NCBI GenBank assembly: GCA_963575745.1
Contig: CAUYUJ010000004.1
Coordinates: 434,001 to 498,000 of the forward strand
Reading direction: 5' to 3'
Source: Prorocentrum cordatum
Taxonomy: Eukaryota
DNA length: 64,000 bases
Part shown: positions 1 through 64,000 of the stretch, one piece after another
How positions within the stretch are numbered: the first letter of the stretch is position 1
Layout: each line of letters opens with the position of its first letter
Made by a program: the position numbers and the translations under genes
The notes under the pieces: generated by a model
What the model was told of the DNA's origin: nothing
Databases searched by the model: none
Seen by the model: only the letters and a program-made list of their open reading frames with translations

Positions 1-240
1 CAATTGGACCTCCTGCACGTACCGCGGAGCCATGACGCAATGGTTCTCGAAGACGAAGAATCTCGGCCCAGAAGCTTTCACCCGGCTCGGCTTCAGGACT
101 CGGCGGACGTACATCTTGTAGATGTAGTGCGGCATGGTCTGCAGGCGAGGGCCCTTGTGGGTGTAGTCGTCGGCCGCGTTCGCGCTGGCGGCGCGCGCCT
201 GCATATCCTCGCACTCCGCACCGTGAAAGACTCAGGCTGA
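1..240 (-). pseudogene. Helitron Rep-Hel-like coding fragment running off the window start
   Basis: Minus-strand frame not in the ORF track: ...AADDYTHKGPRLQTMPHYIYKMYVRRV...RFFVFENHCVMAPRYVQEVQL. It resembles the DY..R...L...Y...F...H...Q linker between Rep and Pif1 helicase domains. No Rep or helicase core motif is visible. Confidence 0.45.
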
Positions 241-715
241 GGAGTAGCGCGAGCAGGCGCGGCCGCAGACGCGCCTCGGCCCCTCCCCGCGTGCTGAGAA
301 GCGCCGCGGGAGGCCGAAGATGGGGGCGAGTTTCGCGGCGAGGCGAAGGCCATCGCAATGTAGACTGCGCAGGACAGGCACCTTGTGGCGAGGGGCATTG
401 GAATGTCGGAGGCACGTTCTGGACCAAGGACGGCAATCAGAGGCAGAAGGGGAAATTGGATTGCATTAAGAGTGCGGGGGGCTTCGAACGCCGCAGCAAT
501 AGCGCTAAGAACGCAAGGGCGGCAAGCAAAAGGTAGCCCGGGAATGGGGGCCTGGGAACTCGATGAACACAAAGTTTCCTACAGCTGGCTCCGGGCATTC
601 ACAATGCATCCCGGGAATGGAGTTCTGGGAACTATGTGGCCCGGGAATGGAGTTCTGGGAACTCGACGAACACGAAGTGGCCTACAGTTGGATCTGGGCA
701 TGAAAAAAAGGGGCC

Positions 716-746
<31 letters not shown>

Positions 747-795
747 GACTACTACTACTACCATTACTACTACTACGACCACTACTACTACTAGA

Positions 796-842
<47 letters not shown>

Positions 843-891
843 GACTACTACTACTACTACGACTACTACTACGACTACTACGACTACTACG

Positions 892-971
<80 letters not shown>

Positions 972-975
972 CACT
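716..975. repeat. (ACT)n microsatellite
   Basis: Directly visible; explains the poly-T/V/S ORFs. Confidence 0.97.
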
Positions 976-1557
976 GCTAAAATTCCCCAAGGGGGTCGTC
1001 GGAGACGCCAGAGGCGTTGAAGTCCGAGGAGGAGAGGAGAAGGAAAGGACAGAGAGGGAGGACTCGGAGGCCCCTGGAGGGGGGGAATTGCCCATCCGAG
1101 GGAACGGTGCCCCCCCCCCTCCCCGTCGCGAAAACGAGGCACCAGCCGTGGCAACGACCCCCCCCCCTATCCCCCCCCGCGACCTGAGTAGACCACCCAA
1201 GCCAGCGGGGAGCGTCATAGGGGGCGGGGTTCTGACGCCGATGAAAGAAGAAGGAGGAGAGCGGGAGGCAAGGAACAGGCAGACGAAAGCCCTTTAAGGC
1301 TTTACCCGGCGTGTGGGCATGCCCTTTTTGGCTGTTGCGGGGGCAAGCCCGCGCGGTCGCCCGCAGGCGACAGGGCGCCCTGGCCCTCTTCGTGAGCGCG
1401 CAGGCGCGTGGCGTACTTCATGCGCATGATTGCCCGCTGAAGCGCCCCGCGGCACGACAGCGACGGTAAAGGGGCAAATTCGGCGACGCTGGGAGCCCCT
1501 AATGCGACGAGGAAGCTACAGATGCATCTTCTGTGACACTGGAGCCCCGCAGGACAA

Positions 1558-1824
1558 GTCAGCTCAGCCTGCCTCAGCCTCAGCCTGCATCAGCCTCGTC
1601 TCAGCCTCAGCCTGCGTCAGTCTCAGCCTGCTGCGCTCCCGCATACCCCTTCGGCCTCAGCCTGCCTCAGCCTCAGCCTGCATCAGCCTCAGCCTCAGCC
1701 TCAGCCTGCCTCAGCCTCAGCCTGCTGCGCCCCCGCATACTCCTGCGGCCTCAGCCTGCATCAGCCTCAGCCTGCATCAGCTTCAGTCTCAGCCTCAGCC
1801 TCACAGCCTGCCTCAGCCTCAGCC
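1558..1824. repeat. (CTCAGC)n degenerate hexamer repeat
   Basis: Directly visible. Confidence 0.9.
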
Positions 1825-2133
1825 GTACCTCCGATGGCGCCGAGGTGGCTCCCGTGCGTTCCTGCACCACGGAACGCACCTCCGATGGCGCCAAGGTGGC
1901 TCCCGTGCGTACCTGCGCGCACGGAGCGCGTCTCCGATGGCGCTGAGGTGGTTCCCGTGCGTACCTGCACGCACGGAACGCACCTCCGATGGCGCCGAGG
2001 TGGCTCCCGTGCGTACCTGCACGCACGGAACGCACCTCCGATGGCGCCGAGGTGGCTCCCGTGCGTACGTGCACGCACGGAACGCACCTCCGATGGCGCC
2101 GAGGTGGCTCCCGTGCGTACCTGCGCGCACGGA
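1825..2133. repeat. 52-bp minisatellite, ~6 copies
   Basis: Unit acctccgatggcgccgaggtggctcccgtgcgtacctgcacgcacggaacgc, with copies starting at 1982 and 2034. Confidence 0.92.
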
Positions 2134-2660
2134 ATGAGCTCCGCCGGATTCTCCCGGCTTCTGCCCGCTTCCGCCCGGACCCCCTCTGGAGTGTCACGAT
2201 GTTTTCTTTTGACCCTGCTAGAAACCTATCAGCAAAAACTGTTAGGTAATTACTCCGACGGAAGGGACCCCGCATGATAATCTCTTTAGCTTGCATGGGG
2301 GTATCCTCCTGCCCCTTCCCTTCTCCCACCTACTCTTGCCTCCTCGTTCTCCTCCTGTCTGCTCCTCCTCCTGCCTCAACCCCTGCCTCTTCCTCCTCTT
2401 CTTGCCTCCTCCACCTCCTCCCCCTCCCCCTCGTTATGTTTCCTCCCCCCATTCCCCCTGCCCCTCCTGCCTCCTGCCTCCTCCTCCTGCTCTCCCTCTC
2501 CCTTCTCCTCCTCCTCCTCCTCCTCCTCCTCCTCCTCCTCCTCATCCCCTGTCCTCCTCCTCTCCCTCTCCCTCATCCGCTTCCTCCTCCTCCTCCTCCT
2601 CCTCCTCCTCCTCCTCCTCCTCTTCCTCGTTTCCACATTCCCCCCCCCTCCTCCCCCCCC

Positions 2661-2810
2661 AGTGAGAATAGTAGGCCCCAGGTTCGACTTCAGACATCTT
2701 TTGAGGCTTCCTACGTCGCCACCGCCGTATAGGGCAGAGCGCCCTCAGCTGCTACTTTTTATAGCCACAGATCGAAAACATACTGTGGCTCAAGGCGAGA
2801 AAAGCCCGCT
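2661..2810 (+). repeat. 5' LTR (150 bp)
   Basis: agtgagaatagtagg...aaaagcccgct; 5 mismatches to 11712-11861. Confidence 0.95.
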
Positions 2811-2811
2811 T

Positions 2812-2823
2812 TGGTAGCGGAGC
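2812..2823 (+). promoter_or_regulatory. Primer-binding site, probably tRNA-iMet
   Basis: TGGTAGCGGAGC begins 1 nt after the 5' LTR; it resembles iMet PBSs (TGGTATCAGAGC, TGGTAGCAGAG). Confidence 0.75.
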
Positions 2824-3117
2824 TATCAAGCTCCGCGGGCCACCCCTCCGGTCGGCCGGCCCTCCGCGCGGCCAGCGCCGCGCGTGCCCGCGCCTCCGCA
2901 GGCAAGTGCGACTACTGCAAGTACGAGTGCGCGCTGGACTACCAGTGCGCGAGGTCCCGCGAGTACGCGGGGTACCACGACGACGGCAACCTCCAAGAGT
3001 GCGACGAGTACCGCGGGCACGCGGAGTACCACCAGCACGTCAAGGAGGTTCAGGCGATCACGCCTGATCTACGGCACTGTTTTCTACTACTTGTACTTTG
3101 TTTTTTACGGCGCCGAC

Positions 3118-6100
3118 ATGGCGCGCCAGCAGCAAGGCGGCGACAGACAACAGGGTACGCTTCAGCTCGAGGAGTTCACGAAGTTTGTTCCTCCGGGCTG
3201 GCGCCCGCACGTGAGAGGTTACACGTTCCGACGATATATGCAGAAGCTGAAGCTGTGGTGGAGGATTACCGAGGAAAATCAGTATGAAAGGATTGGGCCT
3301 CTCATAGTCTCACGACTTCAGGGCGCTCCCTTCACCGCAGCGATGTCGTTCACTCATGTACGAGATGGAGTTCAGTATCGAGGAGATGAAGCCATAGCAC
3401 TGCCAGCACAGTTGGCCAACCCTCCTCATCAGCAGGAAGATCAACCCGGCATCAAGCACTTCTTGAATCAGCAGAAAGCGATATATGAACTACACGATCA
3501 AGACAGAGTTGGCATTGCATTGGACTCGTTCTTTGATTGCCGGAGAGGACACCATCAAGACATACCGACGTGGATATCATCGTTCGAGCTGGCATTCGAA
3601 GATGCATGCGAGGAAGGCGGCTTGGTCATGAACGACACGGGCCGCAGCCATTTATTATTGAAGAATAGTGGACTATCAGACAAGAGGCTCGACGATTTGA
3701 AACTGCACGTGGCAGGCGATCTATCGCAATATCGAGTATTGCAGGGCCTGATGATGAGGCTCGGCAAGCAGGACCAGGTCGGGCAACACAATGAGTGGGC
3801 CTGGTATGGTGAACAGGGAGATGGAGCCGATCCGGAAGATATGGGGGAGACCTGGTACGAGGCCTACAATGACGAGCAGTACGAGTGGGGCTACGACCAG
3901 GACTTCGGCTGGACGGCTACAGCAGATGGCGAATGGTACTTCCAAGAGTATGATGACATCTGGGCCAAGTATGACGACAGCGACGAGATGACAGAGTATT
4001 ACGAGGCAGATCAAGACGACAACGACACCTACTACGGTGGCAAAGGACGCGGCAAAGGCAAACGTGGCAAAAGCAAAGGCAAAGGTCGAGGACGAGGCGG
4101 ATTCAGACGGCGCTTTCCCATGAAAGGCAAAGGACGTGGCAAAGGCAAAGGTCGCAGCGGCGGCGGCAACGATCGCATGAGCGGTGCAGGTCAGCGACGC
4201 GACGGATGCGATATTTGTGGAAGCAAATGGCATGATCGAGTCACTGCCCCGCCAAGGATCGACAGCAACAGCAGCAGCCGCAGCAGCAGCAGAGCTCGAC
4301 CTCGACGAAAGGCAAAGGTAAAGGTGGACGCAGCCGTCACTATGCAAACGTTGTTGGTCTCTCTACCTCGGACGCGACAGCAGCATCGGCGTCCGCAGGA
4401 TCGAGTTCGGCGGCACCACAGATGACGACGAGGCCGCCTGGCTCGTGGATCAACGTTGCTACTCCGATCACTTCGACGGCAAGCGCGATACCTGTGGAGC
4501 GATATCATATGGCTACCGGTTCCGAGTGTGCAGTACCAGAAGGTGACTCGTATCAGATCGACGCGGACGAGCCCTCTGACTGGTGCACGCATCCTGAAGT
4601 TGAGGCACCAACACCGGAACGTCAGCGACCGGTTCGACCTCCCATTCTGGGGTCAGCTTCTCCTTTTCCTGATGATCGAGTCAGCCGGACGCCTCTGAGA
4701 TCGGTGCTTCGTGACACGACGGCATCATCATCAGCAGGCGAGGCTCCAGCTTTGACGTTGGCCCAGAAGTTATCTAAGCAGTACGCTTTGGTGGTCATGA
4801 AGAACCAGGTGAGCATCACAGGTGGCACTGACATGAATGACCAGATGAGCTCCTCAGATGGCAATGACATGATGAACGAATCTGCTCAATCATCTAGGAT
4901 ATTTGGGTGTCAGCAGTCATTGCCCACAAAAGCAGATCAATCACTTCAATTGCTTGGTTGTCAGCAGAGGCCTACATATGATGATCAGCGACACAGCTCA
5001 TTCCTGGGAGGCAAGAACAGCAACGACGACCCCTACGCGATACTGCATACAGTGAAAGGCAAGCCTCGACATGGATTGATCGTTGACCCAGGAGCGGCTG
5101 AAGGTCTACTTGGCACGGAGACGTTGTTGGAGTGGAACATGGACTTGCATCAGCCTGAAGGCATCTCCTACAACATCCGGTCTTCTCAGGCGACCTTCAC
5201 GGGCATCAACGGTCAAGCCGACCCCTCATGCGGCGAGTTTCTCGGACCGATCTGGGTCGAAGGCATGGCGAAGGGCACCACCTACCAGGCGGACGTGATT
5301 GGCGGTCCTGGCGCAAGGTGCCCTGGCCTCCTGCCCAACAGCACCATGATCAAGCAGAAGTGCATCCTGTTCGAGAATATGTATCGCAATGGCGACGGCA
5401 TCCTGGCGTTCGTGCCTGATGCTAAAGTCTCTACGATGGCTCGAGTATTGTTGACAGATTCTGGGTACTATCTTCTACCGATCGACGTGTTCAAGCCTCA
5501 GACGGAGCAAGTGGTAGACGAGATGGTCAACCTGATCGAGGAAAGGATACATAAGTTATTCTCAGCTTTTGATCATCGCCGGAAGCCCAAGGTTCAGCTA
5601 CACACCGCCAGTCAACCACAAGGCCCCGAAGCGCAGAATCAGAGTGAGATAAGTAGACTGGCAGCACCCTCGACGACACCGCCATCGAGACAGACATATG
5701 GATCGTATCAGAACAAGGACGCCACAGAATTCTATGATGTATGGAGACAGTTCGGCAGCATCAGATACTCTCAAGATGAATGGCCAAGTAACTTTGAGCA
5801 TGATGATTGTCATCGAATGGCTCGAGAGTACGAGTTCATGGACGAGAAGTTTTACACGACATCTCGGTTACCGGTGATTCGACCAGAACACGTTCGAGCC
5901 TTCATTCAGCATATGCGTTCAGTAGCCCACAAGACGAGTCTAATGGTGGAAGTCTTTTCAGGCACCTCTGGAGTTTCTTGCGCAGCCTATCGGAATCACC
6001 TGATAACTTTACCACCGATCGACTATCGTTATGGCTGGGATCTACATCGACCGGATCATCAGCAGCTGCTACTTGAACTACACGAAGCTTTTGTGCCATT

Positions 6101-9100
6101 ATTTTCGCTAATGGAGTTCTACTGCCGACCTTGGTCTCAGTCAAATAACAACGCGGAGCCTGTTGAGTTGGAAAGCAGGCGAGATTACGAACGACCGATA
6201 CTGACATGGACAGCTCAGACATATGCGCCCGCACTGGAACGCAGAGGAAGTCAGATTATCATGGAGAACCCATCTCGCTCAGCTATCTGGAAGCAGTCAG
6301 ATCTTCGGCTGATCCCTGACATCCTGATGCGCGAGATGCATGACAACATCACTGACCAGTGCGCGCATGGAGCCTGGAGTGTGGATCTGGAGTTGCCGAT
6401 TCGCAAGAGGACTTTCTTCCGAAGTACGACTCGGCTGCGAAGCACATCCAGATCATGCAAGTGCACAACACCACATGCGGAGCTACAAGGCACCGACGAC
6501 AAAGGTCGAAAGCGAACGGCCTTGGCAGCAGTTTATCCAGTTGGGTTGTGCCGATCATTGGTCAAGGACATGGTCAAGCACATGCACTCCTGCCGGACAC
6601 AGGCTTATTGGAAATGCAAGCGTTGTCAGCATGGTGCAGGTTCAGGGGTACCACACACACGAGAGGACGGTTGCAGATTCAAGCCGGTTCCTGGACCAGG
6701 AGCATCTCCAGCTGCAGCACCTCAGGCAGCTGCTGAACAGGTTGGAGAGCCAGCACCTCCTCCAGCACCAGTTCCAGCAGACGAGCAAGCACCAGCACCA
6801 GCAGCAGCAGCAGAACCACCAGCAGCAGAAGCAGCAGATCCGGTTCCACCGCCTCCGACACCAGTGGCATCACGACCGACGACATCGGCATCAAAGGTCA
6901 CGATCATCAAGCCCTCCTTCGACCTTGGCAAGCTAGCTCAGAAGTTGACACAGGCTGCCTCGGACGAAGAGCGCATCAAGTTGCTCATGGGCCTTCACTA
7001 TAAGTTTTTTCACCCTCCGGACTTTGAGATCGAGAGGATGATTCGAGCCCTTGGACTACCTGCACCTATTCGAGAGCTATGCAAAGGCCTGGCTGAGCAC
7101 TGCGAGACCTGCCTGCAGCGACAGCGAGCTATGAACAAGCCGAGTATCAAGATGACCATCGCAGTTCGCTTCAATGAGCGCGTCCAGGCAGATCTGTTCT
7201 TCGTATTCGAGAAGACTTGGCTGATGATGATCGACGAGTGCATCAGGTACCGCATCGCATGCCTGCTGGCCACCAAGCAGGGCAAGGACGTCTTACGCGC
7301 GATGCTCGGTCACTGGATTCGGTATTTCGGGCCGATGGATAACCTGGTGATGGATCAGGAAGGCGGTATGACGACTGACAACGTGGCGCTGGTGGCAGAC
7401 AGATACAATCTACGGCTGATATTTGGTTGAGCTGATGGACACACCACCACAGGTCTGGCAGAGCGAGCGATTCAGACCTTGAAGCTGACCGCTCTCAAGA
7501 CGAAGCGCGACGTGATCAAGCAAGGCCTGACCGACATCAGCGACGAGGACATAGTGGAGGAATCAGCGATGGTGGCGAATCTCTTCATGAATTACGGCGG
7601 CTCGGTTCCAGCTCAAGGGTTGTTTGGATATATGCCTAAGGACGCCTACGACCCGGAAGCAGGAACCCTGACGGCCACTCAGAGTGCGATGGATCTCACG
7701 CCGGACCCGACTGAGCAGCATTTGCGCCTCAGGCTCTTGGCGAAGTCTAACATCCTGCAGGCCATCATCGAGGAAAGGATCGCCAAGGCCAACAATACAC
7801 GTCAGCAAGCTCAGGATGCCAAGTGGATCGAGACGCTCAAACCTCATGATCAGATTGACATTTGGCGTACACCAGCCAGGAAAGATCAAGATGGTTGGCG
7901 AGGTCCAGCGGAGTTCATCAGCCTTGACAGGGACAAGGCGGCGGCCATCGTGATTCACCAGAATCAGCCATACAGGATACCGACAAGGCACATGCGAGCA
8001 CGACGAATGAGCTTCTATGTTCTGGGCACATCCTGGGACAAATATCAAGTGTACCTCGGCAGCGGCAGCACGATGAAGCTCACGGAGTTGTTCGAGATCA
8101 TTGAAGGCACACCACCAGGCATCGTGTATCGCATGGGCATCTTCAACGAGCAACCTACACCACCGGAACTACTGCAGGCACCTCCTCCGACATGGCTGTT
8201 GGCACAGAGTGTGGGTATGACCATTTTTCGGATGACGAGCGTAGACGGCATCATCTACGGTCAAGGACAACGGCAGCTAAAAGGTCTGAGTGAATTCACA
8301 CATGGGGTGATCGTGGCCTGGCGAGATCGACACCGAGAAGATTACTATAGCAGCGACATCGATCCGAGTCAGCCGATCAACATGGTGAAGTTCGTAGGCG
8401 CCGACTGGGACAAGTACCATTTTCTATTATTGGTATCTAAGCATCGGTATGGTGACGATAACCCGGGCACCTACCAGCATCCTGACCTAAGCGACATACC
8501 GTTTCTTGACGACGATCCGTATGATCCACCCAGCATCTTGCAGCACACAATGCCTATCGAGGTGGACGATCATACGATGCCTCCAGCTTCTCCGATTGCA
8601 CCAGCATCACCGGCGACACCTGCAGAAGCACCACGACTTCCTCAGATACCAGCGCAGCCAGTATTTCCATCACCTGCTGAACGACATCAGGAACTAGCAT
8701 CACCGGAACATGCTGTTTCGCCTATCCTGGAAAAGCTGCGCGGTGTGATTCAGACGATCGCGAAGCAGAAGACCAAGGCAGCTGCAGCGGCAGCTCGGAC
8801 TCAGATGACACAGAGACGCGACGATGATGGAGATGAAGTGTTTCAACCATCAGCAGGAGCAGCATCGACTTCACCGGCAGAGTTCAACGACGGACTCGAG
8901 CAAGATCTTAGCCAGTTGATTGACGATGAGAATCTGGAACGGGAGATGAGCAAGCTGATGGAGATACATCAGGAAGTTGAAGCTCTAGAACGTAGTATTG
9001 ATGAAGGCAGAGCCCGGCGACTTCTAGAAGAAGCAGAAGCACGACACCCAGCATCAGCCGCTCCACGATCACGATCACACTCACCGAGACGACCAGATTC

Positions 9101-11672
9101 TGGGACCGCGGCGGCATCAATGCAAATGGTACCAGTCACTGAACAGAATGATGACACCACGACAAGGACTCGGCATGACCCGAGAGCACGAAAGCAGACC
9201 GACTTAGACGACAGCATCATCGACCTTGGACATCAGCGGAAGCAAGCGCGACCAACTACTGAACCACTTCGACCTCTACCAGAAGTTATTCCACTTCATG
9301 AGCAAGTCCTTCAGCCACTTCAGGATGGACCAGCACCTGAAGTTGATTCGCATCAAGATCAAGGACTTCAGCCAGGTCAAGATGGACAAGCAGTCTCGGC
9401 TCAAACGGGCAGCCATGGCGAGGAGAACACCATGAATGCCAATGACTCTGGCATCCTTGCCGACGCGCTTGGCGAATAGATGGAGGTTCCTGAGGTTGAG
9501 GTGATGAACGATCCCGAGGACGAGCCAATACCGTTGCAGGACGCAGATGCTCTGTACACGTGGTATGCAGGCCACGCATCAGATAGATCAGTCATCACGC
9601 ACACGGAGGAGTTGGTAAAGCTATATGAGATCAGTCACTTTCCTGACAAGCTCTACCCAGGCCCTCCAGACATCACTACACATCATCATGCTGCAACGTC
9701 CCCATGGACTACGACAGATTCCTGCTGCATTTTCAAGGGCTTGGAGAGTCACGGTCCGTCGCGATGTTTCTACCTGGACTTGATGGATCACGAGATGGTG
9801 GAGATATACGCGTCCCAAGCCGAGCAATTGATTCAGGAATCTGAGTTCGAGAGTCTCTGGCCCCAGATAGAAGAATCCGACCACAACGAGATCAATAATT
9901 ACGTCAAGCACGACTGCTTCAGGCCCAAGCTGAAGACTGAGTGCAACAACGCCAACTTCATAGACGCTACTTGGGTCAGACGATGGATGTGGAAGGAGAA
10001 ATGGGTCGTGCGATGCAGACTTTGTGGACGAGGCTTCTTGGACAATCAGAAATGGGCAGTGGACAGACACTCTTCGACGGCAGCAAGAGTATCGCAGCGG
10101 ATGATGGTATCGATCAGTCAGTGTGAGCCAGGCTTTGTGACAGAAAGCTGGGACATCTCATCAGCCTTCATGCAGGGCTTGAGGTTCAGTGAACTGTCCG
10201 AACGATCTCGTGAGCTTGGACTTGATGTACGAGAGAAGCGCGAGGTCTACATAGCCCCTCCGGCTAACGTCTGGCGCCACCTCAAGCAGTTGTCGGAGAT
10301 GTTCGCCAAGATTCCAGATGATCAACAACATTTATATGTATTTGAGTGTGTGAAACCAGTTCCTGGACTCATTGATGCTCCACTATTGTGGCAGGCAGCG
10401 CTGACACTACACATCAAGGACAAGATGGCGGGCAAGCGAGCACTACTTGACGAGAACTGCTTTGTGTGGCACGACGACAAGACGGAGAAGCTCACGCTAG
10501 CGACTACAGTACATGTGGACGATCTCTTCCCGACAGGCAGGCAGTCATGGCTGGATTGGGCACATGCTTTGCTGGAGAAGAAGTTCGGCAAGATTACGAG
10601 AAAGACAATGCCCTTCACCCATCTTGGCATATAATATCATCGACTATCTGATGGCACCATCTTCTTGAGTCGAGACGCCTACCTGGACACGATCGAGTCA
10701 CCACAGCTGGATAAGGAACGAAGTAAGAACGACAGCTCACTATGTACGGCCAGTGAACATCATCAATATAGATCGCTATGCTGTCAACTATTTTATATTC
10801 TTCAGACGCGCTGGGATCTTAGCGCGGCTACGACACAATTGCAGACAAAGCAGACCGCCCCGACGATCGGAGATTTCAAGCAGTTGAAGAGCGTGTTGGA
10901 GAGAGCCAAGAAGAATCGAGAACGAGCTGGCTTGTATTATCGCAAGATGATTGGACCGTTCCGCTTGGCAAGCATCAACGACGCAGCTCATGCCACCAAG
11001 ACGACTTCATACGCACATGAAGCTCAAGGACTCTTCTTGATGGAAGATCGCAGAGTGAAGTTCAGTCGACATGGCATTGCCTCGAAGACCTCATATGACA
11101 ACGTCTTTGGTGCAGCTCATCCGTTGATAGGTCAGAGCAGAAAATCCAAGAGAGTATCATATTCAACAAGTCATGCAGAGACAGTGGCAGCAGTTGGAGG
11201 TTCACAAGCAGCACAATTTACGGCATTGAGGTTCACCGAGCTGATTGCCAGACCTATGTTGGAGAAGACTGCTGGAGGTGCCCTCAAGAATCTGATGATC
11301 ATGCAAGATGAAGGGCGCTCGATCATACCCATAGACTTCATCGCCGACTGCTACGACCTCTACCATCTCGTGACGGGCCTGAAAGGAATACCAGTTGACA
11401 AGACACTGCGTCTCAGCATTCTCAGCCTTCGAGAAGATAGATTATCAGGACGAGTGCGGAGATTCTACCACTGGCCGACAGAAGTTATGGTAATGGACAG
11501 TCTCACAAAGCCAGGACAGTTTCCGCAGATGCAAGATTACCTTCTATCAGGAGTGATACGACACCGAGGGCTGATCAAGATGAAGAACGGCATCGAGAAC
11601 GTGATTACCGTCAAGGAGATAGCCTCCAGGACCGAGTTCACAGAGAGCGACCTGGTGAACATCCAGGTCTAG
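3118..11672 (+). pseudogene. Gag-Pol polyprotein, interrupted
   Basis: ATG at 3118. CCHC knuckle CDICGSKWHDR/HC is split by a frameshift near 4240. Protease LIVDPGA (~5085). Integrase HYKFFH...CETC, VQADLF, VMDQEG, GLAER, WRGPA. RT DISSAFMQG, GLIDAPLLW, VHVDDL (~10515). RNase H NDAAHA, HAET, DCYDL, DSLTK. In-frame stops at 7428 (TGA), 9477 (TAG) and 10632 (TAA). Confidence 0.93.
5930..6585 (+). other. C5 cytosine DNA methyltransferase domain within Pol
   Basis: Motif I VEVFSG.SG; motif II/III PIDYRYGWDL; motif IV EFYCRPWS (catalytic Cys at 6123); motif VI MENP; DQCAHG; motif VIII IRKRT; motif X AAVYPVGLC. Confidence 0.85.
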
Positions 11673-11711
11673 TGGGGGCCGGGCCTATCAGTCGTAGAAG
11701 CACAGAATCAG

Positions 11712-11861
11712 AGTGAGAATAGTAGGCCCCAGGTTCGACTTCAGACATCTTTTGAGGCTTCCTACGTCGCCACCGCCGGATAGGGCAGAGTGCCCTTAGC
11801 TGCTACTTTTTATAGCCACAGATCGTAAACATACTGTGGCTCAAGGCGAGAAATGCCCGCT
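11712..11861 (+). repeat. 3' LTR (150 bp)
   Basis: 145/150 identical to the 5' LTR. Confidence 0.95.
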
Positions 11862-12324
11862 CCCCCCTCCTCCTCCTCCTCCTCCTCCTCCTCCTCCTCC
11901 TCTCCTCCTCCTCCTCCTCCTCCTCTCCTCCTCCTCCCCCCTCCTCCTCCTCCTCCTCCTCCTCCTCCTCCTCCTCCTCCTCCTCCTCCTGCCTCCTCCT
12001 TAGGCCTCCTGCCCCCTCCTGGGGCCTCCTGGGGCCTCTTGGGGCCTCCTGGAGCCTTCTGGGCCTTCCGGGGCCTACTGGGGCCTCCTCGGGCATTTCT
12101 CCTCCTCCTTTTCCTCCTCGTCCTTCCTCCCCTCAGCCTCTTCCTCTTCCTGCTTTCCTGTCTCGTCCTGCATCATCCCTCTTTCTTTTCCTGGCAATCC
12201 TCCTCCTCCTCGTCCTCGTGCGGAACACGACCCAGAGGAAGCGCACGACGTGCGTCCCAGCCAATGCGCGCCGGAGGACGACCCAGAGGAAGCGCGCGCC
12301 GGAGGATGACCCGGAGGAACCAGG

Positions 12325-13346
12325 TGAGCTGCGGGACCCATAGGAAGGCTCCCGCCTGACGCGTCCTCACAATTCACTCACAGACGAGGGTCCCGCTTGA
12401 CACTTCCTCCAAATTCAAACTTGAGGAGCCCAAATGTGACGACAGTTACAGGAATCCGATGACCCGCTCGGATTAGTAACATGATCTGCGGGCCTCATGG
12501 GGAGGGGACTCCCGCTTGAGACTTGCTCGCAATTCACTAACAAACGAGGCTCCCGCCTGATGCTTCCTCCAAATTCAGACCTGAGGAGCCCAAAAGTGAC
12601 GACAGTTACAGGAATCCGATGGCCCGCTTGGATTAGTAACGTGATCTGCGGGCTCCATAGGGCGGGGGCTCCCGCTTGAGATTTCTTTACAATTCACTCA
12701 CAGACGAAGTTCCCGCTTGATGCTTCCTCCAAATTCAGACCTGAGGATCCCAAAAGTGACGACAGTTACAGGAATCCGATGACCCGCTCGGATTAGTAAC
12801 ATGATCTGCGGGCCCCATAGGGAGGGGGCTCCCGCCTGAGACTTCCTCACAATTCACTCACAGACGAGGCTCCCGCTTGATACTTCCTCCAAATTCAAAC
12901 CTGAGGAGCCCAAAAGAGACGACAGTTACAGGAATCCGATGACCCGCTCGGATTAGTAACATGATCTGCGGGCCCCATAGGGAGGGGGCTCCCGCCTGAG
13001 ACTTGCTCGCGATTCACTGACAAACGAGGTTCCCGCCTGACTTCCTCCAAATTCAGACCTGAGGAGCCCAAAAGTGACGACAGCTACAGGAATCCGATGA
13101 CCCGCTCGGATTAGTAACATGATCTGCGGGCCCCATAGGGGGGGGGGCCCCTGAGACTTCCTCGCAATTCACTCACAGACGAGGCTCCCGCTGATACTTC
13201 CTCCAAATTCAGACCTGAGGAGCCCAAAAGTGACGACAGTTAGAGGAATCCGATGACCCGCTCGGATTAGTAACATGATCTGCGGGCCCCATAGGGAGGG
13301 GGCTCCCGCCTGAGACTTCCTCACAATTCACACAGACGAGGCTCCC
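12325..13346. repeat. ~160-bp satellite, ~6 copies
   Basis: gacagttacaggaatccgat recurs at 12441, 12601, 12761 and 12921, with variant copies near 13079 and 13235. Confidence 0.95.
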
Positions 13347-13349
13347 TCT

Positions 13350-13561
13350 TGGTGGATGATGGTGATGGGATGATGACGACGGTGTTTGATGATGATATAT
13401 GATTGATGATGCTGATGATGGTGGTGGTGGTGATGATGACGACGTGATGATGATGATGATGGTGGTGATGATGAGTGCTGACGGTGAGTGATCGTGCGAT
13501 TATAATGGTAAATGGTGGTGGTGATGATGATGGGGACGAAGTGGTGAGTCAGCGAGGGTAG

Positions 13562-13619
<58 letters not shown>

Positions 13620-13695
13620 CCTTCGATGCCGATGATGGTGAGTGATCGTGCGATGGTGATGGTGATGCTGATGGTGATGGTGATGATGATGCTGA
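13350..13695. repeat. (GAT/GGT)n microsatellite
   Basis: Directly visible. Confidence 0.93.
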
Positions 13696-14526
13696 GGAGG
13701 AAGCAAAGAGGAGCAGAGGAGAGGGAGGAGGACGAGAGATCCTGCGCGGAGGGTGTGCAGAGAAAACAAGAACCCCACTTAGGATGTGGGGAAAAAATAG
13801 TCCGGGGACTATTCGTTGAGTTTTTTTTCTGTTGTTGTTGTTTTTTTGTTGTTTTCTTTTTGTGGATATGTTTGGGATATTTTGCATTTTTCGTCGAAAG
13901 TTCCCTTGTAGGGGGGCGGCACGCCCGACAGATACTAGGCCTCCCAGATGGGGTCGGAGTAGATCGGGAGCGGCCAAGAGGGGGATGAAGACCCGGGGGG
14001 GACGGATATCATGGCGGTGGCCATGAGATCTCCCCAGATTCCATGGCGCCTCGTCCTATCTCAATGCGTCCCTGGGCCCCCCACTTGGCCGCGCACATGC
14101 CGCTGGCCATGAGTTGCGCCCCCCCCTCTTGGATGCCCCCCTCTTGGCCGCCCCCGAATAGATGGGGTCGGAGGATCACGCGGCATCGCCGATGCATCGC
14201 CGATGCGGCTCGATGTGCAAACCGATTTGCGTCACGTCGACGTCGCCGATGCAACGCCGACGTCGACGATGCATCGCCGGTGCAGCGCCGATGCATCGCC
14301 GATGCATCGGCGATGCGGCATGATCCTCTCGCCCCATCTACTCTAATCCCATCTAGGAGGCCTTTACAGATGGATCCAGCTCGAGAAGCGCAGGAGACAG
14401 GTGGTGTCGATGGCTCGGGTTGCGATCTTTCCACGATGCTGCATGTGCTTCTCCATGTCAGATCTCGGGGTGCACCGATCCCGGCCAGGGTCCTTGCGCG
14501 TGTGCACAGTTCTCTGCGTTCTACAG

Positions 14527-16177
14527 GAGCGGGCGGAGAAGTTCCGCAAGGAGCACGAGGATCGCATGAAGGTTTTCGACAGGCTCTACGAGGAGACCCT
14601 GGACGCCATCCACCACAAGGACCCCCCAGCGGCCGACCCCAGCGCCTCAGAGCCGAAGAGCGACTTCGACAGGCTCTACGAGCAGACGATGGCGGCCATC
14701 CATGCCCCGACCACGCCTTCGCCGTGGGCCCAGCACCTGGAGGCGCTGCAGGCGCAGTACAACGAGCTCTCGAGCAAGAACGGGGAGCGCCAGGCGAGCA
14801 GGACGCGCGAGGCCCGCCGCCCGAGGAGCTCTGGCTTCCTGGCGTCCCGGAGCATAGGCTGGCACCCCGTGTCGCATTGGAAAGACGCGGCGCCCAGCGG
14901 GGACGCAGGGCTCGTCATCGTCGGGGAGGAGGACCTGCGTGCGCTGAAGTGGTCCGGCGCCCTGCCCCACGTGGCCTGCATCGCGATGGTGCCCCCTGGA
15001 GCAGACGCCGTGTACCAGATGATGTACTTCGTCGACAACTGGAGGCTGACGGGTGGGGCTAGGACGGATAGATCGTTGCAGAGCGTTCCAGAATGTTTTC
15101 AGAGCGGTCCGGAATTCTCTGAGAAGGCCGCAGTGCCCGACACATTTTCCAGAGCTGCGATCCCCGATTCGTTTTGTTCCGATCATGTCCCTGTCCTGGC
15201 TCCGTCTCAGGCTGCAGACGTGGGAGTCCAAGGATCGGGATCCCGCAAAGGGTGTGTGTGTGTGTGTGGGTGTGTGCCCAGGGGGGGGGGGAGTTCGATC
15301 GGTTTTTGCAAAGAACCGCTCAAAACAGATGCCCCCCAGCCGCCGGCAGCTTCCGATGGTTGCCGATGGGTGGGGCATGGCGGTGGGCATCTGTTTGCGG
15401 CAGTTCGGTGCACCAGCGGATCGAACTCATGCCCCCGCTCAGGGTCACCCCCGCTTTGCTGGGTCCCGAAAGGAGCTGGTTCTGGTGTACCAGCACAGCG
15501 ACAGGAGACTCGCCAAGGTCCTCGACAAGTACGTCGACGGCAAGGCCGTGAAGGCGGTGGGTGCCCGCGACGCCGAGTTCCCCTCCACGGCGGCCGCCCG
15601 CTACGGCGCATGGTCCGTCAAGGCCGACGTCATCGCCCGCTGGGACTTCGAGGAGTGGCACCACCCCGATCAGCTAACGCTGCAGGTCAACTGGGTGCTC
15701 GTTTGGGGGGCCTTCCTGGAGCCCACCTGGCAGATCTGTTGTTCGACCCCAGTTCGACCCCAGTTCGACTCGAGTTCGGCTCGAGTTCGACTCGAGCTCG
15801 ACTCAGGCTCGACTCAGGTTCGACCCAGGGTCGACCCATGTCGGCAGACGCTCGACGCAGCTTCGACGCACGAGCGGAGCGAGTGGCCCCAGGAAGGTCC
15901 CCAGCATGATCCTCCCAAGGTCAAGGCCCTCGCCATGACCGCGCGGCCCGCGTCCCTGCTGCAGCCGCAGGGCACCCACGGCCCCAGGGCCACGGACAGG
16001 GAGAGCACCCTCGTCGGCGAGGCCAAGTGGATGCGCGAGGAGTGGTACCCCTTCCTGAGGCACGGCAGCGACATCCTCGAGGAGGACAGGGCGCACCACA
16101 TCGTCCAGGTCGACGTCCCGAAGCTGGACATCAACGCGAAGGCGCCGAAGAAAGCGCCATTCAAGGACACCCTGGAG
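14527..16177 (+). CDS. Partial multi-exon host gene, GT2/GT-A glycosyltransferase-like; exons 14527-15044, 15211-15232, 15473-15685, 15920-16177
   Basis: Splicing at GC-AG, GA-AG and GT-AG junctions keeps the frame and gives LPHVACIAMVP...FVDNWRLQTWESKELVLVY...ADVIARWDFEEWHHPDQLTLQVKAL. This matches the GT2 pattern (P.VS...QTY..KELVIV...IA.WDDDD..HP.RL..Q) with a degenerate DxD. Exons have strong GC3 bias. The first and last exons were not located. Confidence 0.75.
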
Positions 16178-18534
16178 GCGCGCGGTCGGGGCGCAGGAGT
16201 CGCGGGCCGGCCTCGGCGGCGCTCCCTGGTGGCCGCGGCGGCGCTGGCGACGGCTGGGAGGGCGAAGGCGGCGGCGGCGGCGACGACGACGACGAGGGTG
16301 CCGAGGCCGGGCGACGGCAGGCTGGGGCTCACGGGCCCACCTCGACCGTGCGTATCCGGGGTTTACCTTGTTCGCTCGAGCCGGGTCGGCCAACTAACGC
16401 TCCGCCCTGCAGCCGAAGTCCTCGAGCGCCCGTTCCCTCAGGAGCTCTGCGGGGTACTTGTGGGGCTCACTTGTGGGGTCCGAAACCCGGATGGCAGGGC
16501 GCCAGAGAGTCACCGAGCGCGTTTCACTGCTCGCAAAGTGCCTACTCGCAAACATCAGACAAACACATGTCCTCATCGATGTAATCTATCGTAGATCCCT
16601 CGCGGCGGATCCAGGCCATTTGCGAGTAGCCAGTTTGCGAGTAGTGCAACGCGCTCGTCTAGAGAGGCGTGGCCCCACTTGTGGGGTCCACTTGTGGGGT
16701 CCAAAACCTGGATTCAGCCAAGATGCCGAGTCAAGGAACAGCTTGCGTTCGGAAGGAGCTCGTTGTTTCTCGGGTCCTTCCATGGTTGTTCCTCTAGCGC
16801 TCCTCGTGCACACCGGCGCTTTTCCAGCCACGAAGGGGCTTAGTTCATTATCTCACGTTCCTTATGGTAGCAGCTTGACTGTGCAGTGCTGTTTATGATA
16901 CATGCTCCGCGTGCGGATCATGTATTAAAGATGCAGGGACCTAGTATTAAAAATAACGATGAGTTCATGCATACATTTATTCATAAATTAATCATATACG
17001 AAAACCTTTACAAACAAATATCCTATGTATTAAAAACTGCCCTGTAGCAGGGCGCCAGAGAGGCGTGGCCCCTCGGGCTGCTGCAGCGGCGCGGTGCGTC
17101 GGGTCGGAGCCTCGCGCGACGCCCCGCCGCGGCAGGGAGCGCGGTGCGAGCGCGGCCGGAGCGCAGCTGGGGCGGGCGCGGGCACGAGGAGAAGGAGGAG
17201 GAGGAGGAGGAGGAGGAGGGATCTGTGCTTCTGGGGCGACGGGGGAGAGGGCAATGCTTTTGTAGGGCAAGAGCAAGCCTGAGCGGCCCAATCGTCGGCA
17301 AGAGCAAGCCCGAGATCAGAGCTTCTCGCGAAGGGCGGCTGTAATGATTGCTGTTGACCGATCAAGCGCGCCCGGCGAGCGTACGGGGATCTGGTCCTGG
17401 AAACATCGCTGCCCCCCCGGCGACCTTCAACCCACAGTGACTACCTACCAGACCACCACATACCAACCCGAAGACCCGAAATTGACCCCGGTTTCGGGTT
17501 GGGGGGGGGGTACGGGTTCCATGTGTTTTCCCAACGTTCCCCGACCCCCCCCCTGGAAATGGAGGGCAAATTGAGGCCTTCGGGTTGGGTTGGGGTGGCT
17601 TGGTGGGTGGTGGCACAGGGCTCGTGGACCCAACCGCGGGCCGTCCGACGACGGAGGGCCTCGCGTGCTGTCGATTGGTTGAGCTCTTCGCTTGGGAATG
17701 ACTGCTACTGTTGCTCTCCCCGCACCAGGCATGATTTGCTCGATTGTAGCGTTCCCCCCTGGACGCTCGCACCCCAGTTTTTGTCTTGATGGTGAGGAGG
17801 AGGAGGAGGATTGATAATCGAGGTGGAGGAAGAAGAGGAGGAGGAGGAGGAGGAGGAGGAGGATCGAGGAACATAAGAACGCATGAACATAAACTTGTGG
17901 AGGTCCGTGCGGAACTCTGTTTTTGTTTGGTGATTGGGTGTCGCGTAGCGGGGGGGCGATACATGGGGGGACAGGGAGTTCTGCCGAAAAGGGGTCTCTC
18001 GGGGCACCTAGAGGCCATGCGGTCCCACAGGTCCATGTGACGGAGGCCTGGACAAGAAAACCAAGAATGCCAACATGTGTTCTACCTTAGAATACGGAGA
18101 ATGCTCAGAATACGAAAATGAGAAGACAATGATATTATATTTCCTGGACTCTGAAGACACGAATGATTCTTACTGTGTTTTACACATATGAGCCAGATGT
18201 TCAACGACATGGTCCCCAGGGAAAGCAGATCGCGCTTCCGCGCACGCTATGTCTGTTGCTTTCCAAAGCCGAGAGTAGCGCCCATGGGGGCTACGCTGGA
18301 TATTCCAGATCCGTTTCGCGCGAAACGCCATGCATGGGCAGACTTGCAGCACTTGCAGTGCCAAGGGGATGGCCTCGGTAGGGGGGAGGAGGTGTTTCGG
18401 GCGTTCTTGGGTCGTGCGGAATGCTGCGAGTTTGCGAGGTTCGCGCAAATATGCGTAATGCGGGTAGCCGCGGGGCAAAACGCAGGTCCAATGTAAAACA
18501 ACAGGACTGACATGTTGCGCGCGCGCCTCTTTCT

Positions 18535-18575
<41 letters not shown>

Positions 18576-18584
18576 GTGTCCCTC

Positions 18585-18624
<40 letters not shown>

Positions 18625-21600
18625 TCTCCCTCTTTTCTTTTTTTTCATAGTTCAATTTGTTCTTCCCCAACATGTCGTTCTCCCCGACTTCCTCTCCAAA
18701 TTGCGCGCCGTTGCGCGAAGTGCCCCTGCGATCGCTCGACGAAGCGCCAATGCACATAACGGCAGCGCGTGTGCAAGCGTTTTCCACATGACGCATCGCA
18801 TATCTACACATGGCACAAAACACAGCACAGAAGATAACGCATAGCATCGCCCCCCCCCCCCTCCCCCTCCCCCCCCCCCCCCCCCCCACACCCCGCCCCC
18901 CCCCCCCCCACACGGCCCAATGGCGAATAGCCAACGCATATTTTAGTATATTAAAGTTCGCATAACACATCATGTTATGCAAACGCGTATTTTCACACAG
19001 CATGTCGTAGATCCCTACTCACATAATGCATAACGCTCACCGCCAGGGTGAGGCCCATGGACCATGGAAGGAGGGGTAGCGGATTTCCTCTTTGCTTTTT
19101 GCGTCGGGCGTCTTGGGGTTTTTGGTGTCTGATGTCATGAGTCATGGGCGTCTCGTCTGGGGGTCTTGGACCTTGGGCTCAGACCCGCTCCTCCCCCGCC
19201 TCCCCCACCGCATTGCCGCTTTTGCCCGAGCGCACAAACGCGGTCATCATGCACATGCGAACGGCATGATAACCGTCAGAGTTGACAACTTGTTCGATGA
19301 TGGTGTTGACCTGGCGCGCCTGGTGCCAGCCCTCGTCGCGCTTGCACGTGGGACATGAGATATGTTTTTTTTTTGGGGGGAATTCCAGCGCGCCCGCGCG
19401 CGCATCGCGGCCCGCGGAGGGCAATCGGCGACGGCGTCGGGCCCCGGGCCAGCGACTTTGCCGGGAGAGGGAAGGGGGGGGCAGGGCCGCAGCGCGCGCG
19501 CAACGGTGGCCCCCGGTCGCCCCGCTCCCCGCCCCAACCTCTCCGGCCCGCCACGCCGCTGCCCCGGGCCCAATCCGCGTTCGATCCCCGCGACCTTCTC
19601 TCCCCGACTTCCATTTTCCACGCCCCCCCCCCCCCGTGCCCCCCGCCCCCCGCCGCGGCCCCCCGCCCCTTCCCCCGCCCCCCCCCCCCCCCCTCCCCCC
19701 CCCCTTAACCATGCGCCGTCGCTCCGTTCCCCCCCCCCCCCCCTTCCCTGCTCCCCCCCTCGCCCTCCCCCCCCCCTCCCGCCCCAGATCTTCTTTTCGC
19801 CCTCGTCGTCGTCGTCGTCGTCGTCGCGGTTGTCTTCCTGTCCACCTCCCAGTCGCCCCCCCCCCCCCACCCTCTCGCCCGCCCCCTCTCCCGGCCCCCC
19901 CCCGGGCCCCCCGCCCAGGAGGGGCGCGGGGGGGGGGGGCGCGGCTGGCCGGGGCGACGAGGGCTCCAACGCGTCGAAGACGAAGCATCGCACGCAGAGG
20001 CGGAGGTCGAAGAGATGGGAGGAGAGGACGCGGCGGCAGGGAGAGGAGGGCGAGGAGCGGCGGCTGAGGCACCAGCCGCGCTCGAAGAGGCGCCCATGCG
20101 GGCGATGGAGTCGGACAGGGCCGACGCGGGTGGACGAGTTGTTCGCGCCGTCTGATGGGGGAGATGGAAGGGGAAGCCATTCCCCCCTCCGCCTCCTCCT
20201 TCCTCCTCCCCATGACAACCCCCCTGCCCGCCCCCGCGGCCGCGGGCGCCGCCGCCGGCCGGGGCGCCGAGCCAGCCGTTGGCGGCGCCAGGGCGGCGCG
20301 CGCGGGCCCAGAAGGAAGGCGCAGCCCGTGCTCTTCGCCCCCTCGCCTCCGCTTGGCGTTTCATTTCTGGCCCCCCTCAAGATCCGTCTCCCTTCTCCTA
20401 CGGCCGATCCCCCCCCCGCCGCCGTCGCCGCCATTGTCGCCCCCCCATCGGGGCCAAATTGCGATGGGGGGCCCGAGGAGGAGTTCGATGATGGGGGGGA
20501 GGTGGGGGAAGGGGTCGGGGGGGACGGGGGTGGGGGGGGCGCCCTCCCTTCCCCCTTTAAGACGAGGCGGCAACCGTGGGCGAGCATCTAGGTGTCTGCG
20601 GTAAATCGCCCCGCCGTGCCAGCCCAGCCGCATCGGTGGCAGTTGCTCGATCCGACGAGGGCTGCGACGACCGCGATAATGGCGGTGCTGAGGATGAAAT
20701 TGACATGTTGACGATGTGGATGATTATGGCGATGATGTTGACGGCGCTGATGATAGGGGTTGATGACGACGACGACGACGATGGCGACTCCGATGGGCAG
20801 ATGAGGAGGGCGATGATGCTGCTGGCGACGAGGCCGAGGATGAGCGGTGCAGCAAAAGTCGGGATGACTAACATGATGGCGTCGGTGGCGACGTTGATGA
20901 CGACAGAAGCGGCGATGCTCCTGTGGAGGGCGAAGGCGGGGATGGTGGCGATGATGATGGCGCCGATGATCACGCTGGTGATGAGGGGGAGGAGGGGGAA
21001 GAGGACGACGACGGCGAGGATCGTGTTGGGCCTGGGGAAGTCGCGGGTCTCGGGTCTGTTCCGAATTCCTCAGGGGCCGTTCTGGGGTTTGGGTCTTGGG
21101 GGTCCATTGGGGCCCTCTTGGGCCGTCTTGGAGGCCTCTTGGGCATTGGGTATTGGGCTGCCTAGAGACCTTGGAGGTTCTCCCGGGTCTCAGGGCCATG
21201 GCGTCGCGCCCCGTGGGCCCCCGGGCTGTCGCGGGGCCATCCTCCGGGAAGTATTCTGGGCCCACTGGGGCCGACGGGAGCTCGAGAGGGCGAGCGCGCG
21301 AAACATTCAGGGCATTTTGCTGTTACCACGCCAGACCTTGCTGGGGGCCTTCTCGGAGCCCTCTTGGGCTCTTGGCCACTTGGGCCGTCTTGGAGGCCTC
21401 TTCGGCCGATTCGAGTCCACGTGGGGCCGTCTTGAGGCCGCCTGAGAGGCCTCCGAGCTTACGTTGGTGACCTCGGCTCTTGGGAGCTCGCCTGGGCCGC
21501 CCTGCATGCCGCCGTAGGCATCTTGGATCTCGGGCGCGCAGAAACCATGCCAAACGCCACATGGCATATGGCGCAATGGCATTTCAGCGCGCCCATGCCG

Positions 21601-21789
21601 CGCAAGAGTGGCGGCGGATTCGCGTGGCCTGCCGGGCAGCCGCCCAGACAGGGGAGGGGGCGAAAGCCCCCGAACGGCCAAGCCCAGGGGTCGAACAAGA
21701 CAGGCACCGAGGGCCATGGCGCCCAGCCGAAGAACCCCAACATGCCACTTGCAGCGCAGAGGCCCACCAGGGCCTTGCCCGCGGCCGCG

Positions 21790-24768
21790 GCAGCGCCCCC
21801 CGAACCCGCCAGCGGCGGCGGCAGCGGCTCAAAGTGTAGCAACTCCCTACGTGGCGCGGAGTGGCGTGACGCGGCCACCCATCGATCCAGAAAGGTATAC
21901 CATCGATGGGGGAGTATGCCGACGGCGCGGGCATTGCTGACATTTTCTGCGCGGCAGCTTTCAGGGGCAAGTTCAAGCGCAAGGTCGATCGCGATGCCCA
22001 GATCGCGAGAGTACGGGACAACAAAGACGAGATGGATGCGTTCACAGGCCGCCAGGATAGTGGCATTTCGAAGGCGCAGAAGAAGCATGCTGCGGGCACA
22101 TGGTGCTACGCCTACACCGGCTTAGAACACGGCGCCAGCTCAAGGAGAGAGACCAGGACACTGGTCCGCTAGAAGTGCTATAAGGAGGCACTCCTTCCGC
22201 CTGCTCCGAAGCTTACCCTGCGCCGGGCGCGCTGAGACTGCGCCGCCCACGGTCCAGAGGCAGTTGGGCCACAAAGCGAAGCGGTCGCTTGGGCTGGAGG
22301 CAGTCATCATGTCCGCCAAGAAAGGGGCCCTTTGGAAGTTCCATGCGTCGAGCTCGAGCCAGCGCAAGTCTTCGGAGCTCCTTCGCGAGCAGAGCTCGAA
22401 CGAGAGGGACAACGAGGCGGGCGAAATGCCCGAGGAAGTCCAGGCGGCGGGCATGGCCAGCGTCGAGGATGCCCGCAGAGGCGCGGGCGCCCGAGGACGC
22501 GATCGCGGCCGTCCGGAAGGATGCACAGGAGAAGGGGGATGCTGGAGGTGAGGCCTCAGGCAGGAGGGCGCTGGGCAATGCTACGTTAGCGCTGCCACTC
22601 TGTCGCTGCTGCCGCTGCTGCTTCTCGCGCGCTGCTTACCGGGCCCCAGTTATCCTTCTTTCCCTTGGCGCCTGGGCAAGCGTGGGTTTCGAAATGCCGA
22701 AGGGGGGCGTTGGGGCGCGGGGCTTGGGGGGCAGCGGGGGGGGGGTGGGGGGGCCCTGGTGGTCTTTCATGTCCTGGCTACGTCACTTCCCTCCAGCCTT
22801 CCACGTCCTTCTCATGTCTTGCCCCATCCTTGCGCATGGGCGTCAGTGCTCGTTCCCCCCCCTGCCCGAGTGTCCACTCTGGCGCGCGAGTCTCCTCGAC
22901 GTCCAGCCCTCGCTCTTGTCTCGAATGCCATGTTCCATGTCCCCTGCCTCCGCGTGCTGGTGATGATGCTGCCGCTTCTCCCCCGCGTGGTGCATCGCGC
23001 CTCGTGCCTCGTGCGGATCTGCCGCCCTCGCCCTCCTCGCGCCCCTCGCTCTGTTCGCCCGTCGGTATCTTCGCCCTCCTCGACCCCCCGCTGCCTGCGC
23101 CGCCTCGCCCCTCGCCCCCCCCCCCCCCCCCCTTTCCCCTTGGCCCCCGGCGAGGCGAGGCTTTGCCGGCGCCGCCCGCGCGAGCGGGGCGCCGCTGTCG
23201 GACGTCAAGGCGAAGAAGAAGCGGGGGTTGGCCGACGTCGAGGACGACGACCGCGCCGGCGGTCGCGGCGGCCGCCCCCCTGGCGGCCGCTGGCCAGAGC
23301 AAGCCAGGACCGCGCCGGCATCTGGATGCGAACAGGTCAGGAGCGGCGGTTCTCGCCGCAGCGGAGGCGGCAGCGGAGGCGGCCCTCGCCTTTCCGGAGG
23401 CGGAGTCGGCGGCGGAGGCGGCGGCGGCGCGACGCCAGGCAGGCTCGGCAGGACACAGGACTCCGCTGCAGCGGCCATGGCCCGCGCGCTTGAACCCTCC
23501 AACATCGCGGACGGGGGTTCGGTTCACATCAGCGATAAGTGGGCGGCGCAGCAGAATATCATCATGAGGTACATAGACAAGGCCCAGGAAGAGGAGAGGG
23601 AAGAGACGGCCAGTCATAAGAAGGCGGAGCTGGCCCATGCCAAACACATCTTCCAGATGATAGAGTCCGCGATGAAGATGCACGCTCGCATCGACGGCAG
23701 CATGCTGGGCCCAACGTTGGCAGGAGGCTTTGGCGAGCAGCTGCGGCAACATCGTGACGTTCTTGTCGGGCAATCCAGATTGCAAGTTCAGGTGCGTCCG
23801 TTTCTGGAAAACGCATTTCGACGCGCTCGGCTGCCCCCCCTAAGTGCGACGAGTTCCCGGCGGAGCTCCGCAAGTTCAAGCTAGCCGACCGCGGCATCAT
23901 CGCAGTGGGCGCTCTCGACGACGCCGTAGTCTGTCAGAGATCGGCCATCGCGAACATAGTCGCCGCGAAGCTCCAGATGGGCGTCGACGTCGCAGCCCTC
24001 TGCTCGGCGCCGGCCGCTTGGTTGACCCGTCCATGACCACCGCGTCGTCGGCTTGGATTGATGGTGGCCTATCGGGCATGTGCGCGATTTCCACAGTACC
24101 CGGTGCAACGATGACCTCAAGGAGAGCAGCGACGCTGACTGCCTGGAAGTTTTGATCAAGTCGGTGAGTGAGCATTTCGAAGAGACGCTAAGGGTTGGCT
24201 TCCTCTACCTTCTGAACCACTTTATAGCTCCCTGGGGAGCAGATCATGGACCGCGCCGCCCAGATTTTCCAGGGGTGCACGCAGCGCTTGGCCTTCGACG
24301 CGGAGGTGGCCAAGCAGAGCGCGCGAGCTTGCAAGTTTGCCAAAGCGCAGCATGTCGGGCCCGCAGACTTCCACAGGGCTGAAGGGCATCATCGAATTCG
24401 TGACGAACCAGCAGGCAAGCGAGGAGGCAATGCTGGCATGTCTCTCTGATTTGGACGAGGCGACGCGCGCCGTGGCCGACGACCTCATCGGCTTGTGGGC
24501 GACGAGGCGCGCGGAGGCAGCATCTTGCTTCGAGCCGACTGGCCCGACTCATGACGAGGTCATTTACATGCCCACGGCCGCGGAAGATCTGCTCGAGCCC
24601 GGGAAGGGAAACACCGCCGACGGCATCTTGATTCGCCGCAAGGTCGCGAGCCGCTGCCGCGAGTGGTGCAGCAAGCACTTTGTGTTCTGCGAGTCCAAGG
24701 ACCTCGCGAATATGACCCGCGAGAACATGATCTACTTGACCAGCCTCGACCGCCGACAGTCGATCTAG
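21790..24768 (+). pseudogene. Decayed coding remnants of unknown function, probably TE-associated
   Basis: Protein-like stretches in shifting frames (GIADIFCAAAFRGKFKRKVDR; NIIMRYIDKAQEEEREE; CLEVLIKSVSEHFEE; GLKGIIEFVTNQQ). No recognisable motif. Confidence 0.4.
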
Positions 24769-26214
24769 AGCTGGCGCGAGCGGGTTGCCACCGACCTCGA
24801 GAAGTGCTCATCCATGACAAAGGCGGCCTGGCAGCTCGCGAACGCAGGCCTCGGGGGCGGGGGGCGGCTCGCGACGGGGGCCAGGCAGACGCGCGAGGAT
24901 GGATGGGGTGGGAATCGGGAAGCGGAGGGGAGGGGGGGCAAAGGGCGAAGGGCGAGGGGGGGACATGGGGCGCGGGGCATGGGATGGGTAGCAGGCGAAG
25001 GATGCGGCGGCGGAGCCGGCCTTGGCTTGTTGCCTCAACCAGCTGCTGCTGCTGCTGTTGTGGGTTTGTCCTTTCTTGGCATTCCTGCTCTATTGTCTCT
25101 CTGTGTCTTGTGCACAGGCCTCGTGCTCTCTTTCCGATAGCTCGCCCTGCGGCCCCCCTCTTCCGTCGCCTGGCCCTCGTCGCGCCCGCCCCCGGCCCCC
25201 CCCCCCGCGGCCCTCTCCCCCGGCCCCCCCGCCGCGCCGTCGCCAGCCCCCCCTGCCGCGAGCAGGGGCATTTTGCCGGCGCGCCCGCGGGCGCGAAGGA
25301 TCACCCGAGCATATTATTGAGGAGCCGGAGGCCGCTCGAGGAGGTCTCGAACGCATTCTTGTTCTGCCGGGTCGCTATGGCCGATCCAGCGTCTCGCCGT
25401 GACCCCCGCGACTTCGGCGCAAGAAAGGGCCCCTTCGAGCGGTCGTCTTCCTTGGGCGCCGTCGCCGACGTGGATGGGCACATTGCCGCGCTGATGAGGG
25501 GCCCCTTGAACGAGTTGCTGGCGCTGCGGGTAGAGCCCATGAAGCTTTTCAACAAGACTACGGTCGCCAGCTGCAACGCGACGCCGCGTGGAGAATCGAT
25601 CCCAGAATCGTTTGAGCACGCCGATGTTTACCAACGAGGAGGTCAAATCATCGCATGCATTTCTCGGGAATTCGGCACGCGACCGCCGGCGGGACATGGG
25701 GGGCCCAAAATGCCAAGGCCAAGATTGAGGACGGCGCTGCCAGCGCCCCCTGGACGGGCAAAGTCTCGACCGCTGCCTTTTGAGGCGCATGCCCAGCACC
25801 TCTCCAAGGAGAGCCAGGGCTCTCATTGCGATGTGCCCGCCGAGCAAAGTCATTGATGACCCGAAGCTCCTCTCGGACAAGTCCATGCAGACCAGGGTCG
25901 TCGGCAGTCCTGATCGTCGCAATGCAACCCCTCGGCGCAGAGCGTCGCGGGTTTGGTCCGGCGCTTGCGGCAGGCTCAGCAGATTGGCATCTCGTTCACT
26001 TAGGACTTGAAGCAGGCCTCCAAGGGCTTTTTTGGTAGGAGAGCTCTCGGGAAGAAGCGCATCATGGCCGACTGGGCGCTGGGCAGCATGCTGAATGACA
26101 TAGCGGCAGCCTTCGTCCGAGATGAAGTCATAGGCCATGCGGATCGAGACGGTCGTCCAGCGGATGGCGGCAGATCTCCCCCAGCATGTGATCGACCTCT
26201 TGATGCAGGGGCTC

Positions 26215-26555
26215 CCGAGGCAGCCGAGCCCACGGCGGGCGGGCCCGAGGCTGCCCCCCGGGCCGCTCGAGGCTTGCGCCGGGCGAGCCTGCGGATTCCC
26301 CCGAGGCTGCCGTTTCCAAGGCCAGGCGGGCAGGTCCGAGGCTGCTCCTCAGGCTGTTCGAGGCTCGCGCCTGGCGAGCCTGCGCTCTGGCCCCGAGGCC
26401 GCCGGCAGTTTCGAGGCCAGGCGGGCGGGCCCGCGGCTGCCCCCCAGGCCGCTCGAGGCCTGCGCCGGGCGAGCCTACGGATTCCCCCGTGGCTGCCGGT
26501 TCCAAGGAGGTCCATGGCTGTTCCTCGGGCTGCTCCTCAGGCAGCTCGAGGCTTT
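26215..26555. repeat. ~93-bp GC-rich tandem repeat, ~3.5 copies
   Basis: ggcgggcrggyccgmggctgc recurs at ~26234, 26325 and 26420. Confidence 0.75.
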
Positions 26556-27224
26556 TTGAGCTTTGAGCGCCCCGCAGTCGGCGGTGGGCCCTTCAACTTC
26601 TCGGGCCGATGTAGGCCGTTCGATTTTTGAGGCCCCCCGTCGGCGGCGGGCGACAGCGGGGGGGGCGAGGGGGCGGGGGCAGGGCAATCGCGGATATAAG
26701 AGAGAAACAGAGGGAGATAGAGACAAAGAGAGAGAGAGAGAGAACTAAAGAAATAATGAAATAACAACAACAACAACAACAACAAAAGCACATGCCATAC
26801 CATTGAGACATTGACATGTAAACGCCAGTACAGTTTGTTACTTCACAAGGTGACCATCTACAATATCAAGCACCTAGCACAGTCCATAACATTACTATCC
26901 GTATACAGCGAGGGAGACGAGAGGGGTGGAGAGGCGACATATAGAACATTACTGGGTGGGTACGGTGATGTGGCACATGGGCACTGGGGCCCTCCCACGC
27001 CCGCGCCGCAGCGCGCGCGGAAGCGGGGCGTTGGAATTGGGGTGATTTCCGCGCCGGGGCCACGCCGCTGTCTCGCGAGGCCGCAGGTTGTCGCATTATT
27101 AGCAAGCATTCAGCATGCATCGCGTTCGGATGGAAAAAACATGATCGACCCACGAACCCGGAAAGGAATATAGGAATGTAAGGCATGGCAACGTTTCAAA
27201 GACACTTGAGTGGGCGACGGGCAA

Positions 27225-28112
27225 CTGCAGTGCTGAATGTACAGATCTTGATGTACTGTGCCGAGGGCTGTGCTGTGCTGGCCGTGCTAAACTGCGATGT
27301 GCCATGCCGCGATTGTGCTCTTTATATATAGCGTTGTGGATCGAGTCCTCCCTGGCATCCGAGTCCTGACCGAACTGATCTGGATCTTAAGCTCGAGCTG
27401 CCTGAGCAGATGGTAGCTGCCCCAGAACTAATCAACAGAGCGGACATGCCAGGAGGACGCGCCGCGGAACGTCCCAAGGGACGCGCCAGGCGGCGTGCCA
27501 GGTGACGTGCCGTGTGCACGCACCGCGGGACGTGCCAAGGGGACGCGCTACGGAACGTGCCAATGGACGTGCCGCGGGACGTGCCAGGGGACGCGCCGCG
27601 CGACGTGCCAGGTGGACTCGCCAATGAACGCGCCAAAGAACGTGCCAGGATGCAATGTTGAATGTATCGATCTTGATGTACCGTGCCGACGGCTGCGCTG
27701 TGCTGGCCGTGCTGAACTGCGATGTGACATGCCGCGATTGTGCTCTATATAGCGTTGTGGATCGAGTCCTCTTTGCATCCGAGTCCTGCCCGAACTGCTC
27801 TGGATCTTAAGCTCGAGCTGCCTGAGCAGATGGTAGCTGCCCCAGAACTAATCGACAGGGGGGACATGCCAGGAGGACGCGCCGCGGAACGTCCCAAGGG
27901 ATGCGCCAGGCGACGTGCCAGGAGACGTGCCATGGGCACGCACCGCGGGACGTGCCACGGGGACGCGCTACGGAACGTGCCAATGGACGTGCACCGCGCG
28001 ACGTGCCAGGGGGACTCGCCACGGGACGCTCCGCGGAACGTGCCAGGCAACATGCCAAGCTGCAATGCTCAATGTATCGATATTGATGTACCGTGCCGAG
28101 GGCTGTGCTGTG
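27225..28112. repeat. ~421-bp tandem repeat (2 copies plus a partial) with internal gacgtgcca sub-repeats
   Basis: gcgttgtggatcgagtcctc at 27331 and 27752; a third partial start near 28060-28110. Confidence 0.9.
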
Positions 28113-28119
28113 CCTGGGC

Positions 28120-28540
28120 GACCTGGACACGTGAAAACACGCGTTTCGCTCAAGACGTTCTCAGCACATCCTCACGCTAGACATCCGCCTGGGCAACCTG
28201 GACACGTGCAAACAAGCGTCTCGATCGAGACTTCCTCGACACATCCTCATGCTAGACATCCGCCTGGGTGACCTGGACACGTGAAAACAAGCCTCTGGTT
28301 CGAAATCCTCAACAAATCCTCATGCTAGACATCTGTTTGGCAACCTGGAGGCGTGAAACCAAGCGTCTCGCTCGAGACATCCTCAAGACCTGGGCACGTG
28401 AAAACAAGCATTTCACTTGAGAGATCCTCCGAATTCAGGTCCCCAGGAGAGGACAATCTTTAACGCAAAACAAGCGTTTCGCTCGAGACATCCGCAACAA
28501 ATTCTGAAAAACAAGCGCTTCGCTAGGGACATCCTCAAAT
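28120..28540. repeat. ~70-bp degenerate tandem repeat (acctggacacgtgaaaacaagcgt...gagacatcctc)
   Basis: About 6 recognisable copies; possibly a subterminal array of a large TE. Confidence 0.8.
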
Positions 28541-31500
28541 TTTAATTCGCCGGTCCTACGCGACTTCGTACTTTATCGCAGAATAATTTCGCCGGCCCTA
28601 CAGCCGTCGAAACCGGGGGGAACCAACTAAAAGAGAACCCTGGGCTCGAGCCCTTTCCGGGAACAACACCATGAGGAAGGGCGGCCAGCGGGGCCCCCCG
28701 CGGGCGGGGGCGCCCACGAGGAAGGGAAAGGGCTCAGCATAGCAGGGGCTGCGATCGCCCGCCCTGTCCCTTCGCGCAGATCTCTGGAGAGGGGTGCCGC
28801 TTCCACATCTACTGATCTATTCCTACCCTTGCTTGTTTTCGTCACTCCCACCCCGCTCCCCATGCCCCATGCCCGCGTCGCGTGCAACGAGACGCCTTCG
28901 GGCGCCGACGGAGCCGCCCATGGCCCATGGGTCTATGGGGGGGGGTCCAGACCAGAGCAGGTCGCGATAGCTGGCGCTGCCCCTGTGGAAAATTCTTGGG
29001 TGTCGGGCAGGGGGCGTTCAACGTTCAAGGTCTTCGGCCCCTGCCCATTGGCCAGACTCCAGTATCTTGGGAAGAGCCTTGATATTGGCGTGTGTGCGTT
29101 TTCTGGGATGTCTTGGGCCTTGGTGTTGAGGGTGTTTGGGGTGTTTTGCTAGGGTGTCTTGGGTTTTGGGCTTTTGGGTGTCCGGCATGTTTTGGGTCTT
29201 GGGCGTCTGGGCAATTTCATCCTGCTCGTCTTGGTGCTGGGCGTCTCGTTTTTGTGCTGTTTTTGCGCATCTGTACCTTTTCCCTATGCCTGCGCCTACT
29301 CGGCATTCCGCCAGCCTCCCGACGCCCAGGGCCCGCGCCAACCCGCAATCCACCCGCGGGCCTCGCTTGCCCCACTATGAACTATGAACAATGCAAGCAT
29401 CTGCGCATGTCACCGCATGTCATACAACATTATGTTGCAGTGTGCTTTGCGTTGCGGTGGTCTACATTGCATCGCAATGCGTTGCCTTGAAATCAATGTA
29501 TTTGCCTTGGCTTGTATTGTTCTGCTGTAGAGGTTTTGACTTGCAAGCGCACAAGTGTATTTCAAAGGCGAATGTGTGTAAGTATGTGTGTCTCTGTAAT
29601 ATGTTACATAGGTGCGCCGCTAGACGTATGGTGCGATGTTAGATCACCAACGTTGGGCCATGATTTCAAGTCCGCGTCCACGGGACCACCTGTTGCGCGG
29701 GCGCCGTTTCGCGAGGAACGCGCGCTGGAGAACGTGTTTTTTTCATGCCAGGGCTTCCTGTCGGCGAAGTACACATGCCGGTCTTTCCCTGGGGACCGCT
29801 GACGGGCAAATGCGCGTTGGATCATCGCGTTTGACCTCAATGTCGATGTCCGCTTGTCGTTCCGTTCGTGTTTTTTTGCTGTCTTTTGGTCATGTCCGCC
29901 TGGGGCGGCGCTTTGTGAGCTTCGCGCGCGCCATTTCGAAGCGTTCGAGTTTTAGGTACTCTGGGTATGAATTATTGGAGTTCCAGGCATTCTTGGATTC
30001 CTGGGTACTTCAGGGAATTCGGCATTTCCGACATTGTTGGTATTCTTGTCCGGCCTTCGTCGCATGGACCTGTGGGACCGCACTGCTTAAACAGGGCCCC
30101 AAACATGGCCTCTGGGACCCGAAAAGTGCGCCCCCCCCCTCCCGCCCCAATTGTCGCCCCCCCCAGAAAGCGACGCCCAAGTTGGTGTAACTTTTTCCAC
30201 AACGAGGAGGAGGAGGAGGAGGAGGAGGAGGAGGAGGAGGCGGCCGCTGGCGCCTCTCCTCCCCAAGCAGCCTCCTGCGCTTGCTAGGCCGAGCGGGCCG
30301 AGATTGCGGCTGGCGTCGCCATCTGCCTCCGGCTCCAGCAGGCGGGGCCCGCGGCGTCTCCCGCTCCCGCCGCTGCTGCTTCTCGTGGCGCCTTGGGGGG
30401 AGGAGAAGGAAAGTGAGGGGAGGAGGAGGAGAAGGAGGAGGAGGAAAAGGAGGAGGAGGAGGAGGACGAGGAGGAGGAGGAGGAGGATCGTCGCGTGATA
30501 TCCGACCCCGAACCAAGCCTCCGGGTCGGTTTTGGAGCTCGCCGCGGCGATCGCGGCGGCCACAGATCGGGGCAGCTTCTTTTGTCAGTAGTGGCATGCC
30601 CCTTCCCACCCCAACCCCGCTCTGCGATGTAGACGTGGCTCACTATTTCCGATATAGCGATGGAGATTGCCAACGTCTGTCTAACAAGGTCAGTCATGCT
30701 TTTGTTTTCGTCAGGGGTCGAGTAGCACGCAACCAGAGGAGGAGGAGCAGGAGGAGCAGGAGGAGCAGGAGCAGGAGGATTGAGGATGATTCAGAAGGAG
30801 AAGGGGGAGGAGGTGGAGGAGGATGACCAGAGTAGAACCCAGGGTGCATGAGCGATGCTGCAATACGCTCTCTCTCTTCCCAAGTCCGCCCATCCAAGCA
30901 TTCTCTATTTAGCCCTTTCCTTGAAAGACGAGAACCCCGATGGGCATGTCATTCAACCGAGAGTCCTCTTTTCGAAAGGACCTGCCCTCCATGTTTCTAG
31001 CCATCGGAAGTGCACGCGCTGTCATCAGGCAGTTGAGTTGCTCCCAGCACACACACATATATATATATATGTATGTATATAGAGAGAGAGGGAAAAAAGA
31101 AAAGAAAGAAAGAGAGAGAGAGGTGCCCAGCGATAGCTCATGTTGGAAAGGATCTCCCTTTACCCGTGTAACTGTTGCAACTCGCTCTGCGGTTGGCGGC
31201 GCCTCGGTGCACCGCCAGGGCGCGGGGAAGTCGGGATCGAGAGCGCGTGGCGTTACGCACGGTGACGCAGCTGTGTCGCACTTTCGGGGGCGTCGTGACA
31301 TTGTCAGGATCTCGACACGCGTGTGCCGACTTGCGGAGCAGCCTCCAGCAATCCCCAGGGGCAGCCGCAAGCGTGTTAGGTGCGGATCCGCCCCACTAAG
31401 CCTCTGGGGCAGCGTGTTGGATGGATCTCTCAAGCTCCCCGCCGCCTCAAGCGGTGTGCGTTCAGAGCAGGAACGCAGCAGAGCCACAGGAAAGCGTGGC

Positions 31501-31747
31501 ATTGACAGTAGAGCTCCGCACGCGTGTCAAATGCTCTAGCGAGCAACCACATAGCCAAGCATCGAGGCGTTGACGGTGCAGCCTCAGCATCAACACAGTG
31601 TCTGGGGAGACACTGCAACATGTCGAGGAGCGTTGCTCCACCCCGATTGGTGTAGGCAGAGGACGCGTTGAGTACAAGAAGGGCAGTGCCACAACTGGCT
31701 TGGATTAGGGCGGTCTTTTAGTGAGTCAATTGAGTTTCCCCATTGTG

Positions 31748-31851
31748 GATGATGATGATGATGGTGATGATGATGATGATGATGATGGTGGTGGTCTGTC
31801 ATCACCATTGATGATGATGATGACGATGATGGCGGATGATGATGAAGATGG

Positions 31852-31889
<38 letters not shown>

Positions 31890-31963
31890 ATGAATATGAT
31901 GAAGAAGAAGATGATGATGATGATGGTGGTGGTGATGATGGTGATGATTATGATGATGACGAC

Positions 31964-32016
<53 letters not shown>

Positions 32017-32083
32017 CGACGATGGCGATGACGATGATGATGACGATGACGGTGGTTGATGATGATGATGATGATGCTGATGC

Positions 32084-32116
<33 letters not shown>

Positions 32117-32120
32117 CGAC
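31748..32120. repeat. (GAT)n microsatellite
   Basis: Directly visible. Confidence 0.97.
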
Positions 32121-32309
32121 GGGTGAGAAGTCCCTCTCTCTCCTCCGTAGCCGCGTCGGCTCGAGCGCCTCTTGGGGCTTGGGGCCAGCAGCGGCAATGT
32201 TTAGCGAGCCGAGCCCGACGCCGAGCGCGACGCCGAGGGCGACGCCCAGGTCCGAAGTCACGTCGGACACTGTGTCCGACGCGAAGTCGGACGCCGACGC
32301 CGACGACTC

Positions 32310-32645
32310 CGACCTGGGCCCCACGTTCCCATCATCCCGAGACAGGGGACGAAGTGTCCGACGTCTCCGACGCAGGCTCATGCTCCCATCATCCCGAAAC
32401 AGAGTACGAAGTGTACGACATCTCCAGCGCGGGCTCAGGTTCCCATCGTCCCGAAACAGAGCACGAATTGCCCGAAGTGTCCGACGCGGGCTCAGGTTCC
32501 CATCGTCCCGAGACAGAGTACCAAGTGTCCGACGTCTCCAGCGCGGGCCCAGGTTCCCATCGTGCCGAGACAGGGCACGAAGTGCCCGAAGTCTCCGACG
32601 CGGGCTTGGGTACCCATCATCCCGGGACAGTACCAAGTGTCCGAA
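32310..32645. repeat. 57-bp minisatellite, ~6 copies
   Basis: ttcccatcrtcccgaracag at 32326, 32383, 32440 and 32497 (period 57). Confidence 0.9.
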
Positions 32646-32946
32646 GACGCCCGCGGTTGTAACAGCAAAGACACGTGATCCGAAGGCTCGTCTTCCGAAA
32701 ACGACCGCGGCTCTACTAACAGCAAAAACTCGTCTTCCGAGTCGGCCGCGGCTGCAACATCGAAGGCCTCCCCGAGCAAAGCCGCTGAGACGTTCGACCC
32801 TGGTTCCATGGCATTGGCGGGGCGCGTCGCCGGCCGCAATTTCCCCATGCGCGTTTTGGCGTGCGGCGCTTGCCGCTTTTGGAAAACAGGTTTCAGTGCG
32901 GCGCCTCTTTCTCTGCGACGAATCCAGCAACGCAGAGAAATAAAAC

Positions 32947-35696
32947 TTGGGTAGGCGGCGCCAGTGGTGGATTTGCAATTCGTTTGTTCTGCGCGGCGTT
33001 GAAGGGCCCTCGGTGCCGCTCCGCCCTGGGCAAAGGCGTCGGGGACTTCCTCCGTCGCCAGAACCTCCCGCGCCACGCCGAGTGCGCGGATCACCAGGCA
33101 GCAGAAGCGGTGTGGAAAGAACGGGTCCGAGCGGAAGGCGCGCACCTGGGTCTTCCCGTCCGCTTCAGCGTTCCCCACAACGGCCGCAACAGCTGCAACG
33201 GCCGCGGCGCGAGCGCCCGTCGTCGCCCGCACCGCCGACCCGCGCCCTGGTTGCCGCGCAGCGGTCGCCGCCCGTGCAATATTGGAGACGTCCAGTTCCT
33301 TCAAAAATTTCGATGCGCGGCGGGGCGCGCTCCTCGGTGGCGGCCGCGCAGCTTTGGGGCCCCATGGGCAGCGCCGAAGGGCGGCGACCACGATGGCTCA
33401 GCACGAGAAGCTCGCGACAAGAGGATTTACAAAGATGGCGTTGTTTCTCGTCTGGCCGCGGGCGGTCTCGACCGCGCGCGCCAGGTCGAGATTGGCGCCG
33501 CATTGCGGCCTCTTCCAAAGGTTTTGAAATTTCTCCTAAGCTGCGGCATCCAGGCGCGCAGGCGGGGACAGCTGGGCCTCAAAGGGCCTTGGGTCGTGGA
33601 GCGGGTAATCGGGGCGCGGGGGCCTCGGCGGGCCATGGATTGCGCTGGCGAGGCGCCCATGCTGGAGGACTGCGCCCGTCGCGCGCGGCAGGCGGCAGGC
33701 GGGGGGCTGGGCGTGGACTTGCGCGGGAGTGCGCGAGAGGAGATGCGGGCATGCCGCAGCGATGGGGCGGACCTAAGTGCGCCCCTGGCTGCAACGGCCG
33801 CGTTCCCTCGGCCGTCGTTTCACGCTTGGGGCGAGGCGCATTCGGCCCAGAAGCTTCTAGCCAATTCGATGGAAGAAGATAGCGAAAGCGCGATGACGGA
33901 CCGTCTGCTGGCATCGGGCAAGAAGCCATCAAGTCTGGGCCAGTTTCTGATTGCGCCGACCGCGTTCCGCGCCGCAGTGGGAGCGCACCAGCTGGGCGAC
34001 GAGATCGCGTTCGCCAAAAACTTCGGCTGGACCCCCCAGCGTTTCAACAGTCGCGCGAGGCCCCTGGCGCGGGAAAGCCGACGTTCGAACGCCATGTTCA
34101 ATGCGATCGGAGCGGGGTCCCAGGGGGGCGACCGAGATCGCCACATCCTCGCCCGATCTTGCCTGCCTGGGCTCGGGGCGAGAACAGGTCGCGCCTGCTT
34201 CTTGGGGGCGCTGGCCGACGCGCGCGCGGAGCACCGCTCTTGGGCCGCCGCCAGAGACAAAAGCAACCCCGACGCTGCAGGCGTTCAGTCTAGGGCCGCC
34301 TCGTTCCTCTCAAGGCTCGACGCGATTTTGGGCATCCCCCGCAGCGCGGTCGTCGCCCTGAAGTTTTCCGCGGCCTACGTCGCGCCGCTCGCGCTGCGAC
34401 CGCGCCCGGGCCGCGGGCCTCGGCGATTGGAACGCGGAGCCCCGAGCCGGCGAAGCCGTCGAGGCCGCCCCTCGACGGTCGCGGGCAATTGTGGCCAACG
34501 CAAAGGAAAACGTGAAGCTGCATCGGCCGGAGCACTCTTGGTTGCGCGTTTTTGTTGCATTTCGCTTGCCCCCCCCCCCCCCCCGCGTCTGCCACGGGCG
34601 CGGGCGCAGCGGGGCCTGCGACAGAGGCCGGGGCCTGTTTGAGGCGCATCTGGCGGGAAGCAGCCCTTCCTGAGCAGCGGGCAATCGCCTGGCTGCGGCA
34701 ACCGTTGAAGCGCGCCGAGGTGCCTCGTCGAAACGGGGGCGCCGCGCGGCAGGCTTGGCCGCGCTGCGGCGGAGTGGCCTGAGTTCGTCAGCGGCCGTCG
34801 TCTTGCGGATCTCTTCCTAGTTTGGAAAACGAGCGCGGGCGGCGTGGAGAGGCGATTCCGCCGTCTCTCTGAGGCGCATTGCCCCGATAGGGCTAAATTG
34901 TTGGACGTTTCCGTTGAGGAATGCACGCGCGCGTGCCAGGCGCCCCCCGGCAAGTTGCCGCGCGCGTGGTCGGGCCAGCAGGGGCGGGGCGAGCCCGCCG
35001 GGCGCAGGCGCAGGCATGTGCCCCAGCTACATGCTTGCTCCCAAGGGCAGGTCGGAGCGACGAGGAGGGCCGAGAGGCGCGACGAGGGAATCGCAAGGGA
35101 GCCTCGGCCAGGACACCGGTCACAGGTAGGCTTCGGCCGCGAGCGAGCAGCTGCCGTCGACGCCATGGCGGTCGCTTTCCCGAGCAAGCGCCCTCGCCTC
35201 CTCACGGAGGCCGCCCCCGATCTCGCCGCGGCGGCGCAGGGGGCGGCCCGGGCGAGCGTCGCAGATCCAGTCCGCGCGGCTGCAACAGTCGTCGCCTCTG
35301 TTGCCGCGCGGGAGGCCAGGGCGCGAGAACGCTATCTTGGAGGGGCGAAGGGCCAGGATTGCGCGGGAAGAGAAAGTTTCGCGCAGTGCCGCGCTTGGCC
35401 CTGCGGGGCGCGACGCTTGCCTGGCCCCCGCGCGCCCCCCTGGCCTCGCGCTAGTTCGCGCGGGAAAGGCGGAAGCCAGCCGCGAGGCGCAGCTTTTGCA
35501 ATCCCAGTTGGTTCGCGACCCAGCCGAGTTCCCGTCCCGCCTGGCCAGGCAGGACAGCGACGCAGCGCGGAAGAAGGGGGGCGTAATCTGGGCTGCAACA
35601 GCCGACGCAGACTACGCCATCGCCGCGCAGATTGAAGCAGCGTTCGCGGAGGCTTTCTACGCAACGCCCACTGATTTCGCACGGCGCGCGGCATGA
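32947..35696 (+). pseudogene. hAT-like DDE transposase, decayed
   Basis: N-terminal TTF-type zinc-finger remnant (W...C...LPRHAECADH). Then SDGAD, WGEAHSA (CxxH position), PQRFNS (RWxS position) and a C-terminal dimerisation motif WKTSAGGVERRFRRLSE...RAKLLDVSVE (~34820-34920). Several frameshifts. Confidence 0.7.
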
Positions 35697-36199
35697 CTCT
35701 CCACGAGGTGCCCGGTACACCTAGAAGCTTCAGAGCTCGAACCACCGCTACCACGCGGCTGTAACAGCGGCTTTCCAGGCAGACCCTACACTGCACCACA
35801 TTTTGCGAGCCCTTGCCAGGGGCCGAGTGGGTGTGTGATCTGTTTTTCTGCAGCCTAAGAAGCCATGCGAGTTTGTCCAGGAGCACGCCGAAGGCGCGCC
35901 CCAACTTGCGCAGCGGGCTCGCGTGCTGTGCCGCTCAGGAGAAGAAGCTGATGTCGACGAAGGCCTCAACCAGCTCTTCAACAGCCCGAATAATTGGGCC
36001 ATGCGTTTCGACGCGTCCGTTGAAGCACTGCGCCCTGGCAGCCTGGCGCTGAGGCTGCAGCGGCGTAAAGGTGGGGGGCGGGCGGCGGTGCCCGTCGCGT
36101 AAGATTCAATCGCGCCATGTCTGCTGAGGAAAGGACCGCCGCTCGTTGTTCGACCCTGTTTCCTCTTCCAGACCCCGCCCCTCGGATGGGGCGCGTTGC

Positions 36200-36950
36200 C
36201 CGAACCAAACGGGCCTTTCCAATCCAAACCTTGGTAAGGGCGTCCCAGGGCTTGGTTTGGGTAGACCTGGTTGGTTTGGGAAGGCCCGGTCGGCCTGTGA
36301 AGACGCGGGGGCTTGGTTTGGGATAGCCTAGAGATTGGTTTGGGATGGCCCGTTTGGCTTGGGAAGATTCGGATGGCTTGAGGGGGCCTGGGGCTTCGGC
36401 TTGGAAGGGCCCGGTTGGTTCGGGAAGACCCCGTTGGTTTGGGCAGACCCGGCATGTTTGGGAAAACCGGGCCGGTTGGTTTGGGGGGACCCGGTTGGTT
36501 TGGGAAGACCCGCGCGGTTTGGGGAGACTTGGGGGCGCGGTTTGGGAAGACTAAGGCCCGTTTGGTTTGCGATGGCCCGGTTGGTCCGGAAAGGCCCGGG
36601 GTCGCGGTCTGGGGGGACTTCGTTGGTTTGGGAAGACCCGGCCAGTTTGGGCAGACCCCGGGGCGCGGTTTGGGCAGACCCAGTTGTCTTGGGAAGATCC
36701 GCCTGGTCTGGGATGACCCGGTTGGTTCGGGCTGACCCGGGGCTGCGGTTTGGGAAGACCCAGTCGTTTTGGGGGGGGGGCCCAGTTAATTTGGAAAGAC
36801 CTGGGGGCGAAGCTTGGGAAGACCAGGTTGGTTTGGGGAGACCCGCTTGGTTTGGGGTGACCAGGTTGCTTTGGGAAGGCCCGGGGCTGTGGCTTCTGGA
36901 AACTTGGTTGGTTTGGGAATGGCCGGGTTGTTTTGGGGCGACCACTTGGA
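36200..36950. repeat. Degenerate ~18-bp tandem repeat (ggttggtttgggaagaccc)
   Basis: Directly visible. Confidence 0.85.
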
Positions 36951-37169
36951 TGGCCGCGGCGGCTGCTAGGTGGTTAGCGCGGATACTAAGGGGTTAGAGG
37001 ATTTAGTATGTACGTACAAGTGAGTTGTAAGTAGGTTATAAGTGTTGTAAGTCGGATGTAAGTTGTATAACCAGCTACAACTGGTTAGTAGGAGATACTA
37101 ACCACTTATAGCTGGAGGCTAACCTTGCTAAGTCTCTAGTAGAGGTTAGCTCGCTAAGTCCCCTCTCTA

Positions 37170-37320
37170 GCTACCACTTGCTAACCACTTAGTAACCACT
37201 TAACTGCCACTTAGTAACCACCCAGTAACCACTTACTAACCACTTAGTAACCACATAGTAAGTCCGCTAGCTAGCTTACTTACTAAGTGGTTAGCGGACT
37301 TACTAAGTGGTTAGCGGACT
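37170..37320. repeat. 11-bp taaccacttag array followed by inverted copies
   Basis: taaccacttag repeats, then cttactaagtggttagcgga twice. Confidence 0.8.
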
Positions 37321-38995
37321 CTGAGAAGGAGAAGGAGGAGGAAGAGGAGGAGGAGGAGGAGGAGGAAGAGGAGGGGGAGAGAGGAGGAGGAGGAGAAGGA
37401 GGATGAGGAGGAGGAGAAGGAGGAGGAGATGTCGAGGAGGAGGAGGAGTAGGAGGAGGACGGGGAGGAGGATGAGGAGGAGGAGGAAAGGGGGAGGCGGC
37501 GGCGGAGGCGGCGACGGGCGCGCCTCAGCCCAAGACGGCCGCTCGACGCGGCGGCCCTGCAGGGCCGCCGCGTCGAGCGGCAGCCTGGCGCGGCTGAGCG
37601 CGGCGCAGGCGAAGTTCGCCTGCGCCGCGCTCTGCGCCGCCATCTCCAGCGGCATTGCCGCTGGCGCGGGCGGCGGGGGGGGCCCCGCGCGCCGCTCGGC
37701 AGCCCGAGCGGCCCACCGCACGTAGCCGTCGTCCACAACCCAGAGGGTTGGGGGACGACGACGTGCGACGGGCCGATGGCTGCCGAGCCCGCCCCACCCC
37801 TCGGGGATGTCGAGGAGGATCCCCGACATCCCCGAGGGGTCCTCCGAGAGGAGACATGCCCCATGGCTCGGGGTCGCCATCGAAAAACATGTCTTGATAT
37901 GTTTTTCGATGGCGATCCCGAGCCGCGAAGCAAAGGGAAAAGGGAGGGCGCGCTCCCCGCGCGGCCTGTAAGCCGCACGCGCGCGGGCGGCGTCTCCTCC
38001 TCCCCCCTCCTTCTATCCTCCTCCTCCTCCTCCTCCTCCCTCTCCTCCTCCTCCTCCTCCTCCTCCTCCTCCTCCTCCTCCTCCTCCTCCTCCTCCTCCT
38101 CCTCTCCGCCTCCTCCTCTCGCCCTCCTCCTCTCGTCATCATCATATACTCCTCCCTCGTCCTCCTCCTCCTCATCCTCCTCCTCGTCCTCCTATACCTC
38201 CCGACTCCTCCATCGTCCCTCCTCCTCGCCCCCCTCCCCCTTCTCCTCATCCTCATCCTCCTTCCTTCCTCCTCCCTCCTCCTCCTCCTAGCTTCTCTCT
38301 CCTCCTCCTCCTCCTCCTCCTCCTCCTCCTCCTCCTCCTCGCCCTCCCCCCTCCTCCTCCCTCCCCCCCCCCCCCCCCCCCCCCGCCCTCCCACCTCCTC
38401 CCCCCCCCCCCACCCCCCCCCACCCCCCCCTCCTCCCTCCCCATAGCCTCCCCTCGGCTGCTCTGGAAGCTATAATCTCTCTCGTCGTTTGTCCCTCCTC
38501 CTCATGCTCCTCCTCTCCTCCTCTTCCTCCGCCTCCCTCCTCCTCCCCCCCTCCTCCCCCCCCCCTCCTCACCCCCCCCCCCCCCCCCCTCCCCTCTCGT
38601 CAGAGGAGGGGTGGGGGAGGAGGGGAGAAGGGGGAGGGGAGCAAAATTAGGAGGAAGGAGCAGCAGCAGGTGCAGGAGGAGGAGGGGGAGAAGGGGGAGG
38701 ATGAGGGGAAGGAGGAGTTTGAACGACCGCACCACTGATCAACGACATTAGCGCTGCAGCGCAAGAGGAGGCGGAGGAACGAGGCGGAGAAGAGGAATCG
38801 GCGACCATGCACTGTTCAGGTGCTGCAGCACCGAAGTGTCAATGAAAAAGGTGCGCTACAGCGCCATGCAGAAGGAATCCACGTTTTCAAAGCGGAGAAG
38901 AGGAGTCGTCGACCATGCAACGTTCAGGTGCTGCAGCACCGAAGCATTTAGCAATGTTAAAAAGTGCGCTGCAGCGCCAGTAAGGAATCCACGTT

Positions 38996-40899
38996 TTAAG
39001 CTAAAGCGCACCACCGCGGCTGCGACCATATCGGGCGCGCCACTCGGATGCCGCCGCCCTCGCGCGGCGCCCGCGCGAGCGAGCGCACGATGCTCGCCGT
39101 GCGCGCCCAAAAGGCGTCGGCGTCGCCGCCAAGCACGTGCGCGGAGGCGCGCGGGTGCAGCTTCTCCTTGAAGAAGTAGGGCAGGACCAAGCTCAAGCCA
39201 TAGTAGTGGCCGTTCTTGGTGGAGGAGAGGTGTTTCAACACCTCGGCCGCAATGTGTTCCCCTCCTCCGTCCTCCAACAGCACGACGTCGCCGTATTTGA
39301 CGTCGTGGTAGCGGCGCCGCGCTGCAGCGGACGTAACAAAGTCCGCAGGCCCGAACTGTTGCAGCAGTTCGCGCGAGATGGCCTTGGGCGGCCTGGTGGC
39401 GTTAACCAGGCAGTTAACCTTGAAGGTGTCGCCATCCATGAGCTGCCACAGGTGCCGCTCGGTGACGCTCTTCAGGACATTGGCGTCCCAGCCGCTGGAG
39501 GCTGCAGCCCCCACCTGAAGAGCGTTCGCAAAGCGCTTGCTGGTCTTGTGCTTGCGCTCCAAAACCCAGCACGACGGCAGCGCCACATGGCCCCACCGCC
39601 TCACGTAGTTGGCGAAGTGGTGCAGGTAATGGAACTTCTGCGACATCGTTTCCTTGCCAAAGACGCTGCTGTATGACAGCAAAAACATGTTAACCGCAGC
39701 CTGCAGCTTATCCGCGTCTGCCTGACGCCTGGATACTCGTAGGATTTCTTCCGCAACGATCGTGCGCGCCTCGAACACTGCGCAAGCAGATCGGACTGCA
39801 GGCGCTGCAGCGTCGCTAGCCACCTCCCTGAAGAAACACGTCAATCCGCCCGCGCGAACGCATGTCCGAACAAGAGGGGTGCAGTACATATCCTACAGAA
39901 ATTCACGTGCGCTGCAGCGCATGTATTATTGGTCTGGCGGGGGCGCGAAGCATGCAATGATACTTGCATGGTTGTGAGCCCCTCGCTGGCGGCACACTTG
40001 AAACGCTTGCTGTCAACGTGGGACCTCACGCGCTTCTCGCCGAAGATCGCGCACGTGTCGGGGGAGATGGAGTGGCACCCTGGAAACGACCAGTCCTGGA
40101 AATATGCGTCTGCGCGCGCCCAGTAACCCTTCAACCTTCGAAACATTTGGAACACCAGAATGTTATATGTACCGTTGACGAAATACAATGCATCCAATCA
40201 AACATGACTGTCTCGAGCGGCTTGAGTTTCCGAACCCGCTCAGGCAAATGGGGGTCCCAGTTCCAGCCAAGTCGGCGCTCCAACTCCTGGAACTCGCCCT
40301 TGTTCATGATGTTGACCCCTTCGATCAATCTGTTGCAGATGGCATCGAGCAACGGCGCCGTCATCGGCTGCAGCCGCGACGCATCTGGTTCCGAGTGGTG
40401 AACAGCGGCACCCGTCGCATCAGAAGCAACTATATCCCGAACTTCGCCCTTCAAGAACACGTTGCGGCACATAAAACATGGTTTGATTCCTGACGAACCT
40501 TTCATTCCGATCAAGCGGTGCATTGCATCCTCGTCCGCGATCCGACAGAGCCGCTGCAGCGACGCAAGAAGGCGTAATGGATATATACATGTGCACATGT
40601 ATGCTAACTAATCTTGGGTGCTATGCGGCGACCGCTGCAGCGGCTGAATGTGAATTCCGAGGTCCATCTGGATGAGCTCCGTCGCGCCGTCGGGGCGCAG
40701 CCGCAAGCTGATGCCTGCGCTGAAGTTGTGCCCCTGATCAGGCCAGAACTGCGCGAGGATTGCGTCCAGTAGCATCGTCAGTCCGCGCGGCTGGATGTCG
40801 TTCGCGGTCTTGGCCCGCATCGTCGCGAGCTGGAACCACGCATCCTGCGAACAAATCGCAGCACAACTGGCGCTGCAGCGCCTCTCTCTCTCTCTCTCG

Positions 40900-40970
<71 letters not shown>

Positions 40971-41729
40971 CTCCCTCTCCCTCCCTCTCTGTCTCTCTCT
41001 CTCTGCCTGCTGCCCCCCCCCCCCTGAACGCCCCCCTCCCGTCATATATCCCAGGCAGCAAGCAGCGCTATCGCGAAAAGTCCTCTCTCTCTCCGACGAA
41101 AGCGCCCGCGGGCCGAATTCCGCGATCGCCCAGTAGATGCCCCAGGACTTGCGGTTCTGCGCGTGCGCCAGCGCGTTGCCAGCGCCTATTTCATCGCCGT
41201 AAATGATGATGTGCCACGGGCGTGGCAGCTCCAGCGCCCGCTGCCACAGAGGCTGCATCGCGGGGGGGGCGCTGCAATACCACAGCATTGCTGCTGGACT
41301 GCAGATCTCCACCGTGTGCTGCCCGACTACCATGTTCTGGTGGAGCTTGCCGCACGGCGTGTTCTCACCGACCCTGAGGCTGAAGCTTCGGCCTGGAGCT
41401 GCTCCCCCGAGCGACTCCTGAATTCCGCGCATCCTGGAATCCTCCATCCTGGAGCCTCCTGGAATATCCATCATATCCTGATCCTGAAATTATCCTGGGT
41501 CCTGATCCACTGTGCGTCGGGGATCCCAAATTCGGGGTTCCGTCTCGCTTAACGGACGCCAGAAATTGCGCCGCATTCGCATTGCCAAAATCCAATGAAT
41601 GGCCGTTCCCCAGTTCCCCTTGATTTGTTCCCCCCGCCGCGCGAAGGCGGGAACAAAACCAAAAGAGAGCAGCCGCAGCACCGCCGCGGGCCGCCGCAGC
41701 TTCGCTGGGCGGTCGTCCTCTGCCGCCAT
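38996..41729 (-). CDS. CMC (EnSpm/Mirage/Plavaka-like) transposase with introns, copy 1 (indel-damaged)
   Basis: IIIYGDEIG.GN, RKSWGIYW, IADEDAMH..IGMKGSSGIKPCFMC.N, FDWMHC, FKCAASEGL, QKFHYLHH, SCWVLERKHK. Confidence 0.75.
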
Positions 41730-42420
41730 CGCGCGCGTTCCCGAGGCATGCTTGCCTCCGTCGCTGCGCGCGCGCGGAGGGGCCCCTCCGCTAGGGGCCA
41801 CGGCGACTACGGATGGAAATGAGGCTGCACCGCGTGGAGAGCAACCACATGCGCGCTGCAGCGCTAACTGCCAAGCAACAGTCTGGGAGCACATGGCGCT
41901 ACAGCGCCGCTAACGTTCAATGATGACAATCTGACGCGCTGCAGCGCGAACGTCCTCCTCCTCCTCCATCCTGCTCGCCATCCCCCTCGTCATCCTCCTC
42001 TTCCTCCCCCTCCTATACCTCCTCCTCCTCCTCTTCCTCCTCCTCCTCCTCCCCCTCCTCCTCCTCCGCCTCATGCGCCCCCTCATCCTCCCCATCCTCC
42101 TCCTCAACCTACCCATCCTCCTCATCATCCGTCTCCCGTCCCTTCATCCCCCCCGTCACCATCACCTTCATCGTCAACAGCATCAATATCACTCGCCCTC
42201 ATCATCCGCCACGTCACCATCCAACGAGAAACTGCAAGCGAAACTGCGCTGCAGCGCAACACAGTAACACATCATGATCCGCGCGCAAACTTTCAACCGT
42301 GGTCCACGGAGAAGCGCTGCAGCGCAACTCAAACAACACGCTCAACCACGTTCCCTCCAGCCTTTACCAATCAATCGAACCAGCATGCTTCAGCAGGCGG
42401 TCGCCGGGGCCGACCTCACT

Positions 42421-42967
42421 CAGGTCGCCTTCATCTTCTTGGCGTTCCGCAGCGAGGTCAACGCCTCGTTGAGTTTCTGGTTGGCCACGTCCGAAGCTGC
42501 GATGTCCATCTGACCCCGACCCTGCTACTCATACTCCTCATCCTCCCACATCATCGCCTTCCACCTCCTCCTGATCATCCCCCCTGTCGTCCTTCTCCCC
42601 CGCTGCAGCGGGGGAGTAGCCTGCCACACTCATGAACCCCACCGTCCTCCTTCTCATCCGCCTCCTCATCCACCTGCAGCTCCGCGGTGCGGATCTGCAC
42701 CTGCTTCTCCGCTTTCCTGGCGTTCTTCCGCGCCTCCTTCACCTCTGCTGTAGCAGTCGCCGTCGCTCTCGCGCGGGCCTCGCGCAACTCGTCGCGACGG
42801 TCGGCGCGCGCTTGCGCTTCCAACGGCTTGTCGCAGCGGCGCGCCGCCATTGCGATCCCAGTGAGGAGGCGGAGGAGGTCCGTTGCCAGCACCCGCTGCA
42901 GCGAACGATGGCGACTGCGACGCGCGAGCCAAGTGAGGAGGAGGAGGAGGAGGGGGAGGAGGGCATG
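42421..42967 (-). CDS. Small two-exon basic/coiled-coil protein upstream of the transposase (copy 2 near 54125-54670)
   Basis: Ser-rich start, KRKRADRRDELREARARA...QIRTAELQ, then a CAG|GT...CAG intron, then MDIAASDVANQKLNEALTSLRNAKKMKAT*. Confidence 0.45.
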
Positions 42968-43829
42968 CCAGCGGCAACGCGCAACATGAGCGAATCACAG
43001 CGCTGCAGCGCGTGACTTGGCAACAACCATGCGGGAGACAACGCTCGACATCACGAATGTTGGCGCTGCAGCGCGTATCGACGAGAAACGACTGGCACTC
43101 AAGACGAGCACGTCACGCAATGCATGGACACCGCGGCTGCAACTGCACACTCACAAACGCGCCAACGCTACAACGGCACCACAAGTCTGACAGGCGCTGC
43201 AGCGCTGCATCGGAACACAACAGCGCGCAATATCTACGCCACCATCCAGGAAAGCGAGCGCTGCAGCGCTGCATCGTGATCATGATGGCGAGGCAAACGT
43301 TGACCACAAAGGCGCCAGCGCTGCAGCGCCCGCATCCAAGAGAACCCGTCAACATATTTGACTTTCATCCTCCTCGTCGTCCGTGCGAGCCGCGCGACCG
43401 CCAGGCAAGACCATCGCCACTACCGTTCATATCATCGGCCAGCGTTCCATCCAACCTCGCACTAATCCTCACCATCCTCCTCATTCCTTCTCCTCCACAT
43501 GCTCCTTCTTATCCCCATCGCGCCCGCTGATTGCAGTCGTCTGCAGCTTCTCGGCCCGATAGCTGCCCCGCTCGCCCCCCACTCCCCTCCCCGCGCGCGC
43601 GCGGCCGGGGCGCCAGGGGCCCGCGGGGCCATCGCCGTTCAGGTTTCCTCGACACCTACGCGGCGATCGTCGGCTCCGGGTTCGCCACCCCGCGCTGGCC
43701 AAAGTCGGTCGGGCCGGCGCCTGTGGCCCGTACGACGAGAGCGAGCGTCGGGGCCGACCGTCCGTTCTGAGCGGTGGTCGGTCGGGCAGGCGCGCCTTTC
43801 GGCACCCTGCCTGCCGTGGCCACTGGGCC

Positions 43830-46800
43830 TTGCTAGCACCGTCGCTGCTCGCTCTTCGGCGGGCGGTGCGGACAGGGCCCATGCCACGTCCTGCCGTTGG
43901 CAGGTCTCTCCAGCCTGCACCAGTCTGGTGGTCTTCGGCGCCCTCCACGCCGACTTCGGCGCAAAACTCCTCTCCCTCCTCCTTCGCCTTCCCCCCCTTG
44001 GCCTTTGGGGCGGCGGAGCAGGAGGCCCATCTGAGGAGAGGAGTAGGAGGGGGGCCTCACACGCCGCAGCGCCGCGCCTTGCGTCGTGGCGCAGCGCCAG
44101 CCCTCGTCTCGGGCGTTCAAGGTGCCGCCGCGCCTGGGGTCTCAGCCGCCGCTTCTACGCAAGACTTTCAGCCGCCGCGACAGAGACGCCCGACGGAGGG
44201 CACAGTGGCCAAAGGCGCTCCGACGCGCCGCCCAAGGGCTTCAGCCGCCGCGCAAGCCATGCCCGCCATTCCTGCTGCCAGCGAACCCAATGCCAGCGTG
44301 TTCAACGCCGAAGCACCAGAGGGGTGCCCTGCGAAGATAACTGCGCTCTTGGGAAGGGAAGTGGTGGACGAGGATCTCTCTTACCTCCCCCCAACTCCTT
44401 CTCCTTGCCTCTACTCCGCCACCTGGCTCACCTGTGCCGCTAGGCATGGCGACCACTTTGTGGGCCCCGCCTGCTCCACCGTGGGCGGGGGGGCGTCACT
44501 CGCGGGGCACACGGGCTTTGCCGCCGCCTCGGTTTCCTGGCCTTCGGCTGGAGGCATCGCCGCGGCCACTTCTGCCGACGATGCTGCTCGGACCGCCGGG
44601 GGCGGATACATTCGCGCACCTCCAGGCTTGGACCCGCTGCCTCCTGGGCCTCCGGTCAGGCAGATTGGGCCGCCTCCGGGCCTTGACGTCTTGGAGGTTG
44701 GTTCCCAGAGGCTCAGTGCGGCATGCCCGCGCCGCGGCGCGGCTGCGGCTTGGAGCTCCACGGTCGTCTATCAGGTCCGACCTGGGGCCACGGCGTCAGA
44801 GGCCGCGCTTCCTCTACTGAGGACGCCGCCTCCGCCGCCACAGGGTCGCCCCTGGAGCGGTGCGTTGGCCCTGGTGGAGGCGGGGTGCTCCGTCGTCCCT
44901 CCTCGGGGTTCTTCGGCGGCCATGTCCGACTGCGGCCTTGACGGGGGTAGTCCCTCCTTTTCGAGGGCGGCGCCGCGGTGTGGCTCGAAAGGGGTTGGTA
45001 TGCGCCCTGCCAGCGATGCTGATACGGCCCCGCAGGGAGGGGCTCGTGCCGCCCCCCCAGCCGCCACCGCAGTCCACCAGCCTGGCACCCCGCCGCGGAG
45101 CGGCCCCAGGGCCACCTCGGCCTTACGCGCCGACCTCCACTTGTGGGACCTGCACACGGGCTCCGACACTCAGGGTGTGGATCCGCCGCCAGGCCTCTCC
45201 GGCTCCGAAGCAGGCTCACGGGTGCCGCCTTTGGTCGACCTCCGCGCGGCCCTTGCCTCGGATGGGGTGCAGCTGTTTAGCAGCGGGAGTATGCCGTGCA
45301 CTGCGGCGTCGCCACTTCTGTCCGAGCGCTTCGCGGTCGCCGACGGTGACCGCGCGGCCAGCGGAACACCCCTGAGCGCGGACTGGCATCGTGTCTCCGG
45401 GGATTCGCCCTCCCAGGCCAGGCATCTGAGGCCACCGTCCGGAGTTGCCGTCCCAGAAGCGGATGTTCATGCGCCGCCGCCGCTCCACCGTAGCGCGGTT
45501 GGTCCCGCCTCACTTCGGGCGGGCGCTGCCCGTGGGCGCATGTGGTATGGTGAGCGCGCAGGGCTCCTGCCTTTCACTAACCTCGAGGGCGGTGTCGGCG
45601 CGCCAGCTGCCGGAGGGCCACCTCCCCAGTCAAGCGCCCGGGGCGCTTGCACTTGTAACGCAGCGGGCACTCAAGCAGCGGAGTCAACTCCAGGCCTCGT
45701 CGGCTCCGCCGCGGGCTCCTCGGGTGAAGGCGTCGCCGCAGCCGCAGCCATTCCAGCGCGGCCCCGACGCCTCTCGTGCGATCGGATCCAGGGCCTCGCC
45801 GCGTCGATCCCTGCTCGCGCTCGCGAGCGCCTGCTGGCCGACCCACGTGGTCTGAGCTCTTCTCCGTCACCACTGGTAGGCATGCGCCCTTCCAGCGATG
45901 CTGTTACGGCCCCGCAGGGAGGGGTTCGTGCCGCCGGTGGGAAGTCAGGAGCGGGCTCGTCCACGGCGGCCGCGACGCCCCGGGATGCGGTCCCTGCGTT
46001 CTGCTCTGTCCGAGGGGCCGCTTTCGCCTCGGGCTCCTCGGGCGAATGCGCCGCCGCAGCGTATGACCAATCCAGCGCGGCCCCCCCAGAAGCCTAACTC
46101 GTGCCCCTGAATACGGCATCAGCGGCCTCGACCGTCGTCGCATCCCTGCCTCTGCGCTCGCGTCTTCTTGCTTTTTCTCGGGGGGGGAGAGCGCTGCGCC
46201 CACGAGCCGAATCCTCGTGACGTCCTGAGCCAATATCACTCACGTCCCCAATGGTCCGCATGCGCCCCCCAGCGATGCTGTATTACGGCCCCAGCAGGGA
46301 GGGGCTTAACGTGCGCCGGGGGCATCGTCAGGAGCGGGATCGTCCGCGGCGGCGCCGCCGAGCTCCCCGCGGATGCGTCGTCGAATGGTCTTTGGCTCGG
46401 CTCCGAGGGGCCGCTTTTGCCGCGGGCTCCTCGGATGAAGGCGTCGCCGCAGTCACTGCCACTCCAGCGCGGCCCCGACGCCGCTCGGCCTCCACCAACA
46501 GCGCTGCCGCACTCCCCGCCTTCAGGCTCCGACGAGTGAGTTCGTCGGGTCCGCACTCGGCGTGGAGGACGGCGGGGTCGTCGGGCCGTCGATGGTAGCT
46601 GCCGTGCCGCTCACGCTCCAGCCCATGCTGGTGCAGCTGCCTCGTCTACGGACGCCCTTTCTGGTGCTTCAGAGGCCGCTTCTGGGGCCCCTGTCCAAGG
46701 GAGCCGCCGCTCGCGCTTCAATCGGAGCGTGCGCGAGGAAGCGGCAGCAATGTTGCGCTTCGGAAGTGCACCGCCCGTTGCCGTGCCTCCTGCGGCTGGA

Positions 46801-49218
46801 GCCCCGCCACGGTTTTCAGCTTCAGCCGAAGCTGCGGTGGCCCCGTCGGTAGGCATGTGCTCTGCCGGCGATGCTGGTGCGGCCCCGCAGGAAGGGGTTC
46901 GTGCCGCCGACGGGGTCACCGCGGAGGGGGGTGCACGCGCCGCCCAGGCCAGCGGCTACCAAGGCGGAGCCCCCGAGGAGCCTCCTCGGCTCCAAGCTGT
47001 CGGTGGCCCTGCCATGGACCAAGAGGGCTCCGGGCAGCCCCGAGCCGGCCCCGCCGACCAAGGTGCCTCTTACCCCCAATCTGTTGGAGCCGCCCACGTC
47101 GGGCGGGTCGAACGGGGTGCTGGATGTGCTCGGCCGCCGCCGCCGGGGAGGTCTCATCCCGCGGCCGCCGCCCGCCGCTTCTGGACCGAGCGAGGTCGCG
47201 ATGGTAGGGATGCGCAGGTGCAGCGCGGCTGTTTCGGCGCCGCTGGGCCCCGTGCGTTGTTGAGCTCGCTCGTGGGGCGGTGTTGTCCGCAGCGACATCA
47301 GTTCGCACCTGTCACAAGAATTGTGGCGGCGCTCCGAGCGCGGCGGCTGGCATACTCGTCTCCACGACCGCCACTTGCTCATGGTTCTGAGCCGCGGGGA
47401 ACCTTTAGGCCCCGAGCTGACCCAGATACACCGCGAGGTGGGGCTTCCCTCCCTCGAGCTCCCCATCGCACCGCGCTGGGTCAGTGAGCTGTCGGAGGCG
47501 CTGCGTTTCCGTTTGGCCTACAAGTGGGAATTCCGCACGCCCCGCCACATCAATATCCTGGAGACCACCGTGTTCAAGAGTCTGTGCAAGTACTGTTGCA
47601 TCCGCAACCCTGACTCACGGATCCCTGTTCTCTTGGATTCCCAAGTGGCACTAGGCGCGGCCGCCCGCGGTCGGAGCAGCAGCCCTGGCCTTTCGCACGT
47701 GTTGAGCACCTGCTTGCCCTACATTTTGGGGGGCGGGCTCTGCGTGGGCGGGCTCTACGTCCCGACCGACGTCCACCGAGCGGACGACCCCACGCGCAAT
47801 CGCCCTGTTCGCCCCCCCTCGCGTGTCGAGCCTGCTTGGTTGCTTGACATAGACGAGGGTCGCTTTGAGCGATTCGACATGATAGCGGCCGCCGACGCCG
47901 CCTCCGCGTGCCCGACTTGTCTGTGGGGCCGGTTCGTGCTGCAAGTTCTGGCTCGCAGCCCCGCCGCGGGCGCAGGCCCGCTCGGGCACCCCGAGGATCG
48001 CCACGTGGGAGCGCCAGCCCGGGTCGACAGGGGCGACGCGACGGCCTCCGCCGAGGCCCGCGACGCATATGAAAGCGCCGCGCCGCGCAGGGGGGCTCCT
48101 GTCTCCGTCAAGGTGCCCTCGAGCGCGGCGGCGGTGAGCTTCTCCGCGTCGCGCTGCACTCGCGCCCGTGACAGCCTGCCGGCCGCCCCTCGGGTACCAA
48201 GCCCTTCGCCGTCCCCGCCGGTAGGCATGCGCCCTTCCAGCGATGCTGTTGCGGCCCCGCAGGGAGGGGTTCGCGCCGCCGGTGGAGGGCCAGGAGAGGG
48301 CGCGCCCGAGCGGAGGTCACGCGCCAAGAGCGACGCAATCGCCGCTGCTCGACCTGGTACGCCCAAGGGGGACGCTCACCCCGTCTCGCTTCTGTCGGAG
48401 GCGAACGGCTCGGCTCCAGCTTCGTTGGGGGGTCTTCTGGGTCGTCCGTCCGTCACGACTCAGACTCGCCACCGCCAAGATCGCGCCGCCACACTTGTTG
48501 CCGCGCTCGATTTGCTCCACCTGGAGCGCGGTGCGACCACTGATCGCGTGAACGCTCAGTTTCGACGGATGGGTTGGGCCTGCCATCCCGACCGCGATAG
48601 TCGATCGAGGCCAGCAGGAAATGGCGTGCTCTCTGTGACGCCAAAGCCTTCCTCCTCGGGCCTGGGCGCGATGTTACCGGCCCCGATGCCCCGGCCTCTG
48701 GCGGCGCTACTCGCCGTGCTTTGGGCAGTGGGCTCTTGGCGGCGGGAAGGCGTGACGACGCGAACCGCTCGCGCGGGGTCGCCACTCGGGATTCGGCTCT
48801 CGACGCCTCCCTCGGTGCTCGCCTCCGCGGCATGCCGGGGGAGCGTCGGGGCGCCCCTGGCGCGTCTCCAGACGCAGAGCCGAGCGCGGTCGCTAGCTGC
48901 AGCGACCCAGGGTCGCGGGCTGCGCCACGTTGTACGGTGCAGACCCCCGCGATGCCTACTGCCGCCATGCGACGCACGCAAGCTCGCCCGGAGGCCGACC
49001 TGGGGGCCGCCCGTACCGCGGCCGCGGTGCTCCCGTTCGAGCCAGCACCCTGCCCCCCCTGCCAGGGTGCCGCGCCGACGCCCATAGCGTCGCGCCGCGC
49101 GCCAGCTCTGCACCTGCCCTGCTGGCCGGGCGCTCGCTGGGCGCAGCGGCTATGCTGCGTGCTACCCGCGAGCGGGCTGCCAGTGCGGCCACCGCCGGGG
49201 CGGCACAACACAGGGCCG
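43830..49218 (+). pseudogene. DIRS-like retroelement polyprotein, copy 1, RT deleted
   Basis: Same sequence as copy 2 but lacking 1839 bp and 224 bp at ~47255-47275. It retains the RNase H C-terminal part and a frameshifted J-domain. Confidence 0.85.
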
Positions 49219-49318
49219 NNNNNNNNNNNNNNNNNNNNNNNNNNNNNNNNNNNNNNNNNNNNNNNNNNNNNNNNNNNNNNNNNNNNNNNNNNNNNNNNNN
49301 NNNNNNNNNNNNNNNNNN
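49219..49318. other. Assembly gap (100 N)
   Basis: Run of N. Confidence 1.
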
Positions 49319-50658
49319 CGCCTCAGCCCAAGACGGCCGCTCGACGCGGCGGCCCTGCAGGGCCGCCGCGTCGAGCGGCAGCCTGGCGCGGCTGAGCGCG
49401 GCGCAGGCAAAGTTCGCCTGCGCCGCGCTCTGCGCCGCCATCTCCAGCGGCATTGCCGCTGGCGCGGGCGGCGGGGGGGGGCCCGCGCGCCGCTCGGCAG
49501 CCAGAGCGGCCCACCGCACGTAGCCGTCGTCCACAACCCAGAGGGTTGGGGGACGACGACGTGCGACGGGCCGATGGCTGCCGAGCCCGTCCCACCCCTC
49601 GGGGATGTCGAGGAGGATCCCCGACATCCCCGAGGGGTCCTCCGAGAGGAGACTGCCCCATGGCTCGGGGTCGCCATCGAAACACATGTCTCGATATGTT
49701 TTTTTCGATGGCGATCCCGAGCCGCGAAGCAAAGGGAAAAGGGAGGGCGCGCTCCCCGCGCGGCCTGTAAGCCGCACGCGCGCGGGCGGCGTCTCCTCCT
49801 CCCCCCTCCTTCTATCCTCCTCCTCCTCCTCCTCCTCCTCCTCCTCCTCCTCCTCCTCCTCCTCCTCCTCCTCTCCGCCTCCTCGCTCTCGCTCTCCTCC
49901 TCTCGTATCATCATATCTCCTCCCTCGTCCTCCTCCTCCTCTCCTCCTCCTCGTCCTCCTAGCCGCCCCGCTCCTCCGATCGTCCTCCTCCTCGCCCCCT
50001 TCCCCGCCCATCTCATCCTCCTCGCTCCTCCTCCTCCTCTCCTAAGCTTCTCTCCCCTCTCCTCTCCTCCTCCTCCTCCTCCTCACTCCTCCTCCTCGCC
50101 CTCCTCCTCCTCCTCCCCCCCCCCCCCCCCTCCTCCCCCCCCTCCTCTCGCTCTGAGCTATCTCGTCGTTTTCCTCCTCCTCATGCTCCTCCTCCTCCTC
50201 CTCCCCCTCCTCCTCCTCCTCCTCCTCCTCCTCCTCCTCCTCCCCCTCCCCCTCCTCCACCCTCCCCCCCTCGTCAGAGGAGGGGGGGGGAGAGGAGAAG
50301 GGGGAGGGGGAGCAAGATGAGGAGGAGGAGCAGCAGTAGGAGCAGGAGGAGGAGGGGGAGAAGGGGGAGGATGCGGGGAAGGAGGAGTTTGAACGACCGC
50401 ACCACTGATCAACGACATTATCGCTGCAGCGCAAGAGGAGGAGGAGGAACGAGGCGGAGGAGAGGAATCGGCGACCATGCACTGTTCAGGTGCTGCAGCA
50501 CCGAAGTGTCAATGAAAAAGGTGCGCGATGCAGAAGGAATCCACGTTTTCAAGGCGGAGAAGAGGAGTCGTCGACCATGCAACGTTCAGGTGCTGCAGCA
50601 CCGAAGCATTTAGCAATGTAAAAAAAGTGCGCTGCAGCGCCAGTAAGGAATCCACGTT

Positions 50659-52560
50659 TTAGGCTAAAGCGCACCACCGCGGCTGCGACCATATCGGGCG
50701 CGCCGCTCGGATGCCGCCGCCCTCGCGCGGCGCCCGCGCGAGCGAGCGCGCGATGCTCGCCGTGTGCGCCCAAAAGGCGTCGGCATCGCCGCCAAGCACG
50801 TGCGCGGAGGCGCGCGGGTGCAGCTTCTCCTTGAAGAAGTAGGGCAGGACCAAGCTCAAGCCATAGTAGTGGCCGTTCTTGGTGGAGGAGAGGTGTTTCA
50901 ACACCTCGGCCGCAATGTGTTCCCCTCCTCCGTCCTCCAACAGCACGACGTCGCCGTATTTGACGTCGTGGTAGCGGCGCCGCGCTGCAGCGGACGTAAC
51001 AAAGTCCGCAGGCCCGAACTGTTGCAGCAGTTCGCGCGAGATGGCCTTGGGCGGCCTGGTGGCGTTAACCAGGCAGTTAACCTTGAAGGTGTCGCCATCC
51101 ATGAGCTGCCACAGGTGCCGCTCGGTGACGCTCTTCAGGACATTGGCGTCCCAGCCGCTGGAGGCTGCAGCCCCCACCTGAAGAGCGTTCGCAAAGCGCT
51201 TGCTGGTCTTGTGCTTGCGCTCCAAAACCCAGCACGACGGCAGCGCCACATGGCCCCAACGCCTCACGTAGTTGGCGAAGTGGTGCAGGTAATGGAACTT
51301 CTGCGCCATCGTTTCCTTGCCAAAGACGCTGCTGCATGACAACAAAAACATGTTAACCGCAGCCTGCAGCTTATCCGCGTCTGCCTGACGCCTGGATACT
51401 CGTAGGATTTCTTCCACAACGATCGTGTGCGCCTTGAACACTGCGCAAGCAGATCGGACTGCAGGCGCTGCAGCGTCGCTAGCCACCTCCCTGAAGAAAC
51501 ACGTCAATCCGCCCGCGCGAACGCATGTCCGAACAAGAGGGGTGCAGTACATATCCTACAGAAATTCACGTGCGCTGCAGCGCATGTATTATTGGTATGG
51601 CGGGGGCGCGAAGCATGCAATGATACTTGCATGGTTGTGAGCCCCTCGCTGGCGGTACACTTGAAATGCTTGCTGTAAACGTGGGACCTCACGCGCTTCT
51701 CGCCGAAGATCGCGCGCGTGTCGGGGGAGATGGAGTGGCACCCTGGAAACGACCAGTCCTGGAAATATGCGTCTGCGCGCGCCCAGTAACCCTTCAACCT
51801 TCGAAACATTTGGAACGCCAGAATGTTATATGTACCGTTGACGAAAATACAATGCATCCAATCAAACATGACTGTCTCGAGCGGCTTGAGTTCCCGAACC
51901 CGCTCAGGCAAATGGGGGTCCCAGTTCCAGCCAAGTCGGCGCTCCAACTCCTGGAACTCGCCCTTGTTCATGATGTTGACCCCTTCGATCAATATGTTGC
52001 AGATGGCATCGAGCAACGGCGCCGTCATCGGCTGCAGCCGCGACGCATCTGGTTCCGAGTGGTGAACAGCGACACCCGTCGCATCAGAAGCAACTATATC
52101 CCGAACTTCGCCCTTCAAGAACACGTTGCGGCACATAAATGGTTTGATTCCTGACGAACCTTTCATTCCGATCAAGCGGTGCATTGCATCCTCGTCCGCG
52201 ATCCGACAGAGCCGCTGCAGCGACGCAAGAAGGCGTAATGGATATATACATGTGCACATGTATGCTAACTAATCTTGGGTGCTATGCGGCGACCGCTGCA
52301 GCGGCTGAATGTGAATTCCGAGGTCCATCTGGATGAGCTCCGTCGCGCCGTCGGGGCGCAGCCGCAAGCTGATGCCTGCGCTGAAGTTGTGCCCCTGATC
52401 AGGCCAGAACTGCGCGAGGATTGCGTCCAGTAGCATCGTCAGTCCGCGCGGCTGGATGTCGTTCGCGGTCTTGGCCCGCATCGTCGTGAGCTGGAACCAC
52501 GCATCCTGCGAACAAGTCGCAGCACAACTGGCGCTGCAGCGCCTCTCTCTCTCTGCTCCT

Positions 52561-52629
<69 letters not shown>

Positions 52630-52807
52630 CTCCCCTCTATCGGTCTATCTCTCTCTCTCTGCCCCCCCCCCCCCCCCCACCCCCCCCCCCCCCCCCCTCC
52701 CCCCCCCCCCCCCCCCCCCCCACCCCCCCCCCCCCCCCCCCCCCACCCACCCCCACCCCCCCCCCCACACCCCCACCCCCACCCCCCCCCCCCCCCCCCC
52801 CCCCCAC

Positions 52808-52852
<45 letters not shown>

Positions 52853-52875
52853 ACCCCCCCCCCCCCCCCCCCCAC

Positions 52876-52952
<77 letters not shown>

Positions 52953-53445
52953 CATATATCGTCGCAGCAGCAGCGCTATCGCGAAAGTCCTCCGACGAAA
53001 GCGCCTGCGGGCCGAATTCCGCGATCGCCCAGTAGATGCCCCAGGACTTGCGGTTCTGCACGTGCGCCAGCGCGTTGCCAGCGCCTATTTCATCGCCGTA
53101 AATGATGATGTGCCACGGGCGTGGCAGCCCCAGCGCCCGCTGCCACAGAGGCTGCATCGCGGGGAGGGCGCTGCAATACCACAGCATTGCTGCTGGACTG
53201 CAGATCTCCACCGTGTGCTGCCCGACTACCATGTTCTGGTGGAGCTTGCCGCACGGCGTGTTCTCACCGACCATGAGCTCCCGAGCGTATCTGATATCCT
53301 GGCGTCGGGATCCCAATTCGGGGGTTCCGTCTCGCTTAACGGACGCCAGGAATTGCGCCATCGCATTACAATGCATGAGTGGCAGTTCCGCGCGAAGGCG
53401 GGACAGCCGCCGCAGCTTCGCTGGGCGGTCGTCCTCTGCCGCCAT
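50659..53445 (-). CDS. CMC-like transposase with introns, copy 2
   Basis: Starts MAAEDDRPAKLRRLSRLRAELP; same motifs as copy 1; GA-AG intron 52506-52989 joins ALSSE|DAWFQL. Confidence 0.75.
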
Positions 53446-55533
53446 CGCGCGCGTTCCCGAGGCAAGCTTGCCTCCGTCGCTGCGCGCGCGCGGAGGGGCC
53501 CCTCCGCTAGGGGCCACGGCGACCACGGATGGAAATGAGGCTGCACCGCGTGGAGAGCAACCAAATGCGCGCTGCAGCGCTAACTGCCAAGCAACAGTCT
53601 GGGAGCACATGGCGCTACAGCGCCGCTAACGTTCAATGATGACAATCTGACGCGCTGCAGCGCGAACGTCCTCCTCCTCCTCCATCCTGCTCGCCATCCC
53701 CCTCGTCATCCTCCTCTTCCTCCCCCTCCTATACCTCCTCCTCCTCCTCTTCCTCCTCCTCCTCCTCCCCCTCCTCCTCCTCCGCCTCATGCGCCCCCTC
53801 ATCCTCCCCATCCTCCTCCTCAACCTACCCATCCTCCGTTCATCCGTCTCCCGTCCCTTCATCCTCCCCGTCACCATCGCCTTCATCGTCAACAGCATCA
53901 ATATCATCATCCGCCACGTCACCATCCAACGAGAAACTGCAAGCGAAACTGCGCTGCAGCGCAACACATTAACACATCATGATCCGCGCGCAAACTTTCA
54001 ACCGTGGTCCACGGAGAAGCGCTGCAGCGCAACTCAAACAACACGCTCAACCCCGTTCCCTCCAGCCTTTACCAATCAATCGAACCAGCATGCTTCAGCA
54101 GGCGGTCGCCGAGGCCGACCTCACTCAGGTCACCTTCATCTTCTTGGCGTTCCGCAGCGAGGTCAACGCCTCGTTGAGTTTCTGGTTGGCCACGTCCGAA
54201 GCGGCGATGTCCATCTGACCCCGACCCTGCTACTCATACTCCTCATCCTCCCACATCATCGCCTTCCACCTCCTCCTGATCATCCCCCCTGTCGTCCTTC
54301 TCCCCCGCTGCAGCGGGGGAGTAGCCTGCCACACTCATGAATCCCACCGTCCTCCTTCTCATCCGCCTCCTCATCCACCTGCAGCTCCGCGGTGCGGATC
54401 TGCACCTGCTTCTCCGCTTTCCTGGCGTTCTTCCGCGCCTCCTTCACCTCTGCTGTAGCAGTCGCCGTCGCTCTCGCGCGGGCCTCGCGCAACTCGTCGC
54501 GACGGTCGGCGCGCTTGCGCTTCGAACGGCTTGTCGCAGCGGCGCGCCGCCATTGCGAGCCCAGTGAGGAGGCGGAGGAGGTCCGTTGCCAGCACCCGCT
54601 GCAGCGAACGATGGCGACTGCGACGCGCGAGCCAAGTGAGGAGGAGGAGGAGGAAGGGGGAGGAGGGCATGCCATCGGCAACGCGCAACATGAGCGAATC
54701 ACAGCGCTGCAGCGCGTGACTTGGCAACAACCATGCGGGAGACAAAACTCGACATCGCGAATGATGGCGCTGCAGCGCGTATCGACGAGAAACGACTGGC
54801 ACTCAAGACGAGCACGTCACGCAATGCATGGACACCGCGGCTGCAACTGCACACTCACAAACGCGCCAACGCTACAACGGCACCACAAGTCTGACAGGCG
54901 CTGCAGCGCTGCATCGGAACACAACAGCGCGCAATATCTACGCCACCATCCAGGAAAGCGAGCGCTGCAGCGCTGCATCGTGATCATGATGGCGATGCAA
55001 ACGTTGACCACAAAGGCGCCAGCGCTGCAGCGCCCGCATCCAAGAGAACCCGTCAACATATTTGACTTTCATCCTCCTCGTCGTCCGTGCGAGCCGCGCG
55101 ACCGCCAGGCAAGACCATCGCCACTACCGTTCATATCATCGGCCAGCGTTCCATCCAACCTCGCACTAATCCTCACCATCCTCCTCATTCCTTCTCCTCC
55201 ACATGCTCCTTCTTATCCCCATCGCGCCCGCTGATTGCAGTCGTCTGCAGCTTCTCGGCCCGATAGCTGCCCCGCTCGCCCCCCACTCCCCTCCCCGCGC
55301 GCGCGCGGCCGGGGCGCCAGGGGCCCGCGGGGCCATCGCCGTTCAGGTTTCCTCGACACCTACGCGGCGATCGTCGGCTCCGGGTTCGCCACCCCGCGCT
55401 GGCCCAAGTCGGTCGGGCCGGCGCCTGTGGCCCGTACGACGAGAGCGAGCGTCGGGGCCGACCGTCCGTTCTGAGCGGTGGTCGGTCGGGCAGGCGCGCC
55501 TTTCGGCACCCTGCCTGCCGTGGCCACTGGGCC

Positions 55534-58500
55534 TTGCTAGCACCGTCGCTGCTCGCTCTTCGGCGGGCGGTGCGGACAGGGCCCATGCCACGTCCTGCCG
55601 TTGGCAGGTCTCTCCAGCCTGCACCAGTCTGGTGGTCTTCGGCGCTCTCCACGCCGACTTCGGCGCAAAACTCCTCTCCCTCCTCCTTCGCCTTCTCCCC
55701 CTTGGCCTTTGGGGCGGCGGAGCAGGAGGCCCATCTGAGGAGAGGAGTAGGAGGGGGGCCTCACACGCCGCAGCGCCACGCCTTGCGCCGTGGCGCAGCG
55801 CCAGCCCTCGTCTCGGGCGTTCAAAGTGCCGCCGCGCCTGGGGTCTCAGCCGCCGCTTCTACGCAAGACTTTCAGCCGCCGCGACAGAGACGCCCGACGG
55901 AGGGCACAGTGGCCAAAGGCGCTCCGACGCGCCGCCCAAGGGCTTCAGCCGCCGCGCAAGCCATGCCCGCCATTCCTGCTGCCAGCGAACCCAATGCCAG
56001 CGTGTTCAACGCCGAAGCACCAGAGGGGTGCCCTGCGAAGATAACTGCGCTCTTGGGAAGGGAAGTGGTGGACGAGGATCTCTCTTACCTCCCCCCCACT
56101 CCTTCTCCTTGCCTCTACTTCGCCACCTGGCTCACCTGTGCCGCTAAGCATGGCGACCACTTTGTGGGCCCCGCCTGCTCCACCGTGGGCGGGGGAGCGT
56201 CACTCGCGGGGCACACGGGCTCTGCCGCCGCCTCGGTTTCCTGGCCTTCGGCTGGAGGCATCGCCGCGGCCACTTCTGCCGACGATGCTGCTCGGACCGC
56301 CGGGGGCGGATGCATTCGCGCACCTCCAGGCTTGGACCCGCTGCCTCCTGGGCCTCCGGTCAGGCAGATTGGGCCGCCTCCGGGCCTTGACGTCTTGGAG
56401 GTTGGTTCCCAGAGGCTCAGTGCGGCATGCCCGCGCCGTGGCGCTGCTGCGGCTTGGAGCCCCACGGTCGTCTATCAGGTCCGACCTGGGGCCACGGCGT
56501 CAGAGGCCGCGCTTCCTCTACTGAGGACGCCGCCTCCGCCGCCACAGGGTCGCCCCTGGAGCGGTGCGTTGGCCCTGGTGGAGGCGGGGTGCTCCGTCGT
56601 CCCTCCTCGGGGTTCTTCGGCGGCCATGTCCGACTGCGGCCTTGACGGGGGTAGTCCCTCCTTTTCGAGGGCGGCGCCGCGGTGTGGCTCGAAAGGGGTT
56701 GGTATGCGCCCTGCCAGCGATGCTGATACGGCCCCGCAGGGAGGGGCTCGTACCGCCCCCCCAGCCGCCACCGCAGTCCACCAGCCTGGCACCCCGCCGC
56801 GGAGCGGCCCCAGGGCCACCTCGGCCTTACGCGCCGACCTCCACTTGTGGGACCTGCACACGGGCTCCGACACTCAGGGTGTGGATCCGCCGCCAGGCCT
56901 CTCCGGCTCCGAAGCAGGCTCACGGGTGCCGCCTTTGGTCGACCTCCGCGCGGCCCTTGCCTCGGATGGGGTGCAGCTGTTTAGCAGCGGGAGTATGCCG
57001 TGCACTGCGGCGTCGCCACTTCTGTCCGAGCGCTTCACGGTCGCCGACGGTGACCGCGCGGCCAGCGGAACACCCCTGAGCGCGGACTGGCATCGTGTCT
57101 CCGGGGATTCGCCCTCCCAGGCCAGGCATCTGAGGCCACCGTCCGGAGTTGCCGTCCCAGAAGCGGATGTTCATGCGCCGCCGCCGCTCCACCGTAGCGC
57201 GGTTGGTCCCGCCTCACTTCGGGCGGGCGCTGCCCGTGGGCGCATGTGGTATGGTGAGCGCGCAGGGCTCCTGCCTTTCACTAACCTCGAGGGCGGTGTC
57301 GGCGCGCCAGCTGCCGGAGGGCCACCTCCCCAGTCAAGCGCCCGGGGCGCTTGCACTTGTAACGCAGCGGGCACTCAAGCAGCGGAGTCAACTCCAGGCC
57401 TCGTCGGCTCCGCCGCGGGCTCCTCGGGTGAAGGCGTCGCCGCAGCCGCAGCCATTCCAGCGCGGCCCCGACGCCTCTCGTGCGATCGGATCCAGGGCCT
57501 CGCCGCGTCGATCCCTGCTCGCGCTCGCGAGCGCCTGCTGGCCGACCCTCGTGGTCTGAGCTACTCTCCGTCACCACTGGTAGGCATGCGCCCTTCCAGC
57601 GATGCTGTTACGGCCCCGCAGGGAGGGGTTCGTGCCGCCGGTGGGAAGTCAGGAGCGGGCTCGTCCACGGCGGTCTGCTCTGTCCGAGGGGCCGCTTTCG
57701 CCACGGGCTCCTCGGGCGAATGCGCCGCCGCAGCCGTTGCCACTCCAGCGCGGCCCCGACGCCTCTCGTGCGATCGGATCCAGGGCCTCGCCGCGTCGAT
57801 CCCTGCTCGCGCTCGCGAGCGCCTGCGGGCCGACCCTCGTGGTCTGAGCCCTTCTCCGTCCCCACTGGTCGGCATGCGCCCCTCCAGCGATGCTGTTACG
57901 GCCCCGCAGGGAGGGGTTCGTGCCGCCGGTGGGACGTCAGGAGCGGGCTCGTCCGCGGCGGCCGCGACTCCCCGGGATGCGGTCCCTGCGTTCCGCTCTG
58001 TCCGAGGGGCCGCTTTCGCCGCGGGCTCCTCGGATGAAGGCGTCGCCGCAGTCACTGCCACTCCAGCGCGGCCCCGACGCCGCTCGGCCTCCACCAACAG
58101 CGCTGCCGCACTCCCCGCCTTCAGGCTCCGACGAGTTCGTCGGGTCCGCACTCGGCGTGGAGGACGGCGGGGTCGTCGGGCCGTCGATGGTAGCTGCCGT
58201 GCCGCTCACGCTCCAGCCCATGCTGGTGCAGCTGCCTCGTCTTCGGACGCCCTTTCTGGTGCTTCAGAGGCCGCTTCTGGGGCCCCTGTCCAAGGGAGCC
58301 GCCGCTCGCGCTTCAATCGGAGCGCGCGCGAGGATGCGGCAGCAATGTTGCGCTTCGGAAGTGCACCGCCCGTTGTCGTGCCTCCTGCGGCTGGAGCCCC
58401 GCCACGGTTTTCAGCTTCAGCCGAAGCTGCGGGGGCCCCGTCGGTAGGCATGTGCTCTGCCGGCGATGCTGGTGCGGCCCCGCAGGAAGGGGCTCGTGCC

Positions 58501-61500
58501 GCCGACGGGGTCACCGCGGAGGGGGGTGCACGCGCCGCCCAGGCCAGCGGCTACCAAGGCGGAGCCCCCGACGAGCCTCCTCGGCTCCAAGCTGTCGGTG
58601 GCCCTGCCCTGGACCAAGAGGGCTCCGGGCAGCCCCGAGCCGGCCCCGCCGACCAAGGTGCCTCTTACCCCCAATCTGTTGGAGCCGCCCACGTCGGGCG
58701 GGTCGAACGGGGTGCTGGATGTGCTCGGCCGCCGCCGCCGGGGAGGTCTCATCCCGCGGCCGCCGCCCGCCGCTTCTGGACCGAGCGAGGTCGCGATGGT
58801 AGGGATGCGCAGGTGCAGCGCGGCTGTTTCGGCGCCGCTGGGCCCCGTGCGTGCCGCCATGGTGATTCTCGCTCGCTCCCAGGCGCTTCCCCCGCTCCTC
58901 CTGGCCATCCTGGTCCCAGCGTGGGCGTCGGGGCGCGCCCTGCGCCCTTCGCGCCTTGCCCTTTTCCCAGCACATCCCGTACCAGCACTGGCACTGGCAG
59001 GTCTGCGCCTTTCGTGGCCGATCTGTCCGCCTTGCTGCGCCTGTTTCCAGGCGCCAGCATCGACGTCACCCACTGGGCCGCTGCTCTTGCCCAGGTCGGG
59101 ATGGGGACTCGATGCTCCCTTGCCGCTTTTACCCGCACATCTTTCTGCGCGCTGGAATGGGACGACTCGTACTTGTCGGGGTCGGCTCCCCGCGATCCTT
59201 GGCCGTGCCCTCCCTCGCCGCCTCTTCCGCCGCCACCTGGTCACCTTACGGGTCGCGCGCGGGAGCGCTGGCGTGTGAGGCGCGCCGCCCGCACGTTGTC
59301 GCAGCATGCTGTCGTTGCGCTCAACTGGCTCACCTTGGGTCATCCCAGCTTCGCTCCCGCCGAAGCTCGGGTGCGGGAAACGGTCACACCCTGCCAGGAG
59401 GGAGTTCGCAGTCGCCTCGAGCGTCTGTGTCGGATCGCAGTTCGCCTTGCCCGTGGTGGCAAGAGCGACCTTGGTCGGGCTTTCGCCAAGTTCGACTCCA
59501 CCGAAGTCTCGCTCCATGGCCTGGCTACCCATGTTGCAGCTCTTGAGGCTTCGTTCACCTCTTCCTCACAAGTGCCCGCCCCCATGCGGCAACTCCCCGT
59601 CAGCGCGACGCCCCTGGCAAGCTCGTTGGCGGTCGCGGCAGGCTGGGACTCCACCCAGGCTGAGCCTTTCGACCTTCGGGCCCAGGCGTCCCGCATCAAG
59701 TGGGATTACTCTCCTACGTTTGATCCCACTCCGTACTTGTCCGACGATCTGGTACGTTCCGCCTTTCATGACCCCGACGTCATGCGGCTACCAGAGGACG
59801 AGTGGCCTTCGGGCTTTTCGGGTGCTCGTGTGCACATGGACCGCGAGCAGCTGTGGGAGCTCCTGCGCAAGTGGGACTCTTGTGGCGCCCTGTATCTGAC
59901 TCCCTCCGACAACCTCGCCTGGGACGAGGCTTGTGGAGCGTTCAGGGTCCCGAAGGACGAGGCTCATGACCGTCTCATCCTGAATCCGACGGTAGTAAAC
60001 AGTCGTTGCAGCAGCGTGTCCTCCAGCACTCAGCGCCTCGGCCAGGGTTTCCTCCTGTGCCGCCTGGGGCTCGCGCCCGGGGAATGGCTGGTGGTTTCGT
60101 GTGACGACCTGCGCGAGTTCTACTACACGTTCAAGGTCCCGCCCGCTCGTGCACGCCGCAACGCCCTCCGCGTCAAGCTGCCCAGCTCGCGGTTCAGAGG
60201 CTTCAACGCGTGGCGGGCAGACCTTGAGGGGTTGGACGTTTCTCCCTGCCTTAATGCGCTGGCCATGGGTGACAACATGGCAGTGGAGATCGCCAACTCC
60301 GCACACGAGGGCGTGCTGCGCAGCTTCGGCGCGCTCCGGCCTTCCGAGCAGGCTGTGCATCGCCTGCCGTTCCCTCGGGGGCCGTACGTCGAGATGTTAA
60401 ACATCGACGACCACACGGGCTTTCAGAAGCTCTCGTGGCGCGGGAGCGCCCCGCGCCCCGACGACCCGACACGCCGCGACAGGGAGGTCTTTGCTGCGTG
60501 CGATCGCGGCTACCCCCAGGTGGGTCTCATTCAGCACCCCGGGAAGAGAGCCAGGGGCGAGACCCACAAAGTCGTTGTCGGCGCCGAGGTGGAGGGCAGG
60601 ATCGGCATCGTGTGTGCTCCCCTGGTTCGCACTGTGGCCCTTTGCCGCTTGACTCTGATTCAGGTGTTCCTCGGTCGCTCGACCCGGGCGTTGTTGAGCT
60701 CGCTCGTGGGTTGTTGGGTGCAGGTGTTTTTGTATCGTCGTCCCATCCTGTCGATATTCACTCACATCTACACCTTCATCACGACACTTCCCGACGACGG
60801 GCTTGAGTATGAGCTCCCGTCTTCGGTTCGCGACGAATTGCAAGCCTGCACCTACCTTGCCTTCGTTGCGATGACCGACCTTCGGGCGACGCCTTGCCCT
60901 GAAGTGTTCGGCACGGATGCCTCCCTCGGCTGGGGCGGTGTTGTCCGCAGCGACATCAGTTCGCACCTGTCACAAGAATTGTGGCGGCGCTCCGAGCACG
61001 GCGGCTGGCATACTCGTCTCCACGACCGCCACTTGCTCATGGTTCTGAGCCGCGGGGAACCTTTAGGCCCCGAGCTGACCCAGATACACCGCGAGGTGGG
61101 GCTTCCCTCCCTCGAGCTCCCCATCGCACCGCGCTGGGTCAGTGAGCTGTCGGAGGCGCTGCGTTTCCGTTTGGCCTACAAGTGGGAATTCCGCACGCCC
61201 CGCCACATCAATATCCTGGAGACCACCGTGTTCAAGAGTCTGTGCAAGTACTGTTGCATCCGCAACCCTGACTCACGGATCCCTGTTCTCTTGGATTCCC
61301 AAGTGGCACTAGGCGCGGCCGCCCACGGTCGGAGCAGCAGCCCTGGCCTTTCGCACGTGTTGAGCACCTGCTTGCCCTACATTTTGGGGGGCGGGCTCTA
61401 CATGGGCGGGCTCTACGTCCCGACCGACGTCCACCGAGCGGACGACCCCACGCGCAATCGCCCTGTTCGCCCCCCCTCGCGTGTCGAGCCTGCTTGGTTG

Positions 61501-64000
61501 CTTGACATAGACGAGGGTCGCTTTGAGCGATTCGACATGATAGCGGCCGCCGACGCCGCCTCCGCGTACCCGACTTGTCTGTGGGGCCGGTTCGTGCTGC
61601 AAGTTCTGGCTCGCAGCCCCGCCGCGGGCGCAGGCCCGCTCGGGCACCCCGAGGATCGCCACGTGGGAGCGCCAGCCCGGGTCGACAGGGGCGACGCGAC
61701 GGCCTCCGCCGAGGCCCGCGACGCATATGAAAGCGCCGCGCCGCGCAGGGGGGCTCCTGTCTCCGTCAAGGTGCCCTCGAGCGCGGCGGCGGTGAGCTTC
61801 TCCGCGTCGCGCTGCACTCGCGCCCGTGACAGCCTGCCGGCCGCCCCTCGGGTACCAAGCCCTTCGCCGTCCCCGCCGGTAGGCATGCGCCCTTCCAGCG
61901 ATGCTGTTGCGGCCCCGCAGGGAGGGGTTCGCGCCGCCGGTGGAGGGCCAGGAGAGGGCGCGCCCGAGCGGAGGTCACGCGCCAAGAGCGACGCAATCGC
62001 CGCTGCTCGACCTGGTACGCCCAAGGGGGACGCTCACCCCGTCTCGCTTCTGTCGGAGGCGAACGGCTCGGCTCCAGCTTCGTTGGGGGGTCTTCTGGGT
62101 CGTCCGTCCGTCACGACTCAGACTCGCCACCGCCAAGATCGTGCCGCCAAACTTGTTGCCGCGCTCGATTTGCTCCACCTGGAGCGCGGTGCGACCACTG
62201 ATCGCGTGAACGCTCAGTTTCGACGGATGGGTTGGGCCTGCCATCCCGACCGCGATAAGTCGATCGAGGCCAGCAGGAAATGGCGTGCTCTCTGTGACGC
62301 CAAAGCCTTCCTCCTCGGGCCTGGGCGCGATGTTACCGGCCCCGATGCCCCGGCCTCTGGCGGCGCTACTCGCCGTGCTTTGGGCAGAGGGCTCTTGGCG
62401 GCGGGAAGGCGTGACGACGCGAACCGCTCGCGCGGGGTCGCCACTCGGGATTCGGCTCTCGACGCCTCCCTCGGTGCTCGCCTCCGCGGCATGCCGGGGG
62501 AGCGTCGGAGCGCCCCTGGCGCGTCTCCAGACGCAGAGCCGAGCGCGGTCGCTAGCTGCAGCGACCCAGGGTCGCGGGCTGCGCCACGTTGTACGGTGCA
62601 GACCCCCGCGATGCCTACTGCCGCCATGCGACGCACGCAAGCTCGCCCGGAGGCCGACCTGGGGGCCGCCCGTACCGCGGCCGCGGTGCTCCCGCCCTTT
62701 CGAGCCAGCACCCTGCCCCCCCTGCCAGGGTGCCGCGCCGACGCCCATAGCGTCGCGCCGCGCGCCAGCTCTGCACCTGCCCTGCTGGCCGGGCGCTCGC
62801 TGGGCGCAGCGGCTATGCTGCGTGCTACCCGCGAGCGGACTGCCAGTGCGGCCACCGCCGGGGCGGCACATCACAGGGCCGTGCTTCCGTGGGGCCACAG
62901 CGCAGAGCGCAGCGAGGTGTCGCCGGCTCCCAGCTTTGCCGACTCCTGCTGCGCCGGCCAGCGTGCCGACTCTTGCGCCGCCCAGCTCACCGCGTCCCGC
63001 GGCGACCAGCTCACTGACTTGCAGCCCTCCCAGCTCACCGACTCCCGCACCGACCAGCTCGCCGACTCCCGCGCCGACCAGATCGCCGACTCGCGTGCCG
63101 AGGGGCTCGCCGACGCCCGCACCGACCAGCTCGCTGACGCCTTCACCCGTTCCGACTCCCGTGCCGATCCTCTCACCGGATTAGCATTGCGCACCAGCCG
63201 GGTCGTTGGCCCGACGGCCACGGTTGCGAGGCGCGTGCGTGACGAACGGCGCGCTCTGGCGCGGTTCCGTGCCTCGGTCGATGTTCTCGACGCCGCTCTT
63301 ACCGAAGTTGAATTCGGTCGAGGCGCGGAGGCTTGGGGTCCAAGTGCAGGAGAGCTGGCTGAGCTTTTGCAGACGACACTGGCCGAGCTCGAGCGCCAGA
63401 AGGCTGCGTTGCGCATCGCCCGCTCTCGCACTGCCGAGTGCGTCAGAGGGTCCGCTTCCGCCTCGGGCTTTTCGGGTGGAGGCGCCGCCGCAGCCGCTGC
63501 CGGCGCACCCCCGAGAGCTCCCGCCACGGCTGGTAGCGCTACTTTTGCAGCTCAAGCGAAGGAGCGTGCGGATAAGCACACGGCTAGCTATCGCGACGTG
63601 GTCGAGGCTAGGGCTCATTCGGGCGCCCAGGCGTCGCATCCGCGCAAGCGCCGTGGCGTCGGGCGCCCGTGCTCTGCGGCGCCCGTCACGCCACGGACCG
63701 CCATTAGTTGCGATGAGCGCTCCCGCTCCGCAGCACCTGCCGCCACCCGCTCGGCCGCGTTTTCCGAGACGCTGTGCGCTGTTGACCGCAGGCGGCGCGA
63801 GCACTCCCCAGGACTCAGGCCTCTGATCCTGGACGGCACGGACCGCCAGCCGGAAGCCGCGCCGAGCACCGGCGAGGTCGTCGAGGCCCCCCGCGCCGAG
63901 CAACGCGGCCGCACCTCGCGTCGCAAGCGCAGGCGTGTTCGGGCTTCCGCCGGAGCGGCAGCTACCACTCCTGCCAATCCCTCTGGTCAAGAGCCGCCCG
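55534..64000 (+). CDS. DIRS-like retrotransposon polyprotein (>2,600 aa, 3' incomplete): RT, RNase H, J-domain
   Basis: Positions 1 mod 3. I found no stop after TAG 55264 in the segments translated, and the frame's absence from the ORF track fits an ORF running off the end. Candidate ATGs at 55585 and 55963. RT: GAFRVPKD..DRLILNP (59941), DDLREFYY, LAMGDNMAVE, NIDDH (60400). RNase H: TDAS (60913), HINILE, LLDSQVALGA..GRSSS, RADDPTR (61441). No tyrosine recombinase seen inside the window. Confidence 0.88.
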   Translation, partial: MLAPSLLALRRAVRTGPMPRPAVGRSLQPAPVWWSSALSTPTSAQNSSPSSFAFSPLAFGAAEQEAHLRRGVGGGPHTPQRHALRRGAAPALVSGVQSAAAPGVSAAASTQDFQPPRQRRPTEGTVAKGAPTRRPRASAAAQAMPAIPAASEPNASVFNAEAPEGCPAKITALLGREVVDEDLSYLPPTPSPCLYFATWLTCAAKHGDHFVGPACSTVGGGASLAGHTGSAAASVSWPSAGGIAAATSADDAARTAGGGCIRAPPGLDPLPPGPPVRQIGPPPGLDVLEVGSQRLSAACPRRGAAAAWSPTVVYQVRPGATASEAALPLLRTPPPPPQGRPWSGALALVEAGCSVVPPRGSSAAMSDCGLDGGSPSFSRAAPRCGSKGVGMRPASDADTAPQGGARTAPPAATAVHQPGTPPRSGPRATSALRADLHLWDLHTGSDTQGVDPPPGLSGSEAGSRVPPLVDLRAALASDGVQLFSSGSMPCTAASPLLSERFTVADGDRAASGTPLSADWHRVSGDSPSQARHLRPPSGVAVPEADVHAPPPLHRSAVGPASLRAGAARGRMWYGERAGLLPFTNLEGGVGAPAAGGPPPQSSARGACTCNAAGTQAAESTPGLVGSAAGSSGEGVAAAAAIPARPRRLSCDRIQGLAASIPARARERLLADPRGLSYSPSPLVGMRPSSDAVTAPQGGVRAAGGKSGAGSSTAVCSVRGAAFATGSSGECAAAAVATPARPRRLSCDRIQGLAASIPARARERLRADPRGLSPSPSPLVGMRPSSDAVTAPQGGVRAAGGTSGAGSSAAAATPRDAVPAFRSVRGAAFAAGSSDEGVAAVTATPARPRRRSASTNSAAALPAFRLRRVRRVRTRRGGRRGRRAVDGSCRAAHAPAHAGAAASSSDALSGASEAASGAPVQGSRRSRFNRSAREDAAAMLRFGSAPPVVVPPAAGAPPRFSASAEAAGAPSVGMCSAGDAGAAPQEGARAADGVTAEGGARAAQASGYQGGAPDEPPRLQAVGGPALDQEGSGQPRAGPADQGASYPQSVGAAHVGRVERGAGCARPPPPGRSHPAAAARRFWTERGRDGRDAQVQRGCFGAAGPRACRHGDSRSLPGASPAPPGHPGPSVGVGARPAPFAPCPFPSTSRTSTGTGRSAPFVADLSALLRLFPGASIDVTHWAAALAQVGMGTRCSLAAFTRTSFCALEWDDSYLSGSAPRDPWPCPPSPPLPPPPGHLTGRARERWRVRRAARTLSQHAVVALNWLTLGHPSFAPAEARVRETVTPCQEGVRSRLERLCRIAVRLARGGKSDLGRAFAKFDSTEVSLHGLATHVAALEASFTSSSQVPAPMRQLPVSATPLASSLAVAAGWDSTQAEPFDLRAQASRIKWDYSPTFDPTPYLSDDLVRSAFHDPDVMRLPEDEWPSGFSGARVHMDREQLWELLRKWDSCGALYLTPSDNLAWDEACGAFRVPKDEAHDRLILNPTVVNSRCSSVSSSTQRLGQGFLLCRLGLAPGEWLVVSCDDLREFYYTFKVPPARARRNALRVKLPSSRFRGFNAWRADLEGLDVSPCLNALAMGDNMAVEIANSAHEGVLRSFGALRPSEQAVHRLPFPRGPYVEMLNIDDHTGFQKLSWRGSAPRPDDPTRRDREVFAACDRGYPQVGLIQHPGKRARGETHKVVVGAEVEGRIGIVCAPLVRTVALCRLTLIQVFLGRSTRALLSSLVGCWVQVFLYRRPILSIFTHIYTFITTLPDDGLEYELPSSVRDELQACTYLAFVAMTDLRATPCPEVFGTDASLGWGGVVRSDISSHLSQELWRRSEHGGWHTRLHDRHLLMVLSRGEPLGPELTQIHREVGLPSLELPIAPRWVSELSEALRFRLAYKWEFRTPRHINILETTVFKSLCKYCCIRNPDSRIPVLLDSQVALGAAAHGRSSSPGLSHVLSTCLPYILGGGLYMGGLYVPTDVHRADDPTRNRPVRPPSRVEPAWLLDIDEGRFERFDMIAAADAASAYPTCLWGRFVLQVLARSPAAGAGPLGHPEDRHVGAPARVDRGDATASAEARDAYESAAPRRGAPVSVKVPSSAAAVSFSASRCTRARDSLPAAPRVPSPSPSPPVGMRPSSDAVAAPQGGVRAAGGGPGEGAPERRSRAKSDAIAAARPGTPKGDAHPVSLLSEANGSAPASLGGLLGRPSVTTQTRHRQDRAAKLVAALDLLHLERGATTDRVNAQFRRMGWACHPDRDKSIEASRKWRALCDAKAFLLGPGRDVTGPDAPASGGATRRALGRGLLAAGRRDDANRSRGVATRDSALDASLGARLRGMPGERRSAPGASPDAEPSAVASCSDPGSRAAPRCTVQTPAMPTAAMRRTQARPEADLGAARTAAAVLPPFRASTLPPLPGCRADAHSVAPRASSAPALLAGRSLGAAAMLRATRERTASAATAGAAHHRAVLPWGHSAERSEVSPAPSFADSCCAGQRADSCAAQLTASRGDQLTDLQPSQLTDSRTDQLADSRADQIADSRAEGLADARTDQLADAFTRSDSRADPLTGLALRTSRVVGPTATVARRVRDERRALARFRASVDVLDAALTEVEFGRGAEAWGPSAGELAELLQTTLAELERQKAALRIARSRTAECVRGSASASGFSGGGAAAAAAGAPPRAPATAGSATFAAQAKERADKHTASYRDVVEARAHSGAQASHPRKRRGVGRPCSAAPVTPRTAISCDERSRSAAPAATRSAAFSETLCAVDRRRREHSPGLRPLILDGTDRQPEAAPSTGEVVEAPRAEQRGRTSRRKRRRVRASAGAAATTPANPSGQEPP
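62149..62313 (+). other. DnaJ/J-domain within the retroelement polyprotein
   Basis: KLVAALDLLHLERGATTDRVNAQFRRMGWACHPDRDKSIEASRKWRALCDAKAFLL; HPD motif with typical helix II/III spacing. Confidence 0.85.
62941..63175 (+). repeat. 24-bp coding tandem repeat (DSRxDQLA)n
   Basis: gactcccgcrccgaccagctcgcc units, in frame. Confidence 0.8.

What the first reader, a model, noticed from the sequence alone, without database searches (positions are those of the whole stretch)
56690..61945. Five in-frame 54-nt structured repeats with covarying closing stems punctuate the retroelement ORF
Seen: core GGYATGYG-CYCTKCC-RGCGATGCT-GDTRCGGCCCCGCA-GGRAGGG-GYT-CGYRCC at 56701, 57583, 57871, 58447 and 61882. All are 54 nt and in the same frame (GMRPSSDAVTAPQGGVRA), and two of them bracket the RT-RNase H block. 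Predicted fold: GGCATG/CGTGCC, CCCTTCC/GGGAGGG and two apical mini-hairpins. The flanks differ between copies yet stay paired around one bulged base: GGGGT-t/GCCCC, CACTGGT-a/GCCGGTG, CCCACTGGT-c/GCCGGTGGG, GCCCCGTCGGT-a/GCCGACGGGGT, CCGCCGGT-a/GCCGGTGG. The 56701 copy also has GGT/ACC replacing GGC/GCC. This compensation points to selection on RNA or ssDNA structure. I do not recognise a hammerhead, HDV or SECIS core. Hypotheses: a new ribozyme, recoding or packaging element; an attC-like hairpin substrate letting a tyrosine recombinase shuffle modules in frame; or a coding-compatible palindromic mobile unit. The peptide PQGG could also be a di-Gly protease site. This is the best candidate for an undescribed system in the window.
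Basis: partly seen in the sequence, partly recalled or inferred. Interest (0 to 1): 0.85.

Follow-up and report, generated by a model that had tools for sequence, protein, structure and literature searches.

The report
Repeated RNA hairpins inside a retroelement gene
A long retrotransposon gene of a GC-rich marine microbe carries six copies of an ~80-base hairpin whose base-pairing is kept while the encoded amino acids drift, so it looks like an undescribed RNA signal of unknown job and not a protein motif.

Summary
The 54-nt core occurs five times at the stated places. A sixth, diverged copy lies at 58790-58867, and six more (two decayed) sit in a truncated duplicate at 44985-48289. Each copy is the centre of a 78-110 nt sense-strand hairpin: 95% of pair cells are kept, and 7 of 28 pairs show double changes. 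The antisense strand and DNA energy parameters fold it much less well.

The peptide is not what is conserved. pN/pS among the six copies is 0.88, and the sixth copy is read in another frame of the same 2911-codon ORF.

The flanked block is a true RT-RNase H by predicted fold. It belongs to the SymbioDIRS-like tyrosine-recombinase retroelements, but no recombinase was found in the window. Of 80 metagenomic relatives, 39 carry a 2A peptide after RNase H. This element keeps only a relic of it, and none of the 80 has the hairpin.

There was no Rfam match, no protein hits and no RNA data. My best reading is a lineage-specific cis-acting RNA hairpin family, perhaps a multivalent protein-binding signal. 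Neutral upkeep of a quasi-palindrome by template switching is a serious rival. The ribozyme, attC, protease-site and mobile-unit ideas are unsupported.

The parts
55267..63999 (+). Stop-free reading frame of 2911 codons, running off the window end. It contains all six hairpins.
   Evidence: Codon-position GC periodicity is seen only in 59599-61500 and is flat elsewhere.
56689..56766 (+). Hairpin H1 (core 56701-56754). Outer stem GGGGT/GCCCC, bulged T, GGT/ACC pair.
   Evidence: z -2.45; 89.9 bits
57571..57648 (+). Hairpin H2 (core 57583-57636). First unit of a 288-nt tandem duplication.
   Evidence: z -4.43; 97.7 bits
57859..57936 (+). Hairpin H3 (core 57871-57924). Second unit of the 288-nt tandem duplication, bulged C.
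   Evidence: z -5.45; 97.0 bits
58435..58512 (+). Hairpin H4 (core 58447-58500). Its outer stem carries two double-compensated pairs relative to H2.
   Evidence: z -4.22; 92.7 bits
58790..58867 (+). Hairpin H6, a diverged sixth copy. It differs from the consensus at 28 of 78 positions, yet 24 of 28 pairs are kept and the stem extends to about 58776-58882. The long ORF reads it in a different frame from the other five.
   Evidence: z -4.40; 72.9 bits; P 5e-5
58868..61869 (+). Pol block: conserved N-terminal region (WPCPPS at 59200-59217), then reverse transcriptase (IDD motif within 60385-60414) and RNase H (59599-61500 modelled).
   Evidence: Homologs. AF2 model pLDDT 86.5. Foldseek top hits are HERV-K, HIV-1 and MLV RT, E about 1e-13. 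Pfam is silent.
61579..61638 (+). Degenerate relic of a 2A peptide (LWGRFVLQVLARSPAAGAGP). It aligns with the relatives' ...LLLL.GD[VI]E.NPGP.
61870..61947 (+). Hairpin H5 (core 61882-61935), downstream of RNase H and the 2A relic.
   Evidence: z -3.08; 92.4 bits. In diverged contigs of 2 listed runs 61867-61980 is kept (14 other letters in 114) while 61649-61866 is replaced (joint in 3 runs). 61932 C>T in those contigs restores an A-U pair.
62167..62313 (+). Probable J-domain (HPD at 62242-62250) in the module after H5.
   Evidence: Pfam DnaJ E 1.3e-4, below the curated cut-off. Atlas nearest clusters are DnaJ, score 0.89, a lead only.
44985..48289 (+). Hairpin copies in the truncated duplicate: 44985-45062, 45867-45944, 46245-46326 (decayed, with indels), 46840-46917, 47210-47257 (cut by a 2069-bp deletion), 48212-48289.

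Best explanation
The repeats are a lineage-specific family of sense-strand RNA hairpins. Each has about 28 conserved pairs, one bulge and fixed internal loops, and each copy adds its own outer pairing. They are embedded in, and translated as part of, the single giant ORF of a SymbioDIRS-like retroelement.

Shown: the copies exist, they fold, and pairing is kept through single and double changes. The fold needs G.U pairs and so works only on the coding strand. The encoded peptide is not constrained.

Inferred: the hairpins act in cis on the element's full-length RNA. The mechanism I commit to is a multivalent platform of six sites, each with a conserved bulge and loops. A hairpin- or dsRNA-binding protein, either the element's own disordered N-terminal product or a host factor, would bind there. 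Binding would mark the RNA for ribonucleoprotein assembly and reverse transcription.

An expected side effect follows. Stable stems with 54 nt of identity are pause and copy-choice sites for reverse transcriptase. Deletions, duplications and module swaps should therefore cluster at them.
For: - Repeats and folds.
- Strand asymmetry: z -2.45 to -5.45 on the + strand against +0.07 to -4.03 on the - strand. The model scores 72.9-97.7 bits on + and 16.6-32.9 on -.
- Pair conservation: 95.1% of cells paired against 41.5-55.4% when slid. Seven of 28 pairs change on both sides, and 0 of 500 shuffles reach this.
- Neutral-substitution simulation: each of 8 rows keeps more pairs than expected. H6 keeps 24 of 28 against a mean of 14.5, P 5e-5; the others give P 0.00025 to 0.013.
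- Three U.G pairs and the bulge are invariant in all 8 rows.
- Peptide not constrained: pN/pS 0.88, differences such as [7,7,6] per codon position, and H6 in another frame.
- Conservation beyond the window: diverged contigs of 2 listed runs keep 61867-61980 (14 other letters in 114), while a joint seen in 3 runs replaces 61649-61866 by 272 other letters. The window's only unpaired cell in H5 (61932) reads T, which is paired, in all contigs of X1, X4 and X2 there and in most of X3 (depth 43.2 of 65.1).
- The hairpins are translated through: there is no in-frame ATG between H6 and the conserved Pol N-terminus.
- Breakpoints at hairpin borders: 57580, 57639, 61867, 61877-61879. The 2069-bp deletion in the duplicate starts in the 3' arm of H6.
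Against: - There are only six independent copies, all from one element. No R-scape-grade test was possible.
- The region is generally structured. 13% (+) and 10% (-) of 362 windows of 86 nt have z < -2, so a strong hairpin alone is not unusual here.
- The outer-stem 'compensation' could arise in one step by template switching, without selection.
- None of 80 relatives has the element, so it is not needed by the wider family.
- No RNA run was available, so expression, retention in mRNA and any processing are unknown.
- No binding protein is identified.
- Breakpoint enrichment is weak: 4 of 30 listed joint ends, where about 2 are expected, and the tables are truncated.
Confidence: 0.45

Rival explanations
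1. Neutral quasi-palindrome. A dispersed internal repeat happened to be hairpin-forming. Its arms are kept complementary and extended outward by intra-strand template switching during replication or reverse transcription, and by gene conversion between copies. The fold has no function.
For: - Each copy has its own outer extension made of flank sequence, up to about 45 bp in H6. This is what stem extension by template switching predicts (PMC8794818; I saw only the search listing and the start of the abstract).
- The double changes sit in three adjacent pairs, columns 6-8 with 70-72. One event could make them.
- The region has many other local hairpins on both strands.
- The host segments show no coding periodicity and evolve fast, so there is little cost.
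- Relatives do without the element.
Against: - Template switching makes perfect Watson-Crick arms and erases bulges. Yet the bulge, the AU/CC internal loop (5 of 6 copies) and three U.G wobbles persist in all rows, including H6.
- The pairing is strand-asymmetric.
- H5 with its flank is as conserved in diverged contigs (14 of 114 differ) as RNase H coding sequence (76 of about 670), while the sequence between them is replaced.
Confidence: 0.25
2. Hairpin introner or other mobile palindromic insertion. The units would be short inverted-repeat elements like the non-canonical hairpin introns of Amoebophrya. They would be inserted into the ORF and either spliced out or tolerated in frame.
For: - Amoebophrya introners have 8-20 nt inverted repeats joining the intron ends, with no family-specific repeat motif, plus 3-5 nt direct repeats (PMC7789003, passages read).
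- Here the outer arms are copy-specific and 8-25 nt long.
- Five copies also contain GT...CAG spanning 42 nt in phase 0 (read).
Against: - No copy lies outside this element in 64 kb or in 80 relatives.
- H2, H3 and H5 share 180-300 nt of homologous flank, so they spread by segment duplication, not insertion.
- The genomic ORF stays open through all copies.
- H6 lacks the AG.
- Flanking direct repeats are only 2-4 nt of GC-rich sequence, which is not significant.
- No RNA data.
Confidence: 0.1
3. Peptide-level module. The encoded VGMRPSSDAVTAPQGGVRAAGG would be a linker or protease cleavage site that cuts the polyprotein into modules, functionally replacing the lost 2A.
For: - Five of six copies share one frame and an in-frame Met.
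- H5 lies about 80 codons after the 2A relic, and H6 lies before Pol.
- G-M, D-A and A-P-Q-x-G-x-R are kept in the five in-frame copies.
Against: - pN/pS is 0.88. H4 differs from H2 by about 14 non-synonymous and about 4 synonymous changes.
- H6 keeps the fold but is translated in another frame.
- No protease domain was found in the ORF.
- There are no protein-level relatives of the unit: 0 hits.
- The shared frame is expected from segment duplication, and one of the three frames is closed by TAG in GGTAGG.
Confidence: 0.08
4. DNA-level recombination site. Folded single-stranded DNA hairpins with an extrahelical base, like attC, would be used by the element's tyrosine recombinase to shuffle modules.
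For: - The stem is imperfect, with one conserved bulged base.
- Relatives encode a tyrosine recombinase after the 2A (the profile was built from 33 relatives).
- Some homology breakpoints fall at hairpin borders.
Against: - No recombinase homolog was found in any of 635 ORFs of the window or by tblastn.
- With DNA parameters, 2 of 5 copies fold no better than shuffles, and the - strand does not fold.
- Pairing relies on G.T.
- The base of the stem is GGT.GGCATG/CGTGCCGCC, not the attC core triplets (these are recalled, not taken from a call).
- The A/B difference is a local diverged unit, not a module swap.
Confidence: 0.05

Closest known systems
Cis-acting structured RNA elements inside coding regions of retroviruses, retrotransposons and RNA viruses (e.g. 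HIV-1 RRE, dispersed packaging-signal hairpins of ssRNA viruses); named from my own knowledge
   Same: Sense-strand structure overlaid on an ORF. Pairing is conserved while codons change. Several related stem-loops occur per genome, with bulges or loops as likely protein contacts.
   Different: No sequence or Rfam relation. There are six near-identical 54-nt cores in direct orientation within one RNA. The function, the partner and even expression are untested.
SymbioDIRS-type tyrosine-recombinase retrotransposons of Symbiodinium (de Mendoza et al. 2018, PMC5890265; passages read)
   Same: The Pol is homologous at 31-47% identity. The RT is too divergent for Pfam, as that paper states. The relatives show the A...B-A-B repeat layout.
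   Different: The window element lacks the DNMT insert, has only a relic of the 2A and shows no recombinase within the window. It has about 70% GC against a median of 49% in the relatives. Only it has the hairpins.
2A 'StopGo' peptides (D[VI]ExNPGP)
   Same: In 39 of 80 relatives a 2A separates Pol from the next protein. H5 lies about 80 codons downstream of the homologous, now degenerate, site. Both 'punctuate' a polyprotein ORF.
   Different: 2A acts as a peptide in the ribosome exit tunnel. The hairpin's peptide is unconstrained and has no NPGP. No evidence shows that the hairpin separates products.
Hairpin introner elements of Amoebophrya (Farhat et al. 2021, PMC7789003; passages read)
   Same: Short elements within genes whose copy-specific inverted ends form a stem.
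   Different: Those are RNA-seq-verified introns spread through thousands of host genes. Here the copies are confined to one retroelement, stay in an open frame and share a conserved 54-nt core. Splicing is untested.
Integron attC sites and Rickettsia palindromic elements (both recalled from knowledge)
   Same: attC is an imperfect hairpin with extrahelical bases used by a tyrosine recombinase. RPEs are palindromic units tolerated in frame within ORFs.
   Different: No attC core motifs, a weak DNA fold and no recombinase nearby. RPEs sit in many unrelated genes, unlike this unit.

Membership tests
Any Rfam family (hammerhead, HDV, twister, SECIS, miRNA precursors and others) | Covariance-model score at or above the family's gathering threshold | tested here: not met
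   Scanning 22 kb at E<=1 gave no match at any hairpin. Scanning single hairpins at E<=10 gave only mir-1914 at 19.6 bits (cut-off 86) and mir-4874 at 15 bits (cut-off 70).
Integron attC | Conserved core sites at the stem base (RYYYAAC / GTTRRRY; recalled) | tested here: not met
   The stem base is GGT-N-GGCATG / CGTGCC-GCC in all copies.
Integron attC | Folded single-stranded DNA substrate with extrahelical bases | tested here: inconclusive
   One bulged base is conserved. DNA-parameter folds give z 0.21, -1.48, -4.32, -2.60 and -0.44 on the + strand, and 0.39 to -1.09 on the - strand.
Integron attC | A cognate tyrosine recombinase encoded alongside | tested here: not met
   A profile built from 33 relatives' recombinases found 0 hits in 635 window ORFs of 60 aa or more at E<=10. 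The best tblastn E-value was 0.31. The ORF runs off the window, so a recombinase downstream is not excluded.
DIRS-like (tyrosine-recombinase) retrotransposon, SymbioDIRS group | Pol with RT and RNase H homologous to the group | tested here: met
   tblastn gave E down to 2e-118 against 80 loci. The AF2 model has pLDDT 86.5. Foldseek hits to retroviral RT-RNase H have E about 1e-13.
DIRS-like (tyrosine-recombinase) retrotransposon, SymbioDIRS group | Tyrosine recombinase ORF | tested here: not met
   (within the window only).
DIRS-like (tyrosine-recombinase) retrotransposon, SymbioDIRS group | Split direct repeats A...B-A-B | tested here: inconclusive
   They are seen in relatives such as L002, L018, L037 and L077. 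They are not seen in the window's self-comparison, but the element's 3' end lies outside the window.
2A peptide | D[VI]ExNPGP motif at the separation point | tested here: not met
   The hairpin peptide has no NPGP. The homologous site 61579-61638 reads ...ARSPAAGAGP.
Amoebophrya-type hairpin introner | Removed from mRNA, shown by RNA-seq junctions | not testable with these tools
   No RNA holder was listed among the 22 runs.
Amoebophrya-type hairpin introner | Many copies in unrelated host genes | tested here: not met
   All hits in the 64-kb window lie in the element and its duplicate. No whole genome is held.
Peptide repeat or cleavage-site module | Purifying selection on the amino-acid sequence and a fixed reading frame | tested here: not met
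   pN/pS is 0.88 and H6 is in another frame.

The most novel reading that the evidence does not exclude
The hairpins are RNA-level punctuation that took over from the lost 2A. An RNase III/Dicer-type or other structure-specific nuclease, or a hairpin-bound factor that stalls or releases ribosomes, would act at each hairpin. The single giant transcript or ORF would then be resolved into separate module products (disordered N-terminal units, Pol, J-domain protein). That would be a retroelement counterpart of the tRNA-punctuation model. The same sites would double as copy-choice hotspots that shuffle modules in frame.
Probability: 0.1. Interest if true: 0.85.

Novelty: new variant of a known kind. 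Interest (0 to 1): 0.55.

Why it matters
Tyrosine-recombinase retroelements are among the least understood retrotransposons. I know of no cis-acting RNA signal for packaging, priming or expression in them; my literature searches did not address that point directly.

A repeated, covarying hairpin family inside the ORF gives a concrete, testable candidate. It appears in a lineage that has just lost the 2A device its relatives use to split the polyprotein. If the hairpins bind a protein or are processed, they would show how a single-ORF element controls its products or marks its RNA.

If instead they are kept only by template switching, the locus is a clean natural example of mutation-driven hairpin maintenance inside coding DNA.

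Either way, the case warns that 'in-frame repeat' does not mean 'peptide motif'.

Tried and rejected
- **Whole genome:** none is held for this window.
- **Earlier scan notes:** nothing by place, sequence or words.
- **First DNA pattern:** I wrote it with wrong spacers and it found nothing. Corrected.
- **Exact-pattern scans:** Metagenome contigs 0 and viral contigs 0. Genome contigs gave 4 hits, in three Actinobacteria and one uncultured-bacterium MAG. Only the seeded 24-mer matches there, so these are chance.
- **Covariance model on 80 relatives:** 660,100 bases searched, only one hit at E 8.8.
- **Weak model hits at 42791 and 54496:** rejected, fold z -0.41.
- **Protein searches with the 196-aa repeat unit:** 0 hits among 8000 scored candidates of 107-343 aa, a list probably saturated by low-complexity words. 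0 hits in 1.84 billion representatives.
- **Pfam:** silent on the ORF, its pieces and on P0002-P0006, apart from a weak DnaJ hit. A PDB profile search found nothing.
- **RNA runs:** no RNA holder listed, so expression, ends and splicing could not be examined.
- **H6's ATG as the Pol start:** rejected, it is out of frame.
- **A hairpin relic near 63382:** rejected, only the 65-nt spacer repeat is there.
- **Gag-like ORF1 of relative L020:** no homolog in the window.
- **De novo search for analogous dispersed hairpin repeats in the 80 relatives:** only terminal and tandem repeats turned up.
- **Summed contig depth:** it is higher over the hairpin bins, but the tool warns that depth cannot rank parts, so I did not use it.
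- **Two literature calls failed** on a too-short search term and were reworded.
Full report
**1. What is there**

The region 55267-63999 is one stop-free frame of 2911 codons that runs off the window. The core motif of the finding matches nine places, all on the + strand, where 0.01 are expected. Five are at the stated coordinates. Four more lie in a second copy of the region.

A BLAST self-comparison shows that 37521-49318 and 49319-about 62980 are a tandem segmental duplication. The upstream copy (A, element part 41690-49218) is 98.7-99% identical to the downstream one (B). A has a 2069-bp deletion of B 58853-60920, which removes the RT, and it carries frameshifts. A is therefore a decaying duplicate, and the window contains one intact element.

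**2. The repeat is a hairpin, and there is a sixth copy**

With 12-16 nt of flank, each B copy folds as RNA into a single rod. It has an outer stem, one bulged base, GGCAUG/CGUGCC, an 8-bp C-rich/G-rich stem, then GCG/CGC and GCU(G)/(C)GGC closing a 3-5 nt loop. MFE is -45.9 to -59.1 kcal/mol and z is -2.45 to -5.45.

The reverse complement folds much less well: z -0.46, -0.36, -4.03, -1.41 and +0.07. This is because several pairs are G.U. With DNA parameters the + strand gives z 0.21, -1.48, -4.32, -2.60 and -0.44.

I read a diverged copy by eye at 58790-58867 and confirmed it with a covariance model built from the copies (R1). It scores 72.9 bits, against 88.7-97.7 for the other nine full copies. 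It folds into a longer hairpin spanning 58776-58882 (-68.6 kcal/mol, z -4.40).

The model found nothing else convincing in the 64 kb with filters off. It picked up a decayed copy with indels (46245-46326, 41.2 bits) and a truncated one (47210-47257) in duplicate A. It also gave two weak hits, at 42791 and 54496, whose fold is not better than shuffles.

**3. Pairing is conserved beyond chance; the peptide is not**

The alignment has 8 rows: six independent copies plus two duplicate-A variants. In it, 95.1% of 224 pair cells are standard pairs, against 41.5-55.4% when the 3' partners are slid by 1-3 columns. Seven of 28 pairs have changes on both sides (14 cells). None of 500 column shuffles reaches any of the five measures (RNAalifold agrees).

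Columns 7/71 show CG, GC, UA and AU. The 56701 copy has U-A where the others have C-G, and its duplicate in A has the U.G intermediate.

I ran a simple null. The same numbers of transitions and transversions per copy were placed at random on the consensus. This leaves far fewer pairs than observed. H6 keeps 24 of 28 against a simulated mean of 14.5 (P 5e-5); the other rows give P 0.00025 to 0.013.

In contrast, Nei-Gojobori counts over the 15 copy pairs give pS 0.288 and pN 0.252, a ratio of 0.88. Differences are spread evenly over codon positions, for example [7,7,6]. H6 lies in a different frame of the long ORF: it is read as GRDGRDAQVQRG... and not VGMR.... So 'five in-frame copies' is true, but the frame is not what is conserved.

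H2, H3 and H5 share 180-300 nt of homologous flank, and H2/H3 are a 288-nt tandem duplication. One frame of the unit is closed by TAG in GGTAGG. The shared frame is therefore expected from how the copies arose.

**4. Context**

Pfam is silent on the ORF apart from a sub-threshold DnaJ hit. Even so, the block between H6 and H5 has homologs:
- five ENA proteins at 32-40% identity;
- 80 metagenome loci.

A 27-sequence alignment gave an AlphaFold model of 59599-61500 with pLDDT 86.5. Its best PDB matches are HERV-K, HIV-1 and MLV RT-RNase H (E about 1e-13, about 620 aligned columns).

The relatives have a DNMT-like insert, a tyrosine recombinase and A...B-A-B split repeats. This matches the SymbioDIRS-Dnmt3 elements of de Mendoza et al. 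2018, who also note that Pfam misses this RT (PMC5890265, passages read).

The window's element lacks the DNMT insert. No recombinase of this family was found in any window ORF. It may lie beyond base 64000.

Only 59599-61500 shows coding GC periodicity (GC2 about 0.50, GC3 about 0.78). The segments that carry H1-H4, H6 and H5 are flat at about 0.7 for all three positions and low in complexity. Yet the frame stays open, and there is no in-frame ATG between H6 and the conserved Pol N-terminus. The hairpins are therefore translated through.

**5. The 2A link**

In 39 of 80 relatives a canonical 2A (...RW.R.LLLL.GD[VI]E.NPGP) follows RNase H, and in 33 of them an ORF of 250 aa or more, the recombinase, follows it. 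The window aligns there with LWGRFVLQVLARSPAAGAGP (61579-61638), a relic without NPGP. The closest GC-rich relative, L020, has also lost the motif.

H5 starts 77 codons after the relic. This juxtaposition is suggestive. It is not evidence that the hairpin replaces 2A.

**6. Evidence from other samples**

Sixteen public runs from 11 studies hold part of the stretch; none is on record as RNA. I laid contigs of four runs at 80% likeness or more. They show a multi-copy, diverged family. In X1, 1166 contigs were laid: 284 at 99% or more, 210 at 95-99%, 460 at 90-95% and 212 below 90%.

In three runs a variant replaces 61649-61866 by 272 other letters. The listed pieces, from two of those runs, keep 61867-61980 (H5 with its flanks; 14 other letters in 114). 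This is about the same divergence as its RNase H part (76 in about 670).

At 61932, the window's only unpaired cell in H5 (A.C), all contigs there in X1, X4 and X2 and most in X3 (depth 43.2 of 65.1) read T, which restores A-U.

Joint or loose ends fall at 57580, 57639, 61867 and 61877-61879, the hairpin borders. That is only 4 of 30 listed joint ends where about 2 are expected, and the tables are truncated. I treat this as a hint only.

The hairpin model found nothing in the 80 relatives. The 196-aa unit has no protein relatives. There are no Rfam matches.

**7. Interpretation**

*Shown:* this is a conserved, sense-strand-specific hairpin family embedded in the ORF. It is constrained as structure and not as peptide.

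*Inferred:* it is a cis-acting RNA element of the element's genomic RNA. I favour a multivalent protein-binding signal for RNP assembly or packaging. The reasons are six similar sites, an invariant bulge, fixed internal loops, invariant U.G pairs and indifference to reading frame. Reverse-transcriptase pausing and copy-choice at the repeats would be a by-product. This could explain the 288-nt unit expansion, the deletion that starts in the 3' arm of H6 and the variant junctions.

*The main rival* is mutation-driven maintenance. Template switching at an existing hairpin copies one flank into the other. It can extend stems and create 'compensatory' changes in one step (PMC8794818, listing and abstract start only). 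Several observations fit this rival:
- the stem extensions are copy-specific;
- the double changes cluster in three adjacent pairs;
- the region has general excess structure, with 13% (+) and 10% (-) of 362 windows at z < -2 and other hairpins.

Against it stand the persistent bulge, loops and wobbles, the strand asymmetry, and the conservation of H5 in diverged copies.

*Lesser rivals:*
- Amoebophrya-like hairpin introners (PMC7789003, passages read);
- a peptide linker or cleavage site;
- an attC-like DNA site.

Each fails at least one tested feature (see the membership table).

**8. Limits**

There are six independent copies from one element, and no genome. No RNA data exist, and the contig sequences are not retrievable. 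The covariation statistics are my own simple controls, not R-scape. Literature claims rest on the passages named. I found no paper linking 2A or hairpin repeats with DIRS-like elements in three searches; these cover only the held library.

Noticed in passing
L001-L063 (e.g. L001:8010, L003:12794); window 61579-61638: 39 of 80 metagenomic relatives of this Pol carry a canonical 2A peptide (GD[VI]E.NPGP) between RNase H and the tyrosine-recombinase ORF. The window keeps only a degenerate relic. One literature search listed no paper joining NPGP or 2A-like with DIRS, Ngaro or tyrosine recombinase among the 12 shown.
   Followed up: partly
window 62167-62313: A probable J-domain with an HPD motif lies in the module downstream of H5. 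Pfam DnaJ gives E 1.3e-4, below the cut-off, and the nearest Atlas clusters are DnaJ at 0.89. This is an unusual cargo for a retroelement ORF.
   Followed up: partly
window 37521-49318 and 49319-~62980: A tandem segmental duplication of about 11.8 kb. The low-complexity part is 91-93% identical and the element part 98.7-99%. The upstream copy lost 2069 bp (B 58853-60920). The left breakpoint lies in the 3' arm of hairpin H6, with a GCC microhomology.
   Followed up: partly
window 45970-46440 vs 57674-58040: The second 288-nt unit (spacer plus H3) is near-identical to the first in copy B. In copy A it is strongly diverged, with indels. This suggests either homogenisation in B or decay in A.
   Followed up: partly
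window 62958-63149: Six tandem 24-nt repeats encoding an octapeptide repeat (DQLADSRA-like) inside the same ORF. Contigs from other runs show many length variants here (table 5c).
   Followed up: no
window 57382, 57670, 57988, 63430 (and 45678, 45996, 46389): A second dispersed 65-nt repeat family (D7) follows H2 and H3 by about 20-50 nt, precedes H2 by about 190 nt, and recurs in the distal module at 63430 without a hairpin.
   Followed up: partly
window 60790-60915: Three consecutive strong hairpins inside the RT-RNase H coding sequence (z -4.77). They are not repeated elsewhere.
   Followed up: no
window 4236-11672: A chain of same-frame ORFs separated by single in-frame stops, in a lower-GC stretch (52-55%). 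There is a weak integrase-core (rve) hit at 4236-7430. This is probably another, decayed retroelement.
   Followed up: no
window 50219-50330: A CCT/AGG low-complexity inverted repeat gives dozens of sub-threshold miRNA-model hits on both strands. These are composition artefacts.
   Followed up: no
window 52570-52900: Long poly-C and C-rich tracts between the two duplicate units.
   Followed up: no

What the first reader, a model, noticed from the sequence alone, without database searches (positions are those of the whole stretch)
62149..62313. J-domain (Hsp70 co-chaperone) fused downstream of RT-RNase H
Seen: an intact HPD-containing J-domain in frame with RT; copy 1 (~48490-48660) has a 1-nt deletion just after HPD. 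Established: polyomavirus T antigens use J-domains to recruit Hsp70, and hepadnaviral RT needs Hsp40/Hsp70 for activation. I know of no described DIRS element with its own J-domain. Inference: cis-recruitment of Hsp70 for RT folding or particle assembly, possibly tying mobilisation to heat stress.
Basis: partly seen in the sequence, partly recalled or inferred. Interest (0 to 1): 0.75.

Follow-up and report, generated by a model that had tools for sequence, protein, structure and literature searches.

The report
J-domain beside truncated DIRS-type polymerase
A real but divergent J-domain (Hsp70 co-chaperone module) sits in the same long reading frame as a dinoflagellate DIRS-type reverse transcriptase, but it most likely belongs to a neighbouring repeat or gene family, not to the retroelement.

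Summary
Window 62149-62313 encodes a J-domain-like segment with an intact HPD (62242-62250). It lies in one 2822-codon ORF (55534-63999, 3' open) downstream of a domain that folds as retroviral-type RT plus RNase H. Copy 1 carries the 1-nt deletion just after HPDRD.

The interpretation, a DIRS element with its own J-domain, is not supported.
- The polymerase belongs to the Pfam-invisible "SymbioDIRS" kind. Here it is 3'-truncated: homology to relatives ends at about 61722, at a decayed 2A-like site and the first residues of the recombinase. No tyrosine recombinase is found anywhere in the window.
- A high-copy repeat (61710-61972) separates it from the J segment.
- None of 37 related polymerase proteins has a J-like match.
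- None of the 17 J relatives found among 1.84 billion proteins carries an RT.
- The nearest true homologue is a Prorocentrum cordatum protein with the same J-like plus coiled-coil module twice in tandem, without RT, and with HPD broken to HRPD.
- The two window copies flank a 100-N assembly gap.

Most likely this is a locus-specific in-frame juxtaposition. Interest is modest.

The parts
55534..63999 (+). Single stop-free frame of 2822 codons, open at the window's 3' end. It contains every part listed below on copy 2.
   Evidence: Stops in the other five frames: 11-17 over 55534-58969, but only 1-20 over 62314-63999, where two frames have just 1-2.
55534..58969 (+). Low-complexity Ala/Gly/Pro/Arg-rich N-terminal part with repeated units. 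These are a 288-bp tandem at 57411-57961 and R-motif copies at 56681, 57563, 57851 and 58427. No known domain.
   Evidence: Pfam finds nothing. There is no codon periodicity: GC1/2/3 are 0.75/0.72/0.68. The frame has 0 stops, against 11-17 in the other frames.
59293..61722 (+). DIRS-type Pol. It has an N-terminal conserved region, an RT (about 59683-60999) and an RNase H (about 61123-61557). It is intact, with no stop or frameshift, but lacks the DNMT and the tyrosine recombinase.
   Evidence: 28-45% identity to 19 proteins, including Symbiodinium records. tblastn limits are. The fold matches retroviral RT-RH. Codon periodicity is GC2 0.48 and GC3 0.77 over 59734-61533.
61582..61656 (+). Position equivalent to the relatives' 2A-like ...LLLLAGDIE(R/Q)NPGP motif. 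Here it has decayed to ...QVLARSPAAGAGP. Recognisable homology ends about 25 residues further on.
   Evidence: Alignment with P0002, P0003, P0004, P0006 and P0047. NPGP is present in 26 of 37 relatives and absent from the window ORF.
61710..61972 (.). Repeat unit U, 66% like the 263-nt units at 57411 and 57699. It contains the R motif (61862-61958), whose roughly 60-bp core (61878-61937) is very high-copy in public read sets. This is the junction between the Pol part and the J part.
   Evidence: Contig depth over 61800-61999 is 730/161/1178/198 in X1-X4, against 40-80 in the flanks, with loose ends at 61877/61878 and 61937/61938.
62149..62313 (+). J-domain-like segment, helices I-III, with HPD at 62242-62250. 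No recognisable helix IV.
62951..63132 (+). Tandem repeat with a 24-nt period, 7.6 copies. It encodes (D/T)SR(A/T)DQL(A/T)-type octapeptides.
63307..63447 (+). Coiled-coil-like motif ...AGELAELLQTTLAELERQKAALRIARSRTAECVR. It is shared and colinear with both units of the Prorocentrum cordatum protein P0023.
   Evidence: 66% identity over 41-47 residues, E 3e-11 and 2e-10. tblastn places it at 63367-63447.
47265..49218 (+). Copy 1 of the RNase H, U repeat and J region, 99% identical to 60921-62881. The J remnant is at about 48482-48660, with a 1-nt deletion after HPDRD that puts helix III out of frame. Copy 1 also lacks the equivalent of 58853-60920 (the RT).
   Evidence: The copy-1 N-terminal J fragment scores 18.4 bits for Pfam DnaJ.
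49219..49318 (.). Assembly gap of 100 N between copy 1 and copy 2.

Best explanation
The J-domain is real but is not a component of the DIRS-type retroelement.

The locus is a chimeric reading frame. An intact RT-RNase H of the dinoflagellate 'SymbioDIRS' kind has lost its 2A-like site, its tyrosine recombinase and whatever lay 3' of them. At a short high-copy repeat (61710-61972) it abuts a separate module made of a divergent type-III-like J-domain plus a coiled-coil motif.

That J plus coiled-coil module is a small GC-rich (probably dinoflagellate) family of its own. It occurs without any RT, in two tandem units, in a Prorocentrum cordatum protein.

Shown:
- domain identities;
- the point where Pol homology ends;
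- absence of J in Pol relatives;
- absence of RT in J relatives.

Inferred:
- that the join arose by truncation or recombination at the repeat;
- that the frame stays open downstream largely because stop codons are rare in this roughly 70% GC DNA;
- that the J segment, if translated, would act like any HPD-bearing J-domain, docking on Hsp70 and stimulating its ATPase, whether or not a polymerase is attached.
For: 1. The Pol is truncated. Similarity to the closest relatives runs up to their ...GDIE(R/Q)NPGP motif, which here has decayed to ...RSPAAGAGP. It fades within about 25 residues of the recombinase start, at about 61722. No recombinase was found in any of the six frames of the 64 kb, using an HMM built from 23 relatives at E<=1 and tblastn.

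2. The gap between the end of homology and the J segment is filled by a repeat unit that also occurs upstream in the same ORF. Its core has about 10-15 times the contig depth of its flanks in four public runs, and contigs break there.

3. Pol relatives lack J.
- 0 of 19 have Pfam DnaJ at E<=0.01.
- 0 of 37 match a local J-family HMM; the best is E 0.096 at 4.1 bits. Seven of the 37 are 90%-cluster mates of two others, so they are not independent.
- A query of RNase H plus J plus tail returned 11 proteins, each covering only 9-20% of it.

4. J relatives lack RT.
- All 17 non-self hits among 1.84e9 representatives are 70-899 aa.
- Their only Pfam families are DnaJ, ankyrin repeats, HMG-box and RPT.

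5. P0023 (Prorocentrum cordatum, so named by the tool) has J-like plus coiled-coil twice, colinear with window ORF residues 2180-2262 and 2592-2638, and no similarity to the RT-RH part.

6. Codon periodicity is confined to the RT-RH core. The flanks are flat.

7. The downstream frame is weak evidence of coding.
- Two other frames there have only 1-2 stops in 562 codons.
- In copy 1 the frame stays open for about 163 codons after the frameshift.

8. Differences between copy 1 and copy 2 are spread evenly over codon positions: 5/7/7, 15/17/22 and 4/7/5. Non-synonymous changes outnumber synonymous ones (12:7, 36:18, 13:3). There is no sign of constraint since the duplication.
Against: - The frame is uninterrupted for 2822 codons. 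Its upstream 1145 codons have 0 stops against 11-17 in the other frames, so at least part of the long ORF is or recently was kept open.
- Both copies in the window show the same RNase H, repeat and J order (99.8% identity over 61700-62150).
- Contig depth of the J region (about 2.5-3 times single-copy) is similar to that of the RNase H 3' end in three of four runs. Some further copies may therefore keep the same arrangement. That tool warns that depth is not a copy number.
- This Pol family is known to pick up accessory domains: Dnmt3 was acquired twice (PMC5890265, passages read).
- The protein libraries under-sample transposon ORFs of this organism. The P. cordatum gene-calling pipeline removed gene models containing transposable elements from its transcript-based (training) gene set (PMC10666404, passage read).
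- Both metagenome scans found nothing. Absence of J in relatives is therefore not absence in the closest, unsampled relatives.
Confidence: 0.55

Rival explanations
1. The J-domain is a lineage-specific accessory domain of a DIRS-derived element, mobile with help in trans or domesticated. It was acquired 3' of RNase H and is translated as one polyprotein, so that Hsp70 is recruited in cis to fold or activate the polymerase.
For: - One open frame joins RT-RH and J.
- The Pol is intact, with the IDD and DAS motifs aligned to relatives and a confident fold.
- HPD and the basic helix II residues (FRRM) are kept.
- Both window copies share the arrangement.
- A variant of the J region about 94% alike and without gaps occurs in all four runs laid (table 8).
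- The family has acquired DNMT domains twice (PMC5890265).
Against: - J is absent from 37 of 37 relatives.
- Pol homology ends in a decayed 2A site and a recombinase stub before a high-copy repeat.
- There is no recombinase in the window, so this copy cannot integrate by itself.
- The J plus coiled-coil module exists without RT, and with HRPD, in P0023.
- There is no constraint signal between the copies.
- No contig bridges RNase H to J in the four runs.
Confidence: 0.2
2. The long ORF is a dinoflagellate multi-unit polyprotein gene. Different coding units, here a co-opted Pol and a J/coiled-coil protein, are separated by a recurring spacer peptide (...VGMRPSSDAVTAPQGGVRAAGG...) that is removed after translation.
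For: - The R motif occurs 5 times in the same frame, flanking different modules, including both sides of the Pol part.
- The upstream 1145 codons are stop-free against 11-17 stops in the other frames.
- P0023 shows tandem J/coiled-coil units in one gene model.
- PMC10666404 (passages read) describes P. cordatum genes with several coding units joined by spacers and translated as one protein.
Against: - The published cases concern repeats of the same unit (HSP70, RuBisCo), not mixed units.
- The R core is about 50 times single-copy depth in the read sets, which suits a dispersed repeat as well as a spacer.
- The flanks show no codon periodicity.
- P0023 contains no R-like spacer.
- No protein or RNA evidence was obtainable.
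Confidence: 0.1
3. The RNase H to J adjacency is an assembly mis-join at the high-copy R repeat. The 'two copies' would be haplotigs or duplicated assembly paths on either side of a scaffold gap.
For: - Copy 1 ends and copy 2 starts exactly at the 100-N gap.
- Short-read contigs of four runs all break at 61877-61938, and none bridges the repeat.
- Copy 1's small deletions and its 2068-bp deletion were not listed in those runs.
Against: - The same junction is present in both copies, with flanks 99-99.8% identical.
- The R core is only about 60 bp, short for a long-read mis-join.
- Contigs drop rare variants, so their silence is weak evidence (tool note).
Confidence: 0.07

Closest known systems
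SymbioDIRS and SymbioDIRS-Dnmt3 retrotransposons of Symbiodiniaceae (de Mendoza et al. 2018, PMC5890265; passages read)
   Same: The Pol is 28-45% identical to proteins that include named Symbiodinium records. The RT is invisible to Pfam, as that paper states for Symbiodinium DIRS. The RT-RNase H order and the conserved N-terminal region match.
   Different: The window copy has no tyrosine recombinase and no DNMT, and its 2A-like site has decayed. No DIRS-type terminal repeat arrangement was established. A J-domain is not reported in that paper: 'DnaJ' and 'J domain' each occur 0 times in its main text.
J-domain proteins (Pfam PF00226), J-domain-only 'type III' kind
   Same: The HPD loop lies between two antiparallel helices. 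Helix II carries FRRM and helix III EAxxKWxxLxDAxxxL. The best structural matches are DnaJ/Hsp40 J-domains.
   Different: The Pfam score is borderline (20-27.8 bits against a cut-off of 27.8). There is no helix IV, no G/F or zinc-finger region, and only 30-48% identity to any other J-domain.
Prorocentrum cordatum protein CAK0819462.1 (P0023), unnamed product
   Same: It has the same two modules in the same order: J-like with ...CDAK(S/A)(L/F)LLG, then ...LLAELER(R/Q)K(D/A)A(M/L)RIARSR...CVR. Its composition is similarly GC-rich and Ala/Arg/Pro-rich.
   Different: It has two tandem units and no RT-RH. HPD is replaced by HRPD, helix III is preceded by an 8-residue insert, and the J part is only 36% identical.
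Virus-encoded J-domains (polyomavirus T antigens) and chaperone-dependent hepadnaviral RT.
   Same: They share the concept of a replicating genetic element using the Hsp70/Hsp40 system.
   Different: There is no sequence relationship. Here the J segment lies outside the part of the ORF that is homologous to retroelements.

Membership tests
J-domain (Pfam DnaJ, PF00226) | Profile score at or above the curated gathering score (27.8 bits) | tested here: inconclusive
   27.8 bits for 62149-62313 alone, 26 bits for 62050-62400 and 20 bits for the whole ORF. Reciprocal support: 17 of 17 non-self phmmer hits carry DnaJ, and 27 of 27 PDB sequence hits are J-domains.
J-domain (Pfam DnaJ, PF00226) | His-Pro-Asp tripeptide in the loop between helices II and III | tested here: met
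   CAT CCC GAC at 62242-62250. It falls in the loop between model helices 29-43 and 51-68. It is aligned with the HPD of canonical J proteins.
J-domain (Pfam DnaJ, PF00226) | Four-helix fold with an antiparallel helix II/III hairpin | tested here: inconclusive
   Three helices are predicted with pLDDT 83-91. The region after residue 68 has pLDDT below 50, and no helix IV is seen. The top Foldseek matches are all J-domains but reach only E 7.9e-3 or weaker. The model's alignment was made of J proteins.
J-domain (Pfam DnaJ, PF00226) | Stimulates Hsp70 ATPase in an HPD-dependent way | not testable with these tools
   This needs biochemistry. No complex prediction was run.
DIRS-order (tyrosine-recombinase) retrotransposons | RT plus RNase H polymerase related to DIRS-type Pol | tested here: met
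   Homology to recombinase-bearing relatives. The fold matches retroviral RT-RH.
DIRS-order (tyrosine-recombinase) retrotransposons | Encodes a tyrosine recombinase | tested here: not met
   An HMM of the recombinase region of 23 relatives gave 0 hits at E<=1 in the six frames of the window. tblastn with five relatives hit only RT and RH at this locus. The window ends 2.3 kb after the RNase H, so a recombinase further downstream cannot be excluded.
DIRS-order (tyrosine-recombinase) retrotransposons | Terminal repeats in the DIRS arrangement (inverted, or split direct A-coding-B-A-B) | tested here: inconclusive
   Only short R/U repeats flank the Pol part (58427-58523 and 61710-61972). One contig in run X4 joins 61937 back to 58970. 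The true ends of the repeat unit are hidden by the N gap.
SymbioDIRS-Dnmt3 | Dnmt3-type cytosine methyltransferase inside Pol | tested here: not met
   The region between RT and RNase H that holds the PPC-motif domain in P0002, P0004 and P0006 is missing here. tblastn segments jump from subject residue about 745-759 to about 1076-1089.

The most novel reading that the evidence does not exclude
A Prorocentrum-type dinoflagellate carries a DIRS-derived polymerase that has swapped its recombinase for a J-domain/coiled-coil module. It is translated as one polyprotein, possibly cut at the recurring R spacer peptides. The retroelement-derived RT would then bring its own Hsp70 recruiter. This would be the first retrotransposon, or domesticated retrotransposon gene, with a built-in co-chaperone.
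Probability: 0.15. Interest if true: 0.7.

Novelty: new member of a known kind. Interest (0 to 1): 0.3.

Why it matters
If the J-domain truly belonged to the element, it would be a new class of retrotransposon accessory domain. It would also offer a direct handle on the chaperone dependence of reverse transcriptases.

The evidence points instead to an incidental in-frame neighbour. That is a useful caution: in about 70% GC dinoflagellate DNA, stop-free frames run across unrelated modules, so "in frame with RT" is weak evidence of a functional fusion.

Two by-products may be of use to specialists:
- a small divergent family of J-like plus coiled-coil proteins;
- a conserved 2A-like NPGP site in front of the recombinase of SymbioDIRS-type elements.

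Tried and rejected
- **Whole-genome search of the window's own assembly.** No genome is held, so copy numbers and J/Pol adjacency could not be counted directly.
- **Word-indexed protein search with 62080-63999.** None of the 7999 candidates scored reached E<=1e-3.
- **Two metagenome-contig scans** (J-family alignment, then the window's J segment). 40 and 594 pattern matches were found, and none was confirmed by tblastn.
- **ESM Atlas.** Only DnaJ clusters came up, at scores 0.77-0.79, below the tool's trust level.
- **PDB sequence profile of the Pol alignment.** 0 hits.
- **DinoSL relic search** (21-nt motif, recalled from memory, up to 3 mismatches). 0 matches in the window.
- **Sequencing runs.** No RNA holder was listed, so expression could not be tested. 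The only hint of RNA is an 82-aa transcriptome-derived EukProt record identical to the window from Met inside helix II onward. It could equally come from contaminating DNA or another sample. The contigs laid do not bridge the R repeat. Parts without cover, and indels or joints that were not listed, are not evidence of absence.
- **Alternative coding on other frames or the other strand across the J region.** Four ORFs of 102-307 aa have no Pfam family at E<=0.1.
- **Chance as the explanation for the J match.** Rejected.
- **Earlier notes of this scan.** Three look-ups returned nothing.
- **Literature.** Searches listed no paper describing a transposon-encoded J-domain.
  - In the review of retrotransposon accessory domains (PMC6338049), 'DnaJ', 'J-domain', 'chaperone' and 'Hsp70' each occur 0 times in the main text.
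  - They are likewise absent from bioRxiv 10.64898/2026.05.21.726589.
  - These are word searches of an open-access library, not proof that nothing is in print. Supplements were not read.
- **Complex prediction (J with an Hsp70).** Not run. A pass would rest on likeness to solved J-Hsp70 complexes and would not bear on whether the domain belongs to the element.

Full report
**What is at the coordinates**

Window 62149-62313 lies inside one stop-free frame of 2822 codons (55534-63999, +) that runs off the window's end. The local DNA is 65-71% G+C.

Pfam finds a single family in this ORF at E<=1, DnaJ (PF00226). The last equals the curated cut-off. The match covers profile positions 4-53 of 63. 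The HPD codons are at 62242-62250.

**Is the J match more than chance?**

- phmmer of 62080-62400 against 1.84 billion representative proteins returned 18 hits at E<=1e-3.
  - One is an identical 82-aa fragment.
  - All 17 others carry Pfam DnaJ at E<=1e-3. Sixteen reach the gathering score; P0028 does not, at 19.9 bits.
- Against PDB sequences, 27 of 27 hits at E<=1 are J-domain chains. The best has E 6.5e-4.
- An AlphaFold2 model (83 aa, pLDDT 79) has three helices, with HPD in the loop between the second and third. The tail after residue 68 is unstructured.
- Every listed Foldseek match in the PDB is a J-domain, for example 5nro_B at rmsd 1.0 over 52 columns. None reaches E<=1e-3; the best is 7.9e-3. 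The model's alignment was made of J proteins, so this test is partly circular.
- The alignment shows the usual helix II (FRRM...HPD) and helix III (EAxxKWxxLxDAxxxL) pattern.

I accept a divergent J-domain of helices I-III, with no recognisable helix IV.

**The RT-RNase H**

Pfam sees no RT, and a profile of the family finds nothing among PDB sequences. The region 59293-61722 is nevertheless 28-45% identical to 19 long proteins, several of them named Symbiodinium records.

Its model (pLDDT 80, pTM 0.79) matches at least 500 PDB chains at E<=1e-3. The 50 listed are all RT chains, retroviral or caulimoviral, aligned over about 630 columns that include the RNase H. The best has E 6e-12.

The relatives carry, after RNase H, a 2A-like ...GDIE(R/Q)NPGP or ...GEAxNPGP motif and then a tyrosine-recombinase-like C-terminus. 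Some have a PPC-motif methyltransferase between RT and RNase H or after it.

This matches the 'SymbioDIRS' and 'SymbioDIRS-Dnmt3' elements of de Mendoza et al. 2018. That paper also says that Symbiodinium DIRS RTs do not fit the Pfam seed (PMC5890265, passages read).

**The two copies**

Self-comparison shows 37521-49218 and 49319-62881 to be 91-99% alike. Copy 1 ends and copy 2 begins at a run of 100 N (49219-49318). The repeat's 'ends' are therefore assembly artefacts, and the two may be tandem duplicates or haplotigs.

Copy 1 lacks the equivalent of 58853-60920, which is the RT. Neither small deletion, nor the large one, was listed in contigs of four public runs. That is silence, not disproof.

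**Where the retroelement ends**

Alignment with the closest relatives runs through RNase H up to their 2A-like motif. At that position the window reads ...GRFVLQVLARSPAAGAGP instead of ...GRWxRLLLLLAGDIE(R/Q)NPGP. About 25 faintly similar residues of the recombinase start follow, and then similarity stops at about 61722.

NPGP is present in 26 of 37 relatives and nowhere in the window ORF. Seven of those 37 are 90%-cluster mates of two others.

An HMM of the recombinase part of 23 relatives finds nothing at E<=1 in any frame of the 64 kb. tblastn agrees.

The Pol part is thus intact in itself but 3'-truncated, and it cannot integrate on its own.

**The junction**

From 61710 to 61972 lies a unit 66% like two 263-nt units at 57411 and 57699. 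It contains a motif, R, present five times in the ORF and always in the same frame as ...VGMRPSSDAVTAPQGGVRAAGG....

In contigs of four public runs, the 200-base bin holding the R core has depths of 730/161/1178/198, against about 40-80 on either side. Contigs end at 61877/61878 and 61937/61938, and none bridges RNase H to J.

Other contigs match only from 58976 onward, and one joins 61937 back to 58970. Other copies of the Pol part therefore sit in other contexts.

Depth of the J region is about 2.5-3 times that of the apparently single-copy ends of the stretch. It is similar to the RNase H 3' end and lower than the RT core. The tool warns that such depths are not copy numbers.

A variant of 62171-62647 about 94% alike and without gaps is present in all four runs (table 8).

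**Does the J-domain travel with this Pol family?**

- 0 of 19 relatives have Pfam DnaJ at E<=0.01.
- 0 of 37 match an HMM of the window's own J family. The best is E 0.096 at 4.1 bits.
- A search with RNase H plus J plus tail found 11 proteins, each covering 9-20% of the query.
- None of the 17 J relatives has an RT.

The two true relatives of the J segment share its signature W..(L/F)CDAK(S/A)(L/F)LL.

- P0028 is a 198-aa metagenome fragment that keeps HPD.
- P0023 is an 899-aa Prorocentrum cordatum product, so named.
  - It holds two tandem units. Each has a J-like segment reading HRPD instead of HPD, then a motif ...LLAELERRKDAMRIARSRLADCVR.
  - These are colinear with window ORF residues 2180-2262 and 2592-2638 (36% and 66% identity).
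  - It has no similarity to the RT-RH part.

The J plus coiled-coil module is thus a unit of its own.

**Is the long frame meaningful?**

- Codon periodicity (GC2 0.48, GC3 0.77) is seen only in 59734-61533. The J segment alone has GC2 0.49, but it is short. The flanks are flat.
- Upstream of Pol the frame has 0 stops in 1145 codons, against 11-17 in the other five frames. That part is or was kept open.
- Downstream of J it has 0 stops in 562 codons, but two other frames there have only 1 and 2.
- In copy 1 the frame stays open for about 163 codons after the frameshift. Openness downstream therefore says little.
- Differences between the copies are even over codon positions and mostly non-synonymous.

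**Best reading**

The most likely picture (confidence about 0.55) is a truncated SymbioDIRS-type Pol joined at a dispersed repeat to a J/coiled-coil module of a separate small family, with the frame open across the join.

If translated, the J segment should behave as an HPD-bearing J-domain towards Hsp70. That is inference from the family, not tested here.

**Rivals**

- A lineage-specific accessory domain, or a domesticated Pol-J fusion (about 0.2).
- A multi-unit polyprotein with R as the spacer peptide (about 0.1). This is prompted by the description of P. cordatum genes with several coding units joined by spacers (PMC10666404, passages read).
- An assembly mis-join at R (about 0.07).

**Organism**

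The organism is probably a GC-rich dinoflagellate of the Prorocentrum kind. This is inferred from P0023, from the Symbiodinium Pol relatives, and from the 59.7% genome G+C given in PMC10666404. It is an inference only.

**Literature**

Word searches listed no paper describing a transposon-encoded J-domain. The terms are absent from the main text of a review of retrotransposon accessory domains (PMC6338049), of PMC5890265, and of bioRxiv 10.64898/2026.05.21.726589. Supplements were not read.

They were not checked.

**Verdict**

Interest is 0.3.

Noticed in passing
Relatives P0002-P0010, P0012, P0016-P0020, P0040-P0047, P0050, P0051, P0053. The window equivalent is 61582-61656.: A 2A-like motif...LLLLAGDIE(R/Q)NPGP or ...R(I/V)GEAxNPGP, sits directly before the tyrosine-recombinase part in 26 of 37 SymbioDIRS-type proteins. 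This suggests StopGo separation of Pol and recombinase. A paper on 2A peptides mentions dinoflagellates among the carriers of class B peptides but does not mention recombinases (PMC12338488, passages read). No paper listed links 2A-like sequences to DIRS.
   Followed up: partly
window 61862-61958, also 56681, 57563, 57851 and 58427: The R motif core reads GGTAGGCATGCGCCC...GCGGCCCCGCAGGG. It has GT...AG ends 42 nt apart (a multiple of three), and its depth in public contigs is about 50 times single-copy. Spacer peptide, dispersed repeat or tiny intron-like element: not resolved.
   Followed up: partly
window 59400-59599: A second depth spike lies inside the Pol N-terminal region: 795/147/1157/108 in runs X1-X4, with loose ends at 59413 and 59426. 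This short stretch is far more repeated than the rest of the Pol part. Unexplained.
   Followed up: no
window 2884-11672 (+): A run of five long ORFs (335-1002 aa) looks like another large mobile element. There is a weak Pfam integrase core match (rve, 21.6 bits, below the cut-off) at the end of 4422-7430. The methyltransferase part of P0009 gives a tblastn hit at 6240-6635 (E 1e-6).
   Followed up: no
window 49219-49318: A gap of 100 N lies exactly between two stretches of about 12-13 kb that are 91-99% alike (37521-49218 and 49319-62881). This may be a haplotig or collapsed-repeat scaffolding artefact.
   Followed up: partly
P0021 / P0039 (82 aa), equivalent to window 62227-62472: A transcriptome-derived EukProt record labelled as a Pyramimonas strain is 100% identical to the window from the Met inside helix II of the J segment onward. 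It is either a hint of transcription or cross-sample contamination. It starts in mid-domain, which does not fit a long Pol-J transcript, but this is weak.
   Followed up: no
window 62951-63132: A 24-nt tandem repeat (7.6 copies) encodes (D/T)SR(A/T)DQL(A/T)-type octapeptides between the J segment and the coiled-coil motif. Contigs of several runs show length variants there, as joints going back 43-63 bases.
   Followed up: no
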